64,000 nucleotides of DNA from Candidatus Woesearchaeota archaeon (lineage in GTDB: Archaea; Nanobdellota; Nanobdellia; Pacearchaeales; GW2011-AR1): contig CAYXLD010000001.1 in the NCBI GenBank assembly GCA_964465795.1, positions 5,127 to 69,126 on the forward strand, in the 5' to 3' direction. Both the position numbers and the translations under genes were made by a program. This document shows, one piece after another, positions 1 through 64,000 of the stretch; the first letter of the stretch is position 1, and each line of letters opens with the position of its first letter. A model generated the notes under the pieces. The model saw only the letters and a program-made list of their open reading frames with translations, had not been told where the DNA came from and did no database searches.

Positions 1-194
1 TCTCCAGTAATCTGCCAGCTTTCTTGCCCCTGCATAACTATTTTTTGTACACTTGCATTATCAATAACAATCTTTCCTCCGTCTCTCTTATCAATAACCA
101 CTCTAAGCACATCTATCTCTTCCTGCTTAATACCAAGCTGTTTCATCATTTGCTGCATCTTCTTAGGGTCAATTCCACCTAATCCGGGCATCAT
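1..194 (-). CDS. nac: Nascent polypeptide-associated complex alpha subunit (NAC), partial; C-terminus lies outside the window
   Basis: Minus-strand translation from the ATG near 194 reads MMPGLGGIDPKKMQQMMKQLGIKQEEIDVLRVVIDKRDGG..., which matches the conserved archaeal NAC-alpha N-terminus (GG-x-PKKMQQMMKQ-GI). The frame is open to the window edge. Confidence 0.55.
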   Translation of the reverse strand, partial: MMPGLGGIDPKKMQQMMKQLGIKQEEIDVLRVVIDKRDGGKIVIDNASVQKIVMQGQESWQITG

Positions 195-228
195 CTTTAT
201 AAAAAAAAAGAGTATTATATATAGTTTT

Positions 229-396
229 CTAAGAAGCTGGCCATAAGATCTTCAATACTAGAACAAACAAGATTATTAAAACAATAAATCCAACTACTTG
301 AGTGGGGCTTATCATAAACCTGCTTCTATATTCTTCATCATATCTCATCAGCCCTCCAAAAGCTCCGCCAGGCATACTTATTTTGTTGTTAGCCAT
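229..396 (-). CDS. secG: Preprotein translocase subunit Sec61beta (SecG-like), about 55 aa; probable start is the internal ATG at 396 of the track ORF 229..531
   Basis: MANNKISMPGGAFGGLMRYDEEYRSRFMISPTQVVGFIVLIILFVLVLKIL has the archaeal Sec61beta signature (GLMRY-DEE, then a single C-terminal TM helix). The upstream part of the track ORF starts at TTG and looks like a spurious extension. Confidence 0.5.
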   Translation of the reverse strand: MANNKISMPGGAFGGLMRYDEEYRSRFMISPTQVVGFIVLIILFVLVLKILWPAS

Positions 397-487
397 AAAA
401 TAATTAAAAAAACGAACATTAATAAATCTATCTAAAATAGAAGCGGGAACTCCTGTAACTCTCTCTACAAAAGAGCCAATTTGGAAA

Positions 488-961
488 ATGAATAAATTTG
501 AGGTAATAAGAAAGACGGGATATTTAGACAAGAAAGGCAGACAAGCATTAAAGATAATTTTGTCTACAAGAAGATATAATCCGAAGGGCTACAAATTAGA
601 AATAAAAGGCATATTTAACAAAAGAATAGCGATAGTTCATCATAAATTAGGTGGGGTTTGTTTCTTTGATTTTAAAAAGTTAATAGGACTAATAAAAACT
701 AAGTTGGGCAATAATTTTCTTTTAGTTCTCGCAGATGTAAAGAAAAAAGGTAAGCATGAATATTTTAATTATAAAGAGGCCGCTTATTTTTCAGGGTTCA
801 AAGAAAAGGCTTTTAAGGAAATGATAAAAGATGGCAGAATAATTTGGGAATTTAGACTTCACCTCAAATCTGATACTGCTATTAGAGACCACGGCTCTGG
901 TTTTCGTACAGCTAGAAAAAACTTATCTACTATGTACGACAAGGAGATAAAAGTGCTTTAA
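488..961 (+). CDS. Hypothetical 157-aa protein; candidate restriction endonuclease partner of the adjacent methyltransferase
   Basis: Convergent with the MTase gene and overlapping it by 4 nt at the stop codons. Contains a possible PD-(D/E)xK-like arrangement (FFD ... 19 aa ... DVK). No recognisable family. Confidence 0.3.
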   Translation: MNKFEVIRKTGYLDKKGRQALKIILSTRRYNPKGYKLEIKGIFNKRIAIVHHKLGGVCFFDFKKLIGLIKTKLGNNFLLVLADVKKKGKHEYFNYKEAAYFSGFKEKAFKEMIKDGRIIWEFRLHLKSDTAIRDHGSGFRTARKNLSTMYDKEIKVL

Positions 962-2205
962 TTCTTTTGTAAAACAAAAATAAATTCATTACACATTGTT
1001 GTTACTTTTTCACCAACTTTATTGCTAGGGGAGTTCAGTTTTGGCATTCTCTTATTGGGTATTGCTCTTTCGTGAGTTGTTATACATCTGTAATCTCCTC
1101 TTGCCCTAAATATCTCCGACATTATTTTATCGGTCGATATGTTAATCCCCTTTACTGTTCTGTTTCCAACGACAAAACAAACATATCCATTTTTAGCCAT
1201 AACTCTATCCAATTGTATAACACATTTATCAAAATCTTCATAGAAGCTTAAGGCTTCCATGGCTCTTTTTTTATCTATCTCTCCTATCTTTTTTATTATT
1301 CCTTTTAGCGTGGGAGAGTTTATCTTAACATCTAGCTCTTTGCTAGCTTTACCGCCCAATAACTTATTGTCTAAATTAGCAACATCTTCATAGCCTAGCC
1401 ACTGCAAGGCTAGTCTTGAGAACTGCCCATAGGCTACAGTCGTCTTACTGTCGCCATAAGGCGGACTAGTAACAATCAAGTCTATACTTTCTGGATTTAA
1501 AGGCAACTCATTCATAGAACTATAATTTTTAGGAATTGTTTTTGTTTTCTGTCTTACTTTTAGATATTGTTTCATACCCTTTATATTTCTTAAAGCTATT
1601 TTTTCAAATTCGGCTAGAACATAAGGATTATGTTTCTTTAGTCTATCTTCTGGTATCCTATAAAGTTTGAACTCTCCGTTCCGGGTGTTTGATACGTTCC
1701 TGATTGTTTCAGAAAAAGCAACCCAAAAGAAATCCCTTGCGTCTTTATCTTCAATATTATTAATTGCTGTTTTTATCATAGCCAATTGCTCTATAACTTT
1801 TGGTTTGAACCAAAATTCTATATTTTTAAATTTAGGAATTTCTTTATAACCATTAGAATTAATTATTTTAGATAGTTCTTTATCTAAAAATCCTGTGTTG
1901 AGTGGTGTTGTTTTTACTTTAGATATTAAAAATGCCAGAGGGTTTAAATCAAATCCATAAGCTTCTTTTATATAGTTGGTCAAAGACGCTTCTACTAAAG
2001 AAGTTCCGCTCCCCATAAACGGGTCTAAAAGAGTCTTAGCTTCTTTCCCGTACAGGTAAATAAGCCTTCTAGCTATCTGCGGTATCATCATTGCTAGATA
2101 AGTATGCATTCCGTGAGTATATTCTTTAGTGTCTGCTTTCTTGAAGTCCCAATTAATAAACTCGCTTTGCTCTTTTTGTATCATAGATATATTGAGATGG
2201 GCCAT
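958..2205 (-). CDS. DNA methyltransferase (N6-adenine or N4-cytosine, amino-methyltransferase class)
   Basis: SAM-binding motif I DPFMGSGTS near the N-terminus and catalytic motif IV TSPPYGD about 140 aa downstream. Its start ATG lies 3 nt after the TAA of the upstream transposase remnant. Confidence 0.8.
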   Translation of the reverse strand: MAHLNISMIQKEQSEFINWDFKKADTKEYTHGMHTYLAMMIPQIARRLIYLYGKEAKTLLDPFMGSGTSLVEASLTNYIKEAYGFDLNPLAFLISKVKTTPLNTGFLDKELSKIINSNGYKEIPKFKNIEFWFKPKVIEQLAMIKTAINNIEDKDARDFFWVAFSETIRNVSNTRNGEFKLYRIPEDRLKKHNPYVLAEFEKIALRNIKGMKQYLKVRQKTKTIPKNYSSMNELPLNPESIDLIVTSPPYGDSKTTVAYGQFSRLALQWLGYEDVANLDNKLLGGKASKELDVKINSPTLKGIIKKIGEIDKKRAMEALSFYEDFDKCVIQLDRVMAKNGYVCFVVGNRTVKGINISTDKIMSEIFRARGDYRCITTHERAIPNKRMPKLNSPSNKVGEKVTTMCNEFIFVLQKN

Positions 2206-2208
2206 CTT

Positions 2209-3074
2209 TTAATTGTTTATGGTGGCTAATTTAATTAGTCCCAACCACTTATTCTCTCCTAAAGACAGATTAACTTCTGCTCTTTCGCAAAGCACACCAT
2301 CTATTGTTGTATGTGCCTCAATAAAGTTATGCTGGATTGTTATGGCTAACATCATGATAGGAGCAGACCATAAAGCTTTCAATCCTCTAAAGTCATCTAC
2401 TCTGTCTTTGATTTTCATAAAGACTGCTTCTATTCTGTAATTGTGTATCTTTGTCTTATGAACGTTCTGTATTTTATGTTCTATTGTTGTGCCCACTATT
2501 TTATTAGAATAAAATAATCTTTTGAATGCTTTAGGATAAAAATGTCTCCATCTGTCTGAATAAACTTGGGCTTTCCCTTACTGATAGCTTTCTTTAGAAA
2601 CTCAATGGCTTGTGTCGGATTACCAGATAAGCTATAATGTACTCCTGTAATTAGCCTCGTATCCCAATCAAGACAGCACCAAAATCTATCATTCCTGCCT
2701 TCGCAGTCTATCATTGTTTCATCAGCATAAAAACTATCTCCCAAGTTATAGCCCAACCTCTCAACAAACTTACCAACCTTCAAAGCATACCTTCTAACCC
2801 AGTCCAAAATAGTCATATGGGTAACTTTCATCCCTAAGTGCCTGCATAATTGGTTTTTCATTTTCCTGCTTGAAAGGTTCGAGATATACATATCAATGGA
2901 CATAGTAATTATTTTAGGATTGTGTCTCATTCTGTAAAATCCCAAATCTTCTGTGAATAATCTCTTGCAATCTTTACAGTAGTGTTTTTGTATTTTGCCT
3001 CTATATTCTGTTTGTCTAAATCCTTTTTTGAAAGTGTTGGTGCTTTTACAGTGCTTACATTTTATTTCTTTCAT
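2209..3074 (-). pseudogene. IS6-family transposase, split into two ORFs (2496..3074 N-terminal and DDE part; 2209..2496 C-terminal part) by a frameshift at ~2496
   Basis: N-terminal CxxC...CxxC zinc ribbon, then ADETMIDCEGRNDRFWCCLDWDTRLITG (the IS6 DETY..G....AID..G block). The downstream ORF carries the IS6 C-terminal signature (IEAVFMKIKDR ... FRGL ... H..IEAH). It is homologous to the second IS6 copy at 48.9-49.9 kb. No clear terminal IR was found at the 3' end. Confidence 0.6.
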
Positions 3075-3128
3075 AGAATACTTAGGTGCCCGAACTATAT
3101 AAACATTTCGGTGCCCTAAGATATAAGT
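3075..3128 (-). promoter_or_regulatory. Promoter/operator of the transposase: GGGCACCGA-N16 (contains TTTATATAG TATA box)-GGGCACCTAA, about 8 nt upstream of the ATG (minus-strand reading)
   Basis: Plus-strand ttaggtgccc(3082-3091)-gaactatataaacatt-tcggtgccc(3108-3116). The same architecture recurs at 3311-3345. Confidence 0.5.
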
Positions 3129-3302
3129 TTATTCTTTCTCATCTTTATCCTCTTCAATTAGAATTTTATTATTTTTAGTAGTTATTTTTAGTTCTTTATT
3201 TATTAGCCCAGAATCTTCGGCTACTTTCTTCGGCAAAGGAGCCCGATATTTGTAATATTCAGTATCTCTTACTTTTTTATCAAAAACTTTTATTATTTTC
3301 AT
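3129..3302 (-). CDS. Small (57-aa) AbrB/SpoVT-like putative DNA-binding protein; not in the ORF track because it is <60 aa
   Basis: MKIIKVFDKKVRDTEYYKYRAPLPKKVAEDSGLINKELKITTKNNKILIEEDKDEKE. Its YRAPLPKKVAE..G..INKELKI...NNKILI resembles the swapped-hairpin AbrB/MazE pattern (RVTIPKEIRE.LGI.EGD.L.I...DGKIIL). It sits between two copies of the GGGCACC operator. Confidence 0.4.
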   Translation of the reverse strand: MKIIKVFDKKVRDTEYYKYRAPLPKKVAEDSGLINKELKITTKNNKILIEEDKDEKE

Positions 3303-3303
3303 A

Positions 3304-3350
3304 GAAGAAATTAGGTGCCCTATATATTTAAGCGTGTCGGTGCCCGAGCA
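3304..3350 (-). promoter_or_regulatory. Second copy of the GGGCACC-N16(TATA)-GGGCACC operator/promoter, upstream of the 57-aa AbrB-like gene
   Basis: Plus-strand ttaggtgccc(3311-3320)-tatatatttaagcgtg-tcggtgccc(3337-3345). The minus-strand spacer contains TTAAATATATA. Confidence 0.5.
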
Positions 3351-3358
3351 AAGAAATT

Positions 3359-3607
3359 CTAAAATAGATTATTCTTACCAATATAACAACTCTTACAAAG
3401 TTTTTCTTTATTAAAGCTCTGCAAATATCTATCTTTCCTGTAATAAATTATATCTCCATGGAGTATTACTTTCTTACATTTGGTGCAAGTATGCTTTACC
3501 CTTGCTTTATGCCGAGATAATTGAATAATCGAATACTTACTCATTCCATCCTTAGAACTTAATGTTTGATTGTGGTTGAACCCACCAATAAACCATGGCT
3601 CTTTCAT
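3359..3607 (-). CDS. Small zinc-ribbon protein (C-x2-C ... C-x2-C), hypothetical
   Basis: HTCTKCKK ... CKSCY four-cysteine motif. The start may be the internal MSKYSII. Confidence 0.3.
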   Translation of the reverse strand: MKEPWFIGGFNHNQTLSSKDGMSKYSIIQLSRHKARVKHTCTKCKKVILHGDIIYYRKDRYLQSFNKEKLCKSCYIGKNNLF

Positions 3608-3881
3608 GTTTCTTACAACGAGCTTTCCCTAATTGCACCATTTTCCTTAAACATCTATCAATCCTAGCATAAAGAGCGGATTGTCCATCTTTCCATTTTG
3701 AAAAAGATTTATTCTCTATATCCTTTTGATTAACACCAAAAGTTTTTACCATAATCCATGCAATTGTATAAGCATTTTCAGGGTCATTTTTTAGAGTTTC
3801 CTCTACCTTAGTCGCAGTATCTTCGTTTACAAGTTCTCTTATAGGTATAGTTTTTTTCATTCTTATTCTTCCCCCTTTCAA
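3552..3881 (-). CDS. Hypothetical protein, possibly DNA-binding (basic C-terminus)
   Basis: ORF only. Basic region KSFSKWKDGQSALYARIDRCLRKMVQLGKARCKKHER. Part of the small island. Confidence 0.3.
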   Translation of the reverse strand: MKGGRIRMKKTIPIRELVNEDTATKVEETLKNDPENAYTIAWIMVKTFGVNQKDIENKSFSKWKDGQSALYARIDRCLRKMVQLGKARCKKHERAMVYWWVQPQSNIKF

Positions 3882-4068
3882 TTTTTAAAATTACTGTTAT
3901 AACCATATAAACCACGTAGTATGAGTAGTATATAAACTTTGCTATAATAAACTATATAAGAATTTAATCAAGGGGTGTCGTTAAGTTTACAGCTCACTAA
4001 AATAAAGAGTGAAATTTAAAAAATCTAAATATTATTACCCTTCTTTCTAAATATATTGATTACTCTTT

Positions 4069-4689
4069 TTAAATTTGTTCATCTAGCCTCTTCATCAGTC
4101 TCTTCTTATCTCTTCCATGAACATCTTTTCCCCAAAAAACAAAAGTCCTATTTATCCTGCTCCAGTATTTTCTAGGAGCGATGTTCATTAATTTCATTTC
4201 TGTCTGGTGTGGTGTTCTTGTCTTAACTAATCCTAGCACATTTGCAATTCTATGGACATGAGTATCAACAGTAATAGCTTGTTTATTATGCCGTTCTGTT
4301 AAAACAAGATTAGTAGTCTTCCTTCCAACGCCAGGAATTTTAATCAACTCTTCTACTGAATCAGGAATCTTTTCTCTAAAATCTCCTAAAAGCATTCTTG
4401 CAGCTTCAATAACATGCCTTGCCTTTGTCCTGTTATAATTCAGACTATTAAAAATTTTTAAAATATCTGAATATTTTGCCTTAGACAACTTATTCAAACT
4501 ATCATATTCCTTAAACAATTCCTCAGCAATAGGAATTGTAGTCTCATCTCTGGATTGAGCGGACATTATTGTTGCTATAAGTAATTTCCAATCTCTATCC
4601 CATCCCTCTCCAGCCAGCCTTTTTTCAGATTTTCCATATTTTCTCTCCGCTTTTCTGAAAATCCTCAAAAATTCCTCTTTCTTTCCCAT
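4069..4689 (-). CDS. nth: HhH-GPD base-excision DNA glycosylase (endonuclease III-like, without the C-terminal 4Fe-4S cysteine cluster)
   Basis: Helix-hairpin-helix IPGVGRKTTNLVL with the catalytic Lys, and the catalytic Asp in VDTHVHRI. No C-x6-C-x2-C-x5-C motif. Confidence 0.7.
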   Translation of the reverse strand: MGKKEEFLRIFRKAERKYGKSEKRLAGEGWDRDWKLLIATIMSAQSRDETTIPIAEELFKEYDSLNKLSKAKYSDILKIFNSLNYNRTKARHVIEAARMLLGDFREKIPDSVEELIKIPGVGRKTTNLVLTERHNKQAITVDTHVHRIANVLGLVKTRTPHQTEMKLMNIAPRKYWSRINRTFVFWGKDVHGRDKKRLMKRLDEQI

Positions 4690-4768
4690 TCTTCCACCAT
4701 ATTAAAAGATAATAATAAAAATTATTTAATTCTTATACTTATCTAGTTTCTACAAAACTTTTATAAAA

Positions 4769-5149
4769 TCAATAAGGTGATTTTACTTTTAATTCTTTAA
4801 TATTTTTAAAATCATTAATATTTCTTGTTAAAAGTTCTGCGTTATTAATTAAAGAAGTGGCTGCAATAATTGCATCAGGAACATCTAATCCATAAGTCCT
4901 GGATAAATCTCCTGCTTTCAATGCAGTCTGATTATCAATATCTATTTTATTAAAACTGTTAAGCATTCCTAAAACAATATTTTTCACTTCTTTATCTTCA
5001 CAGCTCTTTCCAGAAATTAATTCAGTTTCTGTAATAGCAGAAAAAAGAATATCCTTTCTCTCATCTTTTGAAATAGATTTAAAAAAAGCAACAGAAGGTC
5101 CATATTGCCGCAAAAAATCTACAAATATACTTGAGTCAATAACTACCAT
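4769..5149 (-). CDS. vapC: PIN-domain ribonuclease, VapC-like toxin (start taken at the second Met, MVVIDSS)
   Basis: N-terminal V(I/V)DSSI(F)VD acidic PIN motif. Paired with the upstream small AbrB-type gene, which it overlaps. Confidence 0.6.
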   Translation of the reverse strand: MVVIDSSIFVDFLRQYGPSVAFFKSISKDERKDILFSAITETELISGKSCEDKEVKNIVLGMLNSFNKIDIDNQTALKAGDLSRTYGLDVPDAIIAATSLINNAELLTRNINDFKNIKELKVKSPY

Positions 5150-5394
5150 TCTAACCTTTTTTGTCTCTTTCTCCATCCTTTTCTAATTCTTTTCTGATAT
5201 TCTAATCCTGTCTCCTTCATATCTTTCCAAATACCTGCGGCAGCCATAACAGGATCTTCCTTTGGTTTGGTAAGTAGAACTTTATCTCCGTCTACAATAA
5301 ACATTACTTCCTCTCCCTCTTTCACCCTTATTACTTTTCTTATATCCTTAGGCAATGTAATTTGATAATTCCTAGTTATTTTTGAAATTCCCAT
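5143..5394 (-). CDS. vapB: AbrB/MazE-type antitoxin (VapB-like)
   Basis: MGISKITRNYQITLPKDIRKVIRVKEGEEVMFIVDGDKVLLTK is a swapped-hairpin SpoVT/AbrB signature. Lies immediately upstream of the PIN gene. Confidence 0.6.
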   Translation of the reverse strand: MGISKITRNYQITLPKDIRKVIRVKEGEEVMFIVDGDKVLLTKPKEDPVMAAAGIWKDMKETGLEYQKRIRKGWRKRQKRLEW

Positions 5395-5508
5395 TTTTAA
5401 TTATATTATCTAGTTAATATTTCTAGTAATTTCTACTATTTAAATCTTGTTATTTTTATTTTAAAAAAGCGTGCTAATCTTTTTAATCCTTCCCAACCTA
5501 TATAGTAT

Positions 5509-7842
5509 ATGTCTGAATTAAACATAAAAGAAATGGAATCACAAATTCTAAAGTTCTGGGAAAAAGAAAAAATCTACAAATTTAATCTTAACAGCAAAAA
5601 ACAAATTTTCTCAATAGACATTCCTCCGCCAACAATTTCAGGAAATATGCATATTGGGCACTCATTTTCATATTCACAGCAGGATTTTATTGCAAGATTC
5701 AAAAGAATGTCAGGCTTTAATGTCTTTTACCCATTTGGCACAGATGACAACGGTCTTCCAACAGAAAAATTAGTTGAAAAAATAAATAATGTGAAATCAA
5801 AATCAATGTCAAGACAGGATTTTATTGCCTTGTGTTTAAAAACATTAAAAGTGATAACTCCAGACTTCATTCAAGACTGGAAAAATCTTGGAATTTCATG
5901 CGATTACGATTTATATTACTCAACGATAGATGAAAAATCACAAAAAATTTCGCAAAGCTCTTTCATAGAGCTATACAAAAAAGGCTATGTCTATAAGGAA
6001 AAATTTCCAACCATCTATTGTCCAGAATGCCAGACTCCTGTTGCACAGGCAGAGTTGGAAGATAAGCAAAAGAGTACCTTTTTTGCTACATTGAAATTCA
6101 AGTCGAATAATAAAGATTTGCCAATAGCAACAACAAGACCAGAATTATTAGGGGCCTGCGTTTCTGTTTTCATAAATCCACAAGACAAAAGATACAAAAA
6201 TCTCATTGGAAAAAAAGCTAAAGTCCCGCTATTTAATCATGAAGTTCCAATTATTGCAGATAAATCAGCTGATACAGAAAAAGGAACAGGAGTTCTAATG
6301 GTATGCTCTTATGGGGACAAGTATGATGTTGAAGCCATAAAGCGCCATAAATTAACTCCAAGAATAATCCTAAATAAAGAAGGAAAATTAACAATTTCAC
6401 AATATCAAAATCTCTCAATAAAAGAAGCGAGGAAAAGAATCCTGGAAGATCTAAAGAAAGATGATCTGATTATTGAACAGAAAACGATTGAACATAATGT
6501 AAATATGCATGACAAATGCGGAACAGAAATAGAATTCCTTCAGACAGAACAATGGTTTATTAAAATCTTAGATAAAAAACAAAAATTAATTGAGCAAGGT
6601 AAAAAAATATCTTGGTTTCCCCAGCATATGTTCAAGCGCTATGAAAACTGGATTCATGGTTTAGAGTGGGATTGGAGCATTTCAAGAGAAAGGCATTTCG
6701 GAATTCCTATTCCTGTTTGGATATGTGAAAAATGCCATGAAGTTATCTTGCCAAAGGAATCTGAACTACCAATTGACCCTTTAAAAATTAAAAAGGTCTG
6801 CCCAGAATGCAGATCCCAGGCATTGCCAGAAACTAGCGTTTTAGACACATGGGCAACCTCGTCTTTAACGCCTCAAATTGCCTCATCTCTAGTTAACAAT
6901 AAAATAAAAATTCCATATAATCTCAGGCCTCAAGGCCATGATATAATAAGAACCTGGGCATTTTATACAATAGTAAAGTCATTATTGCACAAAAACAAGA
7001 TTCCTTGGAAGGAAATAGCCATTTCAGGTTTTGTTACTCTTGAAGGCGAAAAAATGTCTAAATCAAAGGGAAATGTAATTTCTCCACAGAATATAATGGA
7101 TAATTATAGTTCAGATGCATTAAGATATTGGGCGTCAACATCTAAACTTGGTGAAGATTTAGGTTATCAAGAAAAAGACATTATTACAGGAAAAAAATTC
7201 ATAACTAAAATCATCAATGCAACAAAATTTGCATTTATGAATCTTAAATATCAAAAAGAACAACCAAAATTAATAGAAACAGATCGTTTATTTCTAGCAC
7301 AATTAAATAATATTATCAATTCCATAACACGGGCTTTTGAAGAATACAATTATTCAAAGTCAAAATTAGAAACAGACTCCTTCTTTTGGAAAAAATTCGC
7401 AGATAACTATTTAGAGATTATAAAAAATCGTGTGTACAACGGAACAGAAGTAGAAAAATCTTCCGCATTCTACACTATCTACAACTCGCTATTAACAATT
7501 CTAAAACTTTATGCCCCAATAACTCCTTTCATAACTGAACATCTCTATCAAGAATACTTTAAAAAATATGAAAAAACATCTTCAATCCATATCTCGCAAT
7601 GGCCAGCCCCCATAAAGATAAGACAAAATAAAAATGATAGTCAAATCTGGCAAACTCTAATAGAAACAATCTCAAAAGTCCGTCAAGCAAAAACAGAAGC
7701 GAAAAAATCAGTTAAAGTGGAAATTATTCTCACAATACCGAAGGAAGGTATATGCACTTTAGAAAATGTCCTTCAAGACCTTAAAGCAGTTACAAATTCA
7801 AAAGAATTAAAAGAGGGCAATTTTAATGTTGAATTTATTTAA
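5509..7842 (+). CDS. valS: Class I aminoacyl-tRNA synthetase, most likely valine--tRNA ligase
   Basis: HIGH motif (PPPTISGNMHIGH) and KMSKS motif (KMSKSKGNVISP). A zinc-finger-containing insertion (WICEKCHEV ... CPECRS). The PPPT..G..H.GH pattern is typical of ValRS, but 777 aa is on the short side. Confidence 0.6.
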   Translation: MSELNIKEMESQILKFWEKEKIYKFNLNSKKQIFSIDIPPPTISGNMHIGHSFSYSQQDFIARFKRMSGFNVFYPFGTDDNGLPTEKLVEKINNVKSKSMSRQDFIALCLKTLKVITPDFIQDWKNLGISCDYDLYYSTIDEKSQKISQSSFIELYKKGYVYKEKFPTIYCPECQTPVAQAELEDKQKSTFFATLKFKSNNKDLPIATTRPELLGACVSVFINPQDKRYKNLIGKKAKVPLFNHEVPIIADKSADTEKGTGVLMVCSYGDKYDVEAIKRHKLTPRIILNKEGKLTISQYQNLSIKEARKRILEDLKKDDLIIEQKTIEHNVNMHDKCGTEIEFLQTEQWFIKILDKKQKLIEQGKKISWFPQHMFKRYENWIHGLEWDWSISRERHFGIPIPVWICEKCHEVILPKESELPIDPLKIKKVCPECRSQALPETSVLDTWATSSLTPQIASSLVNNKIKIPYNLRPQGHDIIRTWAFYTIVKSLLHKNKIPWKEIAISGFVTLEGEKMSKSKGNVISPQNIMDNYSSDALRYWASTSKLGEDLGYQEKDIITGKKFITKIINATKFAFMNLKYQKEQPKLIETDRLFLAQLNNIINSITRAFEEYNYSKSKLETDSFFWKKFADNYLEIIKNRVYNGTEVEKSSAFYTIYNSLLTILKLYAPITPFITEHLYQEYFKKYEKTSSIHISQWPAPIKIRQNKNDSQIWQTLIETISKVRQAKTEAKKSVKVEIILTIPKEGICTLENVLQDLKAVTNSKELKEGNFNVEFI

Positions 7843-7909
7843 ATAATTCTAAAGTAACTCTGCAAACTAATATCCTAACCTTTATTAACCATCCTTCATC
7901 ATTTCAAAT

Positions 7910-9013
7910 ATGGCTGAAATTACCCAAAAACAAAAACAGGAGCTTGAAGAATTAATAGATATAGTGGGCAGTATCCGCGGAAGGCATACAGAGTTAGTAA
8001 CTGTATATGTGCCTGCAGGATTCAACCTTTCAATAATAACAAAACAGCTAGAAGCTGAAAAATCAACTGCGGCAAATATAAAGTCTAAAGCAACAAGAAC
8101 CGCTGTTGAAGATTCCTTGGAAAGAATAATTAGAGAGCTAAAAAGTTATAAACAAAATACAAAAAATGGACTTGCAATTTTTTGCGGAAATATCTCGGAG
8201 AAAGAGGGGGTTCAAGATATAAAATTATGGGTCTACGAGCCTCCAAGACAATTAAATGTAAGGCTCTACAGATGCGACCAGATTTTTATTATAGATACAT
8301 TAAAAGAGCTATTAGAAGCTAGCGAAACTTATGGTCTTGTTGTAATGGACAGGCAGGAAGCAACAATAGGCTTTCTAGAAGGAAAGCAAATTAAAGTATT
8401 AAGGCATTTAACATCAGGTGTCCCTGGAAAAGTGCGTGCCGGGGGGCAATCTTCACAGCGTTTTGCTAGAATTACAGAAGGGCTAGCAAAAGAATTTTTC
8501 AGAAGAGTCGCAGATGCTATGAAAGATATCTTCTTCAATATGCCAAAACTAAAGGGCATCTTAATAGGCGGCCCTATGCCGACAAAAGAAGATTTTCTAA
8601 AAGAAGGCGATCTTGTTACAGCATTAAAAAATAAAGTAATAGCTATAAAAGATTTAGGTTATACAGACGAACACGGTTTAGAATTATTAGTAGAACAGTC
8701 TCAGCAAGATATCGCAGAACAGGAATTAATTAAAGAAAAAAATATCCTGACAAAATTCTTTGAAACATTGGGGAAGCATAGAGAAAAGGCAGCTTATGGT
8801 ATTGAAAAGGTTAAGCTAGCTATTGAAAGGGGCGCAGTAGAAATTCTCCTTATATCAAAAAAATTTCCAAAGAAATCAGCAGAAGAGCTGGAAAAAGCAG
8901 CCAATAATATTGGTTCTGAAGTAATTATAATATCTACAGAAAATCAAGACGGCGAACAATTTTACAATCTTACAAAGGGTGTTGGCGCCATCCTTCGTTT
9001 TCCTATAGAGTAA
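7910..9013 (+). CDS. prf1: Peptide chain release factor aRF1
   Basis: Universal GGQ motif in RAGGQSSQRFARI. Length and overall layout match archaeal aRF1/eRF1. Confidence 0.85.
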   Translation: MAEITQKQKQELEELIDIVGSIRGRHTELVTVYVPAGFNLSIITKQLEAEKSTAANIKSKATRTAVEDSLERIIRELKSYKQNTKNGLAIFCGNISEKEGVQDIKLWVYEPPRQLNVRLYRCDQIFIIDTLKELLEASETYGLVVMDRQEATIGFLEGKQIKVLRHLTSGVPGKVRAGGQSSQRFARITEGLAKEFFRRVADAMKDIFFNMPKLKGILIGGPMPTKEDFLKEGDLVTALKNKVIAIKDLGYTDEHGLELLVEQSQQDIAEQELIKEKNILTKFFETLGKHREKAAYGIEKVKLAIERGAVEILLISKKFPKKSAEELEKAANNIGSEVIIISTENQDGEQFYNLTKGVGAILRFPIE

Positions 9014-9067
9014 AAAATAAATATTCCATTGTAAAAATCTTTAAAACTAAAAAATACTAGGTAATTT

Positions 9068-9640
9068 ATGCCTAATTTAAAAAGAGGGTTAGAATCTCTT
9101 TTAATTGCATCAATATTATACTTAAACAGCTGCAATGTAGTAGCTAGAATTACAGAAAAAAATGAGGATTTAAAAACAAGAAACCTAGGATTTGATCCAT
9201 GTCACATTAACTCATGCGGCCCAAAGGCCCTCCACGATTTGTTTAAAGAATATAGTATAAAAAAAGAGCCAAAGGATATAAGCAAAGAAATTTTAAAAAA
9301 TAACTCAATAGGAAGCATTGCTAGGAATATCTTGGCAATTATTGATAATGAAGCTATGATGATAACTTGGCCTTGGGAGATTAAAGAAATATTGGAAAAA
9401 AATATTAATAGTAATATGTATGTAATATCAGTCAAATCAGGAAATAATCAATCGTTAGAATATAACTTAAAAAACTCCTCAATATACAATAAAGGAATTA
9501 TTCTAGTAAAAGACAAATCTTCCATTTTTTCATACCACTATATCTCTCTAAATTCTGGTGTAAATCTAATAAACTACTACGGAAAAAATACTGAAATTTG
9601 TAAGATATTCTATGTTGAATCGACAAAATCTGATAAATAA
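9068..9640 (+). CDS. Hypothetical secreted or lipoprotein-like protein; possible papain-like cysteine peptidase
   Basis: N-terminal hydrophobic segment ending LYLNSC (lipobox-like). Cys in NSCGPKALHDL resembles the Cys-Gly of C39/papain-like peptidases. Weak. Confidence 0.3.
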   Translation: MPNLKRGLESLLIASILYLNSCNVVARITEKNEDLKTRNLGFDPCHINSCGPKALHDLFKEYSIKKEPKDISKEILKNNSIGSIARNILAIIDNEAMMITWPWEIKEILEKNINSNMYVISVKSGNNQSLEYNLKNSSIYNKGIILVKDKSSIFSYHYISLNSGVNLINYYGKNTEICKIFYVESTKSDK

Positions 9641-9742
9641 CCTCTAAAACTGGAATATCTCTATTAGGCATTGTACTAAATTAGAAATCAACAAAGACAT
9701 AATAACAATAAACAATTTAAATACATTATCTCTTAAAAATAA

Positions 9743-11755
9743 ATGGAGAAAAAGAAGAAGAGGGATGAACTTATCTTAGAGGCGAAAAGCTTCTTTAATT
9801 CATATAAAAAAAATATTGTAGATACCGCGAGAGAAGGAGAAAGAGTAGTTAAAATAAAATTCACAGACTTATCAAAATTTTCTCCTGAACTGGCAGATAA
9901 TTTAATAGATAATCCTGAAGAAACCCTAGAGCTTATAGAATCTGCTCTAGAAGAATCTGAATATCTTAAAAACCCTAGAATAAGAATATTAGACTTGCCA
10001 TTAACTTCAAATATTAAAATAAGAAATATAAGAGCAAAACACCTTGATCAATTTATTGTCATAGAAGGAATTGTAAAACAGGCCTCTGATGTCAGACCTC
10101 AGGTTGTTAATGCCCGATTTGAGTGCCCTAGCTGTGGCGCAATACTTTCGGTTTTGCAGGTAGATAGAAAATTTAGAGAGCCTTCAAGATGTTCATGCCA
10201 ATGGAAAGGAGCTTTCAAACTCCTATCAAAAGAAATGGTGGACGTTCAAAGATTAGTTATAGAAGAATCGCCGGATTCTTTAGAGGGGGGAGAACAGCCA
10301 AGAAGAATTAATGTCTTTTTGAAAGAAGATCTAGTTGATCCAAAAATGGAGGAGCGTACAACTCCTGGAAGTAAAGTAAAAATTAATGGAGTTCTAAAAG
10401 AAATTCCAGTTCCTCTTCCTACTGGGATCTCTACTAGATTTGATATTGCATTGGAGGCAAATAATCTTATCCCGCAAGAAGAGTCATTTGAAGACTTAAA
10501 CATTTCAGAGGACGATATAAAAGAAATTTTAGAGTTAGCAGCAGATCCAGGAGTTTTTAAAAAACTAGCCCAAAGCATCGCACCGAGCATCTATGGATTT
10601 GAAAAGATAAAAGAAGCAATACTGTTGCAAATATTTAGCGGAGTAAAGAAAATAAAATCCGATGGCGGATCAACTAGGGGAGATATACATATTTTACTAG
10701 TAGGCGACCCAGGAGTAGCCAAATCAGTGATGCTAAAATTTATTTCAACTATTGGTCCTAAAGGAAGGTACGTTTCAGGAAAAGCAGCAACAGCAGCAGG
10801 CTTAACAGCTGCTGTTGTAAAAGATGAATTCCTCAAGGGCTGGTCTCTAGAAGCAGGTGCAATGGTTTTAAGCAATAAAGGCATTGTCTGCATTGATGAA
10901 ATAGAAAAAATGAATGAGCATGACAGATCTACAATGCATGAATCCATGGAACAACAGTCAATAACAATAGCCAAAGCAAATATTCATGCTACATTAAAAG
11001 CAGAAACAACTGTTCTTGCTGCAGGAAACCCTAAACTAGGTCGTTTTGATCCATATACCCCCATTCCGCAACAAATAGACATCTCTCCAGCTTTACTGTC
11101 AAGATTTGATGTAATATTTATAATAAGAGACTTGCCTAATAAAGTTCAGGATGAAGCAGTAGCCTCTCATGTCTTAGAAGAACATAAGCAAGAAGTAATT
11201 AGAGATATTATACCTCCAAAATTAATGCGAAAATATATTGCCTATGCCAAGCAAAAAGTGAAGCCGAAATTAACAGACGAAGCAATTGAAGAAATCAAAA
11301 ATTTCTATGTAAAACTAAGAAACCAATCAGTAAAATCAGATTCTGACATAAAGCCAATTCCGATAACAGCCAGGCAATTAGAAGGAATAATAAGGCTTGC
11401 CGAAGCAAATGCAAAATTACATCTAAATAAAAAAGTAACAGTAAAAGACGCAAAAATTGCAATAGATTTATTAAAAACATCATTATCGCAGGTAGGATAC
11501 GATGAAGAAGCTCAAATATTCGACATTGACAAAATTACAACTGGAATAACCTCTTCAAAAAGAGGAAAAATAATACTTGTCAAAGAAGCTATTTCTAGAT
11601 TAGAGTCTCAGTTGGGAAAATTAATACCTATAGAAGAATTAGAAAAGTCACTGACAGACAAAATTTCTAAAATTGAATTAGAAGAAGCAATAGAGCAGCT
11701 ATCAAAAATTGGAGACATCTTCAAGCCAAAAAATGGATATATTCAAAAAATATAG
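9743..11755 (+). CDS. mcm: MCM replicative helicase
   Basis: Walker A GDPGVAKS, Walker B CIDEIEKM, arginine finger SRFDVIFI, and a zinc-finger CxxC...C N-terminal domain. 670 aa. Confidence 0.9.
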   Translation: MEKKKKRDELILEAKSFFNSYKKNIVDTAREGERVVKIKFTDLSKFSPELADNLIDNPEETLELIESALEESEYLKNPRIRILDLPLTSNIKIRNIRAKHLDQFIVIEGIVKQASDVRPQVVNARFECPSCGAILSVLQVDRKFREPSRCSCQWKGAFKLLSKEMVDVQRLVIEESPDSLEGGEQPRRINVFLKEDLVDPKMEERTTPGSKVKINGVLKEIPVPLPTGISTRFDIALEANNLIPQEESFEDLNISEDDIKEILELAADPGVFKKLAQSIAPSIYGFEKIKEAILLQIFSGVKKIKSDGGSTRGDIHILLVGDPGVAKSVMLKFISTIGPKGRYVSGKAATAAGLTAAVVKDEFLKGWSLEAGAMVLSNKGIVCIDEIEKMNEHDRSTMHESMEQQSITIAKANIHATLKAETTVLAAGNPKLGRFDPYTPIPQQIDISPALLSRFDVIFIIRDLPNKVQDEAVASHVLEEHKQEVIRDIIPPKLMRKYIAYAKQKVKPKLTDEAIEEIKNFYVKLRNQSVKSDSDIKPIPITARQLEGIIRLAEANAKLHLNKKVTVKDAKIAIDLLKTSLSQVGYDEEAQIFDIDKITTGITSSKRGKIILVKEAISRLESQLGKLIPIEELEKSLTDKISKIELEEAIEQLSKIGDIFKPKNGYIQKI

Positions 11756-11850
11756 ATATTAATATTCACCACTAATCAATCAATTTTTAAAAATAAATCA
11801 TTTCATTCTATTAAACAAAAACATTTAAAGTCTTAATTCCAAGTCACAAT

Positions 11851-12516
11851 ATGGCTGAAAATCAAAAAGAGGAAATAGTCTCACAATCAGTCACATCAAA
11901 TATAAATGCTGAGCAATTCAAAAGACATATTGCATTTAAATACAGAATTGGAAGCATTTTATCAGGCAAACCTATACTAGAAAATGAGAAGTTAAAATAT
12001 CTTGATATAAATAATAAAAATGTTTTAAGAATTAACATAATCGCCAATGTTGTAGATAAATTTCTTCAAGAAGGCGAAAAAAGATATGGCTCAATAACAT
12101 TGGATGACGCAACAGGGCAAATTAGAATGAAAGCATTCGGTGAAGAAGTGGAGAAATTTTCCAATCTTAATCAAGGCGACAGTATCTTATTAATTGGCTT
12201 GCTAAGACATTGGAAAGATGAAATTTATGTTTCTCCAGAAATAATAAAGAAAAAAGACCCTGCCTTTCTTTTAATCAGAAAACTTGAACTAGAAGCAGAA
12301 GAGCCAAAGTCAATTGATAAAAATATTCTTCTTCAACTGAAGGATAAAATCATGCAGACAGTAAAAGAAGAAGAAAAAAACAACGGGGTAGAAATTGAAA
12401 AATTAATACTTGATCTAAAAGAATCCCCAGATATAATAAACCAAGAAATTAAAAAATTACTGGAAGACGGCAAAGTCTATGAGCCTCGCCCGGGGAAATT
12501 AAGGTATTTAGGATAA
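11851..12516 (+). CDS. OB-fold plus C-terminal winged-helix protein, RPA32-like (putative ssDNA-binding protein)
   Basis: Central region VLRINIIANVVDKF..GSITLDDATGQIRMKAFGEEVEKF looks like an OB/tRNA_anti fold. C-terminus IKKLLEDGKVYEPRPGKLRYLG is winged-helix-like. Sits directly downstream of mcm. Confidence 0.35.
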   Translation: MAENQKEEIVSQSVTSNINAEQFKRHIAFKYRIGSILSGKPILENEKLKYLDINNKNVLRINIIANVVDKFLQEGEKRYGSITLDDATGQIRMKAFGEEVEKFSNLNQGDSILLIGLLRHWKDEIYVSPEIIKKKDPAFLLIRKLELEAEEPKSIDKNILLQLKDKIMQTVKEEEKNNGVEIEKLILDLKESPDIINQEIKKLLEDGKVYEPRPGKLRYLG

Positions 12517-13008
12517 TTTTTTGCACAGATAATTTAAATAAACATGTCTTTTCTCTTTAACTTCTGATGTATGAATAATATTAAAATTTCTTTCTAAACC
12601 CTTTCTAAGCTCTTCATAGTTATAAAGAGAAAAAAATCTTTTTTTTCCAAAATATCTTTCATCATTAATCCATCCTTCAAAATCTCCTTCCTTCATACCA
12701 ATATAAAAAATGCCTTCTTCTTTTATTAATTCAGTTATTTCATCTAAAACCAAATAAAAATTTAATTTAGGCATATATAATAAAAAAGTATATGCCCAAA
12801 TTCCATGAAAAGATTCTTTATCAAAAGCTAAATTTTCTACGTCCATAATAATAGCATCCAATCTTTTATTTTTGCACAATTCTACCATCTTTAAAGAAAT
12901 ATCAATACATTTTGGTTTCAAACCTTTATTTTTAAAAAATAAAGCGTCTCTACCCGTTCCACATCCAATATCTAAAACACGTTCGCCTCTCAAATTTGCA
13001 ATAAACAA
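12508..13008 (-). CDS. Class I SAM-dependent methyltransferase
   Basis: VLDIGCGTGRDALFF glycine-rich SAM-binding motif. Confidence 0.65.
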   Translation of the reverse strand: MFIANLRGERVLDIGCGTGRDALFFKNKGLKPKCIDISLKMVELCKNKRLDAIIMDVENLAFDKESFHGIWAYTFLLYMPKLNFYLVLDEITELIKEEGIFYIGMKEGDFEGWINDERYFGKKRFFSLYNYEELRKGLERNFNIIHTSEVKEKRHVYLNYLCKKLS

Positions 13009-13255
13009 TTTAGCATCGTCTAAAATATAATCAACTAAATAATTCTCCTTCTACTCGCATATTTTTCAGCATTTTCGTTATAAAATCTCTTTATATCTTC
13101 TTTATAAAACATATAAAATACAAAAAATCTCTATTATATTAAGATTACTATATTAAAAATCATTAACAGCATAGCTTGTAGCCTGCCATTCTTCAACACA
13201 AAAAAGCCAGTCAATAATTCCTTCTCTCTTGTTCTCCACAACACGATTAAAATGT

Positions 13256-13636
13256 TTATATATGGTATAATTCATGCCCCAAACCTTGCCTATTTCTGAC
13301 GCTGCCTAAACCTATTTTAAAACCGTTCTCCAAAGATCCTTCGGCATTAGCTATGTATTCAGCAGAATTGAGAAATTCCAAGTCAATTTTTAAATTCTCC
13401 AGACCCAGTTTTTTCTTTTCTATTTCCAGATCCATTCTAGCCTCCTCAATAGAAATGTATTTCTTATCACTGTCTAAAATTAAATTATTTCTTATTCCAT
13501 TAATGCATCCTGGAATTTCAAATAAAAAATAACAAACTGCTCCCTGATAAAATAATTTAAACAGCTTATCAATTCTGCTCTCTTTATAATCTAAAGACAA
13601 ACCGTACTTTCTTTCAAAGTCTTCAGCATAATTCAT
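13256..13636 (-). CDS. Hypothetical protein ending in an HELYH (HExxH) motif; possibly continues in another frame into a 49-aa ORF (~13128..13275)
   Basis: C-terminal ...GLGHELYHI* with a second ORF (MNYTIYKHFNRVVENKREGIIDWLFCVEEWQAT...) overlapping the end. Possible frameshifted metallopeptidase-like gene. Confidence 0.3.
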   Translation of the reverse strand: MNYAEDFERKYGLSLDYKESRIDKLFKLFYQGAVCYFLFEIPGCINGIRNNLILDSDKKYISIEEARMDLEIEKKKLGLENLKIDLEFLNSAEYIANAEGSLENGFKIGLGSVRNRQGLGHELYHI

Positions 13637-13666
13637 TAAATCACATAAAATTCAAACTAGTTAAAT

Positions 13667-14260
13667 CTATTTCCTAATACCCAACTTTTGCCATAAATTT
13701 TTCTTATTGGGTCTATTGAGCCTCAAAGCAAACCATACTATAATTATTAAAGCAGCCAATAGAAGCAAAAATCTCCAAATACTGCTAAAATTTCTCCAAT
13801 TTATCACAGCACCCCAGAATATAGCCCATATTCCGCTTCCTATTAAAGCGCTTCCAACAGGCTCTGTGCTTAGCAAACTATATCCAACGATTAAAGTAAT
13901 AATACCCATTATTACTGCGATAACAAACACAACTTTAGCATGCGCCTTATCAGCCTCTTCAAAATCTCTCTGGCAATAATCGCATGCTTTTACAGATACA
14001 TAGCATCCTTTATCATCATAATCATATATTGGATTCCCCTTTTCAGCATAGCATTTAGATTCAGCATCTCTCAACTCTTGAGAATAATTACAGCTTTCAC
14101 CAGCAGGCAAAGTTTTAGGATAATAAGCCTCGAACCTTCCAGCAGTGCAAAAATCATCATATTGCGGTGAAGGATAAAATGCTTCAATTCCCTGCCATAA
14201 TACCAAAGCATAGACTATAACAATCCCAATTCCAAGAACAATATTCTTAAACTTTATCAT
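13667..14260 (-). CDS. Membrane protein with a cysteine-rich extracytoplasmic loop
   Basis: N-terminal TM, a loop with 8 Cys (CTAGR...CNYSQ...CYAEKG...CYVSVKACDYCQRD), then 3 C-terminal TM helices. Confidence 0.45.
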   Translation of the reverse strand: MIKFKNIVLGIGIVIVYALVLWQGIEAFYPSPQYDDFCTAGRFEAYYPKTLPAGESCNYSQELRDAESKCYAEKGNPIYDYDDKGCYVSVKACDYCQRDFEEADKAHAKVVFVIAVIMGIITLIVGYSLLSTEPVGSALIGSGIWAIFWGAVINWRNFSSIWRFLLLLAALIIIVWFALRLNRPNKKNLWQKLGIRK

Positions 14261-14308
14261 AGAAAAATAAATAAGCTAATGTATTTAAATCCTTCTTTGA
14301 CTTCAAAT

Positions 14309-14659
14309 TTAATCTGAATTTTCTCCAAGAATGTAAAGATTCCATCTTCCAAAACTCCCCGCTATCCAATCAGATTCATTTTTCCAAGATATAAAGTCAT
14401 CTAATCTATCTGGAACTTCATCTAAAGCTATTTTTCTTATATTGCCAACAGAGCAATCTATTGGATAAATCGCCTCTGCAAAATCCCTATAAGAAAAATT
14501 ACAGTCTGCCCCTAATAGCTATCTCAATTGTGCCCTATATCTTATGATTTCATCGAGCACTACTCCAAAAGCCCCAGAATTAGATTCATGCCAAGAATCG
14601 CTAATTTCACGCATTACTTTTAGAGTATTTTCTCTAGGATTTAAAATACTCCCCGTCAT
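14309..14659 (-). pseudogene. 116-codon ORF interrupted by an in-frame TAG (plus positions 14519-14521); hypothetical
   Basis: Hand translation: MTGSILNPRENTLKVMREISDSWHESNSGAFGVVLDEIIRYRAQLR*LLGADCNFSYRDFAEAIYPIDCSVGNIRKIALDEVPDRLDDFISWKNESDWIAGSFGRWNLYILGENSD. TAG is used as a genuine stop elsewhere in this window (mcm ends in TAG). Confidence 0.3.
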
Positions 14660-14912
14660 ACAATGATGATTGCATGCATTTCCCGCAGTTTAATGTTTAA
14701 TTGGAACCCATTCTCTCCCTTCTTTAAAATCATATTTATCTTTAACAGCCAAAACCAAACTAGGCAATTTTTCTTTTGGAAGATAAAAATATTGATTTTC
14801 TTCGAAGTCTTTCATGAAATAACAAATTATCTTTATATTAAAAATATTTGTATAAATTATCATATAAATCGTTCTCCAACATCTTTTTAAACTTCTCTCA
14901 TCTAAAAATTCA

Positions 14913-15323
14913 ATGGAAAGTTACGAAGAACTTTTAAAAAAGGCGTATCAAAAGGTAAAGGTAGTCAGTAAAAACTCAGAAAGGTTTGAAATTCCAAAAG
15001 TCCAAGGTCAGGTTGCAGGTAAAAATACAATAATCACAAATATCTCCCAGATTTCTTCCTATATAAGGCGTCCTTTGGATCAACTAGCAAAATTCCTCCA
15101 AAAAGAGTTGGCTGCTGCAGGAAAAATAGAAAACGACCGTTTAATATTAAACACAAAATTAAATTCACAAAAAGTAAATGAAAAAATTGAATTATACACA
15201 AAAGAATTTGTTATCTGTCCGGTTTGCACAAAGCCAGACACAGAAATAATATCTGAAAAAGGAATTAAGTTTAAACACTGCCTTGCTTGCGGCGCGAAAT
15301 CCCCGGTCAAATATGGTCTATAA
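14913..15323 (+). CDS. eif2b: Translation initiation factor aIF-2 beta subunit
   Basis: C-terminal C4 zinc ribbon CPVCTKPDT...CLACGA and a conserved N-terminal helix; about 136 aa. Confidence 0.75.
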   Translation: MESYEELLKKAYQKVKVVSKNSERFEIPKVQGQVAGKNTIITNISQISSYIRRPLDQLAKFLQKELAAAGKIENDRLILNTKLNSQKVNEKIELYTKEFVICPVCTKPDTEIISEKGIKFKHCLACGAKSPVKYGL

Positions 15324-15368
15324 AAAGTTGGTTGTTGAACTCATCAAAAACCGCAGGAGATTTTAATA

Positions 15369-15665
15369 ATGTATATAAAAATACATAGATCCTATAGAAA
15401 CGTTGTGGCTTTGTGCGATGCTGATTTAACAGGCAAAATATTTGAAGAAGGAAAAAGAATATTAAATTGCAGAGAGAATTTCTATAAAGACAGAAAAATA
15501 ACGAAAGAAGAAGCAATAAAAATCCTAAAAAAGGAATCAGATGAAGACGCTACTTTCAACATCATAGGAAAAAAATCAATTCAAGCAACTATAGAAGCAG
15601 GAATAATAACAAAAAAAGATGTAGCAATGATTGATAACGTTCCTTTTGCATTGATCTTATTATAA
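15369..15665 (+). CDS. Conserved archaeal small protein (DUF424-like)
   Basis: MYIKIHRSYRNVVALCDADLTGKIF resembles the DUF424 N-terminus (KVHR....V.A.CDE.LLGK.F). Confidence 0.35.
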   Translation: MYIKIHRSYRNVVALCDADLTGKIFEEGKRILNCRENFYKDRKITKEEAIKILKKESDEDATFNIIGKKSIQATIEAGIITKKDVAMIDNVPFALILL

Positions 15666-15870
15666 GATAATTTTTTATATCAGCCCGCTTTAATAGAAGT
15701 ATAGTAGAAATCGATAAGATATTATAGAACAAAGAAAAAGTCCTTTGGCAAGGAAAACCAAAAACAAATCCAGGCTATAACAGCGATTACAATCCCTATT
15801 AATAAACCTCCTCTTCTATCTAGATAAAACAAAACCAAACTTTAAAAAACATCGATTTTCTAGATATTAT

Positions 15871-16356
15871 ATGCAAACAATAATTTTTGATAAAACATCA
15901 GAAGTTAGAAAGAATAAAGCCCTCTTAGAAGAAAAGCTTAATATAAATATGAAAATCATTAGGAGAAAAGTAATCTTTGAAGGGCCTTCATTAGAAGAAT
16001 ATGAAGCTTCACTAGTTTTGGATGCGATAAATATCGGATTTTCAGCAAAAAAGGCACTCTCTTTGAAAGAAGAATCAAAAATATTCAGAGTCCTAAATAT
16101 AAAAAATATAACAAGGAAAAAAAATCTAGAGGAGGTAAGAGCGCGCGTTATTGGATCAAAAGGAAAAACAAAAAGAACACTTGAAAATATTTCTAATTGT
16201 GAAATAGTCATTAAAGGGAATGAAATGGGCATAATCGGAGAGGCAGAATCAATAGAAAACACAATTACAGGAATATCTAATCTAATCCGCGGCACAAAAG
16301 AAGCAAATACGTACCGCTATTTGGAAAAGATTAATAGAAAAAGAAAGTTGAAATAA
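15871..16356 (+). CDS. KH-domain RNA-binding protein (Pno1/Dim2-like)
   Basis: Two KH-like segments with G-x-x-G loops (VIGSKGKTKRTLE... and IIGEAESIENTITGI). Confidence 0.65.
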   Translation: MQTIIFDKTSEVRKNKALLEEKLNINMKIIRRKVIFEGPSLEEYEASLVLDAINIGFSAKKALSLKEESKIFRVLNIKNITRKKNLEEVRARVIGSKGKTKRTLENISNCEIVIKGNEMGIIGEAESIENTITGISNLIRGTKEANTYRYLEKINRKRKLK

Positions 16357-16411
16357 TTCAATTAACAATTAACAACAACGTTTATAAAACCCTTTTATCT
16401 TCCATTTCTAA

Positions 16412-16506
16412 GACCTCGTAGCTCAGCTGGTAGAGCACATGGCTGTTAAAATAAATTAAAAATTACAGCAACCATGGGGTCGGAGGTTCGAGTCCTCCCG
16501 AGGTCG
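16412..16506 (+). tRNA. tRNA-Asn (anticodon GTT) with a ~22-nt intron at the canonical 37/38 position
   Basis: Acceptor GACCTCG/CGAGGTC plus discriminator G. D-arm GCTC-AGCTGGTA-GAGC. Anticodon stem CATGG/CCATG with loop CTGTTAA, where GTT is at 16445-16447. Intron ~16449-16470. T-arm GGAGG-TTCGAGT-CCTCC. CCA is not encoded. Confidence 0.7.
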
Positions 16507-16520
16507 TTACATTAAAAGGT

Positions 16521-16727
16521 TCAAATTATCCATGCTAAAATTCCTGCAATAATTAAAATGATAATTAGTAAAATAATGAAAAACTTCTTTCTCTTTTCTC
16601 TATCTTTCCTGTCATAATATTCTTCATAACCCTTATCTATATCTTCTCTTTGTTCTTTGTTCAATTTTGATTTTTCAGCTTTTGAATAATCAAAGCTCAT
16701 CATTCCGCCAGTATTTACTCTCTCCAT
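16521..16727 (-). CDS. Small C-terminally TM-anchored protein
   Basis: Highly charged N-terminus, then FFIILLIIILIIAGILAWII. Confidence 0.3.
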   Translation of the reverse strand: MERVNTGGMMSFDYSKAEKSKLNKEQREDIDKGYEEYYDRKDREKRKKFFIILLIIILIIAGILAWII

Positions 16728-16764
16728 AGTTATATTTCATAATAAAAAATGTTTATAAATATTT

Positions 16765-17583
16765 CTAAACTTTCTTCCTATCCAAATACCCTTTAATCAA
16801 AGATTCAAAGAAACTAACACTTTCCTCCCAAATAATAATCAATTCCTTAGGATTTTTATAAAGATTATCAAATACATTAAAATAGTCATATAATCTCTTT
16901 ATCTCCATTAATGGTTCTAAATCAATCTCAAGAAAAACATTTGCTAATTCCTCTAAAGCAGAAAATCTACTTTTTCTAACAGTTCTATCCATCAAATGCA
17001 AAACTTGCTTAGAACCTCTACTTACAGCATTCAAGCTTTTACTAAATTTCTCCAAAAATCTCAGATAATTATTCTGCTTATCATATTCAGAAAAAAATAA
17101 TCCTATTCTAGATTTTCTCAAATTAAATCTTAAAGGATCTTGATCTGAAAATCTAGGAAGTTGAAAATTAAAGCTAGACCTAAAATCTTTTCCTACAACA
17201 ACCTCTCCCTCACTATCGAAATACTCCTTAAAATTAGGTTGATAAGTATTGAATGTTCCCTCTTGCATTGTTCTTAAATCACTAACAGTCACTTGAAAAG
17301 GAACTGTATTGCCTTTTTTTGCTTCCACAAAAACACTATATGTCCTATTCAAAATTTCTTTATCAATAACAATCTCTCCAGGCAAAATAAGCAACGCATC
17401 AATATCACTTCTACCAAATTTACAATCTTGTCTTACATATGACCTATATATCATTAAGCTAATTCCCTCTTCATTCAAATCTTCTAATCCAGAGCTAAAT
17501 CTATTTAAAAATGAGGTATAATCTCTCCTAGAAGGTCTTTTTTCATCATATCCCAATACAATATGGGGCCATAATCTCAACAT
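16765..17583 (-). CDS. Nucleotidyltransferase-domain protein (start taken at the internal Met so it does not overlap mnmA)
   Basis: G(R)SDIDALLIL resembles the minimal nucleotidyltransferase [GS]-x-D-h-D motif. Otherwise unrecognised. Confidence 0.35.
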   Translation of the reverse strand: MLRLWPHIVLGYDEKRPSRRDYTSFLNRFSSGLEDLNEEGISLMIYRSYVRQDCKFGRSDIDALLILPGEIVIDKEILNRTYSVFVEAKKGNTVPFQVTVSDLRTMQEGTFNTYQPNFKEYFDSEGEVVVGKDFRSSFNFQLPRFSDQDPLRFNLRKSRIGLFFSEYDKQNNYLRFLEKFSKSLNAVSRGSKQVLHLMDRTVRKSRFSALEELANVFLEIDLEPLMEIKRLYDYFNVFDNLYKNPKELIIIWEESVSFFESLIKGYLDRKKV

Positions 17584-17611
17584 TTTTAAACATTCTATCA
17601 GTCGAATAAAT

Positions 17612-18712
17612 ATGAAAATGAAAAATCCTAAAGCAAAACAAAAAACAGTACTTTTAGGCTTGTCAGGAGGAGTAGATTCAAGCATAGCCGCGTTTCTTCT
17701 AAAAAAACAGGGCTACAAAGTTATAGGGGCATTCATGAAAAATTTCTCCGATGCAAAAAACCCCTATACAGGAGAATGCAGTTATCTAGAAGACAAAAAA
17801 ACGGCGCAGAAAATAGCAGTCATTCTAAATATTCCACTCATTTTTATAGATTCAGAAAAAGAATACAAATCAAAAGTAATTCAACCAATGCATGACTCCT
17901 ACGCAAAAGGGTTAACTCCAAACCCTGACATTCTTTGTAATAAATTAATAAAATTTCCAATCCTTTGGAAAAAAGCCGAGGAATTAAAAGCAGATTATAT
18001 AGCAACAGGCCATTATGCCAGAATTAAAAAAACAAAGACAGGATATCAACTTCTAGCAGGAAAAGACAAATCAAAAGACCAGTCATATTTCCTTTCTGAA
18101 CTCTCACAAAATGATTTATCTCATACACTATTCCCAGTAGGAAATCTAAAAAAATCACAAGTTAGAGAAATTGCAAGAAAAAACAAGTTCCCAAACTGGG
18201 ATAAAAAAAGCACTTCAGGAATCTGTTTCGTAGGAAAAGTTAATATGAAATCATTTCTAGAAAATAAGATCCCTAATAAAATAGGGGAAATCATAGATAT
18301 AAAAAATAATATAATAGGTAAGCATCCAGGAATACAATATTTTACAATAGGGCAAAGAATAGGTGAAAGAATAGGAATGCAAATAATAAAAAAAATAAAC
18401 GAAAAACTCTACATAGCAAAAAAGAACATAAGAAATAACACAATCATAGCGGTTCCAAAAAATTCCGCGATGTTAAAGAAGCAAAAAATAAAATTGAAAA
18501 ATCTGCATCAAATAAATCCAAATGAAAAAATTCCGAGATTATTAAAAGCAAGAATAAGGCATCTCGGTAAATTAAATAATGGTAGGCTAATTAAAAAAAA
18601 CAAGGCATATTATTTCCAATTTTATAAACCTCAAGAGCAGATCGCAGAAGGCCAGTATGTTGCTCTCTATAAAAGAAATAAATTAATGGCGGGTGGCGAA
18701 ATAATAACATAG
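17612..18712 (+). CDS. mnmA: tRNA-specific 2-thiouridylase MnmA
   Basis: PP-loop LLGLSGGVDSSIAAFLL at the N-terminus, about 366 aa, and the AFMKNF...C pattern. Confidence 0.7.
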   Translation: MKMKNPKAKQKTVLLGLSGGVDSSIAAFLLKKQGYKVIGAFMKNFSDAKNPYTGECSYLEDKKTAQKIAVILNIPLIFIDSEKEYKSKVIQPMHDSYAKGLTPNPDILCNKLIKFPILWKKAEELKADYIATGHYARIKKTKTGYQLLAGKDKSKDQSYFLSELSQNDLSHTLFPVGNLKKSQVREIARKNKFPNWDKKSTSGICFVGKVNMKSFLENKIPNKIGEIIDIKNNIIGKHPGIQYFTIGQRIGERIGMQIIKKINEKLYIAKKNIRNNTIIAVPKNSAMLKKQKIKLKNLHQINPNEKIPRLLKARIRHLGKLNNGRLIKKNKAYYFQFYKPQEQIAEGQYVALYKRNKLMAGGEIIT

Positions 18713-18742
18713 ATTTTTATATTCTCCTCTCCTGATATAAAA

Positions 18743-19327
18743 ATGGAATTTGACTCTGTAATAAGAAAAAGAAAGTCTGTAAGGAATTTTGCAAAAAAAA
18801 AGGTGGGCTGGAAAGTTGCATTAGACGCTATTGAAGCAGCAAACCAATCTCCATTTGCAGGCAATCATAATAATCTAAAATTTCTTATTATAGAAAATGC
18901 AGAAAAAATAAAAAAAATTGCAAAAATAGCAGATCAGCCATGGATTGCTGAATCAAGTCTTTTAATATTGGTCTGCTCGGACGATACGCATTTAGAAAAC
19001 CTTTATGGTGAGCGAGGCAGAGTTTATTCAAGGCAACAGGCCGGGGCAGCTACCCAAATAATCCTATTAAAACTCGTTGATTTAGGGCTATCAGCCTGCT
19101 GGGTAGGATCATATTCAGATGAACTTTTAAAAGAATCCTTGGAAATCCCCCAGCATATACAAATAGAAGCAATAATTCCAATTGGCTATGAAGATAAAAA
19201 AACTGAAAGTAAAAAACAAAGAAAGAAATCTCTAGAAAACGTAGTTTACTGGGAATCCTGGGAAAATAGCAAACGCCCTAATTTTCTTACAGAATCCACA
19301 GATCTCCCTCCAAAAGAAGAGATTTAA
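18743..19327 (+). CDS. Nitroreductase-family protein
   Basis: N-terminal R-x-S-x-R-x-F motif (RKRKSVRNF), about 190 aa. Confidence 0.6.
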   Translation: MEFDSVIRKRKSVRNFAKKKVGWKVALDAIEAANQSPFAGNHNNLKFLIIENAEKIKKIAKIADQPWIAESSLLILVCSDDTHLENLYGERGRVYSRQQAGAATQIILLKLVDLGLSACWVGSYSDELLKESLEIPQHIQIEAIIPIGYEDKKTESKKQRKKSLENVVYWESWENSKRPNFLTESTDLPPKEEI

Positions 19328-19377
19328 TATTACTAAATAATAGTAACAATAGAAAAGTTTATAAACTCTAATTTTTA

Positions 19378-19689
19378 ATGAATCTTATACCAAAGAAAGA
19401 AAAAGAAAAATATGCTCTTAGTAAGTATATTACCAATTTTCCTAAAATGGAAGACATTATTGACTATTCAAAAATTCTAGATATAGGCCCATGGAAAATA
19501 CCAACGCCTACACTTCAAAAAACAATTCAAAAACCTAAGAAGCCTAAAATAAAACATTCTTCAGATAAAGATAGAAGAGAATATATTTTACGGCCTTTAG
19601 ATGAAGTAATTCTAAATCCGCAATTATTAGACGATATAATTGTAATTAGTTCTATCAGTATCAACAAACCTTCTGCCAGAATCATTTGA
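19378..19689 (+). CDS. Hypothetical protein; may be the 5' part of a gene continued by 19757..20107 after a frameshift
   Basis: The downstream ORF's frame is open back to ~19646 and overlaps this ORF's end. Confidence 0.25.
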   Translation: MNLIPKKEKEKYALSKYITNFPKMEDIIDYSKILDIGPWKIPTPTLQKTIQKPKKPKIKHSSDKDRREYILRPLDEVILNPQLLDDIIVISSISINKPSARII

Positions 19690-19756
19690 AGACGCATTAA
19701 CAAGAGAAGGGAGATTAACAAGCTTCCTAATAGATTATCCGCAGAAAGAAGAAAGA

Positions 19757-20107
19757 ATGAGGCTTTGGCAGCATTTTATTAAGAAATACGATCTTTCAAG
19801 TAATCTTGCCCAAGAACATTTATATGCTTTAGCTGAACAAACTCCAGCAGAACAAGGGGCTTTTGTTGAAGAATTCTGTAGAAACTATAGGGGATACATT
19901 AGAGCAAAATTACTTAGAGAAAAAGGATATTCAACTTTATTAGATGCTCTAAGAGCAGGAACAGATATATCAGACTTACAAATAAACAAAGCAATTACTC
20001 CAGAATTATTGCTAGAAGATGTAAGACAAGTCCTCTACAAAAAATCAGAAAGAAATGGAGTGAAGGAAAAATCTCCTTCGTTTATAGGTTTCAAAAAACA
20101 AGATTAA
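19757..20107 (+). CDS. Hypothetical protein
   Basis: ORF only. Confidence 0.3.
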   Translation: MRLWQHFIKKYDLSSNLAQEHLYALAEQTPAEQGAFVEEFCRNYRGYIRAKLLREKGYSTLLDALRAGTDISDLQINKAITPELLLEDVRQVLYKKSERNGVKEKSPSFIGFKKQD

Positions 20108-20134
20108 AAAAATAAAAAAGAAGAAAAACAATCT

Positions 20135-20566
20135 CTAAATTTTCTTCATAAAAAATATTTGATTTTTAGTTTTATTAAATCCATATCTAACAAACCCATT
20201 TCTCTCATAAAAAGAGATCGCTCCTTTCATTTGAGGAGTAGTAGAGAGAATTATCTTTTTATATCCCTCTTTTCTAGAAAAAGTTTGAACCTTATTATAA
20301 AGACTTTGAGCTAGTCCAATTCCTCTATAAGATTTAGTTATGTACATTTTTTTAAGTCTTGCAACCTTGCCCCTTTGCTTTATAATGCCCACACATCCAA
20401 TTATCTGATCTTCCTCTTCAGCAACATATAAAACGCCCTTATCTCTAAAAAATCCACTTTCTAATCCAACTTTTTTAGGTTTAACCTTGAATATTTCAAT
20501 TAAAATATCCTCAATTAATCTAATAAGCTTAATTCTATCCTCTGCTTCAAATTTTCTTATAGTCAT
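20135..20566 (-). CDS. GNAT-family N-acetyltransferase
   Basis: Acetyl-CoA-binding motif A, Q/R-x-x-G-x-G/A (RGIGLAQSL), in a ~143-aa protein. Confidence 0.7.
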   Translation of the reverse strand: MTIRKFEAEDRIKLIRLIEDILIEIFKVKPKKVGLESGFFRDKGVLYVAEEEDQIIGCVGIIKQRGKVARLKKMYITKSYRGIGLAQSLYNKVQTFSRKEGYKKIILSTTPQMKGAISFYERNGFVRYGFNKTKNQIFFMKKI

Positions 20567-20650
20567 ATTAAAAAATACAAAACAAACATATTAAACTTAT
20601 CTAAAAGAAAAATAAAAAAGAAGAAAAAAACAAACCTTCTTTAAAGAAAA

Positions 20651-21730
20651 TTAATTATAAAACTCTATGCCTAAGTCGGACATTTGAGGTTTTGTGGAAA
20701 TTGCTCTCTCCTCTGCGTGCCTGCCAAGAACATAAGGCGATTTCACACCTGTCATAATAGTAATAACTCGCACTTTATTGGCAAATTCTCTATTAACACG
20801 TGCTCCTATAATTACTGTAGCATCGACGCTTATATTTTCAGTGACTAATTCTCCAACTCCTGCGAACTCTTCTAATTTAAAATCCGGTCCGCAAGTAATA
20901 TGAATCAACGCTCCTGTAGCTCCTTTATAATCTACATCTAAAAGAGGATGTGTCAATGCCTGTCGCACTGCCTCATCAACTCTAGCAGTAGTATCGCTTT
21001 CACCAACGCCAATAACTGCAACATCGCCGTTCTTCATAATTGCAGATACGTCCGCATAATCTAAGTTAATCAATGATGGCAAAGTAATTGTCTCCACAAT
21101 ACCTTTAATCATTGTACTTACTAATTCGTTCGCAACTGCAAAAGCTTGCTCCATAGGCAAATTTCCTGCGATATCAACTAACCTATTATTATCAATCAAT
21201 ATAGCTGTATCAACAACTTCAGTTAGTTCTTGCAATCCAAATTCCGCTTTTTCCTGCCTGGCTTTTTCACAGTCAAATGGCATAGTAGCAACTGCAATTA
21301 CAACTGCTCCAGATTCTTTAGCCAATTGTGCAATAACTGGAGCAGCCCCTGTTCCAGTTCCTCCGCCCAAGCCAACATTAATAAATACCATATCAGCTCC
21401 ACTGGCGGACCTTTTCAATTCAGAAAGAGACTCTTTAGCAGCCTCTCTTCCTCTTTGCGGAAACCCTCCGCAACCAAGTCCTCTTGTTAATTCTTTACCT
21501 ATTAGAATTTTTTCATCTGATTTTGTAATGCTCAAATGAAGTGCGTCAGTATTTACTCCATAGATAGTTGCTCCATTTATCCCCTTGTTAAATAACCATG
21601 TAACAGCATTGCATCCTGCGCCTCCAACACCAAAAACCTTTATATTGGCTTTTCCAGCACGTAATTCGTCAAAATTAATGCTGTGTGTTTCCGCATGTTG
21701 CAAAGCCTCTTTTGCAAAATCTAGTACCAT
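20651..21730 (-). CDS. ftsZ: Cell division GTPase FtsZ
   Basis: Tubulin signature GLGGGTGTGAAPVIAQ, and GVGGAGCNAV near the N-terminus. Confidence 0.9.
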   Translation of the reverse strand: MVLDFAKEALQHAETHSINFDELRAGKANIKVFGVGGAGCNAVTWLFNKGINGATIYGVNTDALHLSITKSDEKILIGKELTRGLGCGGFPQRGREAAKESLSELKRSASGADMVFINVGLGGGTGTGAAPVIAQLAKESGAVVIAVATMPFDCEKARQEKAEFGLQELTEVVDTAILIDNNRLVDIAGNLPMEQAFAVANELVSTMIKGIVETITLPSLINLDYADVSAIMKNGDVAVIGVGESDTTARVDEAVRQALTHPLLDVDYKGATGALIHITCGPDFKLEEFAGVGELVTENISVDATVIIGARVNREFANKVRVITIMTGVKSPYVLGRHAEERAISTKPQMSDLGIEFYN

Positions 21731-22208
21731 TTCAGAACCCTCCTTTCAACTTTTAATATAACCATTAAAAATATTAAATGAACTACTTTAAATATTTGAC
21801 TATTCTAGAATGTATAACAAAAAAGACAATTCTTAGATATACATATAATTCAAAATATTAATTATTTGCTCCAAACTTCCCATATTCTGCTTTATTTTTA
21901 TCCTTAAAATAAAATTTTATAGCAAAAATAGGTTCAACATAATAATTTCTCTCAAGATCATTAGGATCAAAAACGTAACATTCTTTAATTTCATAATTTC
22001 TAAAATTTCTATCTAAACTAAAGCAGCATCCAGAACAAAAAATTACAAATCCTACCAAAGCGCCCTCTAATGTTTTCCTCATTATATTACAACAGCAACA
22101 AATTTATTAAATCTTCTCTTTGTTTATCTAATCCTAGCTAAAAACCGATTATAATTGCATTATTTATTATATTTTCATAGATCATAAACAATTAAAAAAA
22201 CAATATAT

Positions 22209-22886
22209 TCAAACTTTATCTAAAATCTCCGCACGGATACCATTCTCACTGCATAAATTAACAAACTTTTTTGCATCTTCTATAGTTCCTGCAACACCTG
22301 CGCCGTAATGCATTGGTATCGCCAAGTGGGGCTTAAGCATCTGAACAACTTCAAAAGCCTCATTAGCGTCCATCACGTATTTACCGGAAACAGGAAGAAG
22401 AACAACGAATTCGTTGCCATGTTTTCCATAACCAGTTAACTTTTCCATCTCAGGAATTTTATCGCTATCTCCAGCATGATAAACAATTACATTGTTAATT
22501 TTAATCAGATATCCTAGCCAGCCCTCGTTTTTCGGGTGAAATTCCTTATTAATATTATATGCAGAAACTGCCTCGATCTTCACATCTCCAAAATCAAGTT
22601 TATCCCATGTTTCAATTATCTGCATTTCAACTCCTTCAATCTTAGTTATCTTGCTCTGACAATCAGGAGAAACCACTATTACAGTTCCCTTTTTAGCTAA
22701 TTTAGTAATATCCTTTATGCTGCAATGATCATAGTGGCTATGTGTAATCAAAATATAATCTGCTTTTCCAACTGCATCTGATACATTATAAGGGTCTATA
22801 ACAATTCTTTTTCCATTTCCATTAGATATTGAAAAACCAGAATGCCCCAAAAACTCGAGTTTTATATCGCTAATTTCCATATACAC
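22209..22886 (-). CDS. MBL-fold metallo-hydrolase
   Basis: ILITHSHYDH (HxHxDH) motif. Confidence 0.7.
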   Translation of the reverse strand: MYMEISDIKLEFLGHSGFSISNGNGKRIVIDPYNVSDAVGKADYILITHSHYDHCSIKDITKLAKKGTVIVVSPDCQSKITKIEGVEMQIIETWDKLDFGDVKIEAVSAYNINKEFHPKNEGWLGYLIKINNVIVYHAGDSDKIPEMEKLTGYGKHGNEFVVLLPVSGKYVMDANEAFEVVQMLKPHLAIPMHYGAGVAGTIEDAKKFVNLCSENGIRAEILDKV

Positions 22887-22931
22887 TTCTACAAATCAAA
22901 ACTTTTAAAGTTAATTATACTATGTTTTCCT

Positions 22932-23141
22932 CTAAAATCGACGCAGATGGTTTAATAGTATATCGCGCAGTAAGAATCTTTTAATCCCTTCATTTCCAGA
23001 AGGCTTTTTCGGAATCACCCATGACTTAGCAACCTCTTTCCATTCAAATCTCAAATCTCGATGCAATCTCAAAGCATGATGTTTATGTATTGCACACTTT
23101 AATCTTTTACTTTTATCATATAATAAATATTCAATATCCAA
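22932..23141 (-). CDS. 69-aa fragment resembling the LigD-type 3'-phosphoesterase domain
   Basis: KHHALRLHRDLRFEW resembles the conserved QKHHA..LHYDFRLE motif of the LigD phosphoesterase. Far too short to be functional. Confidence 0.3.
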   Translation of the reverse strand: MDIEYLLYDKSKRLKCAIHKHHALRLHRDLRFEWKEVAKSWVIPKKPSGNEGIKRFLLRDILLNHLRRF

Positions 23142-23523
23142 TTACTTCAATATCCTTAATTCTCCCAAAATGCCTGATGTTTCTTGTAATTATCTTGCCA
23201 ATATTATGAGTTAAACACATTCCAGCGATTAAACAATCCGATTCTTCGATAATTAATCCTTTATCACTCAACCCCAAAAATAAAGAACTAGCCTTCTTAA
23301 CAGAATTCTTATCAATACTAATTAAAGTTAAATCATCAAACAGTTTTTCATAAAAATTAAGTTCCTCATGGTATTTTTTATCTTTAGGATTTAAACCAAA
23401 AAATATTTCCTGATAGTTTATAATTGTAGTAGCGAAATCTCCTTTAATATTTTTAAGTAAATTTTGCAAATTAGCATCTTTTTTATAAATATCTATCAAA
23501 GCAGTTGTATCTAGTATTATCAT
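23131..23523 (-). CDS. vapC: PIN-domain protein, VapC-like toxin
   Basis: MIILDTTALIDIY is the acidic N-terminal motif of PIN, with a conserved downstream D. Paired with the upstream 84-aa gene. Confidence 0.6.
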   Translation of the reverse strand: MIILDTTALIDIYKKDANLQNLLKNIKGDFATTIINYQEIFFGLNPKDKKYHEELNFYEKLFDDLTLISIDKNSVKKASSLFLGLSDKGLIIEESDCLIAGMCLTHNIGKIITRNIRHFGRIKDIEVIGY

Positions 23524-23535
23524 ATTCTCCTATTT

Positions 23536-23790
23536 CTATCTCATGTATTTTCTAATCTCTTTAATTTTCTTATTAAAAGAATCCTTAAATGATTTAATCC
23601 TTTTTTCCTTCTCTTTCCAATCTATTCCAGTTAAGTCTCTTTCTTCCTCAAAAAGTGCTAATATTCTTCCATTATTACTTTTCCTTTCTTTAAATTCTAA
23701 AATAACATCAGAAAAACTTTTATCTTGATTCTTTAAAGACATCAAGAACTCATATGCTTCCTTTCTCAATGAAATATTAATGCTTGCCAT
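23536..23790 (-). CDS. vapB: Putative antitoxin (VapB-like) of the adjacent PIN toxin
   Basis: Small gene 12 nt upstream of and co-directional with the PIN gene. Confidence 0.45.
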   Translation of the reverse strand: MASINISLRKEAYEFLMSLKNQDKSFSDVILEFKERKSNNGRILALFEEERDLTGIDWKEKEKRIKSFKDSFNKKIKEIRKYMR

Positions 23791-23990
23791 ATGTACTTAT
23801 ATTAGCACTCATATTAAAACTTTTCTGTTCAGCTTTTGATTTGTTTTATCCCAAAATAAGGTTACCTCGATAACACAATTAAGTTCTAGAAAACAGCTAG
23901 AACTAATAAAAAAACTAAACATAAAGAAAATAACTTTCCAATTTTTTCTTTAACTTATTATTTAATATAAAGCAATATAACATTTTATCA

Positions 23991-25469
23991 TCACAATTTC
24001 TCAATCTCTCTAGCAATACCTAACATCTTCCCCTCTTCTCCTTTGGCGCACATAACCTGCATACCAACTGGGATTTCATCTACCTTTCCAGCAGGAATTG
24101 AAAGAGCGCAAATTTCTGCCAAATTTGCAGGAATAGTCAAAGCATCTGCAGCATAAACTTCTTCAGGCTTCATTTTAGCTCCCTCTCCTATTTTCCATGG
24201 CAGCATGGGAAAAGCAGGCATAATTAAACAATCAATATTCTTCAAAACTTCCTCAAATTCTCTTTTAATAGTCTCTTTAACATGAAGTGCTTTCCTATAA
24301 TGAGCTCCTCTATATTCTGCCTTAGTAATCTCGCTTCCTCCTAAAATCCTTCTCAAAACCTCCTTCCCGCAATTATCTTCTATCTTCTTGCCATATTTTC
24401 TCCCGTCAAATCTCCTCGTTGCAGAAAAAAATTCAACATATACCAAAGGATAATAAGTTTGAACAGCCAAATCAATATGCCTGATCTCAACTTCCTTAAA
24501 ATCCCACTTCAATCTATTCTTCATAAATTCAACTTTCTTACTTATTAAACTCTTTATTTTCTCGTCAACTCCTTTAACATTAACAATTCCCACATTTAAT
24601 TTCCCAACTTTTTTTAATTCTATTTTTCCTGCTTCAAATGTTGAAGTATCTCTTTCATCTTTACCTTTAATAACATCAAGAACAAGAGCAGCATCTTCGC
24701 AACTCTTTGCGAAAACTCCTATCTGATCCAAGCTCATACTCAAATCAATCAATCCATATCTAGAAACCCTGCCATAAGACGGCTTTACTCCTATTATTCC
24801 ACAATGAGAGGCAGGATTTCTTATGCTTCCTCCTGTATCGCTTCCAAGAGAAATATCACAAAATCCAGCTGCAACAGCAGCCGCACTTCCACTGCTAGAT
24901 CCTCCGGCAATTCTTTCTTTTGCCGAAGGATTTATAGTTGCCCCAAAAGCACTATTCTCTCCGCTTGATCCTGATCCAAATTCATCCATATTTGTCATTC
25001 CAATAATTAATCCATCTTCTTTTCTAATCTTATCAATAACAGTAGCATCATAAGGTGCGCAGTAATTTTCTAAAGTTTTAGAAGCGCAATTGCAAATCAT
25101 TCCTTTAACATTGATATTACTCTTAACAGCAATAACTTTCCCATAAAGTCTTCCTTTTTTTTGTTTGTTATCAATTATTCTAGCTTCATTAATCGCATTC
25201 TCATTCAAATGCAAAAATGCATTAATTTCGCCATCCTCTCTTTTTATCTTATCTAAATAATATCTAATTTTTCTCTCTAAAACTTTTTCTTTTTTATTTT
25301 CAGTTTTATCAGATCTTCTATAATCAGACAAAAATTCTTCCGCCTTCTTTTCACTTTCATTTATTAATTTAACTATTCTTTTTTCTCGCTTTTTTATTAA
25401 ATCTTCTGCTTTCTCCTCTGCTATTCCGATACTTTTTATTATTTCTTTTTTTATTTTATCTGCTCTCAT
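23991..25469 (-). CDS. gatA: Glutamyl/aspartyl-tRNA amidotransferase subunit A
   Basis: Amidase signature GGSSGGSAAAVAAG, and a Ser-cisSer-Lys triad context (K...S-x-S...GGS). Confidence 0.85.
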   Translation of the reverse strand: MRADKIKKEIIKSIGIAEEKAEDLIKKREKRIVKLINESEKKAEEFLSDYRRSDKTENKKEKVLERKIRYYLDKIKREDGEINAFLHLNENAINEARIIDNKQKKGRLYGKVIAVKSNINVKGMICNCASKTLENYCAPYDATVIDKIRKEDGLIIGMTNMDEFGSGSSGENSAFGATINPSAKERIAGGSSSGSAAAVAAGFCDISLGSDTGGSIRNPASHCGIIGVKPSYGRVSRYGLIDLSMSLDQIGVFAKSCEDAALVLDVIKGKDERDTSTFEAGKIELKKVGKLNVGIVNVKGVDEKIKSLISKKVEFMKNRLKWDFKEVEIRHIDLAVQTYYPLVYVEFFSATRRFDGRKYGKKIEDNCGKEVLRRILGGSEITKAEYRGAHYRKALHVKETIKREFEEVLKNIDCLIMPAFPMLPWKIGEGAKMKPEEVYAADALTIPANLAEICALSIPAGKVDEIPVGMQVMCAKGEEGKMLGIAREIEKL

Positions 25470-25519
25470 AGAAAAACTAAAAAGCTAAACTTTATAAACT
25501 ATACCAAAACAAAAATCGT

Positions 25520-25909
25520 ATGAGAAAAGAGAGCATAGAGGAAACACTTGAATTAAATATACAATTTGATAAAAAAACAAACCTGGTGCCAGCCATAGCC
25601 CAAGATTATAGAACAAAAGAGATATATATGCAAGGATATGTAAACCAGCTAGCGTTGGATGAAGCTGTAAAAACAGGATATGCAACTTTCTGGAGTAGAA
25701 AAAGAAAAGAACTTTGGACAAAAGGAAAAACTTCCGGAGACTTGCTAAAAATAATTGAAATAAGAATTGACTGTGACCAAGATTCTATTATTTATTTAAT
25801 TAAAAGTCTCGGGCATGGAACATGCCATACAAAAAATGCCGAGGGAAAAACAAGAAAATCTTGTTTTTATAGAAGAATTGTCAATGGAAAACTAGAATTC
25901 ATAGAATAA
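25520..25909 (+). CDS. hisI: Phosphoribosyl-AMP cyclohydrolase (HisI-like)
   Basis: TGYATFWSRKRKELWTKGKTSG....I.CDQDSI.Y.....G..CHT, the HisI zinc/Mg cysteine-aspartate motif. Confidence 0.55.
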   Translation: MRKESIEETLELNIQFDKKTNLVPAIAQDYRTKEIYMQGYVNQLALDEAVKTGYATFWSRKRKELWTKGKTSGDLLKIIEIRIDCDQDSIIYLIKSLGHGTCHTKNAEGKTRKSCFYRRIVNGKLEFIE

Positions 25910-25975
25910 TCAAAAAATATTTCTTTTAGGATAAAAAAGAAAAATCCTTTTAAATAATGATACGTACCATATAAA

Positions 25976-26266
25976 GTGGAAAAAACCAGATTAATGCTTA
26001 AAATAGAAGATAAAATAGGTGAAAGAATTGAAGATTATCTTTTAAGAAAATATAATCATAGGCATATCTCTGGAAAAAAGCTTGCAAGAGAGCTTGAAAT
26101 AAGGAGTAAAACATTTTATAAATGGCTTAAATTCTGCAATATCCAAGTCAGAACTCTTGAGGATTATATTATAAAATCTCCTAAAAGGCCCCCTAAAAGG
26201 GTATTGGACTATTACTATAATTTTCTTAGAAAACCTGTAGAAGAAAACCAAGCAGAAAGAAATTAA
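25976..26266 (+). CDS. Small hypothetical protein, possible HTH
   Basis: ORF only; basic, helix-rich. Confidence 0.25.
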   Translation: MEKTRLMLKIEDKIGERIEDYLLRKYNHRHISGKKLARELEIRSKTFYKWLKFCNIQVRTLEDYIIKSPKRPPKRVLDYYYNFLRKPVEENQAERN

Positions 26267-26285
26267 GAATATTATAGAGAGAAGC

Positions 26286-26603
26286 ATGAATAGAGAAAAA
26301 ATAGCGGGTCTTTATGGTGTGCATCCAAAAACAGCAGGCATATGGCTAAGAAAAGTAAGGCTAAGCAAACTTTATCCTAGTATTTATGATAGTAAGCAAT
26401 TAAGAAAAAAGAAGCTTAATGAACTTCTAGCTAAAGCAAAAAAGTCTCCCAATGAACTTTTCCAGAGAGATTTTAAAAATAACAAGCAGGAAAATGGCAG
26501 ATCATACTATGGCATATTAACATGGTATTTATCAAGATTGGGTTATAATTTCTCGCAAGCTAGAGAACATTTTATTAATGAATTTTTTAAAGAGAGCCAA
26601 TAA
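26286..26603 (+). CDS. Small hypothetical HTH-like protein
   Basis: EKIAGLYGVHPKTAGIWLRK looks like an HTH motif. Confidence 0.3.
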   Translation: MNREKIAGLYGVHPKTAGIWLRKVRLSKLYPSIYDSKQLRKKKLNELLAKAKKSPNELFQRDFKNNKQENGRSYYGILTWYLSRLGYNFSQAREHFINEFFKESQ

Positions 26604-26605
26604 AA

Positions 26606-27301
26606 TTACCACTCAACTTTCTTAATCGGCCTTCTAACATAAACAATTTCCTGCAATTCATAAAACTCCATGCTATTTTCCAAGTTATCAGAAAAATATC
26701 TCAATTGATAATCTTTATCTATTTTAGGGTCAAAAATTTCAATAGTCATCTCTTTTGTTTTGCCATGATCAATTAAAACATAATGTGCATCAACACTAAA
26801 CTCAACTCCATCAACCCTTAACTTATCTCCTTTTTTTAACTTTCCTACTGGCTTGGATGCCTTAATCTCAATTTTATCAATAACGGCATCTTCTCCAATT
26901 ATAACATTCTTTAATTTCTTAACTTCTTCCTCTGCATTCCCAATATCAATGTCAAGCTCTTTTTCATTTTCACCGCCCGCAATATCAGCTTCATCTGAAC
27001 CATCTTCATTATTATTTCCTTTCTCTAGTGGCTTTTTTCTATGCTTCCTATTGTCTTTTATATTTTTATTTTTCCCTCTGCTTCTTTTACTGCCAGTCTC
27101 TTTCAATAACTCTCTAATCTTCTTATCCCCTAAGTTAACTAGCGCCTCAATCTTCTTTTCAGCTTTAAGAATATTTCCTTTCGCATCTTCAATTGAAAAT
27201 CCAAGAGATTTCAGTATATAATTCAACTCTTCCTCGCTAAGTTCTTCTAAGTCTCTTAATAATTCCTTGTCTAGTTTAATTTTTTTTACTTTTGCCGCCA
27301 T
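26606..27301 (-). CDS. Hypothetical acidic protein
   Basis: ORF only. Acidic low-complexity centre; the N-terminal helical region is SAP/Rho-N-like. Confidence 0.3.
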   Translation of the reverse strand: MAAKVKKIKLDKELLRDLEELSEEELNYILKSLGFSIEDAKGNILKAEKKIEALVNLGDKKIRELLKETGSKRSRGKNKNIKDNRKHRKKPLEKGNNNEDGSDEADIAGGENEKELDIDIGNAEEEVKKLKNVIIGEDAVIDKIEIKASKPVGKLKKGDKLRVDGVEFSVDAHYVLIDHGKTKEMTIEIFDPKIDKDYQLRYFSDNLENSMEFYELQEIVYVRRPIKKVEW

Positions 27302-27641
27302 TTTTTTGTTTCCGAAATTATACAGTCGTCATCTCTTTTTGGTGCATTTTCAAACATGATATTCCTAAATTCAATATTACAGCCCTGCCCTTTAAATTCA
27401 TTCCTATATGCAATTTTAGTATCTTTAATTATCTTTGCATCTTTAACAGCCTCTAATGATTTAACAAAGTTATTCAGTATAACTTTTACATAGTTCCCTA
27501 TCTTTTCCTTTACACTTAACATCAACAATGAAAAATTTCTATATTAATAAATTTAATTATTCAGTAAAAATCAGTGAAAAACCTAAAAACATAGCCAAAG
27601 AAATCGAAAGATTTTAAAACTTCACTACTAAATCTATTAAA

Positions 27642-28073
27642 ATGCTAAAACCAAGAGAAAAATTTAATAGATTATTAAAAAAGCATAAAGAATATGACAG
27701 TGAGGCATATAGCTATATCTACGAAGTATTGGATTATACAGAAAAAAATATAGCTAAAAAAAGCAAATCCGAGCAAGTTAGTGCTAGAGAATTAACTGAG
27801 GGATTTAAATCATATACGATAAACAAATTCGGCTGTCTTGCTAGAACAGTCTTAAATGAATGGGGAGTGAAAACTACAAACGATATAGGCAATATTGTTT
27901 TTTACCTTATAGAGTTTGATCTGATGGCAAAACAGAAATCAGACAAAATAGAAGATTTTTATGAGGTCTATAACTTTAATCATGCTTTTAACATAAAGCC
28001 AAAAATTCTATATGATTATGAAGCAAAAGAATGGTTAGTTTCATACTCTGAAAAAATAAATTCGAATAATTAA
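27642..28073 (+). CDS. Hypothetical protein
   Basis: ORF only. Confidence 0.3.
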   Translation: MLKPREKFNRLLKKHKEYDSEAYSYIYEVLDYTEKNIAKKSKSEQVSARELTEGFKSYTINKFGCLARTVLNEWGVKTTNDIGNIVFYLIEFDLMAKQKSDKIEDFYEVYNFNHAFNIKPKILYDYEAKEWLVSYSEKINSNN

Positions 28074-29386
28074 GGCGTTAATCGTTCTCTGTCTCTAGGG
28101 AACATTGTTCCTTCTCTAATATTCTCTTCTCCGCAAATCAATATAGTCAATCTCTCAAGACCTATGCTCCAGCCGCTATGTGGGGGCGCACCATACCTAA
28201 AGCTATTTATGTAATCCTCAAAATTCTTGGGGTTTAAATCCTTGCTCTTTAACTTATCAATCAATAAATCAGGAATATGAATTCTCTGTCCGCCTGACGA
28301 TATTTCAAGACCTCTGTAAATAGCATCGAATCCTTCAGAATATTTTGCATTTTTATTTCCATCTTTAGGCATAATATAAAATGGCTTTAAAGAACAAGGC
28401 CATGAATGTACAAAAATAATAGTATCCGGATAAAGCTCCCCTAATTTCTTTTCAGCTTCAGGGGGCAAATCATCCTCAAAAACTATTTTAATGCCTTTTT
28501 TTTTCAGCAAATCTATTGTTTCATCATAACTAATGTATTTCGAACCAGGTATTTTCAGCTTTAATTTAAGTAATTCTATCTCTTTTTTGTTCTTATATAT
28601 AACCCGCTTTACAATATCCTTAACAGCTTCTTCCAAATGTTTCATTATGTCCATCTGCCCAAGAAAAGCAGCTTCAATATCCATTTGTCTAATTTCATTA
28701 ATATGTCTTATAGTATTATGTTTTTCAGCCCTCCAAACAGGGGTGATCATAAATGTCTTTTCCATTGAACAAGCAATCATCTGTTTATATAACTGGGGGC
28801 TTTGAGCCAAAAAACCTTTTTTTTCAAAATATTTAACTTCAAACAAATCAGTGCCTCCTTCAGATGCAGCCCCAATAATGCAAGGAGGCTGCATTTCAAT
28901 AAAACCTTTATTAAAAAAATGTTCTCTAAAAGCTTCTGAAATAGTCCCCTGTATTCTAAATATTGCTTGTGTTTTTTTTCTATGAAAATCTAGAAATCTA
29001 TAATCTAATCTTTTCGGCAGCTCTGTTTTTGAAAAATCAGAAACATCTATGGGCAATGGGTGCTCCGCCTTATTCAGCAAATGAATCTCCAAGGGAAGTA
29101 TCTCTCTCCCTCCAGGGGCCTTACTGCTCTTCTTAATAATTCCTTTAACAACAACTACGCTTTCTCTTGGAATATTCGCCATTGATTTAAATACATCCTC
29201 ATTGGTTTCTCCTTTTATTCCAGTAACCTGAATCTCACCGCTAAAATCTCTCAAAACAATAAATCTTATCTTGCCTAAAGCGCGGTCATCATAAACCCAA
29301 CCAGCTATTGTAACATTTTTACCTTCATCTTTTATATTAACATTAGAAACGTATTTTCTTTCTTTGTTTAGTTTTGATAGATCCAT
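28070..29386 (-). CDS. aspS: Aspartyl-tRNA synthetase (archaeal type, probably non-discriminating)
   Basis: N-terminal OB anticodon-binding domain. Class II motifs: motif 2 FRIQGTISEAFREHFFNKGFIEMQPP, and GGTDLFEV...QSPQLYKQ. 438 aa. No AsnRS is present in the window, but GatA/GatB are. Confidence 0.8.
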   Translation of the reverse strand: MDLSKLNKERKYVSNVNIKDEGKNVTIAGWVYDDRALGKIRFIVLRDFSGEIQVTGIKGETNEDVFKSMANIPRESVVVVKGIIKKSSKAPGGREILPLEIHLLNKAEHPLPIDVSDFSKTELPKRLDYRFLDFHRKKTQAIFRIQGTISEAFREHFFNKGFIEMQPPCIIGAASEGGTDLFEVKYFEKKGFLAQSPQLYKQMIACSMEKTFMITPVWRAEKHNTIRHINEIRQMDIEAAFLGQMDIMKHLEEAVKDIVKRVIYKNKKEIELLKLKLKIPGSKYISYDETIDLLKKKGIKIVFEDDLPPEAEKKLGELYPDTIIFVHSWPCSLKPFYIMPKDGNKNAKYSEGFDAIYRGLEISSGGQRIHIPDLLIDKLKSKDLNPKNFEDYINSFRYGAPPHSGWSIGLERLTILICGEENIREGTMFPRDRERLTP

Positions 29387-29455
29387 GAAACATCAAGAAA
29401 ACTGGCATTCTTAAAAGTTGCGGTTAAGGGCAACTTTTAAGCTTGAGAGCTTAGC

Positions 29456-29596
29456 CCTCATTGCTTAATCTTTTTGATTCTCAATCATTTCTTTAATCTT
29501 TTTTAAATCATGACCTTCTATATCCAAATGAAATGCTTCATGAGAAATCATTATTTCTACTAAAGGTTTTAACAATTTATAAGCGTAATAAACCAT
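29456..29596 (-). CDS. 46-aa small ORF immediately downstream of the HEPN-like gene
   Basis: MVYYAYKLLKPLVEIMISHEAFHLDIEGHDLKKIKEMIENQKD, starting 4 nt after the upstream gene's stop. Confidence 0.25.
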
Positions 29597-29599
29597 ACT

Positions 29600-30022
29600 T
29601 CAATCTCTCAATTCTTCTGGATTTTTTGTACCATGGAACAAATTATTTCTAACTGTATAAACAAATTCAATTAAATTTGGCCAATCCTGAATATTATTAA
29701 TAGCTATTTTAATTAATTTTCCATTATTCTTGCTAATATTTTGTAAGGGCTCTTTCTGTAATTCTCTAATTATACTTTCAAGAGAAACAATTATTTCACG
29801 ATCCATTTTAATAAAATTAAAATAAGTCTCTTTAATTTTATCTGCCTTCTTTAATGAATCTATAGCCTCTCTATCTGTTTTAGAATTGACAAAAAACTTT
29901 TTTCTTAATGATGCATTAAAAGCTAAATAAAGAAAAATAAATTTAGAAAAATAATCTTCTTCGGTTGATTTTTTATACCAAGAAAGTATTAATTGGTTGT
30001 AATCGGGTTGTTTAACTCCCAC
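29600..30022 (-). CDS. HEPN-like protein (C-terminal R-x4-H motif)
   Basis: C-terminal VRNNLFHGTK has the R-x4-H placement typical of HEPN/DUF86-HepT-like RNase toxins; otherwise alpha-helical. Flanked by two tiny ORFs. Confidence 0.35.
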   Translation of the reverse strand: MGVKQPDYNQLILSWYKKSTEEDYFSKFIFLYLAFNASLRKKFFVNSKTDREAIDSLKKADKIKETYFNFIKMDREIIVSLESIIRELQKEPLQNISKNNGKLIKIAINNIQDWPNLIEFVYTVRNNLFHGTKNPEELRD

Positions 30023-30030
30023 TTTTATCG

Positions 30031-30168
30031 CCCCTCACACCAATCACAACTCTTTTGCGGACATTCCGAATTTAACAGCCTTATTGCTTTATCAAGCAAG
30101 GGATTAATTAACTCGTGTCTTGCTTTCTTTTCAGGATCATTAAGATAGTCATTTTCTCCCATATTAAA
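30031..30168 (-). CDS. 45-aa cysteine-containing small ORF upstream of the HEPN-like gene
   Basis: MGENDYLNDPEKKARHELINPLLDKAIRLLNSECPQKSCDWCEGR, by hand translation. Confidence 0.2.
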
Positions 30169-30384
30169 CACACGATTACTCTTTTTAAAAATCTATATAT
30201 TTATAGAATTTATTCATATTTGCAGATGCAAATTGATCTACAATCTCCTTTAGCTTAATTTTCGCTTGTTCTTTGTCTATCATATTTCTTCAAAACTTTT
30301 TAATAAAACTTCTGATATTTATAGACTTTATTATATTGATAAAACATAACCTTTATCAATATGTTTTTTTTAGGATTGATATTT

Positions 30385-31620
30385 ATGGCTGAGTCGCCTA
30401 TTGAATTTAAAATTATTGCAAGGGATAAGAAGTCTAGAGCTAGGGCTGGAGTGATAAAGACTAAGCATGGTAATATAGAGACTCCCTATCTAATTCCAGT
30501 TGCAACAAAAGGCAGTATAAAGTCTCTAACTTCAAAAGATATAAAGAAAATAAATCCACAGGCACTCTTAACAAACACATACCATCTCCATCTAAATCCA
30601 GGAGATAATAAAATTAAAAATCTTGGTGGCTTGCACAAATTTATAAAATTCAATAAGCCTATTTTTACAGATTCAGGCGGTTTCCAAGCCTTTTCTCTAG
30701 GGATTGGTTCAGAGATCGGAGTGAAAAAGATAGGATTCTTCCCAGGAGAAAGAACGCCCTCTCCAAGAGGAAACAATAACGCCAGGATAACTAAAAGAGG
30801 AGTAATGTTCAAATCAATTTATCCGCCGTATAAGGAGCATTTTATAGGCCCAAAAGAATCAATGCAAATACAATCAAATCTCGGCGCAGATATCATAATG
30901 GCATTTGATGAATGCACTTCCTCATCTTCAAATAAGTCTTATATAGAAAAATCAATGCATCGCTCTCATAACTGGGAGAAGCAATCATTAAAATATAAAA
31001 ATAAAGATCAGGCCCTTTATGGAATAATTCATGGTGGTTGGTTTAAAGATTTAAGAAAAGAATCAGCGAAATATATCAGTTCTCTTCCATTTGACGGTAT
31101 TGCCATTGGAGGCTCACTAGGAAAAACAAAAGAAGACATGCATAAAATTCTAGGATGGATTTTTCCTCATTTAGATGACCGTCCAAGGCATATGCTTGGA
31201 ATAGGCTGGGTGGATGACTTGTTTTGCTGTGTTGAACAAGGCATTGACACGTTCGATTGTGTTGAAATGACAAGGATCGCAAGACATGGCAACTTATATA
31301 TCTCGCCAAAAGCAGGAGGAGAAATAAAAAATAAGTTCAGAATAAACATACAAAAATCCATATACAAAAAAGACAAAAAATCTATTGATCCTAATTGCCG
31401 ATGCCCAACATGTAAAAAATATTCCAGATCAGATATAAGAAAAATCTACAAAAAAATGACTAAAGAAAAAGAAAATAAAAAAATAAAGGACCTATACGGC
31501 AAATTAGCAACAATTCATAACATCCATTTCATGTTAGATTTAACATCTAAAATCAGGCAGTCTATCATGAAGGGCAATAATAATTTTCAAAAATTGAAAG
31601 ATTATTGGCTAGGGAATTAG
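30385..31620 (+). CDS. tgt: tRNA-guanine transglycosylase (queuine/archaeosine TGT family)
   Basis: TKHGNIETPYLIPVATKG, the catalytic FTDSGGFQ, and the zinc site CRCPTCKKY...H. The start is taken at the second Met (MAESPIEF). Confidence 0.8.
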   Translation: MAESPIEFKIIARDKKSRARAGVIKTKHGNIETPYLIPVATKGSIKSLTSKDIKKINPQALLTNTYHLHLNPGDNKIKNLGGLHKFIKFNKPIFTDSGGFQAFSLGIGSEIGVKKIGFFPGERTPSPRGNNNARITKRGVMFKSIYPPYKEHFIGPKESMQIQSNLGADIIMAFDECTSSSSNKSYIEKSMHRSHNWEKQSLKYKNKDQALYGIIHGGWFKDLRKESAKYISSLPFDGIAIGGSLGKTKEDMHKILGWIFPHLDDRPRHMLGIGWVDDLFCCVEQGIDTFDCVEMTRIARHGNLYISPKAGGEIKNKFRINIQKSIYKKDKKSIDPNCRCPTCKKYSRSDIRKIYKKMTKEKENKKIKDLYGKLATIHNIHFMLDLTSKIRQSIMKGNNNFQKLKDYWLGN

Positions 31621-31621
31621 C

Positions 31622-32014
31622 TCACCAAACTTCAATTTTAACATCGATATCATTAAAATCTTTTTTATCTCTTGTTATAAGAACTAGCTCATTTGTCTTT
31701 GCAATACAAGCAATCATTAAATCAAATTCCTTAGTTTGTTTTCCAATTTTGCTTAATCTTGCATACTCTTTTCCAAATGATTTACAAGAGTCGATATCGA
31801 GACCTAAAACTCTTACAGAATCTAAGAAATAATAAATAATGCTGAGTTCTTTCTCAGATTTAGAGGATAAAAAAGCCCCCTTGAATAATTCACATAAACT
31901 TATGCACGTTATTGACAGATTATTATATAGGCTAATATTTTGAATTTTTTCAATAATACTTTTATTCCCTCTTAAAAAATCAACTACGATGTTTGTGTCT
32001 AAGCAATACATCAA
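31622..32014 (-). CDS. vapC: PIN-domain protein, VapC-like toxin
   Basis: MMYCLDTNIVVDFLRGN is the PIN N-terminal motif. Overlaps the upstream small gene by 4 nt. Confidence 0.6.
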   Translation of the reverse strand: MMYCLDTNIVVDFLRGNKSIIEKIQNISLYNNLSITCISLCELFKGAFLSSKSEKELSIIYYFLDSVRVLGLDIDSCKSFGKEYARLSKIGKQTKEFDLMIACIAKTNELVLITRDKKDFNDIDVKIEVW

Positions 32015-32241
32015 AATTTAACCTCTCTCAGTTTAGCTTTTTTCCTGTCTTCATATATCTTTCTTTTAATTTTTTCCCATTCTTCTGCATTATCGGAAAA
32101 AGCTCCTGCAAAATCCATAATATCTTTCTTCTTTTTTTTCTCTTCAACAAGATCAATTACAGTATCTGAAAAAGATCTTTCTCTCTTTAAAGCTTTTAAT
32201 CTCTCATATGCTTCATTTGATAAAGATATTACCTTAACCAT
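32011..32241 (-). CDS. vapB: VapB-like antitoxin (start taken at the internal ATG at 32241, giving MVKVISLSNEAYERLK...)
   Basis: The longer track ORF (to 32334) would translate the (GCATAC)n microsatellite as CVCVCVC. The internal ATG sits ~24 nt downstream of a TTTATATAT TATA box. Confidence 0.5.
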   Translation of the reverse strand: MVKVISLSNEAYERLKALKRERSFSDTVIDLVEEKKKKKDIMDFAGAFSDNAEEWEKIKRKIYEDRKKAKLREVKF

Positions 32242-32265
32242 GCATACGCATACGCATACGCATAT
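32242..32265. repeat. Hexanucleotide microsatellite (GCATAC)x3 plus an imperfect fourth unit, in the vapB promoter/5' region
   Basis: Plus strand: tgcatacgcatacgcatacgcatat. Confidence 0.8.
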
Positions 32266-32340
32266 ATAAACTTTTCTATTAAAATTGAAAGATCTAGTTT
32301 TGAATGATCGAGTCTCAATTAACTCTACATACAAATAATA

Positions 32341-33795
32341 TTACTTTACTGCTCTATTAAGAATCTCCATGGCTTTCCTCTTATCAATCTTATTCCCAAA
32401 TTTTCCTATAACAAGCCCCATATAAGCATTCGCCTTTAATCCTGGTTTTTCTTTAACAATCTTAAGAACCTCTTCTTCCAATTCATCATCCTCTAATTTT
32501 TCAATCTTCAAAGCATCCTCAATCTTCTTGCCTTCAACAACATTCCATAAAATTCCCTTAACGTCTCCTTCACTTATCTTTCCATCTCTCACATTCTCCA
32601 AAACGCGCTCTAAAACTCTCTCGTTCAAAATTTCCTTAATATCAAAAAAACTCTTTCCTTTTCTAGAAGCAAACTCCTGTCTCCATAAAACAGCCATTTT
32701 AGCAACTAAATTAGAGTTTTTATTAAAAACATTCAGCAAAACTTCAAATTCCTCTAAGTTCTCCCCACTATCCAAAACTAAATTAATCATCTCTTCGCTT
32801 AACCCTTTTTTTCTTAATTCATCTCTAATCTCTTGCCTTAATTTTGGCAATTCTTTCTTAAGTCTATTAATTCTCTCTCTGCCTATCTTCAGCAAGATTA
32901 AATCAGTCTCGGGATACATTCTCGCTCCTCCAGGCAATGGCCTCAAAAATTCAGTCGTGGCATCTTCTTTTGCATTTCTAACTTCTCCGTCTCTCTTTTT
33001 TTTCTTCAGATTGTCTAATTGTCTGCCTATCTCTAATTCAACAGTCTTAACCATAATTCTCGGATCTTGAAACCCTTTTATTTCAACCCTATCATGCCCT
33101 TTAATAGAAATATTTAAATCCTGTCTAATAGTTCCTATCCCTCTTTTAACTTTACAAGCTCTCAATATCTCGCCTAGTTTCAAAGCGCACTCTTTAATTT
33201 GTTCAGCTGTCTTCAAATCCGCTTTTGTTGAAATCTCAACTAAAGGTATGCCTAATCTATCTAATCTAAAAACAACTTCCTTCCCTTTTTTATCGCTCAT
33301 CAATCTAGCAGCATCCTCCTCCAAAGCAACTGTTGCTATTCTAACTTTCCCAAAACTTAGCTCTAGACAACCATCATGGGCAATCAAAACAGTTCTCTGA
33401 AAACCGCTCGTGTTACTCCCATCAACAACTGTCTTTCTCATTATCTGCATAATTGGATAAATCTCGCAATTCAAAAGCAAGGCAATTTTCAAAACCTCAT
33501 CCAAAGCACTATCATCTAAGTCATGTGGCGGCTCCTCATCTAATTCAAGCAAGCAAGTTGTATCATTATACCCCTGATAAACAAATTCCTTTTTTAATGA
33601 GGCTTCATATTCCACAGCAACATCAACTTCTCCAGTCTCACCGGCAATAGCATGCAATTTTCTTCTTACAACAAAATCAGGATCTTCGCTCCTTAAAAAA
33701 GCAGGGCATCTGCAGAATAATTTTCCGCCAGTATCTAACTGCTGATGAATTTCTAGACCAGCCTTAACCCCTAACTTTTCATAATCAACTATCAT
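32341..33795 (-). CDS. gatE: Glutamyl-tRNA(Gln) amidotransferase subunit E (GatE, short form)
   Basis: N-terminus MIVDYEKLGVKAGLEIHQQLDTGGKLFCRC matches GatE; C-terminal GatB/YqeY-like helical domain. GatD is encoded nearby. 484 aa is short for GatE, so the GatB/GatE assignment is tentative. Confidence 0.55.
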   Translation of the reverse strand: MIVDYEKLGVKAGLEIHQQLDTGGKLFCRCPAFLRSEDPDFVVRRKLHAIAGETGEVDVAVEYEASLKKEFVYQGYNDTTCLLELDEEPPHDLDDSALDEVLKIALLLNCEIYPIMQIMRKTVVDGSNTSGFQRTVLIAHDGCLELSFGKVRIATVALEEDAARLMSDKKGKEVVFRLDRLGIPLVEISTKADLKTAEQIKECALKLGEILRACKVKRGIGTIRQDLNISIKGHDRVEIKGFQDPRIMVKTVELEIGRQLDNLKKKKRDGEVRNAKEDATTEFLRPLPGGARMYPETDLILLKIGRERINRLKKELPKLRQEIRDELRKKGLSEEMINLVLDSGENLEEFEVLLNVFNKNSNLVAKMAVLWRQEFASRKGKSFFDIKEILNERVLERVLENVRDGKISEGDVKGILWNVVEGKKIEDALKIEKLEDDELEEEVLKIVKEKPGLKANAYMGLVIGKFGNKIDKRKAMEILNRAVK

Positions 33796-33831
33796 CTAAC
33801 TTTAAAAAAGTTGGAGTTATTAAAATTATCT

Positions 33832-34626
33832 CTAAACCAATAAATCAGCTTTCCTAAATGCCTCTCTTTTACTGTCTAAATTTTGTGCCAAATATCCCTG
33901 CACAGCATTCAATTCATCGTTTGTTAACAAACTCTTAGCAATAGCATACCCTCCATTAGGGTTTAGTAGAGGAATAAAGCTCTCTGGAATATTCCTTGCA
34001 AACTCTCCAAGATTAATTATCTCGCCATTGGCATTTCTAAGATTATCTTTCTCCAATCTACGGATTAACTTTTTCCTATCTTTATCAGAAACTAGCTCTT
34101 TTTTTCCAATAATTTGTTTTAATAATCCTTCATTAGCACAAGCAAATCCCCAACAGCCTAAATCAATATAAGATGCCCTTCCTTCTTTGTATAGGATATT
34201 GTTTCTAGTTCCGTAATCTCTTAAAAGTAGACTATCAAGATAAATTTTTTCAGATTCTACTATAGTGTTCAATTCTCTATCTATAGCTGCACTTGAAGGG
34301 TTTGGCTCTAATTTAGAAACAAAATAATATTTCTTGCCAGAATGATCTTTTTCATCGTGTAAATTACTAAAACTAACTTTTCCATCATTAATCAAAACAA
34401 AACAATCAGGCGTTACTAGTCCAAACTCTCTGGCTTTTAAAGAAGCCAAAACCTCTAGAACAGGCTGGTGCTCTGCTTTAAACGGAATTCCTCTAGGCAA
34501 TGACTCCCCAAAACAATACTTAAAATATCCATCCAATATCCTGCTTCCCTTGCTATCACGAATAGTGCAAAATCCTCCTGGATTAGATCCTTTCTTATCG
34601 CTTAATACATCTACTTTAACTTTCAT
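33832..34626 (-). CDS. Hypothetical protein, possibly an atypical (HipA-like?) kinase fold
   Basis: ORF only. DYGTRNNILYKEG loosely resembles a kinase catalytic loop. Confidence 0.2.
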   Translation of the reverse strand: MKVKVDVLSDKKGSNPGGFCTIRDSKGSRILDGYFKYCFGESLPRGIPFKAEHQPVLEVLASLKAREFGLVTPDCFVLINDGKVSFSNLHDEKDHSGKKYYFVSKLEPNPSSAAIDRELNTIVESEKIYLDSLLLRDYGTRNNILYKEGRASYIDLGCWGFACANEGLLKQIIGKKELVSDKDRKKLIRRLEKDNLRNANGEIINLGEFARNIPESFIPLLNPNGGYAIAKSLLTNDELNAVQGYLAQNLDSKREAFRKADLLV

Positions 34627-34725
34627 ATCTAATCAAAACCAAATGCCCTTTTAAACCTTTGTATTTAATACTCCTAAGAAGTTACAACAATAACTAATTA
34701 GTACCGTAAGCCTTTTAACATATAA

Positions 34726-35133
34726 ATGCCTTTAATTAACATGGAGAAAAGAGGCTTGCTTAATAATAAGAATCATCCAAGTATAACACATAAAAGAACT
34801 CTTGGGGAGATATCAGCAGATATATTAACAAAATATATGGGTTCATGGATGTTTATTTTAATTTTTCTATTCTTTCTTCTTTCATGGATATCATTAAATA
34901 GCATATGGCTGATTTTTGGAGAAGCCTGGGATAAAAAACCATTCATTATGCTGAACCTTATTCTCTCATGTCTTGCAGCTCTTCAAGCTCCAATAATTTT
35001 AATGACTCAAAATAGGCAATCTGAAAAAGATAGAATTCGTTCAGAATATGATTACGCAGTTAATAGAAAAGCAGAGCATGAAATAAAGCAAGTTAAAAGG
35101 CAGTTAGACAAAATAGAAAGAAAATTGAGATGA
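34726..35133 (+). CDS. DUF1003-family membrane protein
   Basis: LTKYMGSWMFILIFLFFLLSWISLN ... PFIMLNLILSCLAALQAPIILMTQNRQSEKDRIRSEYDYAVNRKAEHEI closely follows the DUF1003 consensus. Confidence 0.55.
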   Translation: MPLINMEKRGLLNNKNHPSITHKRTLGEISADILTKYMGSWMFILIFLFFLLSWISLNSIWLIFGEAWDKKPFIMLNLILSCLAALQAPIILMTQNRQSEKDRIRSEYDYAVNRKAEHEIKQVKRQLDKIERKLR

Positions 35134-35199
35134 AATTTTGGTAAAGAAAGCAAATATTCAATCTTATTTGAATTTTTCCATTGCATTTCCATAATAAAT

Positions 35200-36471
35200 C
35201 TAGACTCTCAATCTTTTATTCAACTCTCCAGCAAAATTCTCAAGCATTTTTTCCTTAACTTTTCCAATCCAACCACGATGCCCTAAAACCCAGCCCAATT
35301 TAACAAAGGCCGTCTCACTTAAAATATCTTCTAAAAAGATAACTCCAGCATCAACTAATTCACGGCCATTGCTATAAACAAGAGGATCTAATCTTCCATT
35401 TATCGTTTGTGCTGTGGCACAAACAATAAATCCATTCCTAATATGTTTCTTCAAATTAGGAATCCAATTGTACCCTACTTCACTAACAGGCAAATGCCCT
35501 AATCCAGCTGCTTCTACAACAATCCCCTTATATTTCAATGCATAAAAATCCAATATAGAAGAATCCTGCTCAGGATAAAACTTGATTAAAGCAATCTTAT
35601 CATTAAAATTCACATCAAGCTCGGTTTTTCTTTTTTCATCTCTCCTATTATAAGATCTAAAAAATTCAACTCTGTCTGTCCAAACTTTAGCAATAGGAGA
35701 ATCATTAATAACTTTAAAAGCATCTCTTCTAGAACTATGCATTTTCCTTGTTTTAGTTCCGGGCATAGCATAACAATAATCATCGTTAATTGTTGCATGC
35801 CCAACAATCATAACCTCTGTACAATCACTTATAGCCATTCTAGCAGCGCATTGTAAATTCAAGTTAGCATCACTTGAAGCCCTGTCAATGCTTCTCTGGC
35901 TATAAGTCAACACAACAGGTTTATTCAAATCCCTCAAAAAGAAAGACAGGGCCGCCGCAGTATATCCTAAAAAATCAGTTCCGTGTGTAACAATAACTCC
36001 TTCTATCTCTTTGTCATCAAGCATTTTCTTTACGCTCTCTCCAATTTTAATCCAATGTTCGCTTGCCATAGATTCAGAAGCAATCATAAATGGCACTTCA
36101 ATTCGTTTAACATTAACCATATCAAATAATTCAGGATAAAACTTAGTAAACTCTTCAACACTAGTCAAGGGCTTAACTCCACCTGTCCTCGAATCCAATT
36201 TAGAAGCAATAGTTCCCCCTGTAACAACCAATCCAATATTCTTCAATCCCTCTTTTTGTTTAAACTCTATTTTCTTTTCATTTTCTTCTTTAAATCTCCT
36301 TAAAACTTTCCCTCCAAGAATATTTTCTTTAGGAATTCCAATATTATATCCAGACTCCAATTTCACTAGCATAATACTGCTATCGCTGCTTTCCAGAAAT
36401 CTCCCTCTAATTTCATCTTTAGCCAATCTAATTTCAACATAATCTCCAGGATTAAAGTTTAGTTCTACCAT
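35200..36471 (-). CDS. gatD: Glutamyl-tRNA(Gln) amidotransferase subunit D (asparaginase-like)
   Basis: Asparaginase N-terminal motif VVTGGTIASKLDSRTGG, and HGTDFLGYTAAALSF. The start is taken at the internal Met (MVELNF...) so it does not overlap proS. Confidence 0.75.
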   Translation of the reverse strand: MVELNFNPGDYVEIRLAKDEIRGRFLESSDSSIMLVKLESGYNIGIPKENILGGKVLRRFKEENEKKIEFKQKEGLKNIGLVVTGGTIASKLDSRTGGVKPLTSVEEFTKFYPELFDMVNVKRIEVPFMIASESMASEHWIKIGESVKKMLDDKEIEGVIVTHGTDFLGYTAAALSFFLRDLNKPVVLTYSQRSIDRASSDANLNLQCAARMAISDCTEVMIVGHATINDDYCYAMPGTKTRKMHSSRRDAFKVINDSPIAKVWTDRVEFFRSYNRRDEKRKTELDVNFNDKIALIKFYPEQDSSILDFYALKYKGIVVEAAGLGHLPVSEVGYNWIPNLKKHIRNGFIVCATAQTINGRLDPLVYSNGRELVDAGVIFLEDILSETAFVKLGWVLGHRGWIGKVKEKMLENFAGELNKRLRV

Positions 36472-36505
36472 AAAATTTAAAGTTTTAACAGTTATAAAAA
36501 CCTTG

Positions 36506-37966
36506 CTAATAACTCTTCGCCACATAAACAACTTTAGCTGCTTTTCTTCCGCAAATAACACAGTTTCCTTTGGCATTTTCTTCGTTTAAAGAAGTCCCTC
36601 TAACACTTGCCCCTATTTCTTTTTCAATGAATTCGCCGCATTTAGTTCCATCCTTATTAGTAGAACAAAAATTACATCTGGCAATTACACCTTGTTTAAT
36701 GGCTTTTTTCATTTCATCTTTTGTTTTAGCATTTTTTATTCTTCCTTCAAAAACTTTGTCAGCCTGATCTTTCAGGTTTCTTCCAGACTCAGAAGCAATC
36801 TTGTTAATATGTTCAATAATTTTCTTGTCATCAATTAAATCTTTCTTATTCAAGTCCCTCCTAAAAATAGTAATTTTCTTTTTCTCTAAATCTTTTAATC
36901 CTATATCAATTCTAACAGGCACGCCTTTCATCTCCCAATAATTAAATTTTTCTCCAGCACTTTTCTCGCTTGCATCTACTTCAACAGAAGCAAATTTTTC
37001 AATATCTTTCTTTAATTTTTCAGCTTTATCAATCAATTTTTCATCATTGCTGATAGGTACAATTGCTACTTGTAAAGGGGCTATTTCCCAAGGGAACCTT
37101 AGACCTTTATCATCTCCATGTGTAATAACAACACTTGCAAATATCCTTGATATTGCAGGCCCATAACAAGTAATCCATCCATATTTTTCCTTTCCTTCTT
37201 TATCCTTGAATTTTACATTAAAACCCCTGGAAAATGTCTGTGACAAAAGATGAGTTGAGGGCTGTTGTACAACTCTTCCATCTGGGTTTAAAACGTCTGC
37301 CGCAAAAGTTCTATATGCTCCTGGAAACTTATCCCATTCAGGCCTTTCAAAAAAGATAAAAGGTAAACCAAAAATATCATGTAAAACATCTTTTGTTGTT
37401 TCCGTATCTTCATGAACTTGCTTCATCGCATCTTCTTCAGTTTCATGTACACAGTGCGTCTCAATCCAATGAAACTCTCTGCTTCTCAAGAAAGGTCTTG
37501 TAGCTTTAGTTTCATATCTAAAAACATTCGATCTCTGATAAGTTTTAAAAGGAAGGTCCTTATAACTTCTTATCCAAAGATTAAACATTTGATAAAATGC
37601 AGTTTCGGATGTAGGTCTTAATGCTAGTCTTTCATCAAGCTTTTTATCCCCTGCTTCAGTAACCCAAAAAACCTCTGGAACAAATCCAACGATATGGTCA
37701 CTTTCTTTTTTTAAATTACTTTCAGGAATTAAAGTGGGAAAGAAATAGGGCTTGTGTCCTTTTTTTTGCAAGACTCTTTCCATATAATAATACATTTTTT
37801 CCATAGCTAAAACACTCCAAGGCTGAAAAACCAGAAAGCCCTTTACATTATATCTCAAATCAGCCAATTCGGCCTTTTGCACAATTTGAGTATACCACTC
37901 TGAAAAGTTATCTTCCTTTTTTACAGTCAATCCCTTAGTATTTTCCTTTTCTTTTCCCATATACAA
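36506..37966 (-). CDS. proS: Prolyl-tRNA synthetase, archaeal/eukaryotic type
   Basis: Class II core with a C-terminal zinc-binding domain (CNFCSTNKDGTKCGEF...CVICGRKAAK). N-terminus NFSEWYTQIVQKAELADLRYNVKGFLVFQPW is typical of archaeal ProRS. Confidence 0.85.
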   Translation of the reverse strand: MYMGKEKENTKGLTVKKEDNFSEWYTQIVQKAELADLRYNVKGFLVFQPWSVLAMEKMYYYMERVLQKKGHKPYFFPTLIPESNLKKESDHIVGFVPEVFWVTEAGDKKLDERLALRPTSETAFYQMFNLWIRSYKDLPFKTYQRSNVFRYETKATRPFLRSREFHWIETHCVHETEEDAMKQVHEDTETTKDVLHDIFGLPFIFFERPEWDKFPGAYRTFAADVLNPDGRVVQQPSTHLLSQTFSRGFNVKFKDKEGKEKYGWITCYGPAISRIFASVVITHGDDKGLRFPWEIAPLQVAIVPISNDEKLIDKAEKLKKDIEKFASVEVDASEKSAGEKFNYWEMKGVPVRIDIGLKDLEKKKITIFRRDLNKKDLIDDKKIIEHINKIASESGRNLKDQADKVFEGRIKNAKTKDEMKKAIKQGVIARCNFCSTNKDGTKCGEFIEKEIGASVRGTSLNEENAKGNCVICGRKAAKVVYVAKSY

Positions 37967-38061
37967 TCTAACAACTCCTATTTCTTAAATCTTATCATTG
38001 GCTACTTCCATAAAATATAAATAAATCTTCTCATAAAAAACAATATGCTTCAAATAAAATA

Positions 38062-38672
38062 TTGCACAAAAAAAGCAGAAAAAAATATTATTCTAAAGCA
38101 CCATCTAATAATAGTTATCAAAGAATTTATTTAGAAAAATATAACATAATTATGTTAATAGATGGCCATGAAGAATTAAAACAGCCCCTATTGCAGAAAA
38201 ATTTAGAATCTGTTGTAGAAAATACATTAAATAAAAATATTTACAGTCCAAAATCTAAAAAAGATTCAAAAATAATTTCTCTAGAAGACAAACTAAAAGA
38301 AATAAGGCCTAAGGTTTCTCCATTAGAAAATTATCATCCTGAAGAAAAAGAAGAAGATATTACATACTATCTTGAATTTTTAAAATATAAGGAAAAATTA
38401 AATGCAAAAGAATCTCTCAATAGAGGCTCAAAAAGCGGCGCATCAGTGTTTATGTTCCTCAATCATCACTGCCATCAGGTCCAGGGTATAAAGTTCTTGG
38501 CATGTACGTCCCCTCAACACATACAATATATATCTCAAAAGATCTGCCAGAATATCAAAAGCAATTTGTATATCATCATGAAGTTGCCCATGCTCTAGGT
38601 ATAAAAAATGAGGCAATGGCTAATAGCTACGCTATCCAGCAAGTCGGCTATAATTTGCGAAGAGCAACTTAA
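38062..38672 (+). pseudogene. Frameshifted gene: the N-terminal 178-aa ORF (38062..38598) continues in another frame (~38424..38672) into an HExxH-containing C-terminus
   Basis: The alternate frame reads ...VYVPQSSLPSGPGYKVLGMYVPSTHTIYISKDLPEYQKQFVYHHEVAHALGIKNEAMANSYAIQQVGYNLRRAT*. This looks like the end of a small Zn-metallopeptidase-like protein. Confidence 0.3.
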
Positions 38673-38679
38673 ATTAAAA

Positions 38680-38751
38680 TGGGCCTACGAGGAATTGAAC
38701 CTCGATTGCCCGGTCCGAAGCCGGGAAGTCTATCCATTAACTTATAAGCCC
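38680..38751 (-). tRNA. tRNA-Arg (anticodon TCG)
   Basis: Minus strand reads GGGCTTA-TA-AGTT-AATGGATA-GACT-T-CCCGG-CTTCGGA-CCGGG-CAAT-CGAGG-TTCAATT-CCTCG-TAGGCCC-A, a good cloverleaf with a 7-bp acceptor stem and GTTCAATTC T-loop. Confidence 0.7.
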
Positions 38752-38795
38752 ATAAAAAGAATTAAATAATTCGCCTTTTTAATCTTATTGAAAAA

Positions 38796-39923
38796 ATGAC
38801 AAAAACAATTCTGGCAATATCAATTATATTAGGCACAATGATAGGGGCAGGGATCTATGGTATTCCTTATATCGTAATGAAATCAGGCCTTATAATAGGC
38901 ATAGCCCAAATAATATTAATTGCTCTTATCATTGCAATAACAACTCTGTATCTTGGCGAGATCACATTAAGAACTAAAGGAAATCATCATCTTGTAGGAT
39001 ATGCAGAAAAATATCTTGGCAGTAAAGGAAAAATCCTTATGACTATTTCAATTATTTTTGGAATATATTCTGCTGTACTCGCATATCTTATTGGAATAAG
39101 CGAATCACTTAGCTTCCTAATTTATAATAATCCTCATCATTCGCTAAAGTTGGGAATTTTCTTCTGGTTATTAATGTCTATCTTTTCATATAGTGGAATA
39201 AAAGCTCTAAAAAATGGAGAATTCATCGGGGTATCGACAGTCTTGATTTTTATAATTTCAATATCTGCATTTTTTGCGAATAAAATAGATTTTGATAATC
39301 TAATATATAGCAACAATTTAAACCAATTAAATGTTTTAATGCCTTTTGGAGTTATTCTTTTTGCATTCCTAAGTTATTCAATCATTCCAGAAGTAAAAAA
39401 TATTCTGGGAGATTATAAAAAGAATATGAAAAAATCAATAATATTTGCAGTTATAATAGCCGCGTTAATTTATATTTTATTTGCAATTATCGTTATAGGC
39501 CTCCAAGGTACAAATACGCCTAAAATAGCAACTCTCTCTTTAGGAAAACCTTTTATTCTTTTAGGAATTATAACCATGTTTAATGCATATCTCGCTCTTT
39601 CAATATCCTTAATAGATACCTTAAATCTAGATTTTAATCAGACAAAGTTCAAATCTTGGATCTTAACAATTTTTATGCCATTAATCCTATTTATTATTTT
39701 ATCCTTTACAAATTCAAAGGATTTTACTAAAGTAATTGGTTTAGGTGGAGTCATCTCCGGAGGTTTAATATCTATACTTATTTTAAATATTGTTGATAGA
39801 GCAAAAATTTTAGGAAACAGGCATCCAGAGTATTCTATTTCTACATCTAAAATACTAAATTATATTTTAATATTAATATTTATTTTAGGAACAATTTTAG
39901 AAATAACTAGTTTCTTCCAATAA
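38796..39923 (+). CDS. APC-superfamily amino acid permease
   Basis: About 12 predicted TM helices. The N-terminal GTMIGAGIYGIPY motif is typical of amino-acid/polyamine transporters. Confidence 0.6.
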   Translation: MTKTILAISIILGTMIGAGIYGIPYIVMKSGLIIGIAQIILIALIIAITTLYLGEITLRTKGNHHLVGYAEKYLGSKGKILMTISIIFGIYSAVLAYLIGISESLSFLIYNNPHHSLKLGIFFWLLMSIFSYSGIKALKNGEFIGVSTVLIFIISISAFFANKIDFDNLIYSNNLNQLNVLMPFGVILFAFLSYSIIPEVKNILGDYKKNMKKSIIFAVIIAALIYILFAIIVIGLQGTNTPKIATLSLGKPFILLGIITMFNAYLALSISLIDTLNLDFNQTKFKSWILTIFMPLILFIILSFTNSKDFTKVIGLGGVISGGLISILILNIVDRAKILGNRHPEYSISTSKILNYILILIFILGTILEITSFFQ

Positions 39924-40191
39924 TTCTAGTTAGATTGCCTTTTTTTATAACAAATATGGCCCATGACACAATTATAATAAATGATAAAACTGCAGCCAAT
40001 ATTGAAGAAACGAAAATACTTACTACATTGCTACTTACTGTTCCAGGGGGCGAGGATAAAAGTACATCTCCAAAATTAGATTGAATTCCTTGTCCGACAT
40101 TAAAAAAAACTAATTTAAATAAGCTATAAAATGAAAAAAATAATCCGACAAGCACTATCAAAACTAAAAACAAAACAATAAATGAGTTCAT
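39907..40191 (-). CDS. Small membrane protein
   Basis: Two or three hydrophobic helices; ORF only. Confidence 0.3.
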   Translation of the reverse strand: MNSFIVLFLVLIVLVGLFFSFYSLFKLVFFNVGQGIQSNFGDVLLSSPPGTVSSNVVSIFVSSILAAVLSFIIIVSWAIFVIKKGNLTRIIGRN

Positions 40192-41570
40192 TTTAATATC
40201 TCCTTCAATATTTCTCGAGCAATAATAAAATCAGCTCTTCTATTTGTTTTTTTCATTATTTCTCCCATCAAATAATTAAATGCATTCTGCTCACCTTTCT
40301 TGTAGTCTCCTACAACTTTCGGATTCTGTTTAATAACCTCTCTGGCAACTCTTTCAACCTCCCTTTTATCTGATAGCTTGGCCTCTTTCTCAACTAAAGA
40401 TCTAACAGAAAAACTCTTCGGAAAGAACTGCTTTAAAAGTTGTTTTCCCTTTAAAACGCTGATCTTTCCATTTTTAACATTTTCCAGTAATTCAACAAAA
40501 TGCTCAATTTTGATATCAAACTTATCTAAACTAGTCTTATTATCATTTAATAATCTAAACAATTCTACTGTGATCCATGGCAAAGCAAATTTTGCGTCTA
40601 TTTTTTCAGCAACTTTCTCAAAAAATTCAGCTACATCAATATGTTGTACAAGAACTTCTGCATCAGTACTCCCGATTTTAAACTTATTTATTATTCTAAA
40701 AAGTTTCTTTTCAGGATTTTCAGGTAATTTTTTTCTAATAATATTGATCATTTTGTCATCTAAAGCTATATCCTGTAAATCTGGGTCAGAAATAAACCTA
40801 TAGTCCTCTGCATCTTCTTTTCCTCGCATTCTGAAAGTTTTTCCCTTGGCATCATCATACCTTCGCGTTTCTCGCTCACTGCCTTCTCTTTCCTGTCTAT
40901 CCAATTCATAATCGATTGCTTTTCTTATATTTTCCAGTGAATTCAAATTCTTTATCTCGACTCTTTCAGTCTTATTAGGAATACTTACATTGACATCGAC
41001 TTTTATTCCAGCGTTTCCATCTACAGATTTTAAGTAGGATAAATTATGTAGCAAAATTCTAAGCCAGCTGATAACTTCTCCAGAACTAGTAAAAGCCGGC
41101 GCAGTAATTATTTCAACCAAAGGTAATCCAGATCTATTATAATCAACACATCCTGTATTTGGGTCCCATGAAGCAGGATCTTCTTCAAGGTGCATACTCC
41201 ATATTTCAATTCCATAAAATTTCCCATCAATTCCAATTCCTTTTACATTTCCTGAAATAGTATTTTGGTATCCTTTAGGCAAGTCAGGCCAATCGTAATG
41301 TTTTCTCTGCCATACTAAGTTTTTATTTATTTCGCATCCCAACATTAAACCAATTCTTATCGCTTGTTTAATAGCCTCTAAATTAGGCAACATTGGTTTT
41401 GCACCAGGCTGCCCCGTGCAAATTGGGCAGATATAAATATTAGGTTTTAGCCCTTTTTCTCTTGACGCGATACATTCGCAGAATAACTTCTCTCTCGTCA
41501 CAAGATAAGTATGAACTTCAAGTCCAATCATTCCTTTGATAAGTTTTTGCATTTCCTGCTCTTGAATCAT
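40188..41570 (-). CDS. gatB: Aspartyl/glutamyl-tRNA amidotransferase subunit B
   Basis: N-terminus IGLEVHTYLVTREKLFCEC matches the GatB IGLE.H.QL.T.TKLFC pattern; C-terminal YqeY-like domain. gatA is present. The assignment versus GatE is tentative. Confidence 0.6.
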   Translation of the reverse strand: MIQEQEMQKLIKGMIGLEVHTYLVTREKLFCECIASREKGLKPNIYICPICTGQPGAKPMLPNLEAIKQAIRIGLMLGCEINKNLVWQRKHYDWPDLPKGYQNTISGNVKGIGIDGKFYGIEIWSMHLEEDPASWDPNTGCVDYNRSGLPLVEIITAPAFTSSGEVISWLRILLHNLSYLKSVDGNAGIKVDVNVSIPNKTERVEIKNLNSLENIRKAIDYELDRQEREGSERETRRYDDAKGKTFRMRGKEDAEDYRFISDPDLQDIALDDKMINIIRKKLPENPEKKLFRIINKFKIGSTDAEVLVQHIDVAEFFEKVAEKIDAKFALPWITVELFRLLNDNKTSLDKFDIKIEHFVELLENVKNGKISVLKGKQLLKQFFPKSFSVRSLVEKEAKLSDKREVERVAREVIKQNPKVVGDYKKGEQNAFNYLMGEIMKKTNRRADFIIAREILKEILK

Positions 41571-41803
41571 CTTTTAAATAATAAATACTCTTATAAAAAT
41601 CTATCTAAACTAATATTAAATCAAAAAATCCTTGCGGTTTTCTTCAAAAATTCTCGACATAATTAAATTATTGTGCTGGTTTCAATTTCAGCAAACAAGC
41701 ACATTTAAATACCCTAAAATTCACATTATTTAAATTAATAATGTTGCGTATAGAAATAGCGGTCAAAAGACCAATCTATTTCTTTATAATAAACTTTACT
41801 AAA

Positions 41804-43165
41804 ATGGAAAGCTTTAGGAAATTAGGCTTAAGCGAAAATATATTAAAAGTCATAAAGGAAGCGAATTTTGAAAAACCTAGTGAGATACAGGAAAAATCAA
41901 TACCTTTAGTACTGCAAGGAAAAGACGTAATAGGAAAAAGTGCCACTGGTTCTGGAAAAACTCTTGCATTCGGTTCTGGTATAATTGAAAAGGTAGAGAA
42001 AAATAAAGGCGTTCAGGCCCTTGTTTTAACTCCAACAAGAGAATTAGCAGAACAGGTAACTCAAAACATAAGGAAATTCGCAAGAAATTATAATATCAAT
42101 ATTCTTGACGTATATGGGGGGGTATCAATAAATAATCAAATTCATAGAATAAAAAGTGCAGAAGTTATTGTAGGAACACCGGGAAGAATATTAGATCATC
42201 TTCAAAAAAGAACTTTAAACCTGCAAAATTTATCTATTTTGGTGTTAGACGAAGCAGATAGAATGTCTGATATGGGTTTTCTCCCAGACGTTGAAAAAAT
42301 AATTAAATCCTGCCCAAAAAACAGGCAGACATTACTATTTTCAGCTACAATATCTGCAGACGTAAACTACATCGCAGAAAATTATATGCATTCTCCAGAA
42401 TATATTTCAGTCAAATCTTACATAGAGCCTGAAAAATTAAAGCAGACTTATTACGATATTTCTCAGCATTCCAAATTTTCTCTTCTAGCGCACCTATTAA
42501 AAGCAGATAAATCAAACCTAGTCATGGTATTTTGCAATACAAGAAGAACAGCTGATTTAATTGCAAGAAACTTGCAAAGGATAGGGCTAAAAGCAACCGC
42601 CATTCATGGTGGAAGAACCCAAAATAAAAGAAACGATATTATGGAGCAATTTCATAAAGGGGAAATACACATACTGGTCTGTACAGATGTTGCTGCCCGC
42701 GGTTTAGACATAAAAAACGTCACTCATATTTACAACTACGACATACCTAAAAGCAGCACAGATTACATTCATAGAATAGGCAGAACAGCAAGGGCAGGAA
42801 ACGAAGGAGAAGCTATCAGCCTAATCACAGATAAAGATTATCAAGATTTTAATAAAATAGTTTCAGATAGGGCTATCTCAATAATTGCTAAGGAATTGCC
42901 TAATTTTGAGAGTATTCAATTTCAGCTTCCAGAAAAAAGCTTCCATAGGCAAGCTCATAGGAGCAGATTCTCGAGGGGGAGGCCAAATTTCTCAAGTAAT
43001 TATAATAGTAGAGAAAAATTTAACAGAAATAAAAATGAAAGAAAACCATTTAGAGACAGAGGAAGATTCTCTCAGAATAGAAATGAAAGAAGATATGGAA
43101 AAAGAAATGAGGATCAAGGAAAAAAATATGGCTCAAGACATAGAAGTTTCTCAAGGAGATATTAG
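41804..43165 (+). CDS. DEAD-box ATP-dependent RNA helicase with a basic R/G/S-rich C-terminal tail
   Basis: Q-motif (FEKPSEIQ), motif I AKSATGSGKT, motif Ia PTRELA, DEAD (VLDEADRM), SAT, HRIGRTAR. The start is taken at MESFRKLGL. Confidence 0.85.
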   Translation: MESFRKLGLSENILKVIKEANFEKPSEIQEKSIPLVLQGKDVIGKSATGSGKTLAFGSGIIEKVEKNKGVQALVLTPTRELAEQVTQNIRKFARNYNINILDVYGGVSINNQIHRIKSAEVIVGTPGRILDHLQKRTLNLQNLSILVLDEADRMSDMGFLPDVEKIIKSCPKNRQTLLFSATISADVNYIAENYMHSPEYISVKSYIEPEKLKQTYYDISQHSKFSLLAHLLKADKSNLVMVFCNTRRTADLIARNLQRIGLKATAIHGGRTQNKRNDIMEQFHKGEIHILVCTDVAARGLDIKNVTHIYNYDIPKSSTDYIHRIGRTARAGNEGEAISLITDKDYQDFNKIVSDRAISIIAKELPNFESIQFQLPEKSFHRQAHRSRFSRGRPNFSSNYNSREKFNRNKNERKPFRDRGRFSQNRNERRYGKRNEDQGKKYGSRHRSFSRRY

Positions 43166-43314
43166 AATATTATAAAATTAAATATCAAAATCATATAAAG
43201 CAGGCAAATTTATGATTCTGGAAAAACAAAGCTTAAAAATATCTCTTCAATCAGATAATTTCTCGCAGCTTTGCTCAAAGTTATGCGAGAAAGAAATAGT
43301 AAAAGAGGACCTTT

Positions 43315-43629
43315 TTATAGATTAAAAAATGTCTTATTTAAATAATCCTCATTCCTTCTAATTGTTTCAAAATGTTCTTTAGAAAACAATCCCTTATATC
43401 TCTCATTTTTTGAATAAACCTCTTTAGAGAATTCATAACCATCTCTGCATATATCGCATGATTTAATATGCTTATAAATCTCTAATATAAATTCTCTATT
43501 CCCTGTGTTAGTTGATGCACATTCAACTACTGCCAAACCAGAAACATAAAGCAAAATATCCAAGCCTGAAATTTTAGAACATACTTTGTTTCTTTCATCA
43601 TTATTCAGTTCGTCAATTATTTTTTCCAT
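43315..43629 (-). CDS. Hypothetical small Cys-containing protein
   Basis: ORF only; start taken at MEKIIDEL. Overlaps the 3' end of dys by ~17 nt. Confidence 0.3.
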   Translation of the reverse strand: MEKIIDELNNDERNKVCSKISGLDILLYVSGLAVVECASTNTGNREFILEIYKHIKSCDICRDGYEFSKEVYSKNERYKGLFSKEHFETIRRNEDYLNKTFFNL

Positions 43630-44629
43630 TTTTCTCCTTAGCAAAACTCCTTGCAACCAAAATAGGAAATAATATAGTGGCATCTCCAAAAACTTTGACA
43701 CTTTTTGCATCACCTTTAATTTTTCCCCAAGAAACAGCCTCATCAGGCATTGCGCCGGAATCACTTCCGTCATATTCCATAGAACTATTAATATAAACGC
43801 TATAATCGCATCCGTTTCTTAGCATATTAGAATTGAGTATTGAATGCTTGACAACTCCAGAACCCAATATAATGACGCCTGATTTTTTCAATCCAATCGT
43901 AGTATTATTCAATCTTTTCACATCTTCAACTAAGTCTATCTTAAAATTCTCATTGCTTAATGAGAAAAAATAAATGTTATCTCCTAAAGCTCCATCTGTC
44001 AGTGCAGGGCAGAAAATTCTTATTTTATTCTTCCAAGCCCAATAACAAATACTCTTTTCATCATTAATCCTCTCTCCAATTTTCCATATCAAATCATTGC
44101 CGCAAATAATTTCTTCTGTCCTTTTCTGTTCTTCATAAATTTCTTTCAATAATGGCTGCATAAATTTCTCAAACTCAATATATCTATTGTTGGGCGCGAA
44201 TATATTTCCTATCCTATTGATTCCCTTCTCTCTCAATTCTTTTCCATCAGCTCTAAAGTCTCCTAAAATAAAATCTCCAAAGCATTTGATAATATCTTCT
44301 TCAATACCGCCGCAAGTCGTAACAATTGCATCAATTTTCTTATTCTCAACTAAATATCTAAAAATATCTCTCAATCCAGAGCTAACCATATTTGAAGTAT
44401 ACCCTAGAAATATAAACGCCTTTTCTTTAATCATACTATTGGCGATATCTATTGCTTTAGACAAATACGAAGCCTGAAATCCGCTAGATGCAAAACTCTC
44501 AATAATTTTATTATAATCAACTCCCTTATTAAAGTCATATCCTTTAATTGCAGCCCCTTCAATCTCTTCGCTTTTTCTAAATAAATTTCTTCTTGCAATT
44601 TCTTCAATTTTCCTATTTTCATTTTCCAT
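43613..44629 (-). CDS. dys: Deoxyhypusine synthase
   Basis: N-terminal YDFNKGVDYNKII and the central GGIEEDIIKC, LGSGVVKHSILNSN motifs are characteristic of DHS. 338 aa. Confidence 0.75.
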   Translation of the reverse strand: MENENRKIEEIARRNLFRKSEEIEGAAIKGYDFNKGVDYNKIIESFASSGFQASYLSKAIDIANSMIKEKAFIFLGYTSNMVSSGLRDIFRYLVENKKIDAIVTTCGGIEEDIIKCFGDFILGDFRADGKELREKGINRIGNIFAPNNRYIEFEKFMQPLLKEIYEEQKRTEEIICGNDLIWKIGERINDEKSICYWAWKNKIRIFCPALTDGALGDNIYFFSLSNENFKIDLVEDVKRLNNTTIGLKKSGVIILGSGVVKHSILNSNMLRNGCDYSVYINSSMEYDGSDSGAMPDEAVSWGKIKGDAKSVKVFGDATILFPILVARSFAKEKNGKNN

Positions 44630-44677
44630 AGAAAAAAACCCTTTTCTTGGTATATAAATCTTTATTTTGATTTAAAC

Positions 44678-45721
44678 CTAGCCCCCGCCAAATCTTCTCT
44701 TGCGTTGCCCGTATTCCTTAATAGCTTTATGTAATTCCCAGATTCCAAATTCAGGAAAATAAGCTTGGGAAAAATAAAGCTCAGCATAAACAGATTGAAA
44801 AGGCATAAACCCGCTAATTCTTTGCTCTCCAGATGTTCTAATAATTAAATCAGGATCAGGAATGTCTTTTGTATCTAAATACCTTGAAAATTCTTCCTCT
44901 TCAATCTTTCTAATTCCATCTTTTAACATTTTACTCACTGCCCTTAATATTTCATCTCTACCACCGTAATCTAAGCATAATAAAACCTCGAAATTATTGT
45001 ATTTTTCTGTCTCTTTCTCCAGCTCTTGCAAAGATTTAATTAAATTTCTTGGCAGTCTATCTTTTCTGCCTATATGTCTAAACCTTATCTCATTTTCCTT
45101 CGCAAATTTCATAAACCTTTTTACTCCTCCCAGCAACATATCAAAAATAGCTCTTTTCTCTTCATCGCTCCTTTTCCAGTTTTCAGTAGAGAATCCCCAG
45201 ATTGAGATATATTTAACTCCGATATTTTTTGCTTCCTTTAATAATGATTCAATATTGCTATAGCTCCCTGATTTATAATGCCCGAAATGAGATTCTAGCC
45301 CTCTAAATTTAGCCCATCTTCTATTTCCATCAGGAATTATTGCAACATGTTGAGGAATGCTCGTGAATTTTCCATTTTCTGCCGAATATCCAAAAATTCC
45401 TTTCAAAAGCCTAAATATACTCTTCAACTTATCAATAAAAAAATTTCCCTCTCTAACAATTTTGAAATCATTTGATGCTCTGTCAATATTGCTCCAAGAT
45501 ACATCTATATCCTCTACTTTTGACAATCCCGGGCTGGTTTTTATCCAATCTATCATCCTATTAATTTCCTTTCTATCTCCCTGTGCAACAATTAAAACTC
45601 CTCCATCAGGCAGATTAATAACGCTGCCTTTCAATCCTAAGTCCCCTGCATACTTCTTTACTTGCTTTCTGAAATGTATTCCCTGTAATCTTCCCTTAGC
45701 TTCAATTCTTGCTTCCTTCAT
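44678..45721 (-). CDS. uppS: Fusion protein: N-terminal acylphosphatase domain plus C-terminal cis-prenyltransferase (undecaprenyl-diphosphate synthase-like)
   Basis: Residues 1-90 carry acylphosphatase signatures (EAKGRLQGIHFR...GSVINLPDGGVLIVAQG). The rest carries UppS motifs (HVAIIPDGNRRWA, GFSTENWKR, IRTSGEQRISGF). Confidence 0.75.
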   Translation of the reverse strand: MKEARIEAKGRLQGIHFRKQVKKYAGDLGLKGSVINLPDGGVLIVAQGDRKEINRMIDWIKTSPGLSKVEDIDVSWSNIDRASNDFKIVREGNFFIDKLKSIFRLLKGIFGYSAENGKFTSIPQHVAIIPDGNRRWAKFRGLESHFGHYKSGSYSNIESLLKEAKNIGVKYISIWGFSTENWKRSDEEKRAIFDMLLGGVKRFMKFAKENEIRFRHIGRKDRLPRNLIKSLQELEKETEKYNNFEVLLCLDYGGRDEILRAVSKMLKDGIRKIEEEEFSRYLDTKDIPDPDLIIRTSGEQRISGFMPFQSVYAELYFSQAYFPEFGIWELHKAIKEYGQRKRRFGGG

Positions 45722-46772
45722 TATTTGCCTCCAGAATTAATTCATCTTTAAATCTCTCTAAATCATTGCTCTGTATCCGTGCTCCAACAGCATCTTCATG
45801 GCCTCCGCCACTAGCATTCTCAAATTTCTTTAAAACTTTTTCCAAAATATTTTTAACATTTTTCCCCCTTAAAGAAACATTAGACACCTCTCCTTTCTTA
45901 TAAGCAACAGCAACATATTTTTTAGGATATAAATATGAAAGCTCATTCGCAATATCTGCACTAATGCTTAATTCTCCACTATACTGAAAAAATAAAAGTT
46001 TGCCCTTTGCATTCTTTATTGCTATTTCAAGTAAAGAATCATATTTTTTCCTTATTTCCCTATATTTCTTCCTAAAAGAATAATTTTCCTTAACTTCCAA
46101 AAATATTTCATCAGGTCCTTTGCAGGAAATCAAGAAATTTTGCAAATGAACAATATTACTAGTGCTGTCTTTCAGCCCAAAATTTAAGGCCAGAGCAATT
46201 TTCCCTATTTCTGTTCTGTAATATGCATCGAAGGGTTCAACTACTTTTCCCCAGAATTCACTATACCCTGCTCCAAATTCTTCCGCATAATCCGGCATAT
46301 AATGATCAGCAATACATCCAATAATTCCAAGCCATAAGTCTTCTTTCCTTCCGCAAAGTTTCATGCACCAATAACTAACTGGCTCCTCACTCCTGTTCTT
46401 TTCTGAATTCTTTGTAGGATTATAAACAAAAAAATTCTTCAGACCATTAGCAAAATCATCTCCACTAACGTCGTGATGATCAATCCATACAATAGGCAGT
46501 CCCAATCTATCTATTTCCTCAATAAATTCTCTGGAAACAACAGGCTTATCCAAAACAAAAACATAATCTGCTTTCAACTCACTTGCTTTTCTCGCATATT
46601 GCTTATTTAAATCAGGAAAACTTCTTACAGCCACACCTCTCCCTCGTCCCAAATACCTTCTTAAAATCAAAAAACTGCATAATCCATCGCAATCATTGTC
46701 ATAATAAAAAATAGGATTTTGCGCGCTCTCAAGATGCTCTTTCAATTCATTCATCTGTTTTTCAGTCAGCAT
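45702..46772 (-). CDS. DHH-DHHA1 phosphoesterase (NrnA/RecJ-like)
   Basis: DHH motif (IVWIDHHDV) and DHHA1 GGGHEDAVGA motif. Confidence 0.7.
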   Translation of the reverse strand: MLTEKQMNELKEHLESAQNPIFYYDNDCDGLCSFLILRRYLGRGRGVAVRSFPDLNKQYARKASELKADYVFVLDKPVVSREFIEEIDRLGLPIVWIDHHDVSGDDFANGLKNFFVYNPTKNSEKNRSEEPVSYWCMKLCGRKEDLWLGIIGCIADHYMPDYAEEFGAGYSEFWGKVVEPFDAYYRTEIGKIALALNFGLKDSTSNIVHLQNFLISCKGPDEIFLEVKENYSFRKKYREIRKKYDSLLEIAIKNAKGKLLFFQYSGELSISADIANELSYLYPKKYVAVAYKKGEVSNVSLRGKNVKNILEKVLKKFENASGGGHEDAVGARIQSNDLERFKDELILEANNEGSKN

Positions 46773-46814
46773 ATAAAATCAAAAAAACACGCTATTTAAA
46801 CTTGCTGAAAGATT

Positions 46815-48913
46815 CTAATTTAAGCAAGAAAGTTCGTCTTCTGTAGAGTCAGCGCCTTCTTCAGGGTAAGGTACAGGAGGAGAATTTCCCCCTTTGAAAA
46901 GATGATTGAGTAAATAAACAGAGTCAGTTAAACTAACGCCTCCTGAATCATCAACATCTGCCGCGTCTAAACACATTGGCTCTTCTCCACCTTGGAATAG
47001 ATAGCTCAATATTCCAACGGCATCAGATATATCAATTTTATTATCTCTATTTAAATCTCCTCTAATAAATTTCTTAATTTCAGTACAAACATCAGTTTCA
47101 ATATAAATTTCTCCATAAACCTGTTCATCAGGATAATTAATAAAGGCGGTTTTCTGGTCAGAATCAATGGAGTCTATTGTAACAATAGTGCCATATATAT
47201 CTGCCTCTTTTGTCTTTGTACTTTCACTAGCCAGTGCAATAGCGCCCCATTCTTTATCATTACTCCAAGTTCTAATAACTTCATTAATTCCTATTCCATC
47301 ATCTCCAGAATTTCCAGGCTCTAAAGTAACAATCAGGCCGTTAAGTATATCTTTATTATCTTTTTCTTCAAAAATTACTAATGAAGGATAGATAATCTCT
47401 GCTGTATTTTTAGAATTAGTCAAATAAACCTCTATTTTATCTTTGGTGCCGCTGCCTTTTATCTTATAATTAAATTCTGCAATTTTAACAGAAACAAAAC
47501 TATTTTTATCAAGAATATTTATTTTATTAGATACCACGCCACTAATAACATCCCATGAACCTCTGCCATTGTCTTTAAATGTAATAAAGGTATAGCCATC
47601 TCCATCAGGAAATCTAAGATCAGCCAATTTATTTCCGCCGCCATTCCAATTATTAAGATCAATAATCATTGGTTTATACAATGCAACTTGAGCCCCTTTG
47701 TTGCTTTTTATAGTAGGATATATTATAGCGCTTCCTAACCCTATGCTATCAGGATAATTTATTCTAATACTATTGCCATCATCAGATGAAATGCCCTCAT
47801 AACTTACTATATAGTCTTTTCCACCAACGCTGACAGTGCTCAATCCTTCAGCAGTAATTCTTGCATCAATAGTATCTCCTGAGAAAACATTTATAAATTC
47901 TATATTATCATTTGCAGTGCCCATTTGATTCGTTATTGCAGAAACTTTCAAAAGTCTGCCATTATCATCATTACCTATAATAACTAATTCATTTCTCAAA
48001 ATCTTTTCATTTTCAAAAACATGAATTTTTTTTCCATCCAGAGTTTCTAAATCAATAGCATTTCCAGGTTTAACCATAGCTCACTGGAACGCTTTTTCAT
48101 ATCCTTCGTAATCTTTCATTCTTAAAATCATTAGGCTATCTCCATTATTTCTAATAACAAAATCTTCTCTTAAAGAAGTATCATCTTCACCTATGTTTAA
48201 TCTTTTAAAATCAATTCGGAAAGTGCCGAATACAGGATCAATAAAAACATTCCTTGCCGGCGGGAATGTTAAAGTAAGAGCATCTTCATCCGAATCAGGC
48301 GCAATTATACTAAGTACTATTTTTGTGGTTGCAATCGGACCTCCTTCGATCATCACAGATGTACCCTCAATAAATCCTTCATCGATACCTTTCAAAACTC
48401 CTCCGCCATTATTATAAAAAAATAGAGGGATATTATCTTCACCAAGTAAAACAATTCTTTCATTATTAGTTAATGGTGAAATGCTGAATTTTTTTCCAAA
48501 TATTTTGATATCCTTTCCTGTAGATTTTGTAAAGTCAACAGCCCTGCTAAAGGTAATAGAAACCTTATAAAAGTAGTTATTTTCTACAGTGCTCAATCTC
48601 AATCCAAAACTAGGGCCATCAGAACTTGTAGGTTGTTTAGCAAAAATAATTTTAGGATAAGAACCAATTTCTATACCTTGAACATATTCTGCTGCAACAT
48701 TCCCAAAAAAACTGCCTTTTTTTAAAAGAGCAGGCAATTCATTACTATTAATGATGGATTTGACGCTATTCAACGGTTCATTTAAATAAATTTTATTGGC
48801 TGCGGCAAATAAAGGCGTTACCTCTCCAGTACATACGGCCTGTGCAAAAACTCCACTAATAAAAAATATTCCTATTAATCCAGAGAAAAAATAATATAAG
48901 CCCTCTTTTCATA
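46815..48913 (-). pseudogene. Dockerin-domain secreted protein. The body is the two track ORFs 48081..48773 and 46815..48077, separated by an in-frame TGA at 48081-48083. The N-terminal signal peptide lies in other frames.
   Basis: C-terminal tandem dockerin repeats DLNRDNKIDISDAVGILSYL and DVDDSGGVSLTDSVYLLNHL. The ATG at 48913 gives MKRGL..., then a signal-peptide-like ...LIGIFFISGVFAQ in a second frame, then the main frame. Frame switches coincide with an A6 run (48887-48892) and a CCC run (48839-48841). Confidence 0.5.
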
Positions 48914-48956
48914 ATCTAAAAAAGGAAATTTCATATATATATCTTTCTAATTTTAG

Positions 48957-49950
48957 ATACAGTAAACTTATAGTCAATTATGCTTAGCTACATAAGCTAT
49001 AAGTTCTAGTAGTTTATTCCTTCCAAGATCAAGTTTTATCTCCGCCATTTCTGCTGGTGTTTTATCTTTCAATTCTTGATGTGGATTTACAAAATTGTTC
49101 ATGATTCTTTGCAAATTCATAAATGATTTTGCATATTCAAAACTCTTGAATTCTCCTCTCCTTGCATTCATTCTGTCTTTCAATTTTCCATTATATCTTT
49201 CAATTGGATTGTTATTATGTTTCAATCCATATTTTTTACATGCAATTGGAACACCAAATTATAGTTTAGCAACTCTGTAAAAAAGATTATTAAATGCATT
49301 TCTGTAATTTTCAAAACCATCTGAAACAAAAATTATTCTTTTATCTATTTTCATAAATTTCTTTATGTAATATCTTGCAAGCATTTGATTATAGCAAGTT
49401 TCTTTTATCTGGGAAAGAAACTTAATGCAGTTTTCTTCATCTATTTTATCGACGAATAAATGAGCAGTTACAAACTTTGTTTTGCTGTCAATACAATTTA
49501 GGTCAAAACAATCTTCTCCATCAACCTTGACATATTTTTCATCGTAATGCTGTCTTCCTTTTAGTTTTGGCTCTAGTAGATTTATCTGATTTTAAAAAAA
49601 AGGAATATTTTTTTATCCATCGACTAATTGTTCTTTTAGTCACTTTTATTCCATCATGCTGCCACAAATGGTCTTTCACATCAAACAAGGACAACCCTTC
49701 GTTGTGCAAGGATATTGCACGTGCAATATCCTTTTTATTATATCTCATTTTTTTGAATCCATCTTCTTCCACAAACCATGTTCCACAATCATTGCATAAA
49801 TATTTTTGCTTATCTCCAGTTTTGTTCTTTCTAAAACCCTCTTTCATCACGTTTTTGTTTTTACACTTAGAACATCTCAATTCCATGATACTCCTCCCAA
49901 AAAAGGAGGTTTATCAACTATATAAGCCTGACGATAAGTATACTATATCC
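48957..49950 (-). mobile_element. IS6-family insertion sequence (~994 bp) with imperfect 22-bp terminal inverted repeats, an 8-bp target-site duplication TAATTTTA, and a decayed transposase
   Basis: IR at 48957-48978 (gatacagtaaacttatagtcaa) matches the reverse complement of 49928-49949 (gatatagtatacttatcgtcag) at 18/22 positions. Direct repeats taatttta lie at 48949-48956 and 49951-49958. The transposase shows the N-terminal Zn-ribbon/HTH ORF (49539..49886), the DDE region HYDEKYVKVDGEDCFDLNCIDSKTKF in a +1 frame, and the C-terminal NNPIERYNGKLKDR ORF (48974..49225). Confidence 0.7.
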
Positions 49951-49955
49951 TAATT

Positions 49956-52304
49956 TTAATAAATCACACCGCCATAATCATCTTCATAAGGCAACTCAAT
50001 CTTCCCTAGTTCTCGCAAATCATCCAAATAATTAGCCTTAATTTTCGCCATCGATAGAGTATATAAAATATCACCAATGTATAAACTTCTCTGAACTTGA
50101 TTCTTATAGTCATAATAAGGATTATGATTTATTCCCCCTGGTAATGAATCAATCATCTCATTACTCCAAATATTTTCATAATTTTCATGATAAGATTTCG
50201 TGGCTGTTTCAGGGGCGTACAATTCTGTATTATTGCTCTCCCATTTATCCTCCCAAATCTTAGTCCATGTCTCTCCACTATATCCCGCTCTCTTTGCCCC
50301 TATCAGCTCTTCAGAAGCAGGTCCATACTTTTTTATATCATCAAAATGAGTTATCTGTCCTTTAACTTTAATATAATCTTCTTTTATATCGAAAACATAT
50401 GCTCCCTGCCAGACAGTTTCTCCATAAGCCAATTCAGGTCTCTCATGGTTTTGGGAATTTATTTTAGCCAAAGAAATAGGCAATACAAGCAAATTCCTTT
50501 TTTTATCAAATAAAAATGCTTTATGGTCATATAATGCATTACTATCTGTTCCTCTGTCTCCAATAATGATCTTGGCGCTTTCCTTAGGATTTGCCACATC
50601 CCTAACATCAAATATAGCAATCTTCAGCCCTTGATTAATAACAAAATCTCTGGTAGAATCAGAAACCTCTAAAGTATCTTTTCCTATCCCTATAATATGA
50701 TTCTCGTCATAAGCGTGCAAGTAATCAGAATACCCTGGAATCTTCAAATATCCTAAAACTTTAGGTTCTTGAACATCAGACAAATCAATCACATAAAAAG
50801 GATCAATATTCTTAAAAGTCACTAAATAAGCTCTGTCTCCAATAAATCTTGCAGAATAAATTCTCTCTCCAGGAGCCAAATCTTCAACTTTGCCAATAAC
50901 TTCCAAATTATCATTTAATATATAAACATTATTTTTGCTATTTTCGCTCCAAAATTCCCCAGAAGTCGTGGCTATTCTAAAATATCTATTATTCTCATCC
51001 ATAAAAAATTGATTTAGAACAGTTCCTTTAACTTCTCCTTCGGTCAAGTATTCAATTTCCTCTTCATCAACTCTAATCTTATGAATAACAGTCTTCTCTC
51101 TTTGTTCCCTCAATTCTCTTATAAAATAATTCATGCCTTCATATAATCTCTCATCAAAATTAGATTTAGCCTCCCCACCCAAAGAGCCGGAATAATCAAG
51201 AATAACTTTATTTATTTTGCTGTTCTTTTCATGAAAAGAATCTTTGGAATTTAATACATTTTCTATCTTTATTTTTTCATCAGCTGGAACAATAGGCAAA
51301 ACAACCTGCTCAATCATATCTTCAAAATAATCTCTTTCATTCAAAAATTTAGTGTAAGTCAGATAAATATTTTCACTAGATACATATAAGTTATTGCTCG
51401 CTCCAGTCAAATAAACTTTGCTATTGACCTTTCCATTTTTTATATTTATCGAATTTATAGTATTAAATGTATATCCATAATCCCAATAATCAAAATAATA
51501 AAGATCGTTTATAGCCAATCTTTCTTCAGCACCATTTATTTTTAGCATAGGCATTATAGGATTATCATTATTAACATATTTAGAGCCAATAATATAAACA
51601 TAATCTCCAATCATCCTGGAGTTTATATATTGGCCTTCGATGCTAATTTCTTTATCTAATTTAGGCTTAGTTCTATCACTTATATCATAAATATAAGCAT
51701 AAATGATAGATTCTCCGCCATAATAAGGAGGGAATATTGCTATATCAACAGCAGCTTCTTGTAATTTTGTTTCCTGATCTGAATTTATTGTTTCATATCC
51801 TTGGGCAAAAACAATAAGTCTATCTTCATTAACAAATATTCCCAATAAACTTTTATCCACAAATTCAACTTTACTAATAATTCTCATATCAGAAGCAGGG
51901 AGAGCATTAACAATAACAATCTTATTACCTGCAATATCATAAATGTAATTTCCGTCATTTTTAACTAAATCTGCTTCATCAACTCCTTCCACTTGAACAT
52001 TAGTTTGAGAATAGTCGCTTGCTTTTGCTCCAGACCCTGATTCAGCAGTAATACTTGCCCCATCTCTTTGAAGAAAACTTCTATCTATTGAAGGCAGTGC
52101 TCTTTGTGCAATCTCAAAATTCCCTAAATCCTGGCTCTCTTTCAAAAATTCCTTCAATTCAAAATAAGAATTAAAACTCCTAATTTTATTATTATAAACA
52201 ATTTCATCGCTAGTTTTTGAGTCAAAAACCGATATTGCTATCATAACTAAAACAAAAATTAATAAAACTGCAACAATGCCTATGTTCTTTGTTTCATCTT
52301 TCAT
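49956..52304 (-). CDS. Secreted/anchored beta-propeller-domain protein
   Basis: N-terminal TM or signal segment, then repeated beta-strand-rich motifs (QVEGVDEADLVKNDGNYIY, YVYIIGS, GDRAYLVTF...). Resembles the 'beta propeller domain' secreted-protein family. Its stop codon lies inside the IS target-site duplication. Confidence 0.45.
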   Translation of the reverse strand: MKDETKNIGIVAVLLIFVLVMIAISVFDSKTSDEIVYNNKIRSFNSYFELKEFLKESQDLGNFEIAQRALPSIDRSFLQRDGASITAESGSGAKASDYSQTNVQVEGVDEADLVKNDGNYIYDIAGNKIVIVNALPASDMRIISKVEFVDKSLLGIFVNEDRLIVFAQGYETINSDQETKLQEAAVDIAIFPPYYGGESIIYAYIYDISDRTKPKLDKEISIEGQYINSRMIGDYVYIIGSKYVNNDNPIMPMLKINGAEERLAINDLYYFDYWDYGYTFNTINSINIKNGKVNSKVYLTGASNNLYVSSENIYLTYTKFLNERDYFEDMIEQVVLPIVPADEKIKIENVLNSKDSFHEKNSKINKVILDYSGSLGGEAKSNFDERLYEGMNYFIRELREQREKTVIHKIRVDEEEIEYLTEGEVKGTVLNQFFMDENNRYFRIATTSGEFWSENSKNNVYILNDNLEVIGKVEDLAPGERIYSARFIGDRAYLVTFKNIDPFYVIDLSDVQEPKVLGYLKIPGYSDYLHAYDENHIIGIGKDTLEVSDSTRDFVINQGLKIAIFDVRDVANPKESAKIIIGDRGTDSNALYDHKAFLFDKKRNLLVLPISLAKINSQNHERPELAYGETVWQGAYVFDIKEDYIKVKGQITHFDDIKKYGPASEELIGAKRAGYSGETWTKIWEDKWESNNTELYAPETATKSYHENYENIWSNEMIDSLPGGINHNPYYDYKNQVQRSLYIGDILYTLSMAKIKANYLDDLRELGKIELPYEDDYGGVIY

Positions 52305-52382
52305 TTTAATTAAAAAATCTCCTTATATTTAAATAATTCTTTAAGTTCAATCCTCTTTGAACAATATCTAGTTTTCCAATAA

Positions 52383-52967
52383 TCATCTTTTCCTCCAGAA
52401 GTTTAATATTAAAAAAACCAGCAGTGCGAATAATGCTCCGGCAAAAAACAAAAGCCAAACGTTTTGAGCTATAACCATTATGCTATCATTAACTCCTGCA
52501 TCAGCCGCCAAAAAAGAGCTGGCTTCAGCAGATTTTTCCATAGCTAAACCTCTTACCATCTGCTCTCCGCCAACTACATCTGCTGCTTTCTCTAATTTAC
52601 TATCAGTCCATATCTTTATCCCAAAAGCAATCGCTCCAGATATCAAAACACTAGGTATAATTCCCCTCATCATCCTTCTGGGAGAAATAACTATTTTCTT
52701 ATTTGAAATTCTATATTTATAAATTCTTTTCCCTTTAATACTCCATAAAAATCTCTTTGTTTTATCTATCAGCCCAGATTCCTCAAGTTTTCTTATATTA
52801 TACTCAATAGTATTAAGAGGAAGTTTTAAATTATTTGAAATCTCGCTCTCGCTTAATTCGCTATTGCTTAACAATCCCAATATTTTCTTGGCAGTTTTAT
52901 TCGAAATTACATCAGCAATCTTCCCTGTTCTTGGGTCATCTAAATCAATCATTATCGAATTTGACAT
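52383..52967 (-). CDS. Membrane-anchored winged-helix (ArsR-like) transcriptional regulator
   Basis: N-terminal HTH (LSESEISNNLKLPLNTIEYNIRKLEESGLIDK), then two TM helices (IIPSVLISGAIAFGI...; LFFAGALFALLVFLILNFW). Immediately upstream of the beta-propeller gene. Confidence 0.5.
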   Translation of the reverse strand: MSNSIMIDLDDPRTGKIADVISNKTAKKILGLLSNSELSESEISNNLKLPLNTIEYNIRKLEESGLIDKTKRFLWSIKGKRIYKYRISNKKIVISPRRMMRGIIPSVLISGAIAFGIKIWTDSKLEKAADVVGGEQMVRGLAMEKSAEASSFLAADAGVNDSIMVIAQNVWLLFFAGALFALLVFLILNFWRKR

Positions 52968-53090
52968 AATAAATAAAATATTCCCGGCTTTTTAAATCCA
53001 GTTAAAACTTCAAATATCTTTGAATCTAAAAAAATAAAATATATTATAAAAAACAATTATGCTTAAAAGCTAACAACTATAATTCCTCTA

Positions 53091-53930
53091 ATGAAAAAGC
53101 GAGTGATATTAATGGCAGGTTTTACTTTTCTTGCCTGCTTATTAACGCAGGTATCCGCATTAAATGCTGATTTTGCAATATACACTGGTTCAGGCACTTG
53201 GGAGCATAGTGTATCCGCATTTGAAAATTTTTTGGAGTGGAAAAATTTAACTTATGAGGAAATAAATTCATGGAATTTAAATCACAATTCTCTCATTGGA
53301 AATTACAAAGCAATTTTCTTTCCTGGAGGTTGGGCATATAATTATAAAAAGTCTATACATTCTTCAGGCAATCAAAACATTAGAGACTTTATTTCATCAG
53401 GAGGAGCATATATAGGAATGAGTGCAGGCGCTTATTTCGCTTGTGATAATGTTCGCTGGGAAAATCAAGACTACCCTTATTATTTAAACCTGTTTCATGG
53501 AGATTGTATAGGCCCTATTGAAGAGATCGCTCCTTGGCCAAATTATGTGATGACAACAATGTCAATAAACAAAAATCATGAAGCAAATATTTATGAGCCC
53601 ATGGCTGAAGATTTTCTATATTATGGAGAGCCGTATTTCATCCCCTATCAAAATCAGGAAATGCAGATACTGGCATCTTGGAATGTAATATCAAATCCAG
53701 CAGCAGATAAAGCTCCTGGAATCATAGGTTTTAACTATGGGCAGGGAAGAGTCCTGCTAATTGGTCCTCATCCTGAAATCGAAGAAGATTCTGATAGAGA
53801 TGGAAATAATTTTGGCGAAGAATTAAATGATAATGGTTCAGACTGGCCATTTCTTTGGACAGCAGTTGATTGGCTATTAAAAAAATCTATCTCGCGGCCG
53901 CCTGAATTTCCACAGGGACAGCCCCCATAA
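53091..53930 (+). CDS. Secreted protein with a class-I glutamine-amidotransferase-like/BPL_N-like fold (hypothetical)
   Basis: Signal peptide MKKRVILMAGFTFLACLLTQVSALNA. GGWAYN...GGAYIGMSAGAYFACD is reminiscent of GATase1-like hydrolases. Confidence 0.35.
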   Translation: MKKRVILMAGFTFLACLLTQVSALNADFAIYTGSGTWEHSVSAFENFLEWKNLTYEEINSWNLNHNSLIGNYKAIFFPGGWAYNYKKSIHSSGNQNIRDFISSGGAYIGMSAGAYFACDNVRWENQDYPYYLNLFHGDCIGPIEEIAPWPNYVMTTMSINKNHEANIYEPMAEDFLYYGEPYFIPYQNQEMQILASWNVISNPAADKAPGIIGFNYGQGRVLLIGPHPEIEEDSDRDGNNFGEELNDNGSDWPFLWTAVDWLLKKSISRPPEFPQGQPP

Positions 53931-54700
53931 TAAACGATACTATTGCACCAATAATTCATTCTTTTTCAGACTCCCCTGATCCTCTAACAGCAGGAGCAAT
54001 CCTAACAATAAAAGCCAATATTACAGACAATATTGCAATCAACACAGTAAAAGTTAATATCTTAGATATCTTCTACCAAATGTCATTAGAACGGGACCAA
54101 TCTGCAACAATCTTATTCGATAATTTCGAATCAGGTTCTCTATCTGGCTGGACAACTTCAGCAGTATCAGGCGGACAAAAATGGACTGCATCTACAACTA
54201 ATCCTTTCCAAGGTTCATGGCATGCCCAGTCTCAACCTCGCTCAACTTCTGAACCAGCATCAACCTTAGAAAAAACAATCCCAACAACAAACTATCAAGG
54301 CATATCAATAAAATACACCAGAAAACTAATTGGCCTAGACGCAGCAGATGAATTCAAAGCAAAATGGTTTGATGGAATAAAATGGAATATTCTAGAACAA
54401 ACAGGGTCAAATTCAGCTAATGACGCCCCATACATACAAAAGTCATTCTCTCTGCCCCAAACAGCAAACAATAATCCAAATTTCAAAATAAAATTTGAAT
54501 GCACAGCAGGAGCAGTATCAGAATATTGCAGAATAGATAATGTAAATATTTCTGCCTCAAGTTCCCCAACAGGACTCTACATATACAAATTTAACACATC
54601 CAATTTAATAAATGACACTTATGCCTACACAATCTACGCCGAAGATACATCAAGTAACCAGCCAGCCCCGCAAGGTGGAGATTTTACGATAATTCTATAG
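53906..54700 (+). pseudogene. Start-less, rearranged fragment of a giant-surface-protein paralog: an Ig-like repeat fragment, then a copy of the conserved N-terminal domain, then another repeat fragment
   Basis: The frame is open from 53906 (after a TGA) with no Met until 54080. Reads ...DTIAPIIHSFSDSPDPLTAGAILTIKANITDNIAINTVKVNI..., then FDNFESGSLSGWTTSAVSGGQKWTASTTNPFQGSWHAQSQP...FECTAGAVSEYCRIDNV (same domain as aa 25-175 of the 1892-aa protein), then ...YIYKFNTSNLINDTYAYTIYAEDTSSN. Confidence 0.45.
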
Positions 54701-54727
54701 AAAAAATTATTTATTAAATTTAATGAA

Positions 54728-54994
54728 TTAAACTTTTGATTCCAATCCGAAAAAAGAACTTTCTTTCAATTTCTTAAATTCTAAAATATCTCTAAAATAG
54801 AAATCATTATCTACACTATGATTTTCTTCTAAAAATGGATCTACCTCATCTAATGAAATTCCCATACAATTAATCTCAGTAACATATCCGCTAGTTTCTC
54901 TTTGTTTCTTAAGAAAAAATGTTTGATATTTAATCAAAACATAATCTCCTAATCGAACATTATATAATAAATCTTTCAGTTTATCTTCATCCAT
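54728..54994 (-). CDS. Hypothetical 88-aa protein
   Basis: ORF only. Confidence 0.25.
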   Translation of the reverse strand: MDEDKLKDLLYNVRLGDYVLIKYQTFFLKKQRETSGYVTEINCMGISLDEVDPFLEENHSVDNDFYFRDILEFKKLKESSFFGLESKV

Positions 54995-55144
54995 ATTTTA
55001 CAAAATATAAAGGACTATATAAATTTTTATGTAATAAGTTCTCATAAATAGCAACCTATATAAATCCAAATTCTTTAAAATACTTATTAAGCATTGATGT
55101 ATATCATTAACGCTAAGCATTAATGCACAAAATAAAAGAGGAAA

Positions 55145-55357
55145 ATGAAAAAAACTAAAAAAGAGCTAGTCACTAATCTGTTAAAAAAAGACAATCAAGG
55201 GTTAACAATAATAGAAATCTCAAAAATATTAAAAATCTCTAGAAACACAGTTGCGGTTGCACTAGCCGAATTAAAAGGTGCTAATCTAATAAGAATAAGG
55301 CCAATTGGGAAAGCAAAATTACATTACTGGCTCAAAGAGAAGGAGATTAAAAAATGA
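55145..55357 (+). CDS. Small winged-helix transcriptional regulator (ArsR/MarR-like), overlapping the start of the giant surface-protein gene by 4 nt
   Basis: LTIIEISKILKISRNTVAVALAELKGANLIRIRPIGKAKLHYWL is an HTH plus wing. Its stop overlaps the downstream ATG (ATGA). Confidence 0.55.
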   Translation: MKKTKKELVTNLLKKDNQGLTIIEISKILKISRNTVAVALAELKGANLIRIRPIGKAKLHYWLKEKEIKK

Positions 55358-58300
55358 AAAAACAAATTACAATTGTTCTTCTTTTCCTATTTTTAATAAA
55401 TTTAGCTTCTGCAATAACAATATTCTCAGATGATTTTGAATCAGGAAATTTAAACGCATGGAATAAAACAAATGTAGCTGGAGCAAGAAATTGGACAGCC
55501 AATCAAACAAACCCCTTTCAAGGCTCATGGCATGCGCAATCCCAGCCAGAAAGCACAACAGAACCAGCAAGCGTTCTATCAATAAATATAAGCACATCGA
55601 ATTACCAAGATATAAGCATATTTTATTATCGTAGGCTTGTAGGCATTGATGCAGGGGATGAATTTCAGATGGAATGGTTTAATGGTACAACATGGGAAAT
55701 CTTAGAATCAACAGGAAGCTCATCAGCAAACAATGCAGTATATTTAGCAAGAAACTTTAATCTCTCATCTGTTGCAAACAATAATCAATATTTTCAAATA
55801 AAATTTGAATGTACAGCAGGAGCAACTTCAGAATACTGCAGAGTTGATAATGTAATAATAACAGGCAGCTCAATCCAAGATACTACTCTTCCAACAGTAA
55901 ACATAATTGCTCCAAGAAATAATACCATAACAACCTCAGCAATAAATAGCTTCAATGCTACATTTTCAGATAATATAGCCTTAATCAATACAACATACTA
56001 TTTATGGAATTCTACAAATTCTCTAATAAATATCACTGCTATAACGCTATCTGGCTTAGATGGAAGCATAAATTTAACAATAACATTCCCTTACGAGGAT
56101 AAGTTCACATGGAATTATTTAGCGGCAGATACTTCAAATAATTTCGCATATAATTTAACAAACTTCACAATTCTTTACGATGCAACACTGCCCTCAATAA
56201 ACTACACCATCCCAACTCAACAGTCAGGCACTATAAAAAATTCCAACTTCATAGAAATAAATATCACTGCGTCAGATTTATACTTGCAAGCACTAACAAT
56301 TCGTCTATTCAACTCAACAAAAGATCAAGTAAGAACAAACACCTCTACTAATTCCCCTTTCTATATAAACTATCTAAATCTTCAAGACGGGCTATATTTC
56401 TACAATTCATCAGCAAATGATACTGCAGGAAATACAAAAAATTTAGGAACAAGAAATATAACTATAGATACAACCCCTCCTTCAATAACAATATTAACAG
56501 AATCGCCACTAGATCCAACAACCTACTTTCAAAATAATATATATCAATTCAACGCAACAATAACAGACTTAACTCAAATACAATCAGTGAAATTAGAATT
56601 CAATGGAACAAATTACACGGCAGCAAATCCAGCAGGGAATACATATAACGTCTCTATTTCTAATCTCCCAGCTGGAGTTTTCAACTATAGATGGTTCGCA
56701 AACGATTCAGCAGGCAACACAAACAATTCAGAAACAGGCCCATATACGATAAACAAAGCTCAATCCCAGCTCAATCTTACATTAAACAATACTGAAGGAA
56801 ATATTACAATAATAGCCAGCACATCAATCATTCTAAACGGAACTCTAATCAGAGGTGACTCTCCAACTATTCTAAAATTATATAAAAACAGCACTCTAAT
56901 AAATGAAGGTCTTTCTCCGCTATATAATTTAACAAACTTCACAATTCAAGGATTATATAATATAACTATAATTTATACATCTAGCCAAAACTACACGGAG
57001 AATTCAAAAACCTATTATGTAAATGTAACATCTCAGCCAGATATAACTTCTCCTTACTTTACAGCAACTCCGGCTAATACAACAATAAATTACACTCAGG
57101 GCTTCCAAGTCAATTTTGAAGCATCAGATAATATAGCCATAGACAGTTTCTCAATCAATTGGACAACTAATTTCGAAATAAATAAAACAGGTTCTTTAAA
57201 AAACACAACAAAACTCTCTGCAGGAGCATATCTGATAAATGTATCTATCAATGATACCTCGGATAATAAAAATTCAACAATATATCAGGTTATTGTAAAT
57301 AAAATACCAAGCCAGGTAAATACCTTCCTAAACCATTCAAGATTAAATATAACAATACTGCAAAACACGGCAATATATCTAAACAGTACTCTTATTACTG
57401 GAGAAGGAATAATAAAATTATATAAGAATAACTCTTTAATAAATCAAGGGCAATCTCAGTTATCAAACCTAACCAATTTCACAACAATAGGCACATTTAA
57501 TATAACAACTATCTATGAAGAAACACAAAATTATTCATCAAATTTTGAGGCTTTTTACATTAAAGTTACGCAAACTCTAGATAACATCTCTCCATATTTC
57601 ACAGCAATTCCAGCAGACACAACAACAAGCTATCCTAACAATTTCGGAGTGGATTTTGATGCATCAGACAATAATGCAGTAGACAATTTCAGAATAAACT
57701 GGACAGATACATTCCAGATAAATCAATCTGGCTTTTTAAATAATACAAAGAATCTTGGAACAGGTTTCTATTTAATAAATATAACTATAAATGACACATC
57801 AAACAATTTAAACTCGACAATCTACTCTGTTAATATAACTCAAAATAATACATATGTTATATCAATATCTCTCTCGCCAGCATCATCAGTAATATATCCA
57901 ACGCAAACAACAACTGCAGGGAATAGCTGTCCTCAAGAACTATCATGTACTCTTTTCAGAAACAACATCTCAATAACAAATCCAGAAATAAAAACTCTGG
58001 GAGCAGAAACATACCATTACTTATACAACACAACAGGAAATACTAATTACTCCTCCAAAACAATAAGCTCATTGCTAATAATAAATCAAAACACAAGCTC
58101 CAACATTTCTTTATTTCTAAATAATACCCAAAACAATATAACAATAATAAATGGAACAAGTATCGATATTAACACTTCTTTGATTATAGGAACGGGTCAG
58201 ATAGAACTATATAAAAACAATACTCTGATTAATATAGGAAATTCATCCTTGCATAACTTAACATTGTTCAACACAATAAACTCATTCAATATAACTGCAA

Positions 58301-61032
58301 TTTATAGAGGGAATGAAAACCACACTTCTGCAACAAAAACATTCTACGTAAATGTAATCCAAATTCCAGACACAACTTTCCCTCTAGTTTCAATCATTCA
58401 ACCACAAAACATTTCTTATAACACTCTTCCCCTGCAATTAAACTACTCTGTCTCAGATAATAATCTCCAATCGTGCTGGTATTCAATAAACAATGGAATA
58501 ACAAATACCTCAATTACATGTGGAAGTAACATATCTTCTCTCTCAAGCAATCAGAACTCAAACATATGGACAATCTATGCAAATGACAGTGCAGGAAATA
58601 TAAATTCTTCATCAGTTACATTCTTCGTAGACTCAATAATCCCCCTAATCTCATTCACAAATCCAACAAAACAAAACAACAGTATTTTATCTCAAAGCTC
58701 AATATTCATAAACACCTCAATAAATGAAACAAATTTCGCAAACATCACATTCTCTCTGTATAATATAACTTCATTAGTAAATATGACAATATTTGCTTCC
58801 CAGATTCTATCAATAAATTTTACGTCCTTGCAAGATGGAGTATATTTCTACAACGTAACAATCAAAGACACATTAAATAATCAAAATACAACAGAAACAA
58901 GAACAATAACTTTAGATAAAACAGCTCCTTCTATATTTATAATAAGTCCGCAAAATATAACATATTTTAACACAACGATTTTAATTAATATATCAAGCAA
59001 TGGAAATATAGTCTGGTTTTTCAACACAACAGCTAATGAAACTTACATCTCGCCAGTCTATAGAACATTAGACGGTTCAAACACTATTATAGCTTACACA
59101 AATGATTCTCTGGGAAATATTAATTCAACATCAATAACCTTCTATGCAACTGAAATAAATTTAAACTGTGAAATAGGCGGCCCGTATCAGCAAGGAGCAT
59201 TAGTCCTAGTACAAGGCAATTTATCAAATAAAACAACTCCTCTAACTAATCAGGAAATAAATCTAACGATATACAAAAATAATCTTGCAAACACTTCAAA
59301 AATATTATCAACCTCAAACGATGGCAGTTTTGAAACATCCATAACAAATTTATCAATCGGGAATTATATACTAAATGCTACAACTTCATACCTGCAATCT
59401 AACAAATCGTGTATTGATAACTTTCAAATAGGCTCGCAGGCATCATTAATAATCTATAAAATAGCCTCTGTTCACAACACGACTAATGACACAATTTATT
59501 ATAATATAACATTAAAAATAATAAATAGCGGCGGTGCTGATGCAACAAACACAAACATTACTGACTCTGATTCAGAATCTTCCCCATATGTAATTGGAAC
59601 GCTATCTCCATCTTCAAGCTATCAAATCAGCTATCTAAAAAACTTTTCAAGGCAATCTTCAACATTTTATTATCTAACTTCAGCAGCAGCGCTAAGTATA
59701 GATTCATACTCAAACTCTTTAATAACAGCAAATTCTACACAAATAAACCTAACGGTCCCAGCAACACAAATCGGGAAGCAAATAATAATAACAAAAAATA
59801 TTTTATACATTACAGAAACATCCCTGAATGTCACGTACAATGTGTCTTCAACTCTTTATAATTCAGGGGATGAAGACTTATCAAGTATAAATTATATAGA
59901 TACTGACATTTCAAGTGTAGCCAGTCAGTTAAATCTTACAAAAGCTAATTCAAAACAATTCGAAAATACACTACTAATTTCAAAGGCAGCATCAAATATA
60001 AACCATGAATTTGCTTTAGGTACAGCAACAATAGACTCTTTAAACTTTTATTCGAACCGCCCGAAGATTAACATTCCTGGCTATGGCGGTCCAGCAGATA
60101 TTATAGTTTATGCTCCTTCATCGATTCAAGCATCAGCATCATTTGACGCGGCAATAGAAATAAAAAATGTAAATCCAGATATTGGGCAGGACTTCCCGAT
60201 AAATTATTGGATAACTAATAATGATGAAACGCAAAATTTTTCATCAGGCCAAAAAACAATTTATGTTGGGGCCAATAGCTTAGTTAATACAACAATAATG
60301 CAAACCTCTCCATCGGCAATTGGCATATATAAACTAAAAGCACTTGCAATATGGGCGGGAGGTTCAGCATCTGCTTTTGAAAGCTTTGATGTAGTTTCTA
60401 AAATAATAATAGAAGAACCTCAAGAGTCCTCATCTCAATCAAGAAGCAGTTCAACAACAGACTCTTCAGTAAAAATTCCTTCAGAAAAAAATGAAAGCAA
60501 ACCTTCTGAAAAACAGGAAGCAGAAGCTGAAATAAAAGAAATAATCTGCAATCCCCCATATATAAGGCATGGTTCAGAATGTTGCCTAGATCAAAACAAC
60601 AATGGCATTTGCGACGAAGATGAAAAGAAAGACTTCAAAGAAGCTCCAAAATCCGATATATTGGCCTCCATTACAGGATTTATAGTCAATAATATTACAA
60701 ATATCGAAATAGTAAACAAGATAATAATACCAATTATATTAATAATTATTATAATTCTAATAACATTATACATAATAAAAAGAATAAAGAAAAAACCAAA
60801 AGACAAAAAGAGGCTAAAAACACTAATAAACCTAAAGGTTTATACATCAGACGGAATAGAGATTGGCAAAGTAGAAGAAATATTCATAAAAGACCATAAA
60901 ATACACAGCATAAAGATAAAACTCCATAAGAAAAAGAAATTTAAAGCCAAAGGAATTATAATATCCTATAAAGCTGTTGAAGCAGTTAAAGATATAATAA
61001 TTATAAAAAGCAATATAATAGAAAGAATTTAA
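55354..61032 (+). CDS. Giant (1892-aa) cell-surface protein: signal peptide, conserved ~150-aa N-terminal domain, more than a dozen Ig-like repeats rich in N-glycosylation sequons, Cys-containing stalk, single TM anchor (~60715-60777), cytoplasmic PRC-barrel-like tail (~60796-61029)
   Basis: MKKQITIVLLFLFLINLASA signal. N-domain FSDDFESGNLNAW...WHAQSQP...FECTAGATSEYCRVDNV. Repeats begin with D-x-T-x-P-S/L-I (DTTLPTVNI, DATLPSINY, DTTPPSITI, DKTAPSIFI, DSIIPLISF). Very many N-x-S/T sequons. TM IIIPIILIIIIILITLYII, then KRIKKK. Tail LKVYTSDGIEIGKVEEIFIKD...GIIISYKAVEAVKDIIII is PRC-barrel-like. Confidence 0.8.
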   Translation: MKKQITIVLLFLFLINLASAITIFSDDFESGNLNAWNKTNVAGARNWTANQTNPFQGSWHAQSQPESTTEPASVLSINISTSNYQDISIFYYRRLVGIDAGDEFQMEWFNGTTWEILESTGSSSANNAVYLARNFNLSSVANNNQYFQIKFECTAGATSEYCRVDNVIITGSSIQDTTLPTVNIIAPRNNTITTSAINSFNATFSDNIALINTTYYLWNSTNSLINITAITLSGLDGSINLTITFPYEDKFTWNYLAADTSNNFAYNLTNFTILYDATLPSINYTIPTQQSGTIKNSNFIEINITASDLYLQALTIRLFNSTKDQVRTNTSTNSPFYINYLNLQDGLYFYNSSANDTAGNTKNLGTRNITIDTTPPSITILTESPLDPTTYFQNNIYQFNATITDLTQIQSVKLEFNGTNYTAANPAGNTYNVSISNLPAGVFNYRWFANDSAGNTNNSETGPYTINKAQSQLNLTLNNTEGNITIIASTSIILNGTLIRGDSPTILKLYKNSTLINEGLSPLYNLTNFTIQGLYNITIIYTSSQNYTENSKTYYVNVTSQPDITSPYFTATPANTTINYTQGFQVNFEASDNIAIDSFSINWTTNFEINKTGSLKNTTKLSAGAYLINVSINDTSDNKNSTIYQVIVNKIPSQVNTFLNHSRLNITILQNTAIYLNSTLITGEGIIKLYKNNSLINQGQSQLSNLTNFTTIGTFNITTIYEETQNYSSNFEAFYIKVTQTLDNISPYFTAIPADTTTSYPNNFGVDFDASDNNAVDNFRINWTDTFQINQSGFLNNTKNLGTGFYLINITINDTSNNLNSTIYSVNITQNNTYVISISLSPASSVIYPTQTTTAGNSCPQELSCTLFRNNISITNPEIKTLGAETYHYLYNTTGNTNYSSKTISSLLIINQNTSSNISLFLNNTQNNITIINGTSIDINTSLIIGTGQIELYKNNTLINIGNSSLHNLTLFNTINSFNITAIYRGNENHTSATKTFYVNVIQIPDTTFPLVSIIQPQNISYNTLPLQLNYSVSDNNLQSCWYSINNGITNTSITCGSNISSLSSNQNSNIWTIYANDSAGNINSSSVTFFVDSIIPLISFTNPTKQNNSILSQSSIFINTSINETNFANITFSLYNITSLVNMTIFASQILSINFTSLQDGVYFYNVTIKDTLNNQNTTETRTITLDKTAPSIFIISPQNITYFNTTILINISSNGNIVWFFNTTANETYISPVYRTLDGSNTIIAYTNDSLGNINSTSITFYATEINLNCEIGGPYQQGALVLVQGNLSNKTTPLTNQEINLTIYKNNLANTSKILSTSNDGSFETSITNLSIGNYILNATTSYLQSNKSCIDNFQIGSQASLIIYKIASVHNTTNDTIYYNITLKIINSGGADATNTNITDSDSESSPYVIGTLSPSSSYQISYLKNFSRQSSTFYYLTSAAALSIDSYSNSLITANSTQINLTVPATQIGKQIIITKNILYITETSLNVTYNVSSTLYNSGDEDLSSINYIDTDISSVASQLNLTKANSKQFENTLLISKAASNINHEFALGTATIDSLNFYSNRPKINIPGYGGPADIIVYAPSSIQASASFDAAIEIKNVNPDIGQDFPINYWITNNDETQNFSSGQKTIYVGANSLVNTTIMQTSPSAIGIYKLKALAIWAGGSASAFESFDVVSKIIIEEPQESSSQSRSSSTTDSSVKIPSEKNESKPSEKQEAEAEIKEIICNPPYIRHGSECCLDQNNNGICDEDEKKDFKEAPKSDILASITGFIVNNITNIEIVNKIIIPIILIIIIILITLYIIKRIKKKPKDKKRLKTLINLKVYTSDGIEIGKVEEIFIKDHKIHSIKIKLHKKKKFKAKGIIISYKAVEAVKDIIIIKSNIIERI
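58590..58918 (+). repeat. 329-bp block, identical as far as I can read, to 62078-62406 in the downstream paralog
   Basis: tgcaggaaatataaattcttcatcagttacattcttcgtagactcaataatccccctaatctc...caataactttagata is present in both genes in the same codon phase. Flanking sequence is clearly diverged. Confidence 0.75.
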
Positions 61033-61034
61033 AA

Positions 61035-64000
61035 ATGGTAAAAAAAGAGGTAAATTTGTTGATTCTCTCAACTATAATTGTAATTATCTTTATTGTCTCA
61101 GTAAATGCTGCGACAATCTTTACAGATGGCTTTGAATCAGGTAGTTTATCAGGTTGGACATTAACCACAGGTACTAATATGAACAATTGGACAGCGTCTA
61201 CAGTAAACCCAAATAGCGGAAGCTGGCATGCTCAATCACAACCACAAGGATTAAACTTGCCACCAAGCACGATGAATCGCACGATAAGCACTGCAGGATA
61301 TCAAAATATTAATTTCAGTTACTATCATCAATTAGTAGGAATTGATCCTGGAGATGAATTCACAGTTGCCTGGTTTGATGGCATAGGATGGATTACTGTT
61401 GAAACAACTGGCTCCAATGCTTCAGATGAATCTTCTTATTCTTTAAAAAGTTTTCTTCTACCAAGTTCTGCTGACAATAATCTAAATTTTAAAATAAAAT
61501 TTGAATGTACAGCAGGAGCAGTTAGTGAATTCTGCAGAGTTGACGAAATTTCGATTACAGGAGATGTTATAGACACTACTCCCCCAATCGTAACCATTAA
61601 TTTCCCAGCAAACAACGCATTCTACAAGTCAACACTAAATTTCAACGTTTCTTTAAATGAAAATGGCTCTACAATCTACTCTTTAAATGGCGGAATAAGC
61701 AATAAAACGATGCTATATACCACTGACAATCTAAGCCCCTTTGGAACATTATTTAATCATACTAATAATTCAATTGCAGATGGCACTTACACTTTTCAAG
61801 TTTATGCAAACGACACAAATGGAAATAAAAACTATACAACGACAACACAATTTACATACGATACAATTAATCCATTGCTAAAGATAATTCAACCTCAAAA
61901 TACTACTTACAATACAGATTCCTTACAAATAAATTTCACAGTTTCAGACGTTAATCTAAATTCATGCTGGTACACTAATAACAATGGGCAGACAAACACA
62001 ACCTTATCAAACTGTCAAAACGCCTCTTATTCAGCACAGCAAGGCTCAACAACTCTTCTTTTATACGCTAATGATTCTGCAGGAAATATAAATTCTTCAT
62101 CAGTTACATTCTTCGTAGACTCAATAATCCCCCTAATCTCATTCACAAATCCAACAAAACAAAACAACAGTATTTTATCTCAAAGCTCAATATTCATAAA
62201 CACCTCAATAAATGAAACAAATTTCGCAAACATCACATTCTCTCTGTATAATATAACTTCATTAGTAAATATGACAATATTTGCTTCCCAGATTCTATCA
62301 ATAAATTTTACGTCCTTGCAAGATGGAGTATATTTCTACAACGTAACAATCAAAGACACATTAAATAATCAAAATACAACAGAAACAAGAACAATAACTT
62401 TAGATACAACAGCCCCATCCTTAAACCTAACAATACCAAAAAACATCTCTTACAATAGTATTCAAACAGAATTAAATTATACAATATCAGATACTAATCT
62501 CCAATCATGCTGGTATACAACAAATGGTGGAACAACTAATACTTCAATAATATGCGGAAATAACATATCTTCTCTCTCAAGCAGTCAAGGCTCAAATACA
62601 TGGATAATTTATGCAAATGACAGTGCAGGTAATGCTAATTCCCCTTCTGTAACATTTTTCGTGGATTCTATCATTCCATCTTTATCTATCATAACACCGA
62701 CAGAAGGCTCAACATTTGGAACAAACACAAGTCTAGCACTAAACTTCACAGTTTCAGATACTAATCTCCAGTCTTGCTGGTATAACATAGATAATTCAAA
62801 CAACATAACTATCCAAAATTGTTTGAACACAACATTCAATACATCTGCTAGCGAGCATACTCTATTCTTATATGCAAATGACAGCTTAAACAATGAAAGA
62901 AAAGCAAATGTAAGTTTCACTGTATCAATCGGAGCACCTACTATAACGCAATCTTCTCCTATAAACATATATCTAAATTCTTCTCAAACAACATTTTATT
63001 ACACTGCAACAGATGTGGATCTTAATGCATGTGAAATTTGGGGAAATTTCACAGGCCAATATTTATTAAATCAAACAAATTCCACATTAATTTCAGGCCA
63101 GCAAAGTCAATTTAACATAAGCCTTTCAGATAACGGTTATATATGGGCAATAAAATGCAACGATACTTTAGGAAATTCAGCCATAACAGGCAATAAAACC
63201 TTCTCGATAGATACAATATATCCAAAAATAACCTTATCGGAGCCTTCAGGCACAAAAACTTCTAGAAACAATATACCAATTACATTTACAACTTCAGACA
63301 ATAACATACAATCTTGTTGGTATAACTTATATAGGGGGCTAAACTTAGAGATAGCTAATACAACTATAAGCTGTTCACAATCATCATTTTTTAATACAAC
63401 TGTTGATGCCTCTTTCACATTGAATTTTTATGTAAATGATTCTGCTAATAATATAAACACATCATTAATATCATTTAATGTCGATACATCATCCCCTTCA
63501 AACGGGGGCGGTTCAGGAGGGGGAGGATCATCAGGGGGAGGCGGAATATCTGCAAAAGGAAAAAATGAAACTTTTTCTTTAGAGATAAAATTGCTAGAAA
63601 CTATTGCAATAAAAAGAGGGACTAATATATCGCTGAATTTAGAAGTAACAAACAAAGATAAAAAATTCGCTAATAATTGTAGAATAATCCTAAATAGTCC
63701 TCTAAAAAATTATGCCATAAATTCAGAAATTAAAGGATTAAGCCCTGGGGAAAAATTCATCTTTAATATTTTTATCAATATTCCGCTTAACTCTGAAATA
63801 GGCAAATTTAATTCAGAAATATCAGTAAAATGTGAAGAAGGATCAAAATCAATAAATCATGATATTTTTGTTTATAGAAATAGCTTCGAAGCAAGACTAT
63901 TAAATTATGAAAGAGAAACCGATAGGTTAAAAATTACATATGTGCTTGAGGAATTCTCACAAAAAGATCATGATATTCAGCTCAATTATAAGCTTACTGA
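61035..64000 (+). CDS. Second giant surface protein (tandem paralog), 5' part only; runs off the window
   Basis: MVKKEVNLLILSTIIVIIFIVSVNAATIFTDGFESGSLSGWTLTTG...WHAQSQP...FECTAGAVSEFCRVDEI, then DTTPPIVTINFP... repeats, and a Gly-rich linker (SSPSNGGGSGGGGSSGGGGIS at ~63480-63545). No stop seen before 64000. Confidence 0.7.
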   Translation, partial: MVKKEVNLLILSTIIVIIFIVSVNAATIFTDGFESGSLSGWTLTTGTNMNNWTASTVNPNSGSWHAQSQPQGLNLPPSTMNRTISTAGYQNINFSYYHQLVGIDPGDEFTVAWFDGIGWITVETTGSNASDESSYSLKSFLLPSSADNNLNFKIKFECTAGAVSEFCRVDEISITGDVIDTTPPIVTINFPANNAFYKSTLNFNVSLNENGSTIYSLNGGISNKTMLYTTDNLSPFGTLFNHTNNSIADGTYTFQVYANDTNGNKNYTTTTQFTYDTINPLLKIIQPQNTTYNTDSLQINFTVSDVNLNSCWYTNNNGQTNTTLSNCQNASYSAQQGSTTLLLYANDSAGNINSSSVTFFVDSIIPLISFTNPTKQNNSILSQSSIFINTSINETNFANITFSLYNITSLVNMTIFASQILSINFTSLQDGVYFYNVTIKDTLNNQNTTETRTITLDTTAPSLNLTIPKNISYNSIQTELNYTISDTNLQSCWYTTNGGTTNTSIICGNNISSLSSSQGSNTWIIYANDSAGNANSPSVTFFVDSIIPSLSIITPTEGSTFGTNTSLALNFTVSDTNLQSCWYNIDNSNNITIQNCLNTTFNTSASEHTLFLYANDSLNNERKANVSFTVSIGAPTITQSSPINIYLNSSQTTFYYTATDVDLNACEIWGNFTGQYLLNQTNSTLISGQQSQFNISLSDNGYIWAIKCNDTLGNSAITGNKTFSIDTIYPKITLSEPSGTKTSRNNIPITFTTSDNNIQSCWYNLYRGLNLEIANTTISCSQSSFFNTTVDASFTLNFYVNDSANNINTSLISFNVDTSSPSNGGGSGGGGSSGGGGISAKGKNETFSLEIKLLETIAIKRGTNISLNLEVTNKDKKFANNCRIILNSPLKNYAINSEIKGLSPGEKFIFNIFINIPLNSEIGKFNSEISVKCEEGSKSINHDIFVYRNSFEARLLNYERETDRLKITYVLEEFSQKDHDIQLNYKLT
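62078..62406 (+). repeat. Second copy of the 329-bp block shared between the tandem surface-protein paralogs
   Basis: See 58590-58918. Confidence 0.75.

Follow-up and report, generated by a model that had tools for sequence, protein, structure and literature searches.

A 329-bp segment is shared base for base by two adjacent giant genes, g1 and g2, in an archaeal genome of DPANN-like type, and this identity very probably reflects a very recent ectopic gene conversion between the two paralogs, set amid recurrent concerted evolution and module shuffling. Most DPANN archaea are ultra-small and have yet to be cultivated, and an attached life on host cells is assumed for many, which makes surface proteins central to their biology. 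An initial annotation of this DNA had proposed recent conversion between g1 and g2. The proposal is well supported by the sharp ends of the tract with synonymous divergence outside them, by one stalk module (B) that pairs by genome while the N-terminal domains group by gene, and by independent tracts elsewhere.

The window, meaning the whole 64-kb stretch of DNA that was analysed, has its closest relatives among DPANN assemblies. The two genes are co-oriented, with the stop codon of g1 and the ATG of g2 only 2 nt apart, and are probably co-transcribed. The product of g1 consists of a signal peptide, a jelly-roll head, an Ig-like stalk, a TM helix and a cytoplasmic PRC-barrel. Similarly, g2 encodes a signal peptide, a head domain of the g1 type, an Ig-like stalk and a C-terminal TM anchor; the part translated from the window is identical to residues 1-988 of database protein P0036. 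The features referred to below are as follows.

55145-55357, + strand: small winged-HTH (wHTH) ORF of 70 aa, whose stop codon overlaps the start codon of g1 (ATGA)
55354-61032, + strand: g1, an ORF of 1892 aa, exact match to database protein P0001
55414-55905, + strand: N-terminal jelly-roll head of g1
58372-58632, + strand: A''-type Ig-like module of g1, directly before B; repeat family D2
58590-58918, + strand: tract copy in g1, codons 1079-1189, placed by exact identity, codon phase and position on the AF2 model
58918-59154, + strand: C-type Ig-like module of g1, directly following the tract; within the window genome in g1 only
60721-60777, + strand: TM helix of g1
60805-61011, + strand: cytoplasmic PRC-barrel of g1 (Pfam PRC, 37.8 bits)
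61035-64000, + strand: g2, which exits the window; the full protein has 1123 aa (P0036) and ends ~406 nt past the window
61110-61592, + strand: head domain of g2, head type as in g1
61863-62120, + strand: A'-type Ig-like module of g2, ahead of B
62078-62406, + strand: tract copy in g2, codons 348-458, spanning the same structural elements as in g1
62406-62666, + strand: A''-type Ig-like module of g2, following B; the 'diverged version' of the initial annotation
62667-62927, + strand: A'''-type Ig-like module of g2

Both proteins appear to be heavily N-glycosylated, membrane-anchored and adhesin-like; their surface exposure and adhesive function are suggested by the signal peptide, the TM anchor, the density of sequons and a head resembling CBM and MAM domains. 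There are 119 N-x-S/T sequons in g1, and the densities of 6.3 (g1) and 4.7 (g2) per 100 aa are 8-20 times those of the cytosolic proteins of the window (0.3-0.8). Pfam assigns Big_13 (PF19077) to both genes (g1 41.1 bits, g2 55.4 bits; cut-off 27). Single modules and the head domain gave sub-threshold Pfam matches or none, the B module alone scoring 17.7 bits against Big_13. An AF2 model of g1 residues 1007-1267 (pLDDT 86.8) shows three beta-sandwich modules of roughly seven strands each, for which the top Foldseek matches in the PDB are the giant bacterial adhesins RTX adhesin, GhpA and SiiE. The modelled head domain (pLDDT 86, pTM 0.82) resembles CBM22/CBM4, a gingipain adhesin domain and MAM. 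Modules within one gene are diverged from each other (30-75%).

Positions 58590-58918 and 62078-62406 match at 329/329 bases and the exact run ends immediately at both edges. The two copies are offset by 3488 nt, which is not divisible by 3, and each starts on the third base of a codon in its ORF, giving equal codon phase, as had been noted initially along with the base-for-base identity. Both encode the same 109 residues (AGNINSSS...TRTITLD), which make up the entire B-type Ig-like module and, ahead of it, the final beta-strand of an A-type module. No other exact repeat in the 64-kb window comes near this length, the runner-up of 29 bp being more than tenfold shorter. By our own arithmetic, the chance of 329 straight matches is ~0.77^329, or roughly 1e-38, where 77% is the highest local g1/g2 identity elsewhere.

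Outside the tract the likeness collapses, and in 60-nt windows flanking it in the same register just 12-27/60 positions agree between g1 and g2. The initial annotation had described the flanking codons as diverged, and the codon usage of the adjoining motifs agrees. On the left, the residues YANDS are encoded by TATGCAAATGACAGT in g1 and by TACGCTAATGATTCT in g2; on the right, D-x-T-A-P-S reads GAT AAA ACA GCT CCT TCT in g1 and GAT ACA ACA GCC CCA TCC in g2. Differences beside the tract include Ser AGT versus TCT. Across the ~109 codons of the tract there are 0 synonymous differences, whereas the codons of YANDS and D-x-TAPS next to it differ between the genes. Since these flanks keep the same residues in different codons, the tract edges can be read as recombination endpoints. 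They fall on the repeat families D3 and D6, within the two most conserved short motifs of the modules, namely ...AATGAYWSTGCAGGAAAT..., which encodes NDSAGN, and the inter-domain linker encoding D-T-x-P-S.

The diverged version of the repeat that the initial annotation placed in g2 at ~62470-62700 proved to be something else, a distinct A-type Ig-like module of that gene. Its match in g1 lies just upstream of the tract (62435-62677 versus 58401-58643, 77% nucleotide identity) and overlaps the tract in its first ~54 nt only. As whole modules, the A'' copies of g1 and g2 share 74-77% of their nucleotides, and the g1 copy is probably a relic of an older transfer.

The gene pair is also present on related DPANN contigs. 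Scans of genome and metagenome contig collections gave no copy with more than 82% aa identity to the module and no strain-level relatives, so the window genome (W) was compared with related loci at the species level (L001, L002 and L023-L026). In a nucleotide NJ tree of the B modules, built on a short alignment of about 285 nt, each g1 copy pairs with the g2 copy of its own genome in 4/4 genomes that have both, with bootstraps of 100% for W, 100% for L024, 94% for L023 and 92% for L002. The tree of the N-terminal domain, also NJ on a short alignment, is incongruent with this, grouping by gene (g1 clade 70%, W_g1 with L024_g1 100%). Furthermore, other g1/g2 tracts differ in age and position. 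L024 carries a ~700-bp mosaic in which exact runs are 102, 84 and 80 nt long, and the B modules of g1 and g2 in L023 share 86% of their nucleotides. In L025 the two genes are ~96% identical over the first ~240 nt from the ATG, and L026 has an older tract at the same 5' position; the L025 pair and the L026 pair each receive 100% bootstrap.

Module order also varies widely among orthologs, in keeping with the mosaic exchange of repeat modules between paralogs that had been suggested earlier. For example, orthologs of g1 show the orders A''-B-C, A'-B-C, A'-B'-B-C, or no A/B, and those of g2 show A'-B-A''-A''', A'-B-C-A''' and A''-B-C-A'''. Together with the independent tracts of varied age and position, this variation points to a recurrent process of conversion. 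In the window genome, g1 is collinear with the g1 genes of L002, L023 and L024, and g2 is collinear with the g2 of L001 over 998 aa at 66% identity; the g2 tract copy is collinear with the B modules of g2 orthologs (76-82% aa identity). Beyond the tract both genes resume their own orthologous sequence, which argues for replacement and against an insertion or mis-join.

The donor was probably g2 and the recipient g1. Between W_g2 and L001_g2 the identity stays at about 72% throughout, with no step across the tract, and in L001 overwriting of the g2 module by g1 is impossible, as g1 there has no B module. In addition, the A-domain tree, again NJ on a short alignment, places the A'' module of g1 among the g2 A'' modules of W and L001 (82% bootstrap). 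Identity between W_g1 and L023_g1 falls from ~80% downstream of the tract to ~72% inside it, a comparison confounded by L023 having homogenised its own B modules, and the same confounds the direction test with L024. Comparing the sequences of the domain tails favoured neither direction. As for mechanism, the homologous Ig-like modules common to both genes would let the DNA of one pair with the other, and a tract could then be copied in frame between them, replacing the resident version. The copied unit here would be a complete Ig module together with the final strand of the one before it. The positions of the endpoints match a homology-dependent start and resolution at conserved motifs. Repeated over time, such conversion would yield both the concerted evolution of the common modules and the mosaic architectures of the stalks.

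A programmed origin of the tract could also be considered. In Neisseria pilE/pilS, Borrelia vlsE and Treponema tprK, one expression site is supplied by silent partial cassettes, often with dedicated cis elements. As in those systems, segmental non-reciprocal conversion appears to have altered part of a surface-protein gene here, and g1 and g2 might be mutual donors in a dedicated system of that manner, making population variants. The recurrence of exchange at several segments in several lineages, the mosaic architectures among orthologs and the adhesin-like, surface-type proteins would suit this view, as would the elevated densities of non-synonymous SNPs found in surface proteins of Nanoarchaeota (PMC6142677). 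We nevertheless consider it unlikely. Unlike the cassette systems, the locus has no silent archive; just two genes are involved, both full-length and both equipped with a start codon, signal peptide and anchor of their own. In a tblastn search of the whole 64-kb window with the module, homologous copies lay solely within these two genes, with no truncated or promoterless cassettes, and related loci hold the gene pair only, with no extra donor cassettes. No G4 motif was found on either strand of 55000-64000 and no comparable cis element, the endpoints lying in ordinary conserved coding motifs; the Pfam scans of the ORFs of at least 150 aa likewise revealed no dedicated recombinase or reverse transcriptase nearby. 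Moreover, the observed event homogenises both genes, and tract ages from 0 to ~35% nucleotide divergence across genomes fit sporadic events on evolutionary time scales. The initial annotation, which saw here the signature of antigenic or adhesin variation, is thus not supported on this point, as there are only two full-length, probably co-transcribed genes, no silent cassettes or G4-type element, no reverse transcriptase among ORFs of at least 150 aa, and an event that increases the likeness of the genes.

Diversity-generating retroelements (DGRs) target surface proteins in DPANN archaea; they depend on a reverse transcriptase encoded nearby, and mismatches between the template and the variable repeat fall at adenine positions. 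The tract resembles a DGR as a near-identical repeat pair tied to a gene for a surface protein in a comparable organism, but it lies mid-gene in both copies and its 0 mismatches in 329 bp leave no adenine bias. Pfam detected no reverse transcriptase among 42 sequences of the window, including 40/41 ORFs of at least 150 aa, the other ORF (32528-33070, + strand) lying inside a GatB_N-family gene (32341-33795, - strand). A DGR was rejected on these grounds.

The identity could in principle have been created by assembly, either through the flattening of differing copies to one consensus or through the mis-threading of one copy through the repeat. The source is evidently a metagenome-type contig, all close relatives found are metagenome-assembled genomes, and assemblers are known to have difficulty with exact repeats longer than k. 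Such an artefact is improbable, however, given that both copies are in frame at module-exact positions and that each has its own orthologous sequence on both sides, which leaves no chimeric join. In genomes assembled independently, the orthologs of g1 and g2 also have a B module at the same positions, and g1/g2 tracts in those assemblies have scattered mismatches at 84-98% identity, which collapse cannot make. De Bruijn graph assemblers merge near-identical paths only, so flattening would hide a few differences at most and would shift the age estimate, not the conclusion that conversion took place.

It is hardly credible that this identity was kept by selection, whether for the protein module or for an RNA or regulatory element embedded in it. 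The Ig-like domain is conserved and its C-terminal end (NNQNTTETRTITLD) is kept across genomes, but among orthologs the B module has diverged at 24-41% of its nucleotides, so that synonymous sites are free to change, and the adjoining protein-conserved residues use different codons in g1 and g2. A structured RNA was rejected, as Rfam has no match inside the tract and reports only two tRNAs in the entire window. The separate entry of a mobile 'domain cassette' or of foreign DNA carrying the module into both genes has a negligible chance; nothing speaks for it directly beyond the variable module order among orthologs, the genome and metagenome collections scanned yielded no copy above 82% aa identity, relatives hold the B module at this place in both genes, and there are no target-site duplications. 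Insertion of a mobile element was rejected, the window's sole transposase-like ORF being weak (below the Pfam threshold) and ~52 kb distant.

Recent gene conversion between g1 and g2 has clear parallels. Interparalog gene conversion with concerted evolution of adhesin/outer-membrane-protein paralogs is described for babA/babB of Helicobacter pylori (PMC4552749, PMC4271554). As in that system, a few full-length surface-protein paralogs seem to swap internal segments by homologous recombination, leaving chimeric genes and identical tracts with diverged flanks. Unlike babA and babB, g1 and g2 are directly adjacent and probably share a transcript, belong to an archaeon with a DPANN-like genome, exchange whole Ig-like modules of a repeat stalk, and are known here from sequence alone. 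Giant adhesins such as Salmonella SiiE, the Aeromonas/Marinomonas RTX adhesins, Aureispira GhpA and Acinetobacter Bap share with them a beads-on-a-string stalk of ~80-100-residue beta-sandwich modules, a distal ligand-binding domain and polymorphic module number and order, both of which vary between strains in Bap (PMC4647330). Those proteins are bacterial, T1SS-secreted and in many cases stabilised by Ca2+, and their near-identical repeats stand in tandem inside a single gene, whereas g1 and g2 have diverged modules per gene, a C-terminal TM anchor and dense sequons, and the identity lies between two genes. Efficient gene conversion based on homologous recombination does operate in archaea, as in polyploid Haloferax volcanii, where it equalises genome copies (PMC11276520); there it acts on the same locus of different chromosome copies, and here on diverged tandem paralogs.

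Literature searches, covering part of the journals, returned no earlier description of gene conversion between genes for DPANN surface proteins. The finding extends a known phenomenon and does not reveal a new one, the process being textbook in bacteria and eukaryotes and the lineage little-studied. The locus offers sequence-level evidence for a conserved pair of giant, putative surface-protein genes evolving by repeated interparalog conversion and module shuffling, which would add to point mutation and DGRs as a route to surface change. Exact repeats of this sort inside giant genes can also mislead assembly and any ortholog-based phylogeny of the proteins concerned.

A broader and doubtful proposition is that the conserved wHTH-g1-g2 locus forms a two-gene 'module-swap' system of DPANN archaea, in which conversion is selected for fast remodelling of surface proteins. 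Conversion would hit Ig-like stalk modules here and the 5' head region in other lineages, in surface proteins presumed to touch host cells or to be virus targets. If true, such a system would be a recombination-based counterpart of DGRs, and coexisting mosaic variants would be expected in natural populations. The small wHTH ORF is likely an operon partner or regulator of the g1/g2 locus, and the gene is kept upstream of g1 in related loci, where its equivalents have 67-69 aa.

The case for gene conversion between g1 and g2, two tandem, co-oriented paralogous genes for giant surface proteins, rests on a sharp-edged, in-frame identical tract, on phylogenetic incongruence between this tract and the N-terminal domain of the same genes, and on recurrence in other genomes. 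The locus is laid out as follows.

Gene pair and the small gene upstream of it
55145-55357, winged-HTH ORF (wHTH), 70 aa; its stop codon overlaps the g1 start codon (ATGA)
55354-61032, g1, 1892 aa, equal to database protein P0001
58590-58918, tract copy in g1
61035 to past the window end, g2, starting 2 nt after the g1 stop codon; full protein P0036, 1123 aa
62078-62406, tract copy in g2

Direct alignment of the two tract copies gives 329 identical bases out of 329, and the initial annotation was right to call the segments identical and of the same codon phase: although they lie in separate ORFs at a spacing of 3488, which is no multiple of 3, both start at the third base of a codon and therefore share their phase and the same 109 residues. 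No other exact repeat of the 64-kb window comes near the tract in length (the runner-up measures 29 bp), and the arithmetical chance of such a run is about 1e-38 even if 77%, the top g1/g2 identity elsewhere, is assumed. The match stops sharply at both edges, with 12-27 of 60 positions matching in the adjoining 60-nt windows kept in the same register. Just outside the tract the residues remain alike in g1 and g2 (YANDS on the left, D-x-T-A-P-S on the right) but the codons differ, including AGT versus TCT for Ser, so that constraint at the protein level cannot account for the nucleotide identity; the edges behave like recombination endpoints. These endpoints fall in repeat families D3 and D6, the short motifs that are best conserved among the modules, and the structural model places within the tract the predicted last strand of one module and the entire next module, B. 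What had been taken for g2's own diverged version of the repeat at ~62470-62700 is actually a different, A-type module (62435-62677). It matches, at 77% identity, the module that precedes the tract in g1 (58401-58643), and this match reaches only ~54 nt into the tract.

At the N-terminus of each protein a signal peptide precedes a conserved domain of ~165 residues, modelled by AF2 as a jelly-roll (pLDDT 86, pTM 0.82), for which the nearest solved structures are the carbohydrate-binding modules CBM22, CBM4 and CBM61, the gingipain 'cleaved adhesin' domain, and MAM and Eph ligand-binding domains. This head is followed in both by a stalk of Ig-like modules, with Pfam Big_13 above threshold, and the AF2 model of g1 residues 1007-1267 comprises three beta-sandwiches (pLDDT 86.8) with top Foldseek matches to giant bacterial adhesins (Aeromonas RTX adhesin, GhpA, SiiE and the Marinomonas ice-binding adhesin). 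At the C-terminus, g1 has a TM helix and a cytoplasmic PRC-barrel; in g2 the terminal TM helix is followed by a short basic tail. The density of N-x-S/T sequons, 6.3 and 4.7 per 100 residues in g1 and g2, exceeds that of the window's cytosolic proteins (0.3-0.8), which indicates that both products are probably extracellular and heavily N-glycosylated.

Close relatives of g1 and g2 are all found in DPANN metagenome-assembled genomes labelled Woesearchaeota, Nanoarchaeota or Pacearchaeota; no close strains were found in the database scans for relatives. The g1-g2 pair is also present on six other contigs (L001, L002, L023, L024, L025, L026), and g2 without g1 on several more (L009, L010, L011). 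The window's g2 and its L001 ortholog run collinear for 998 residues, with the B module at its expected position, and the window's g1 is collinear with that of L002 and, downstream of the tract, also with those of L001, L023 and L024. Each tract copy therefore sits at its proper B site and each gene then resumes its own sequence, an arrangement that rules out a chimeric join and speaks for replacement of a resident module, not insertion. Among these loci, L023 carries a nucleotidyltransferase (Polbeta/DUF6932) and HEPN gene pair inserted between g1 and g2 (14874-15960), an arrangement typical of a toxin-antitoxin module, and L026 an IS1595-family DDE transposase gene directly downstream of g2 (15524-16285).

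A nucleotide NJ tree of the B modules makes the g1 and g2 copies mutual nearest relatives in all four genomes having both. In the control tree, built from the N-terminal domain of these genes, the sequences sort by gene, not by genome.

B modules of g1 and g2 within the same genome (nucleotide identity; bootstrap)
The window: 100%; 100
L024: 84%; 100
L023: 86%; 94
L002: 66%; 92

Tracts of other extents occur elsewhere. For example, the A'-B-C block of L024 is a g1/g2 mosaic throughout, with exact runs of 102, 84 and 80 nt; this tract of ~700-760 bp (6110-6863 versus 9636-10392) is 88% identical overall and diverges in a patch where the B module begins, which suggests overlapping conversion events or patchy mismatch repair. 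Furthermore, the first ~240 nt of g1 and g2 in L025 (6001-6240 versus 10642-10881) are ~96% identical from the ATG on, and the 5' ends in L026 (6001-6210 versus 11673-11882) ~90%, an older version of the L025 tract. Both span the signal peptide and the start of the head domain, the DNA upstream of the ATG is unrelated, and they represent a separate conversion in a different place from the window tract. The 5'-region tree joins the g1/g2 pair of L025 and that of L026 with 100% bootstrap each; the g1 genes of the window, L001, L002 and L024 cluster by gene, and outside L025 and L026 no g1 pairs with its own g2. Module order also varies widely among orthologs.

Module order in g1 and g2 (further g2 orthologs show other orders)
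g1, A''-B-C: the window, L002
g1, A'-B-C: L024 and database proteins P0006, P0007
g1, A'-B'-B-C: L023, P0005
g1, C only: L001
g1, none of A, B or C: L025, P0011
g2, A'-B-A''-A''': the window, L001
g2, A'-B-C-A''': L009, L023, L024
g2, A''-B-C-A''': L025, P0045, P0087

These tracts and the varied module order show that exchange between g1 and g2 is recurrent, patchy and independent across lineages.

In the latest event g2 was probably the donor and g1 the recipient. The identity of the window's g2 to that of L001 is flat, ~72%, across and around the tract, and L001 g1 is without a B module, so the B module of L001 g2 cannot have been overwritten from g1. The window's g1 is ~80% identical to that of L023 downstream of the tract and ~72% inside it. 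Moreover, its A module nests in the g2 A'' clade of the window and L001 (82% bootstrap), with 74% nucleotide identity to the window's g2 A'' module, which points to an earlier transfer from g2 to g1 in another register. The direction is graded as probable, not established, since homogenisation has also affected the modules of the comparison genomes.

Assembler flattening may hide a few real differences between the tract copies. That an assembly artefact accounts for both copies being present is unlikely, as the flanks are collinear with orthologs, independent assemblies carry modules at the same sites, and the tracts in other assemblies are imperfect and could not be produced by collapse. The initial annotation had seen recent gene conversion and a signature of antigenic or adhesin variation; the former is upheld by the sharp tract, the tree incongruence and the recurrence, but tests for the defining features of a programmed antigenic variation system came out negative: there are just two genes, both full-length, with no silent cassettes by tblastn within the 64-kb window and no G4-type element on either strand of 55000-64000. 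A DGR is excluded by zero mismatches in the tract and by the lack of a reverse transcriptase among the window ORFs scanned (at least 150 aa), and constraint on a protein or RNA element is excluded too, with orthologous modules differing at 24-41% of nucleotides and no Rfam match inside the tract.

Under gene conversion, the tandem paralogs would pair by homology and copying would then be non-reciprocal, perhaps by heteroduplex repair or synthesis-dependent strand annealing, using the well-established archaeal recombination machinery. The stalks would thus turn locally identical (concerted evolution), and new module combinations would appear over time. We also infer that the 329-bp direct repeat, its copies 3.5 kb apart, could mediate deletion to a g1/g2 hybrid gene. 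The closest analogues are found among bacterial adhesin or OMP paralogs that undergo gene conversion with one another, such as H. pylori babA/babB, and among giant Ig-repeat adhesins with polymorphic modules, such as Bap and SiiE. For archaea, gene conversion itself is on record (Haloferax), and Nanoarchaeota surface proteins are reported to show elevated non-synonymous variation (PMC6142677); the literature searchable here yielded no account of such conversion between paralogous surface-protein genes of DPANN archaea. To a specialist the process is plausible more than surprising, and g1/g2 give a definite locus at which ideas on surface remodelling in DPANN archaea can be tested.

The window DNA is archaeal (G+C ~32%), with genes for MCM, GatD/GatE, deoxyhypusine synthase, aRF1 and FtsZ and an intron-containing tRNA. 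The gene order Beta-propeller, HTH_20, BPL_N-like, wHTH, g1, g2 recurs whole or in part in four other contigs. The wHTH ORF, 82% identical to a small gene of L024 and with equivalents in L023, L025 and L026, may regulate the surface-protein pair or share its operon. Other features of the window are listed below.

Further features of the window
488-961, + strand, MvaI/BcnI-like endonuclease of a restriction-modification pair (488-2205)
958-2205, - strand, N4/N6 DNA methylase of the same pair
2496-3074, DDE-transposase-like ORF next after the methylase; weak, sub-threshold match
16412-16506, intron-containing tRNA
46815-48077, - strand, dockerin-like-repeat protein, predicted secreted or surface, just upstream of the g1/g2 locus
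49708-49758, 26-nt perfect inverted repeat
49956-52304, - strand, Beta_propel (PF09826) protein, 782 aa, predicted secreted or surface, syntenic in L025 too
53091-54700, BPL_N-like gene upstream of g1/g2

The dockerin-like-repeat and Beta_propel proteins, both encoded just upstream of g1 and g2, may make up a conserved surface-protein island with them. The inverted repeat, with arms that start at 49708 and end at 49733 in reverse complement, lies ~200 nt downstream of the Beta_propel stop (ORF from 49956) and may be a terminator-like hairpin. A frameshift near 53906-53930 breaks the BPL_N-like gene in two: of the L024 ortholog, which is intact at 534 aa, residues 1-277 correspond to 53091-53927 and residues 271-534 to 53906-54697 in a different frame. 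The gene could be a pseudogene, or the shift a sequencing or assembly error; its C-terminal half holds the same 'FESG' jelly-roll domain as the g1 and g2 heads. The tRNA (Rfam 60.5 bits over 95 nt) was missed by default ARAGORN and called Ala(AGC) with a 22-nt intron when introns were allowed; by eye its anticodon could be GTT (Asn) instead of AGC, which leaves its identity uncertain.
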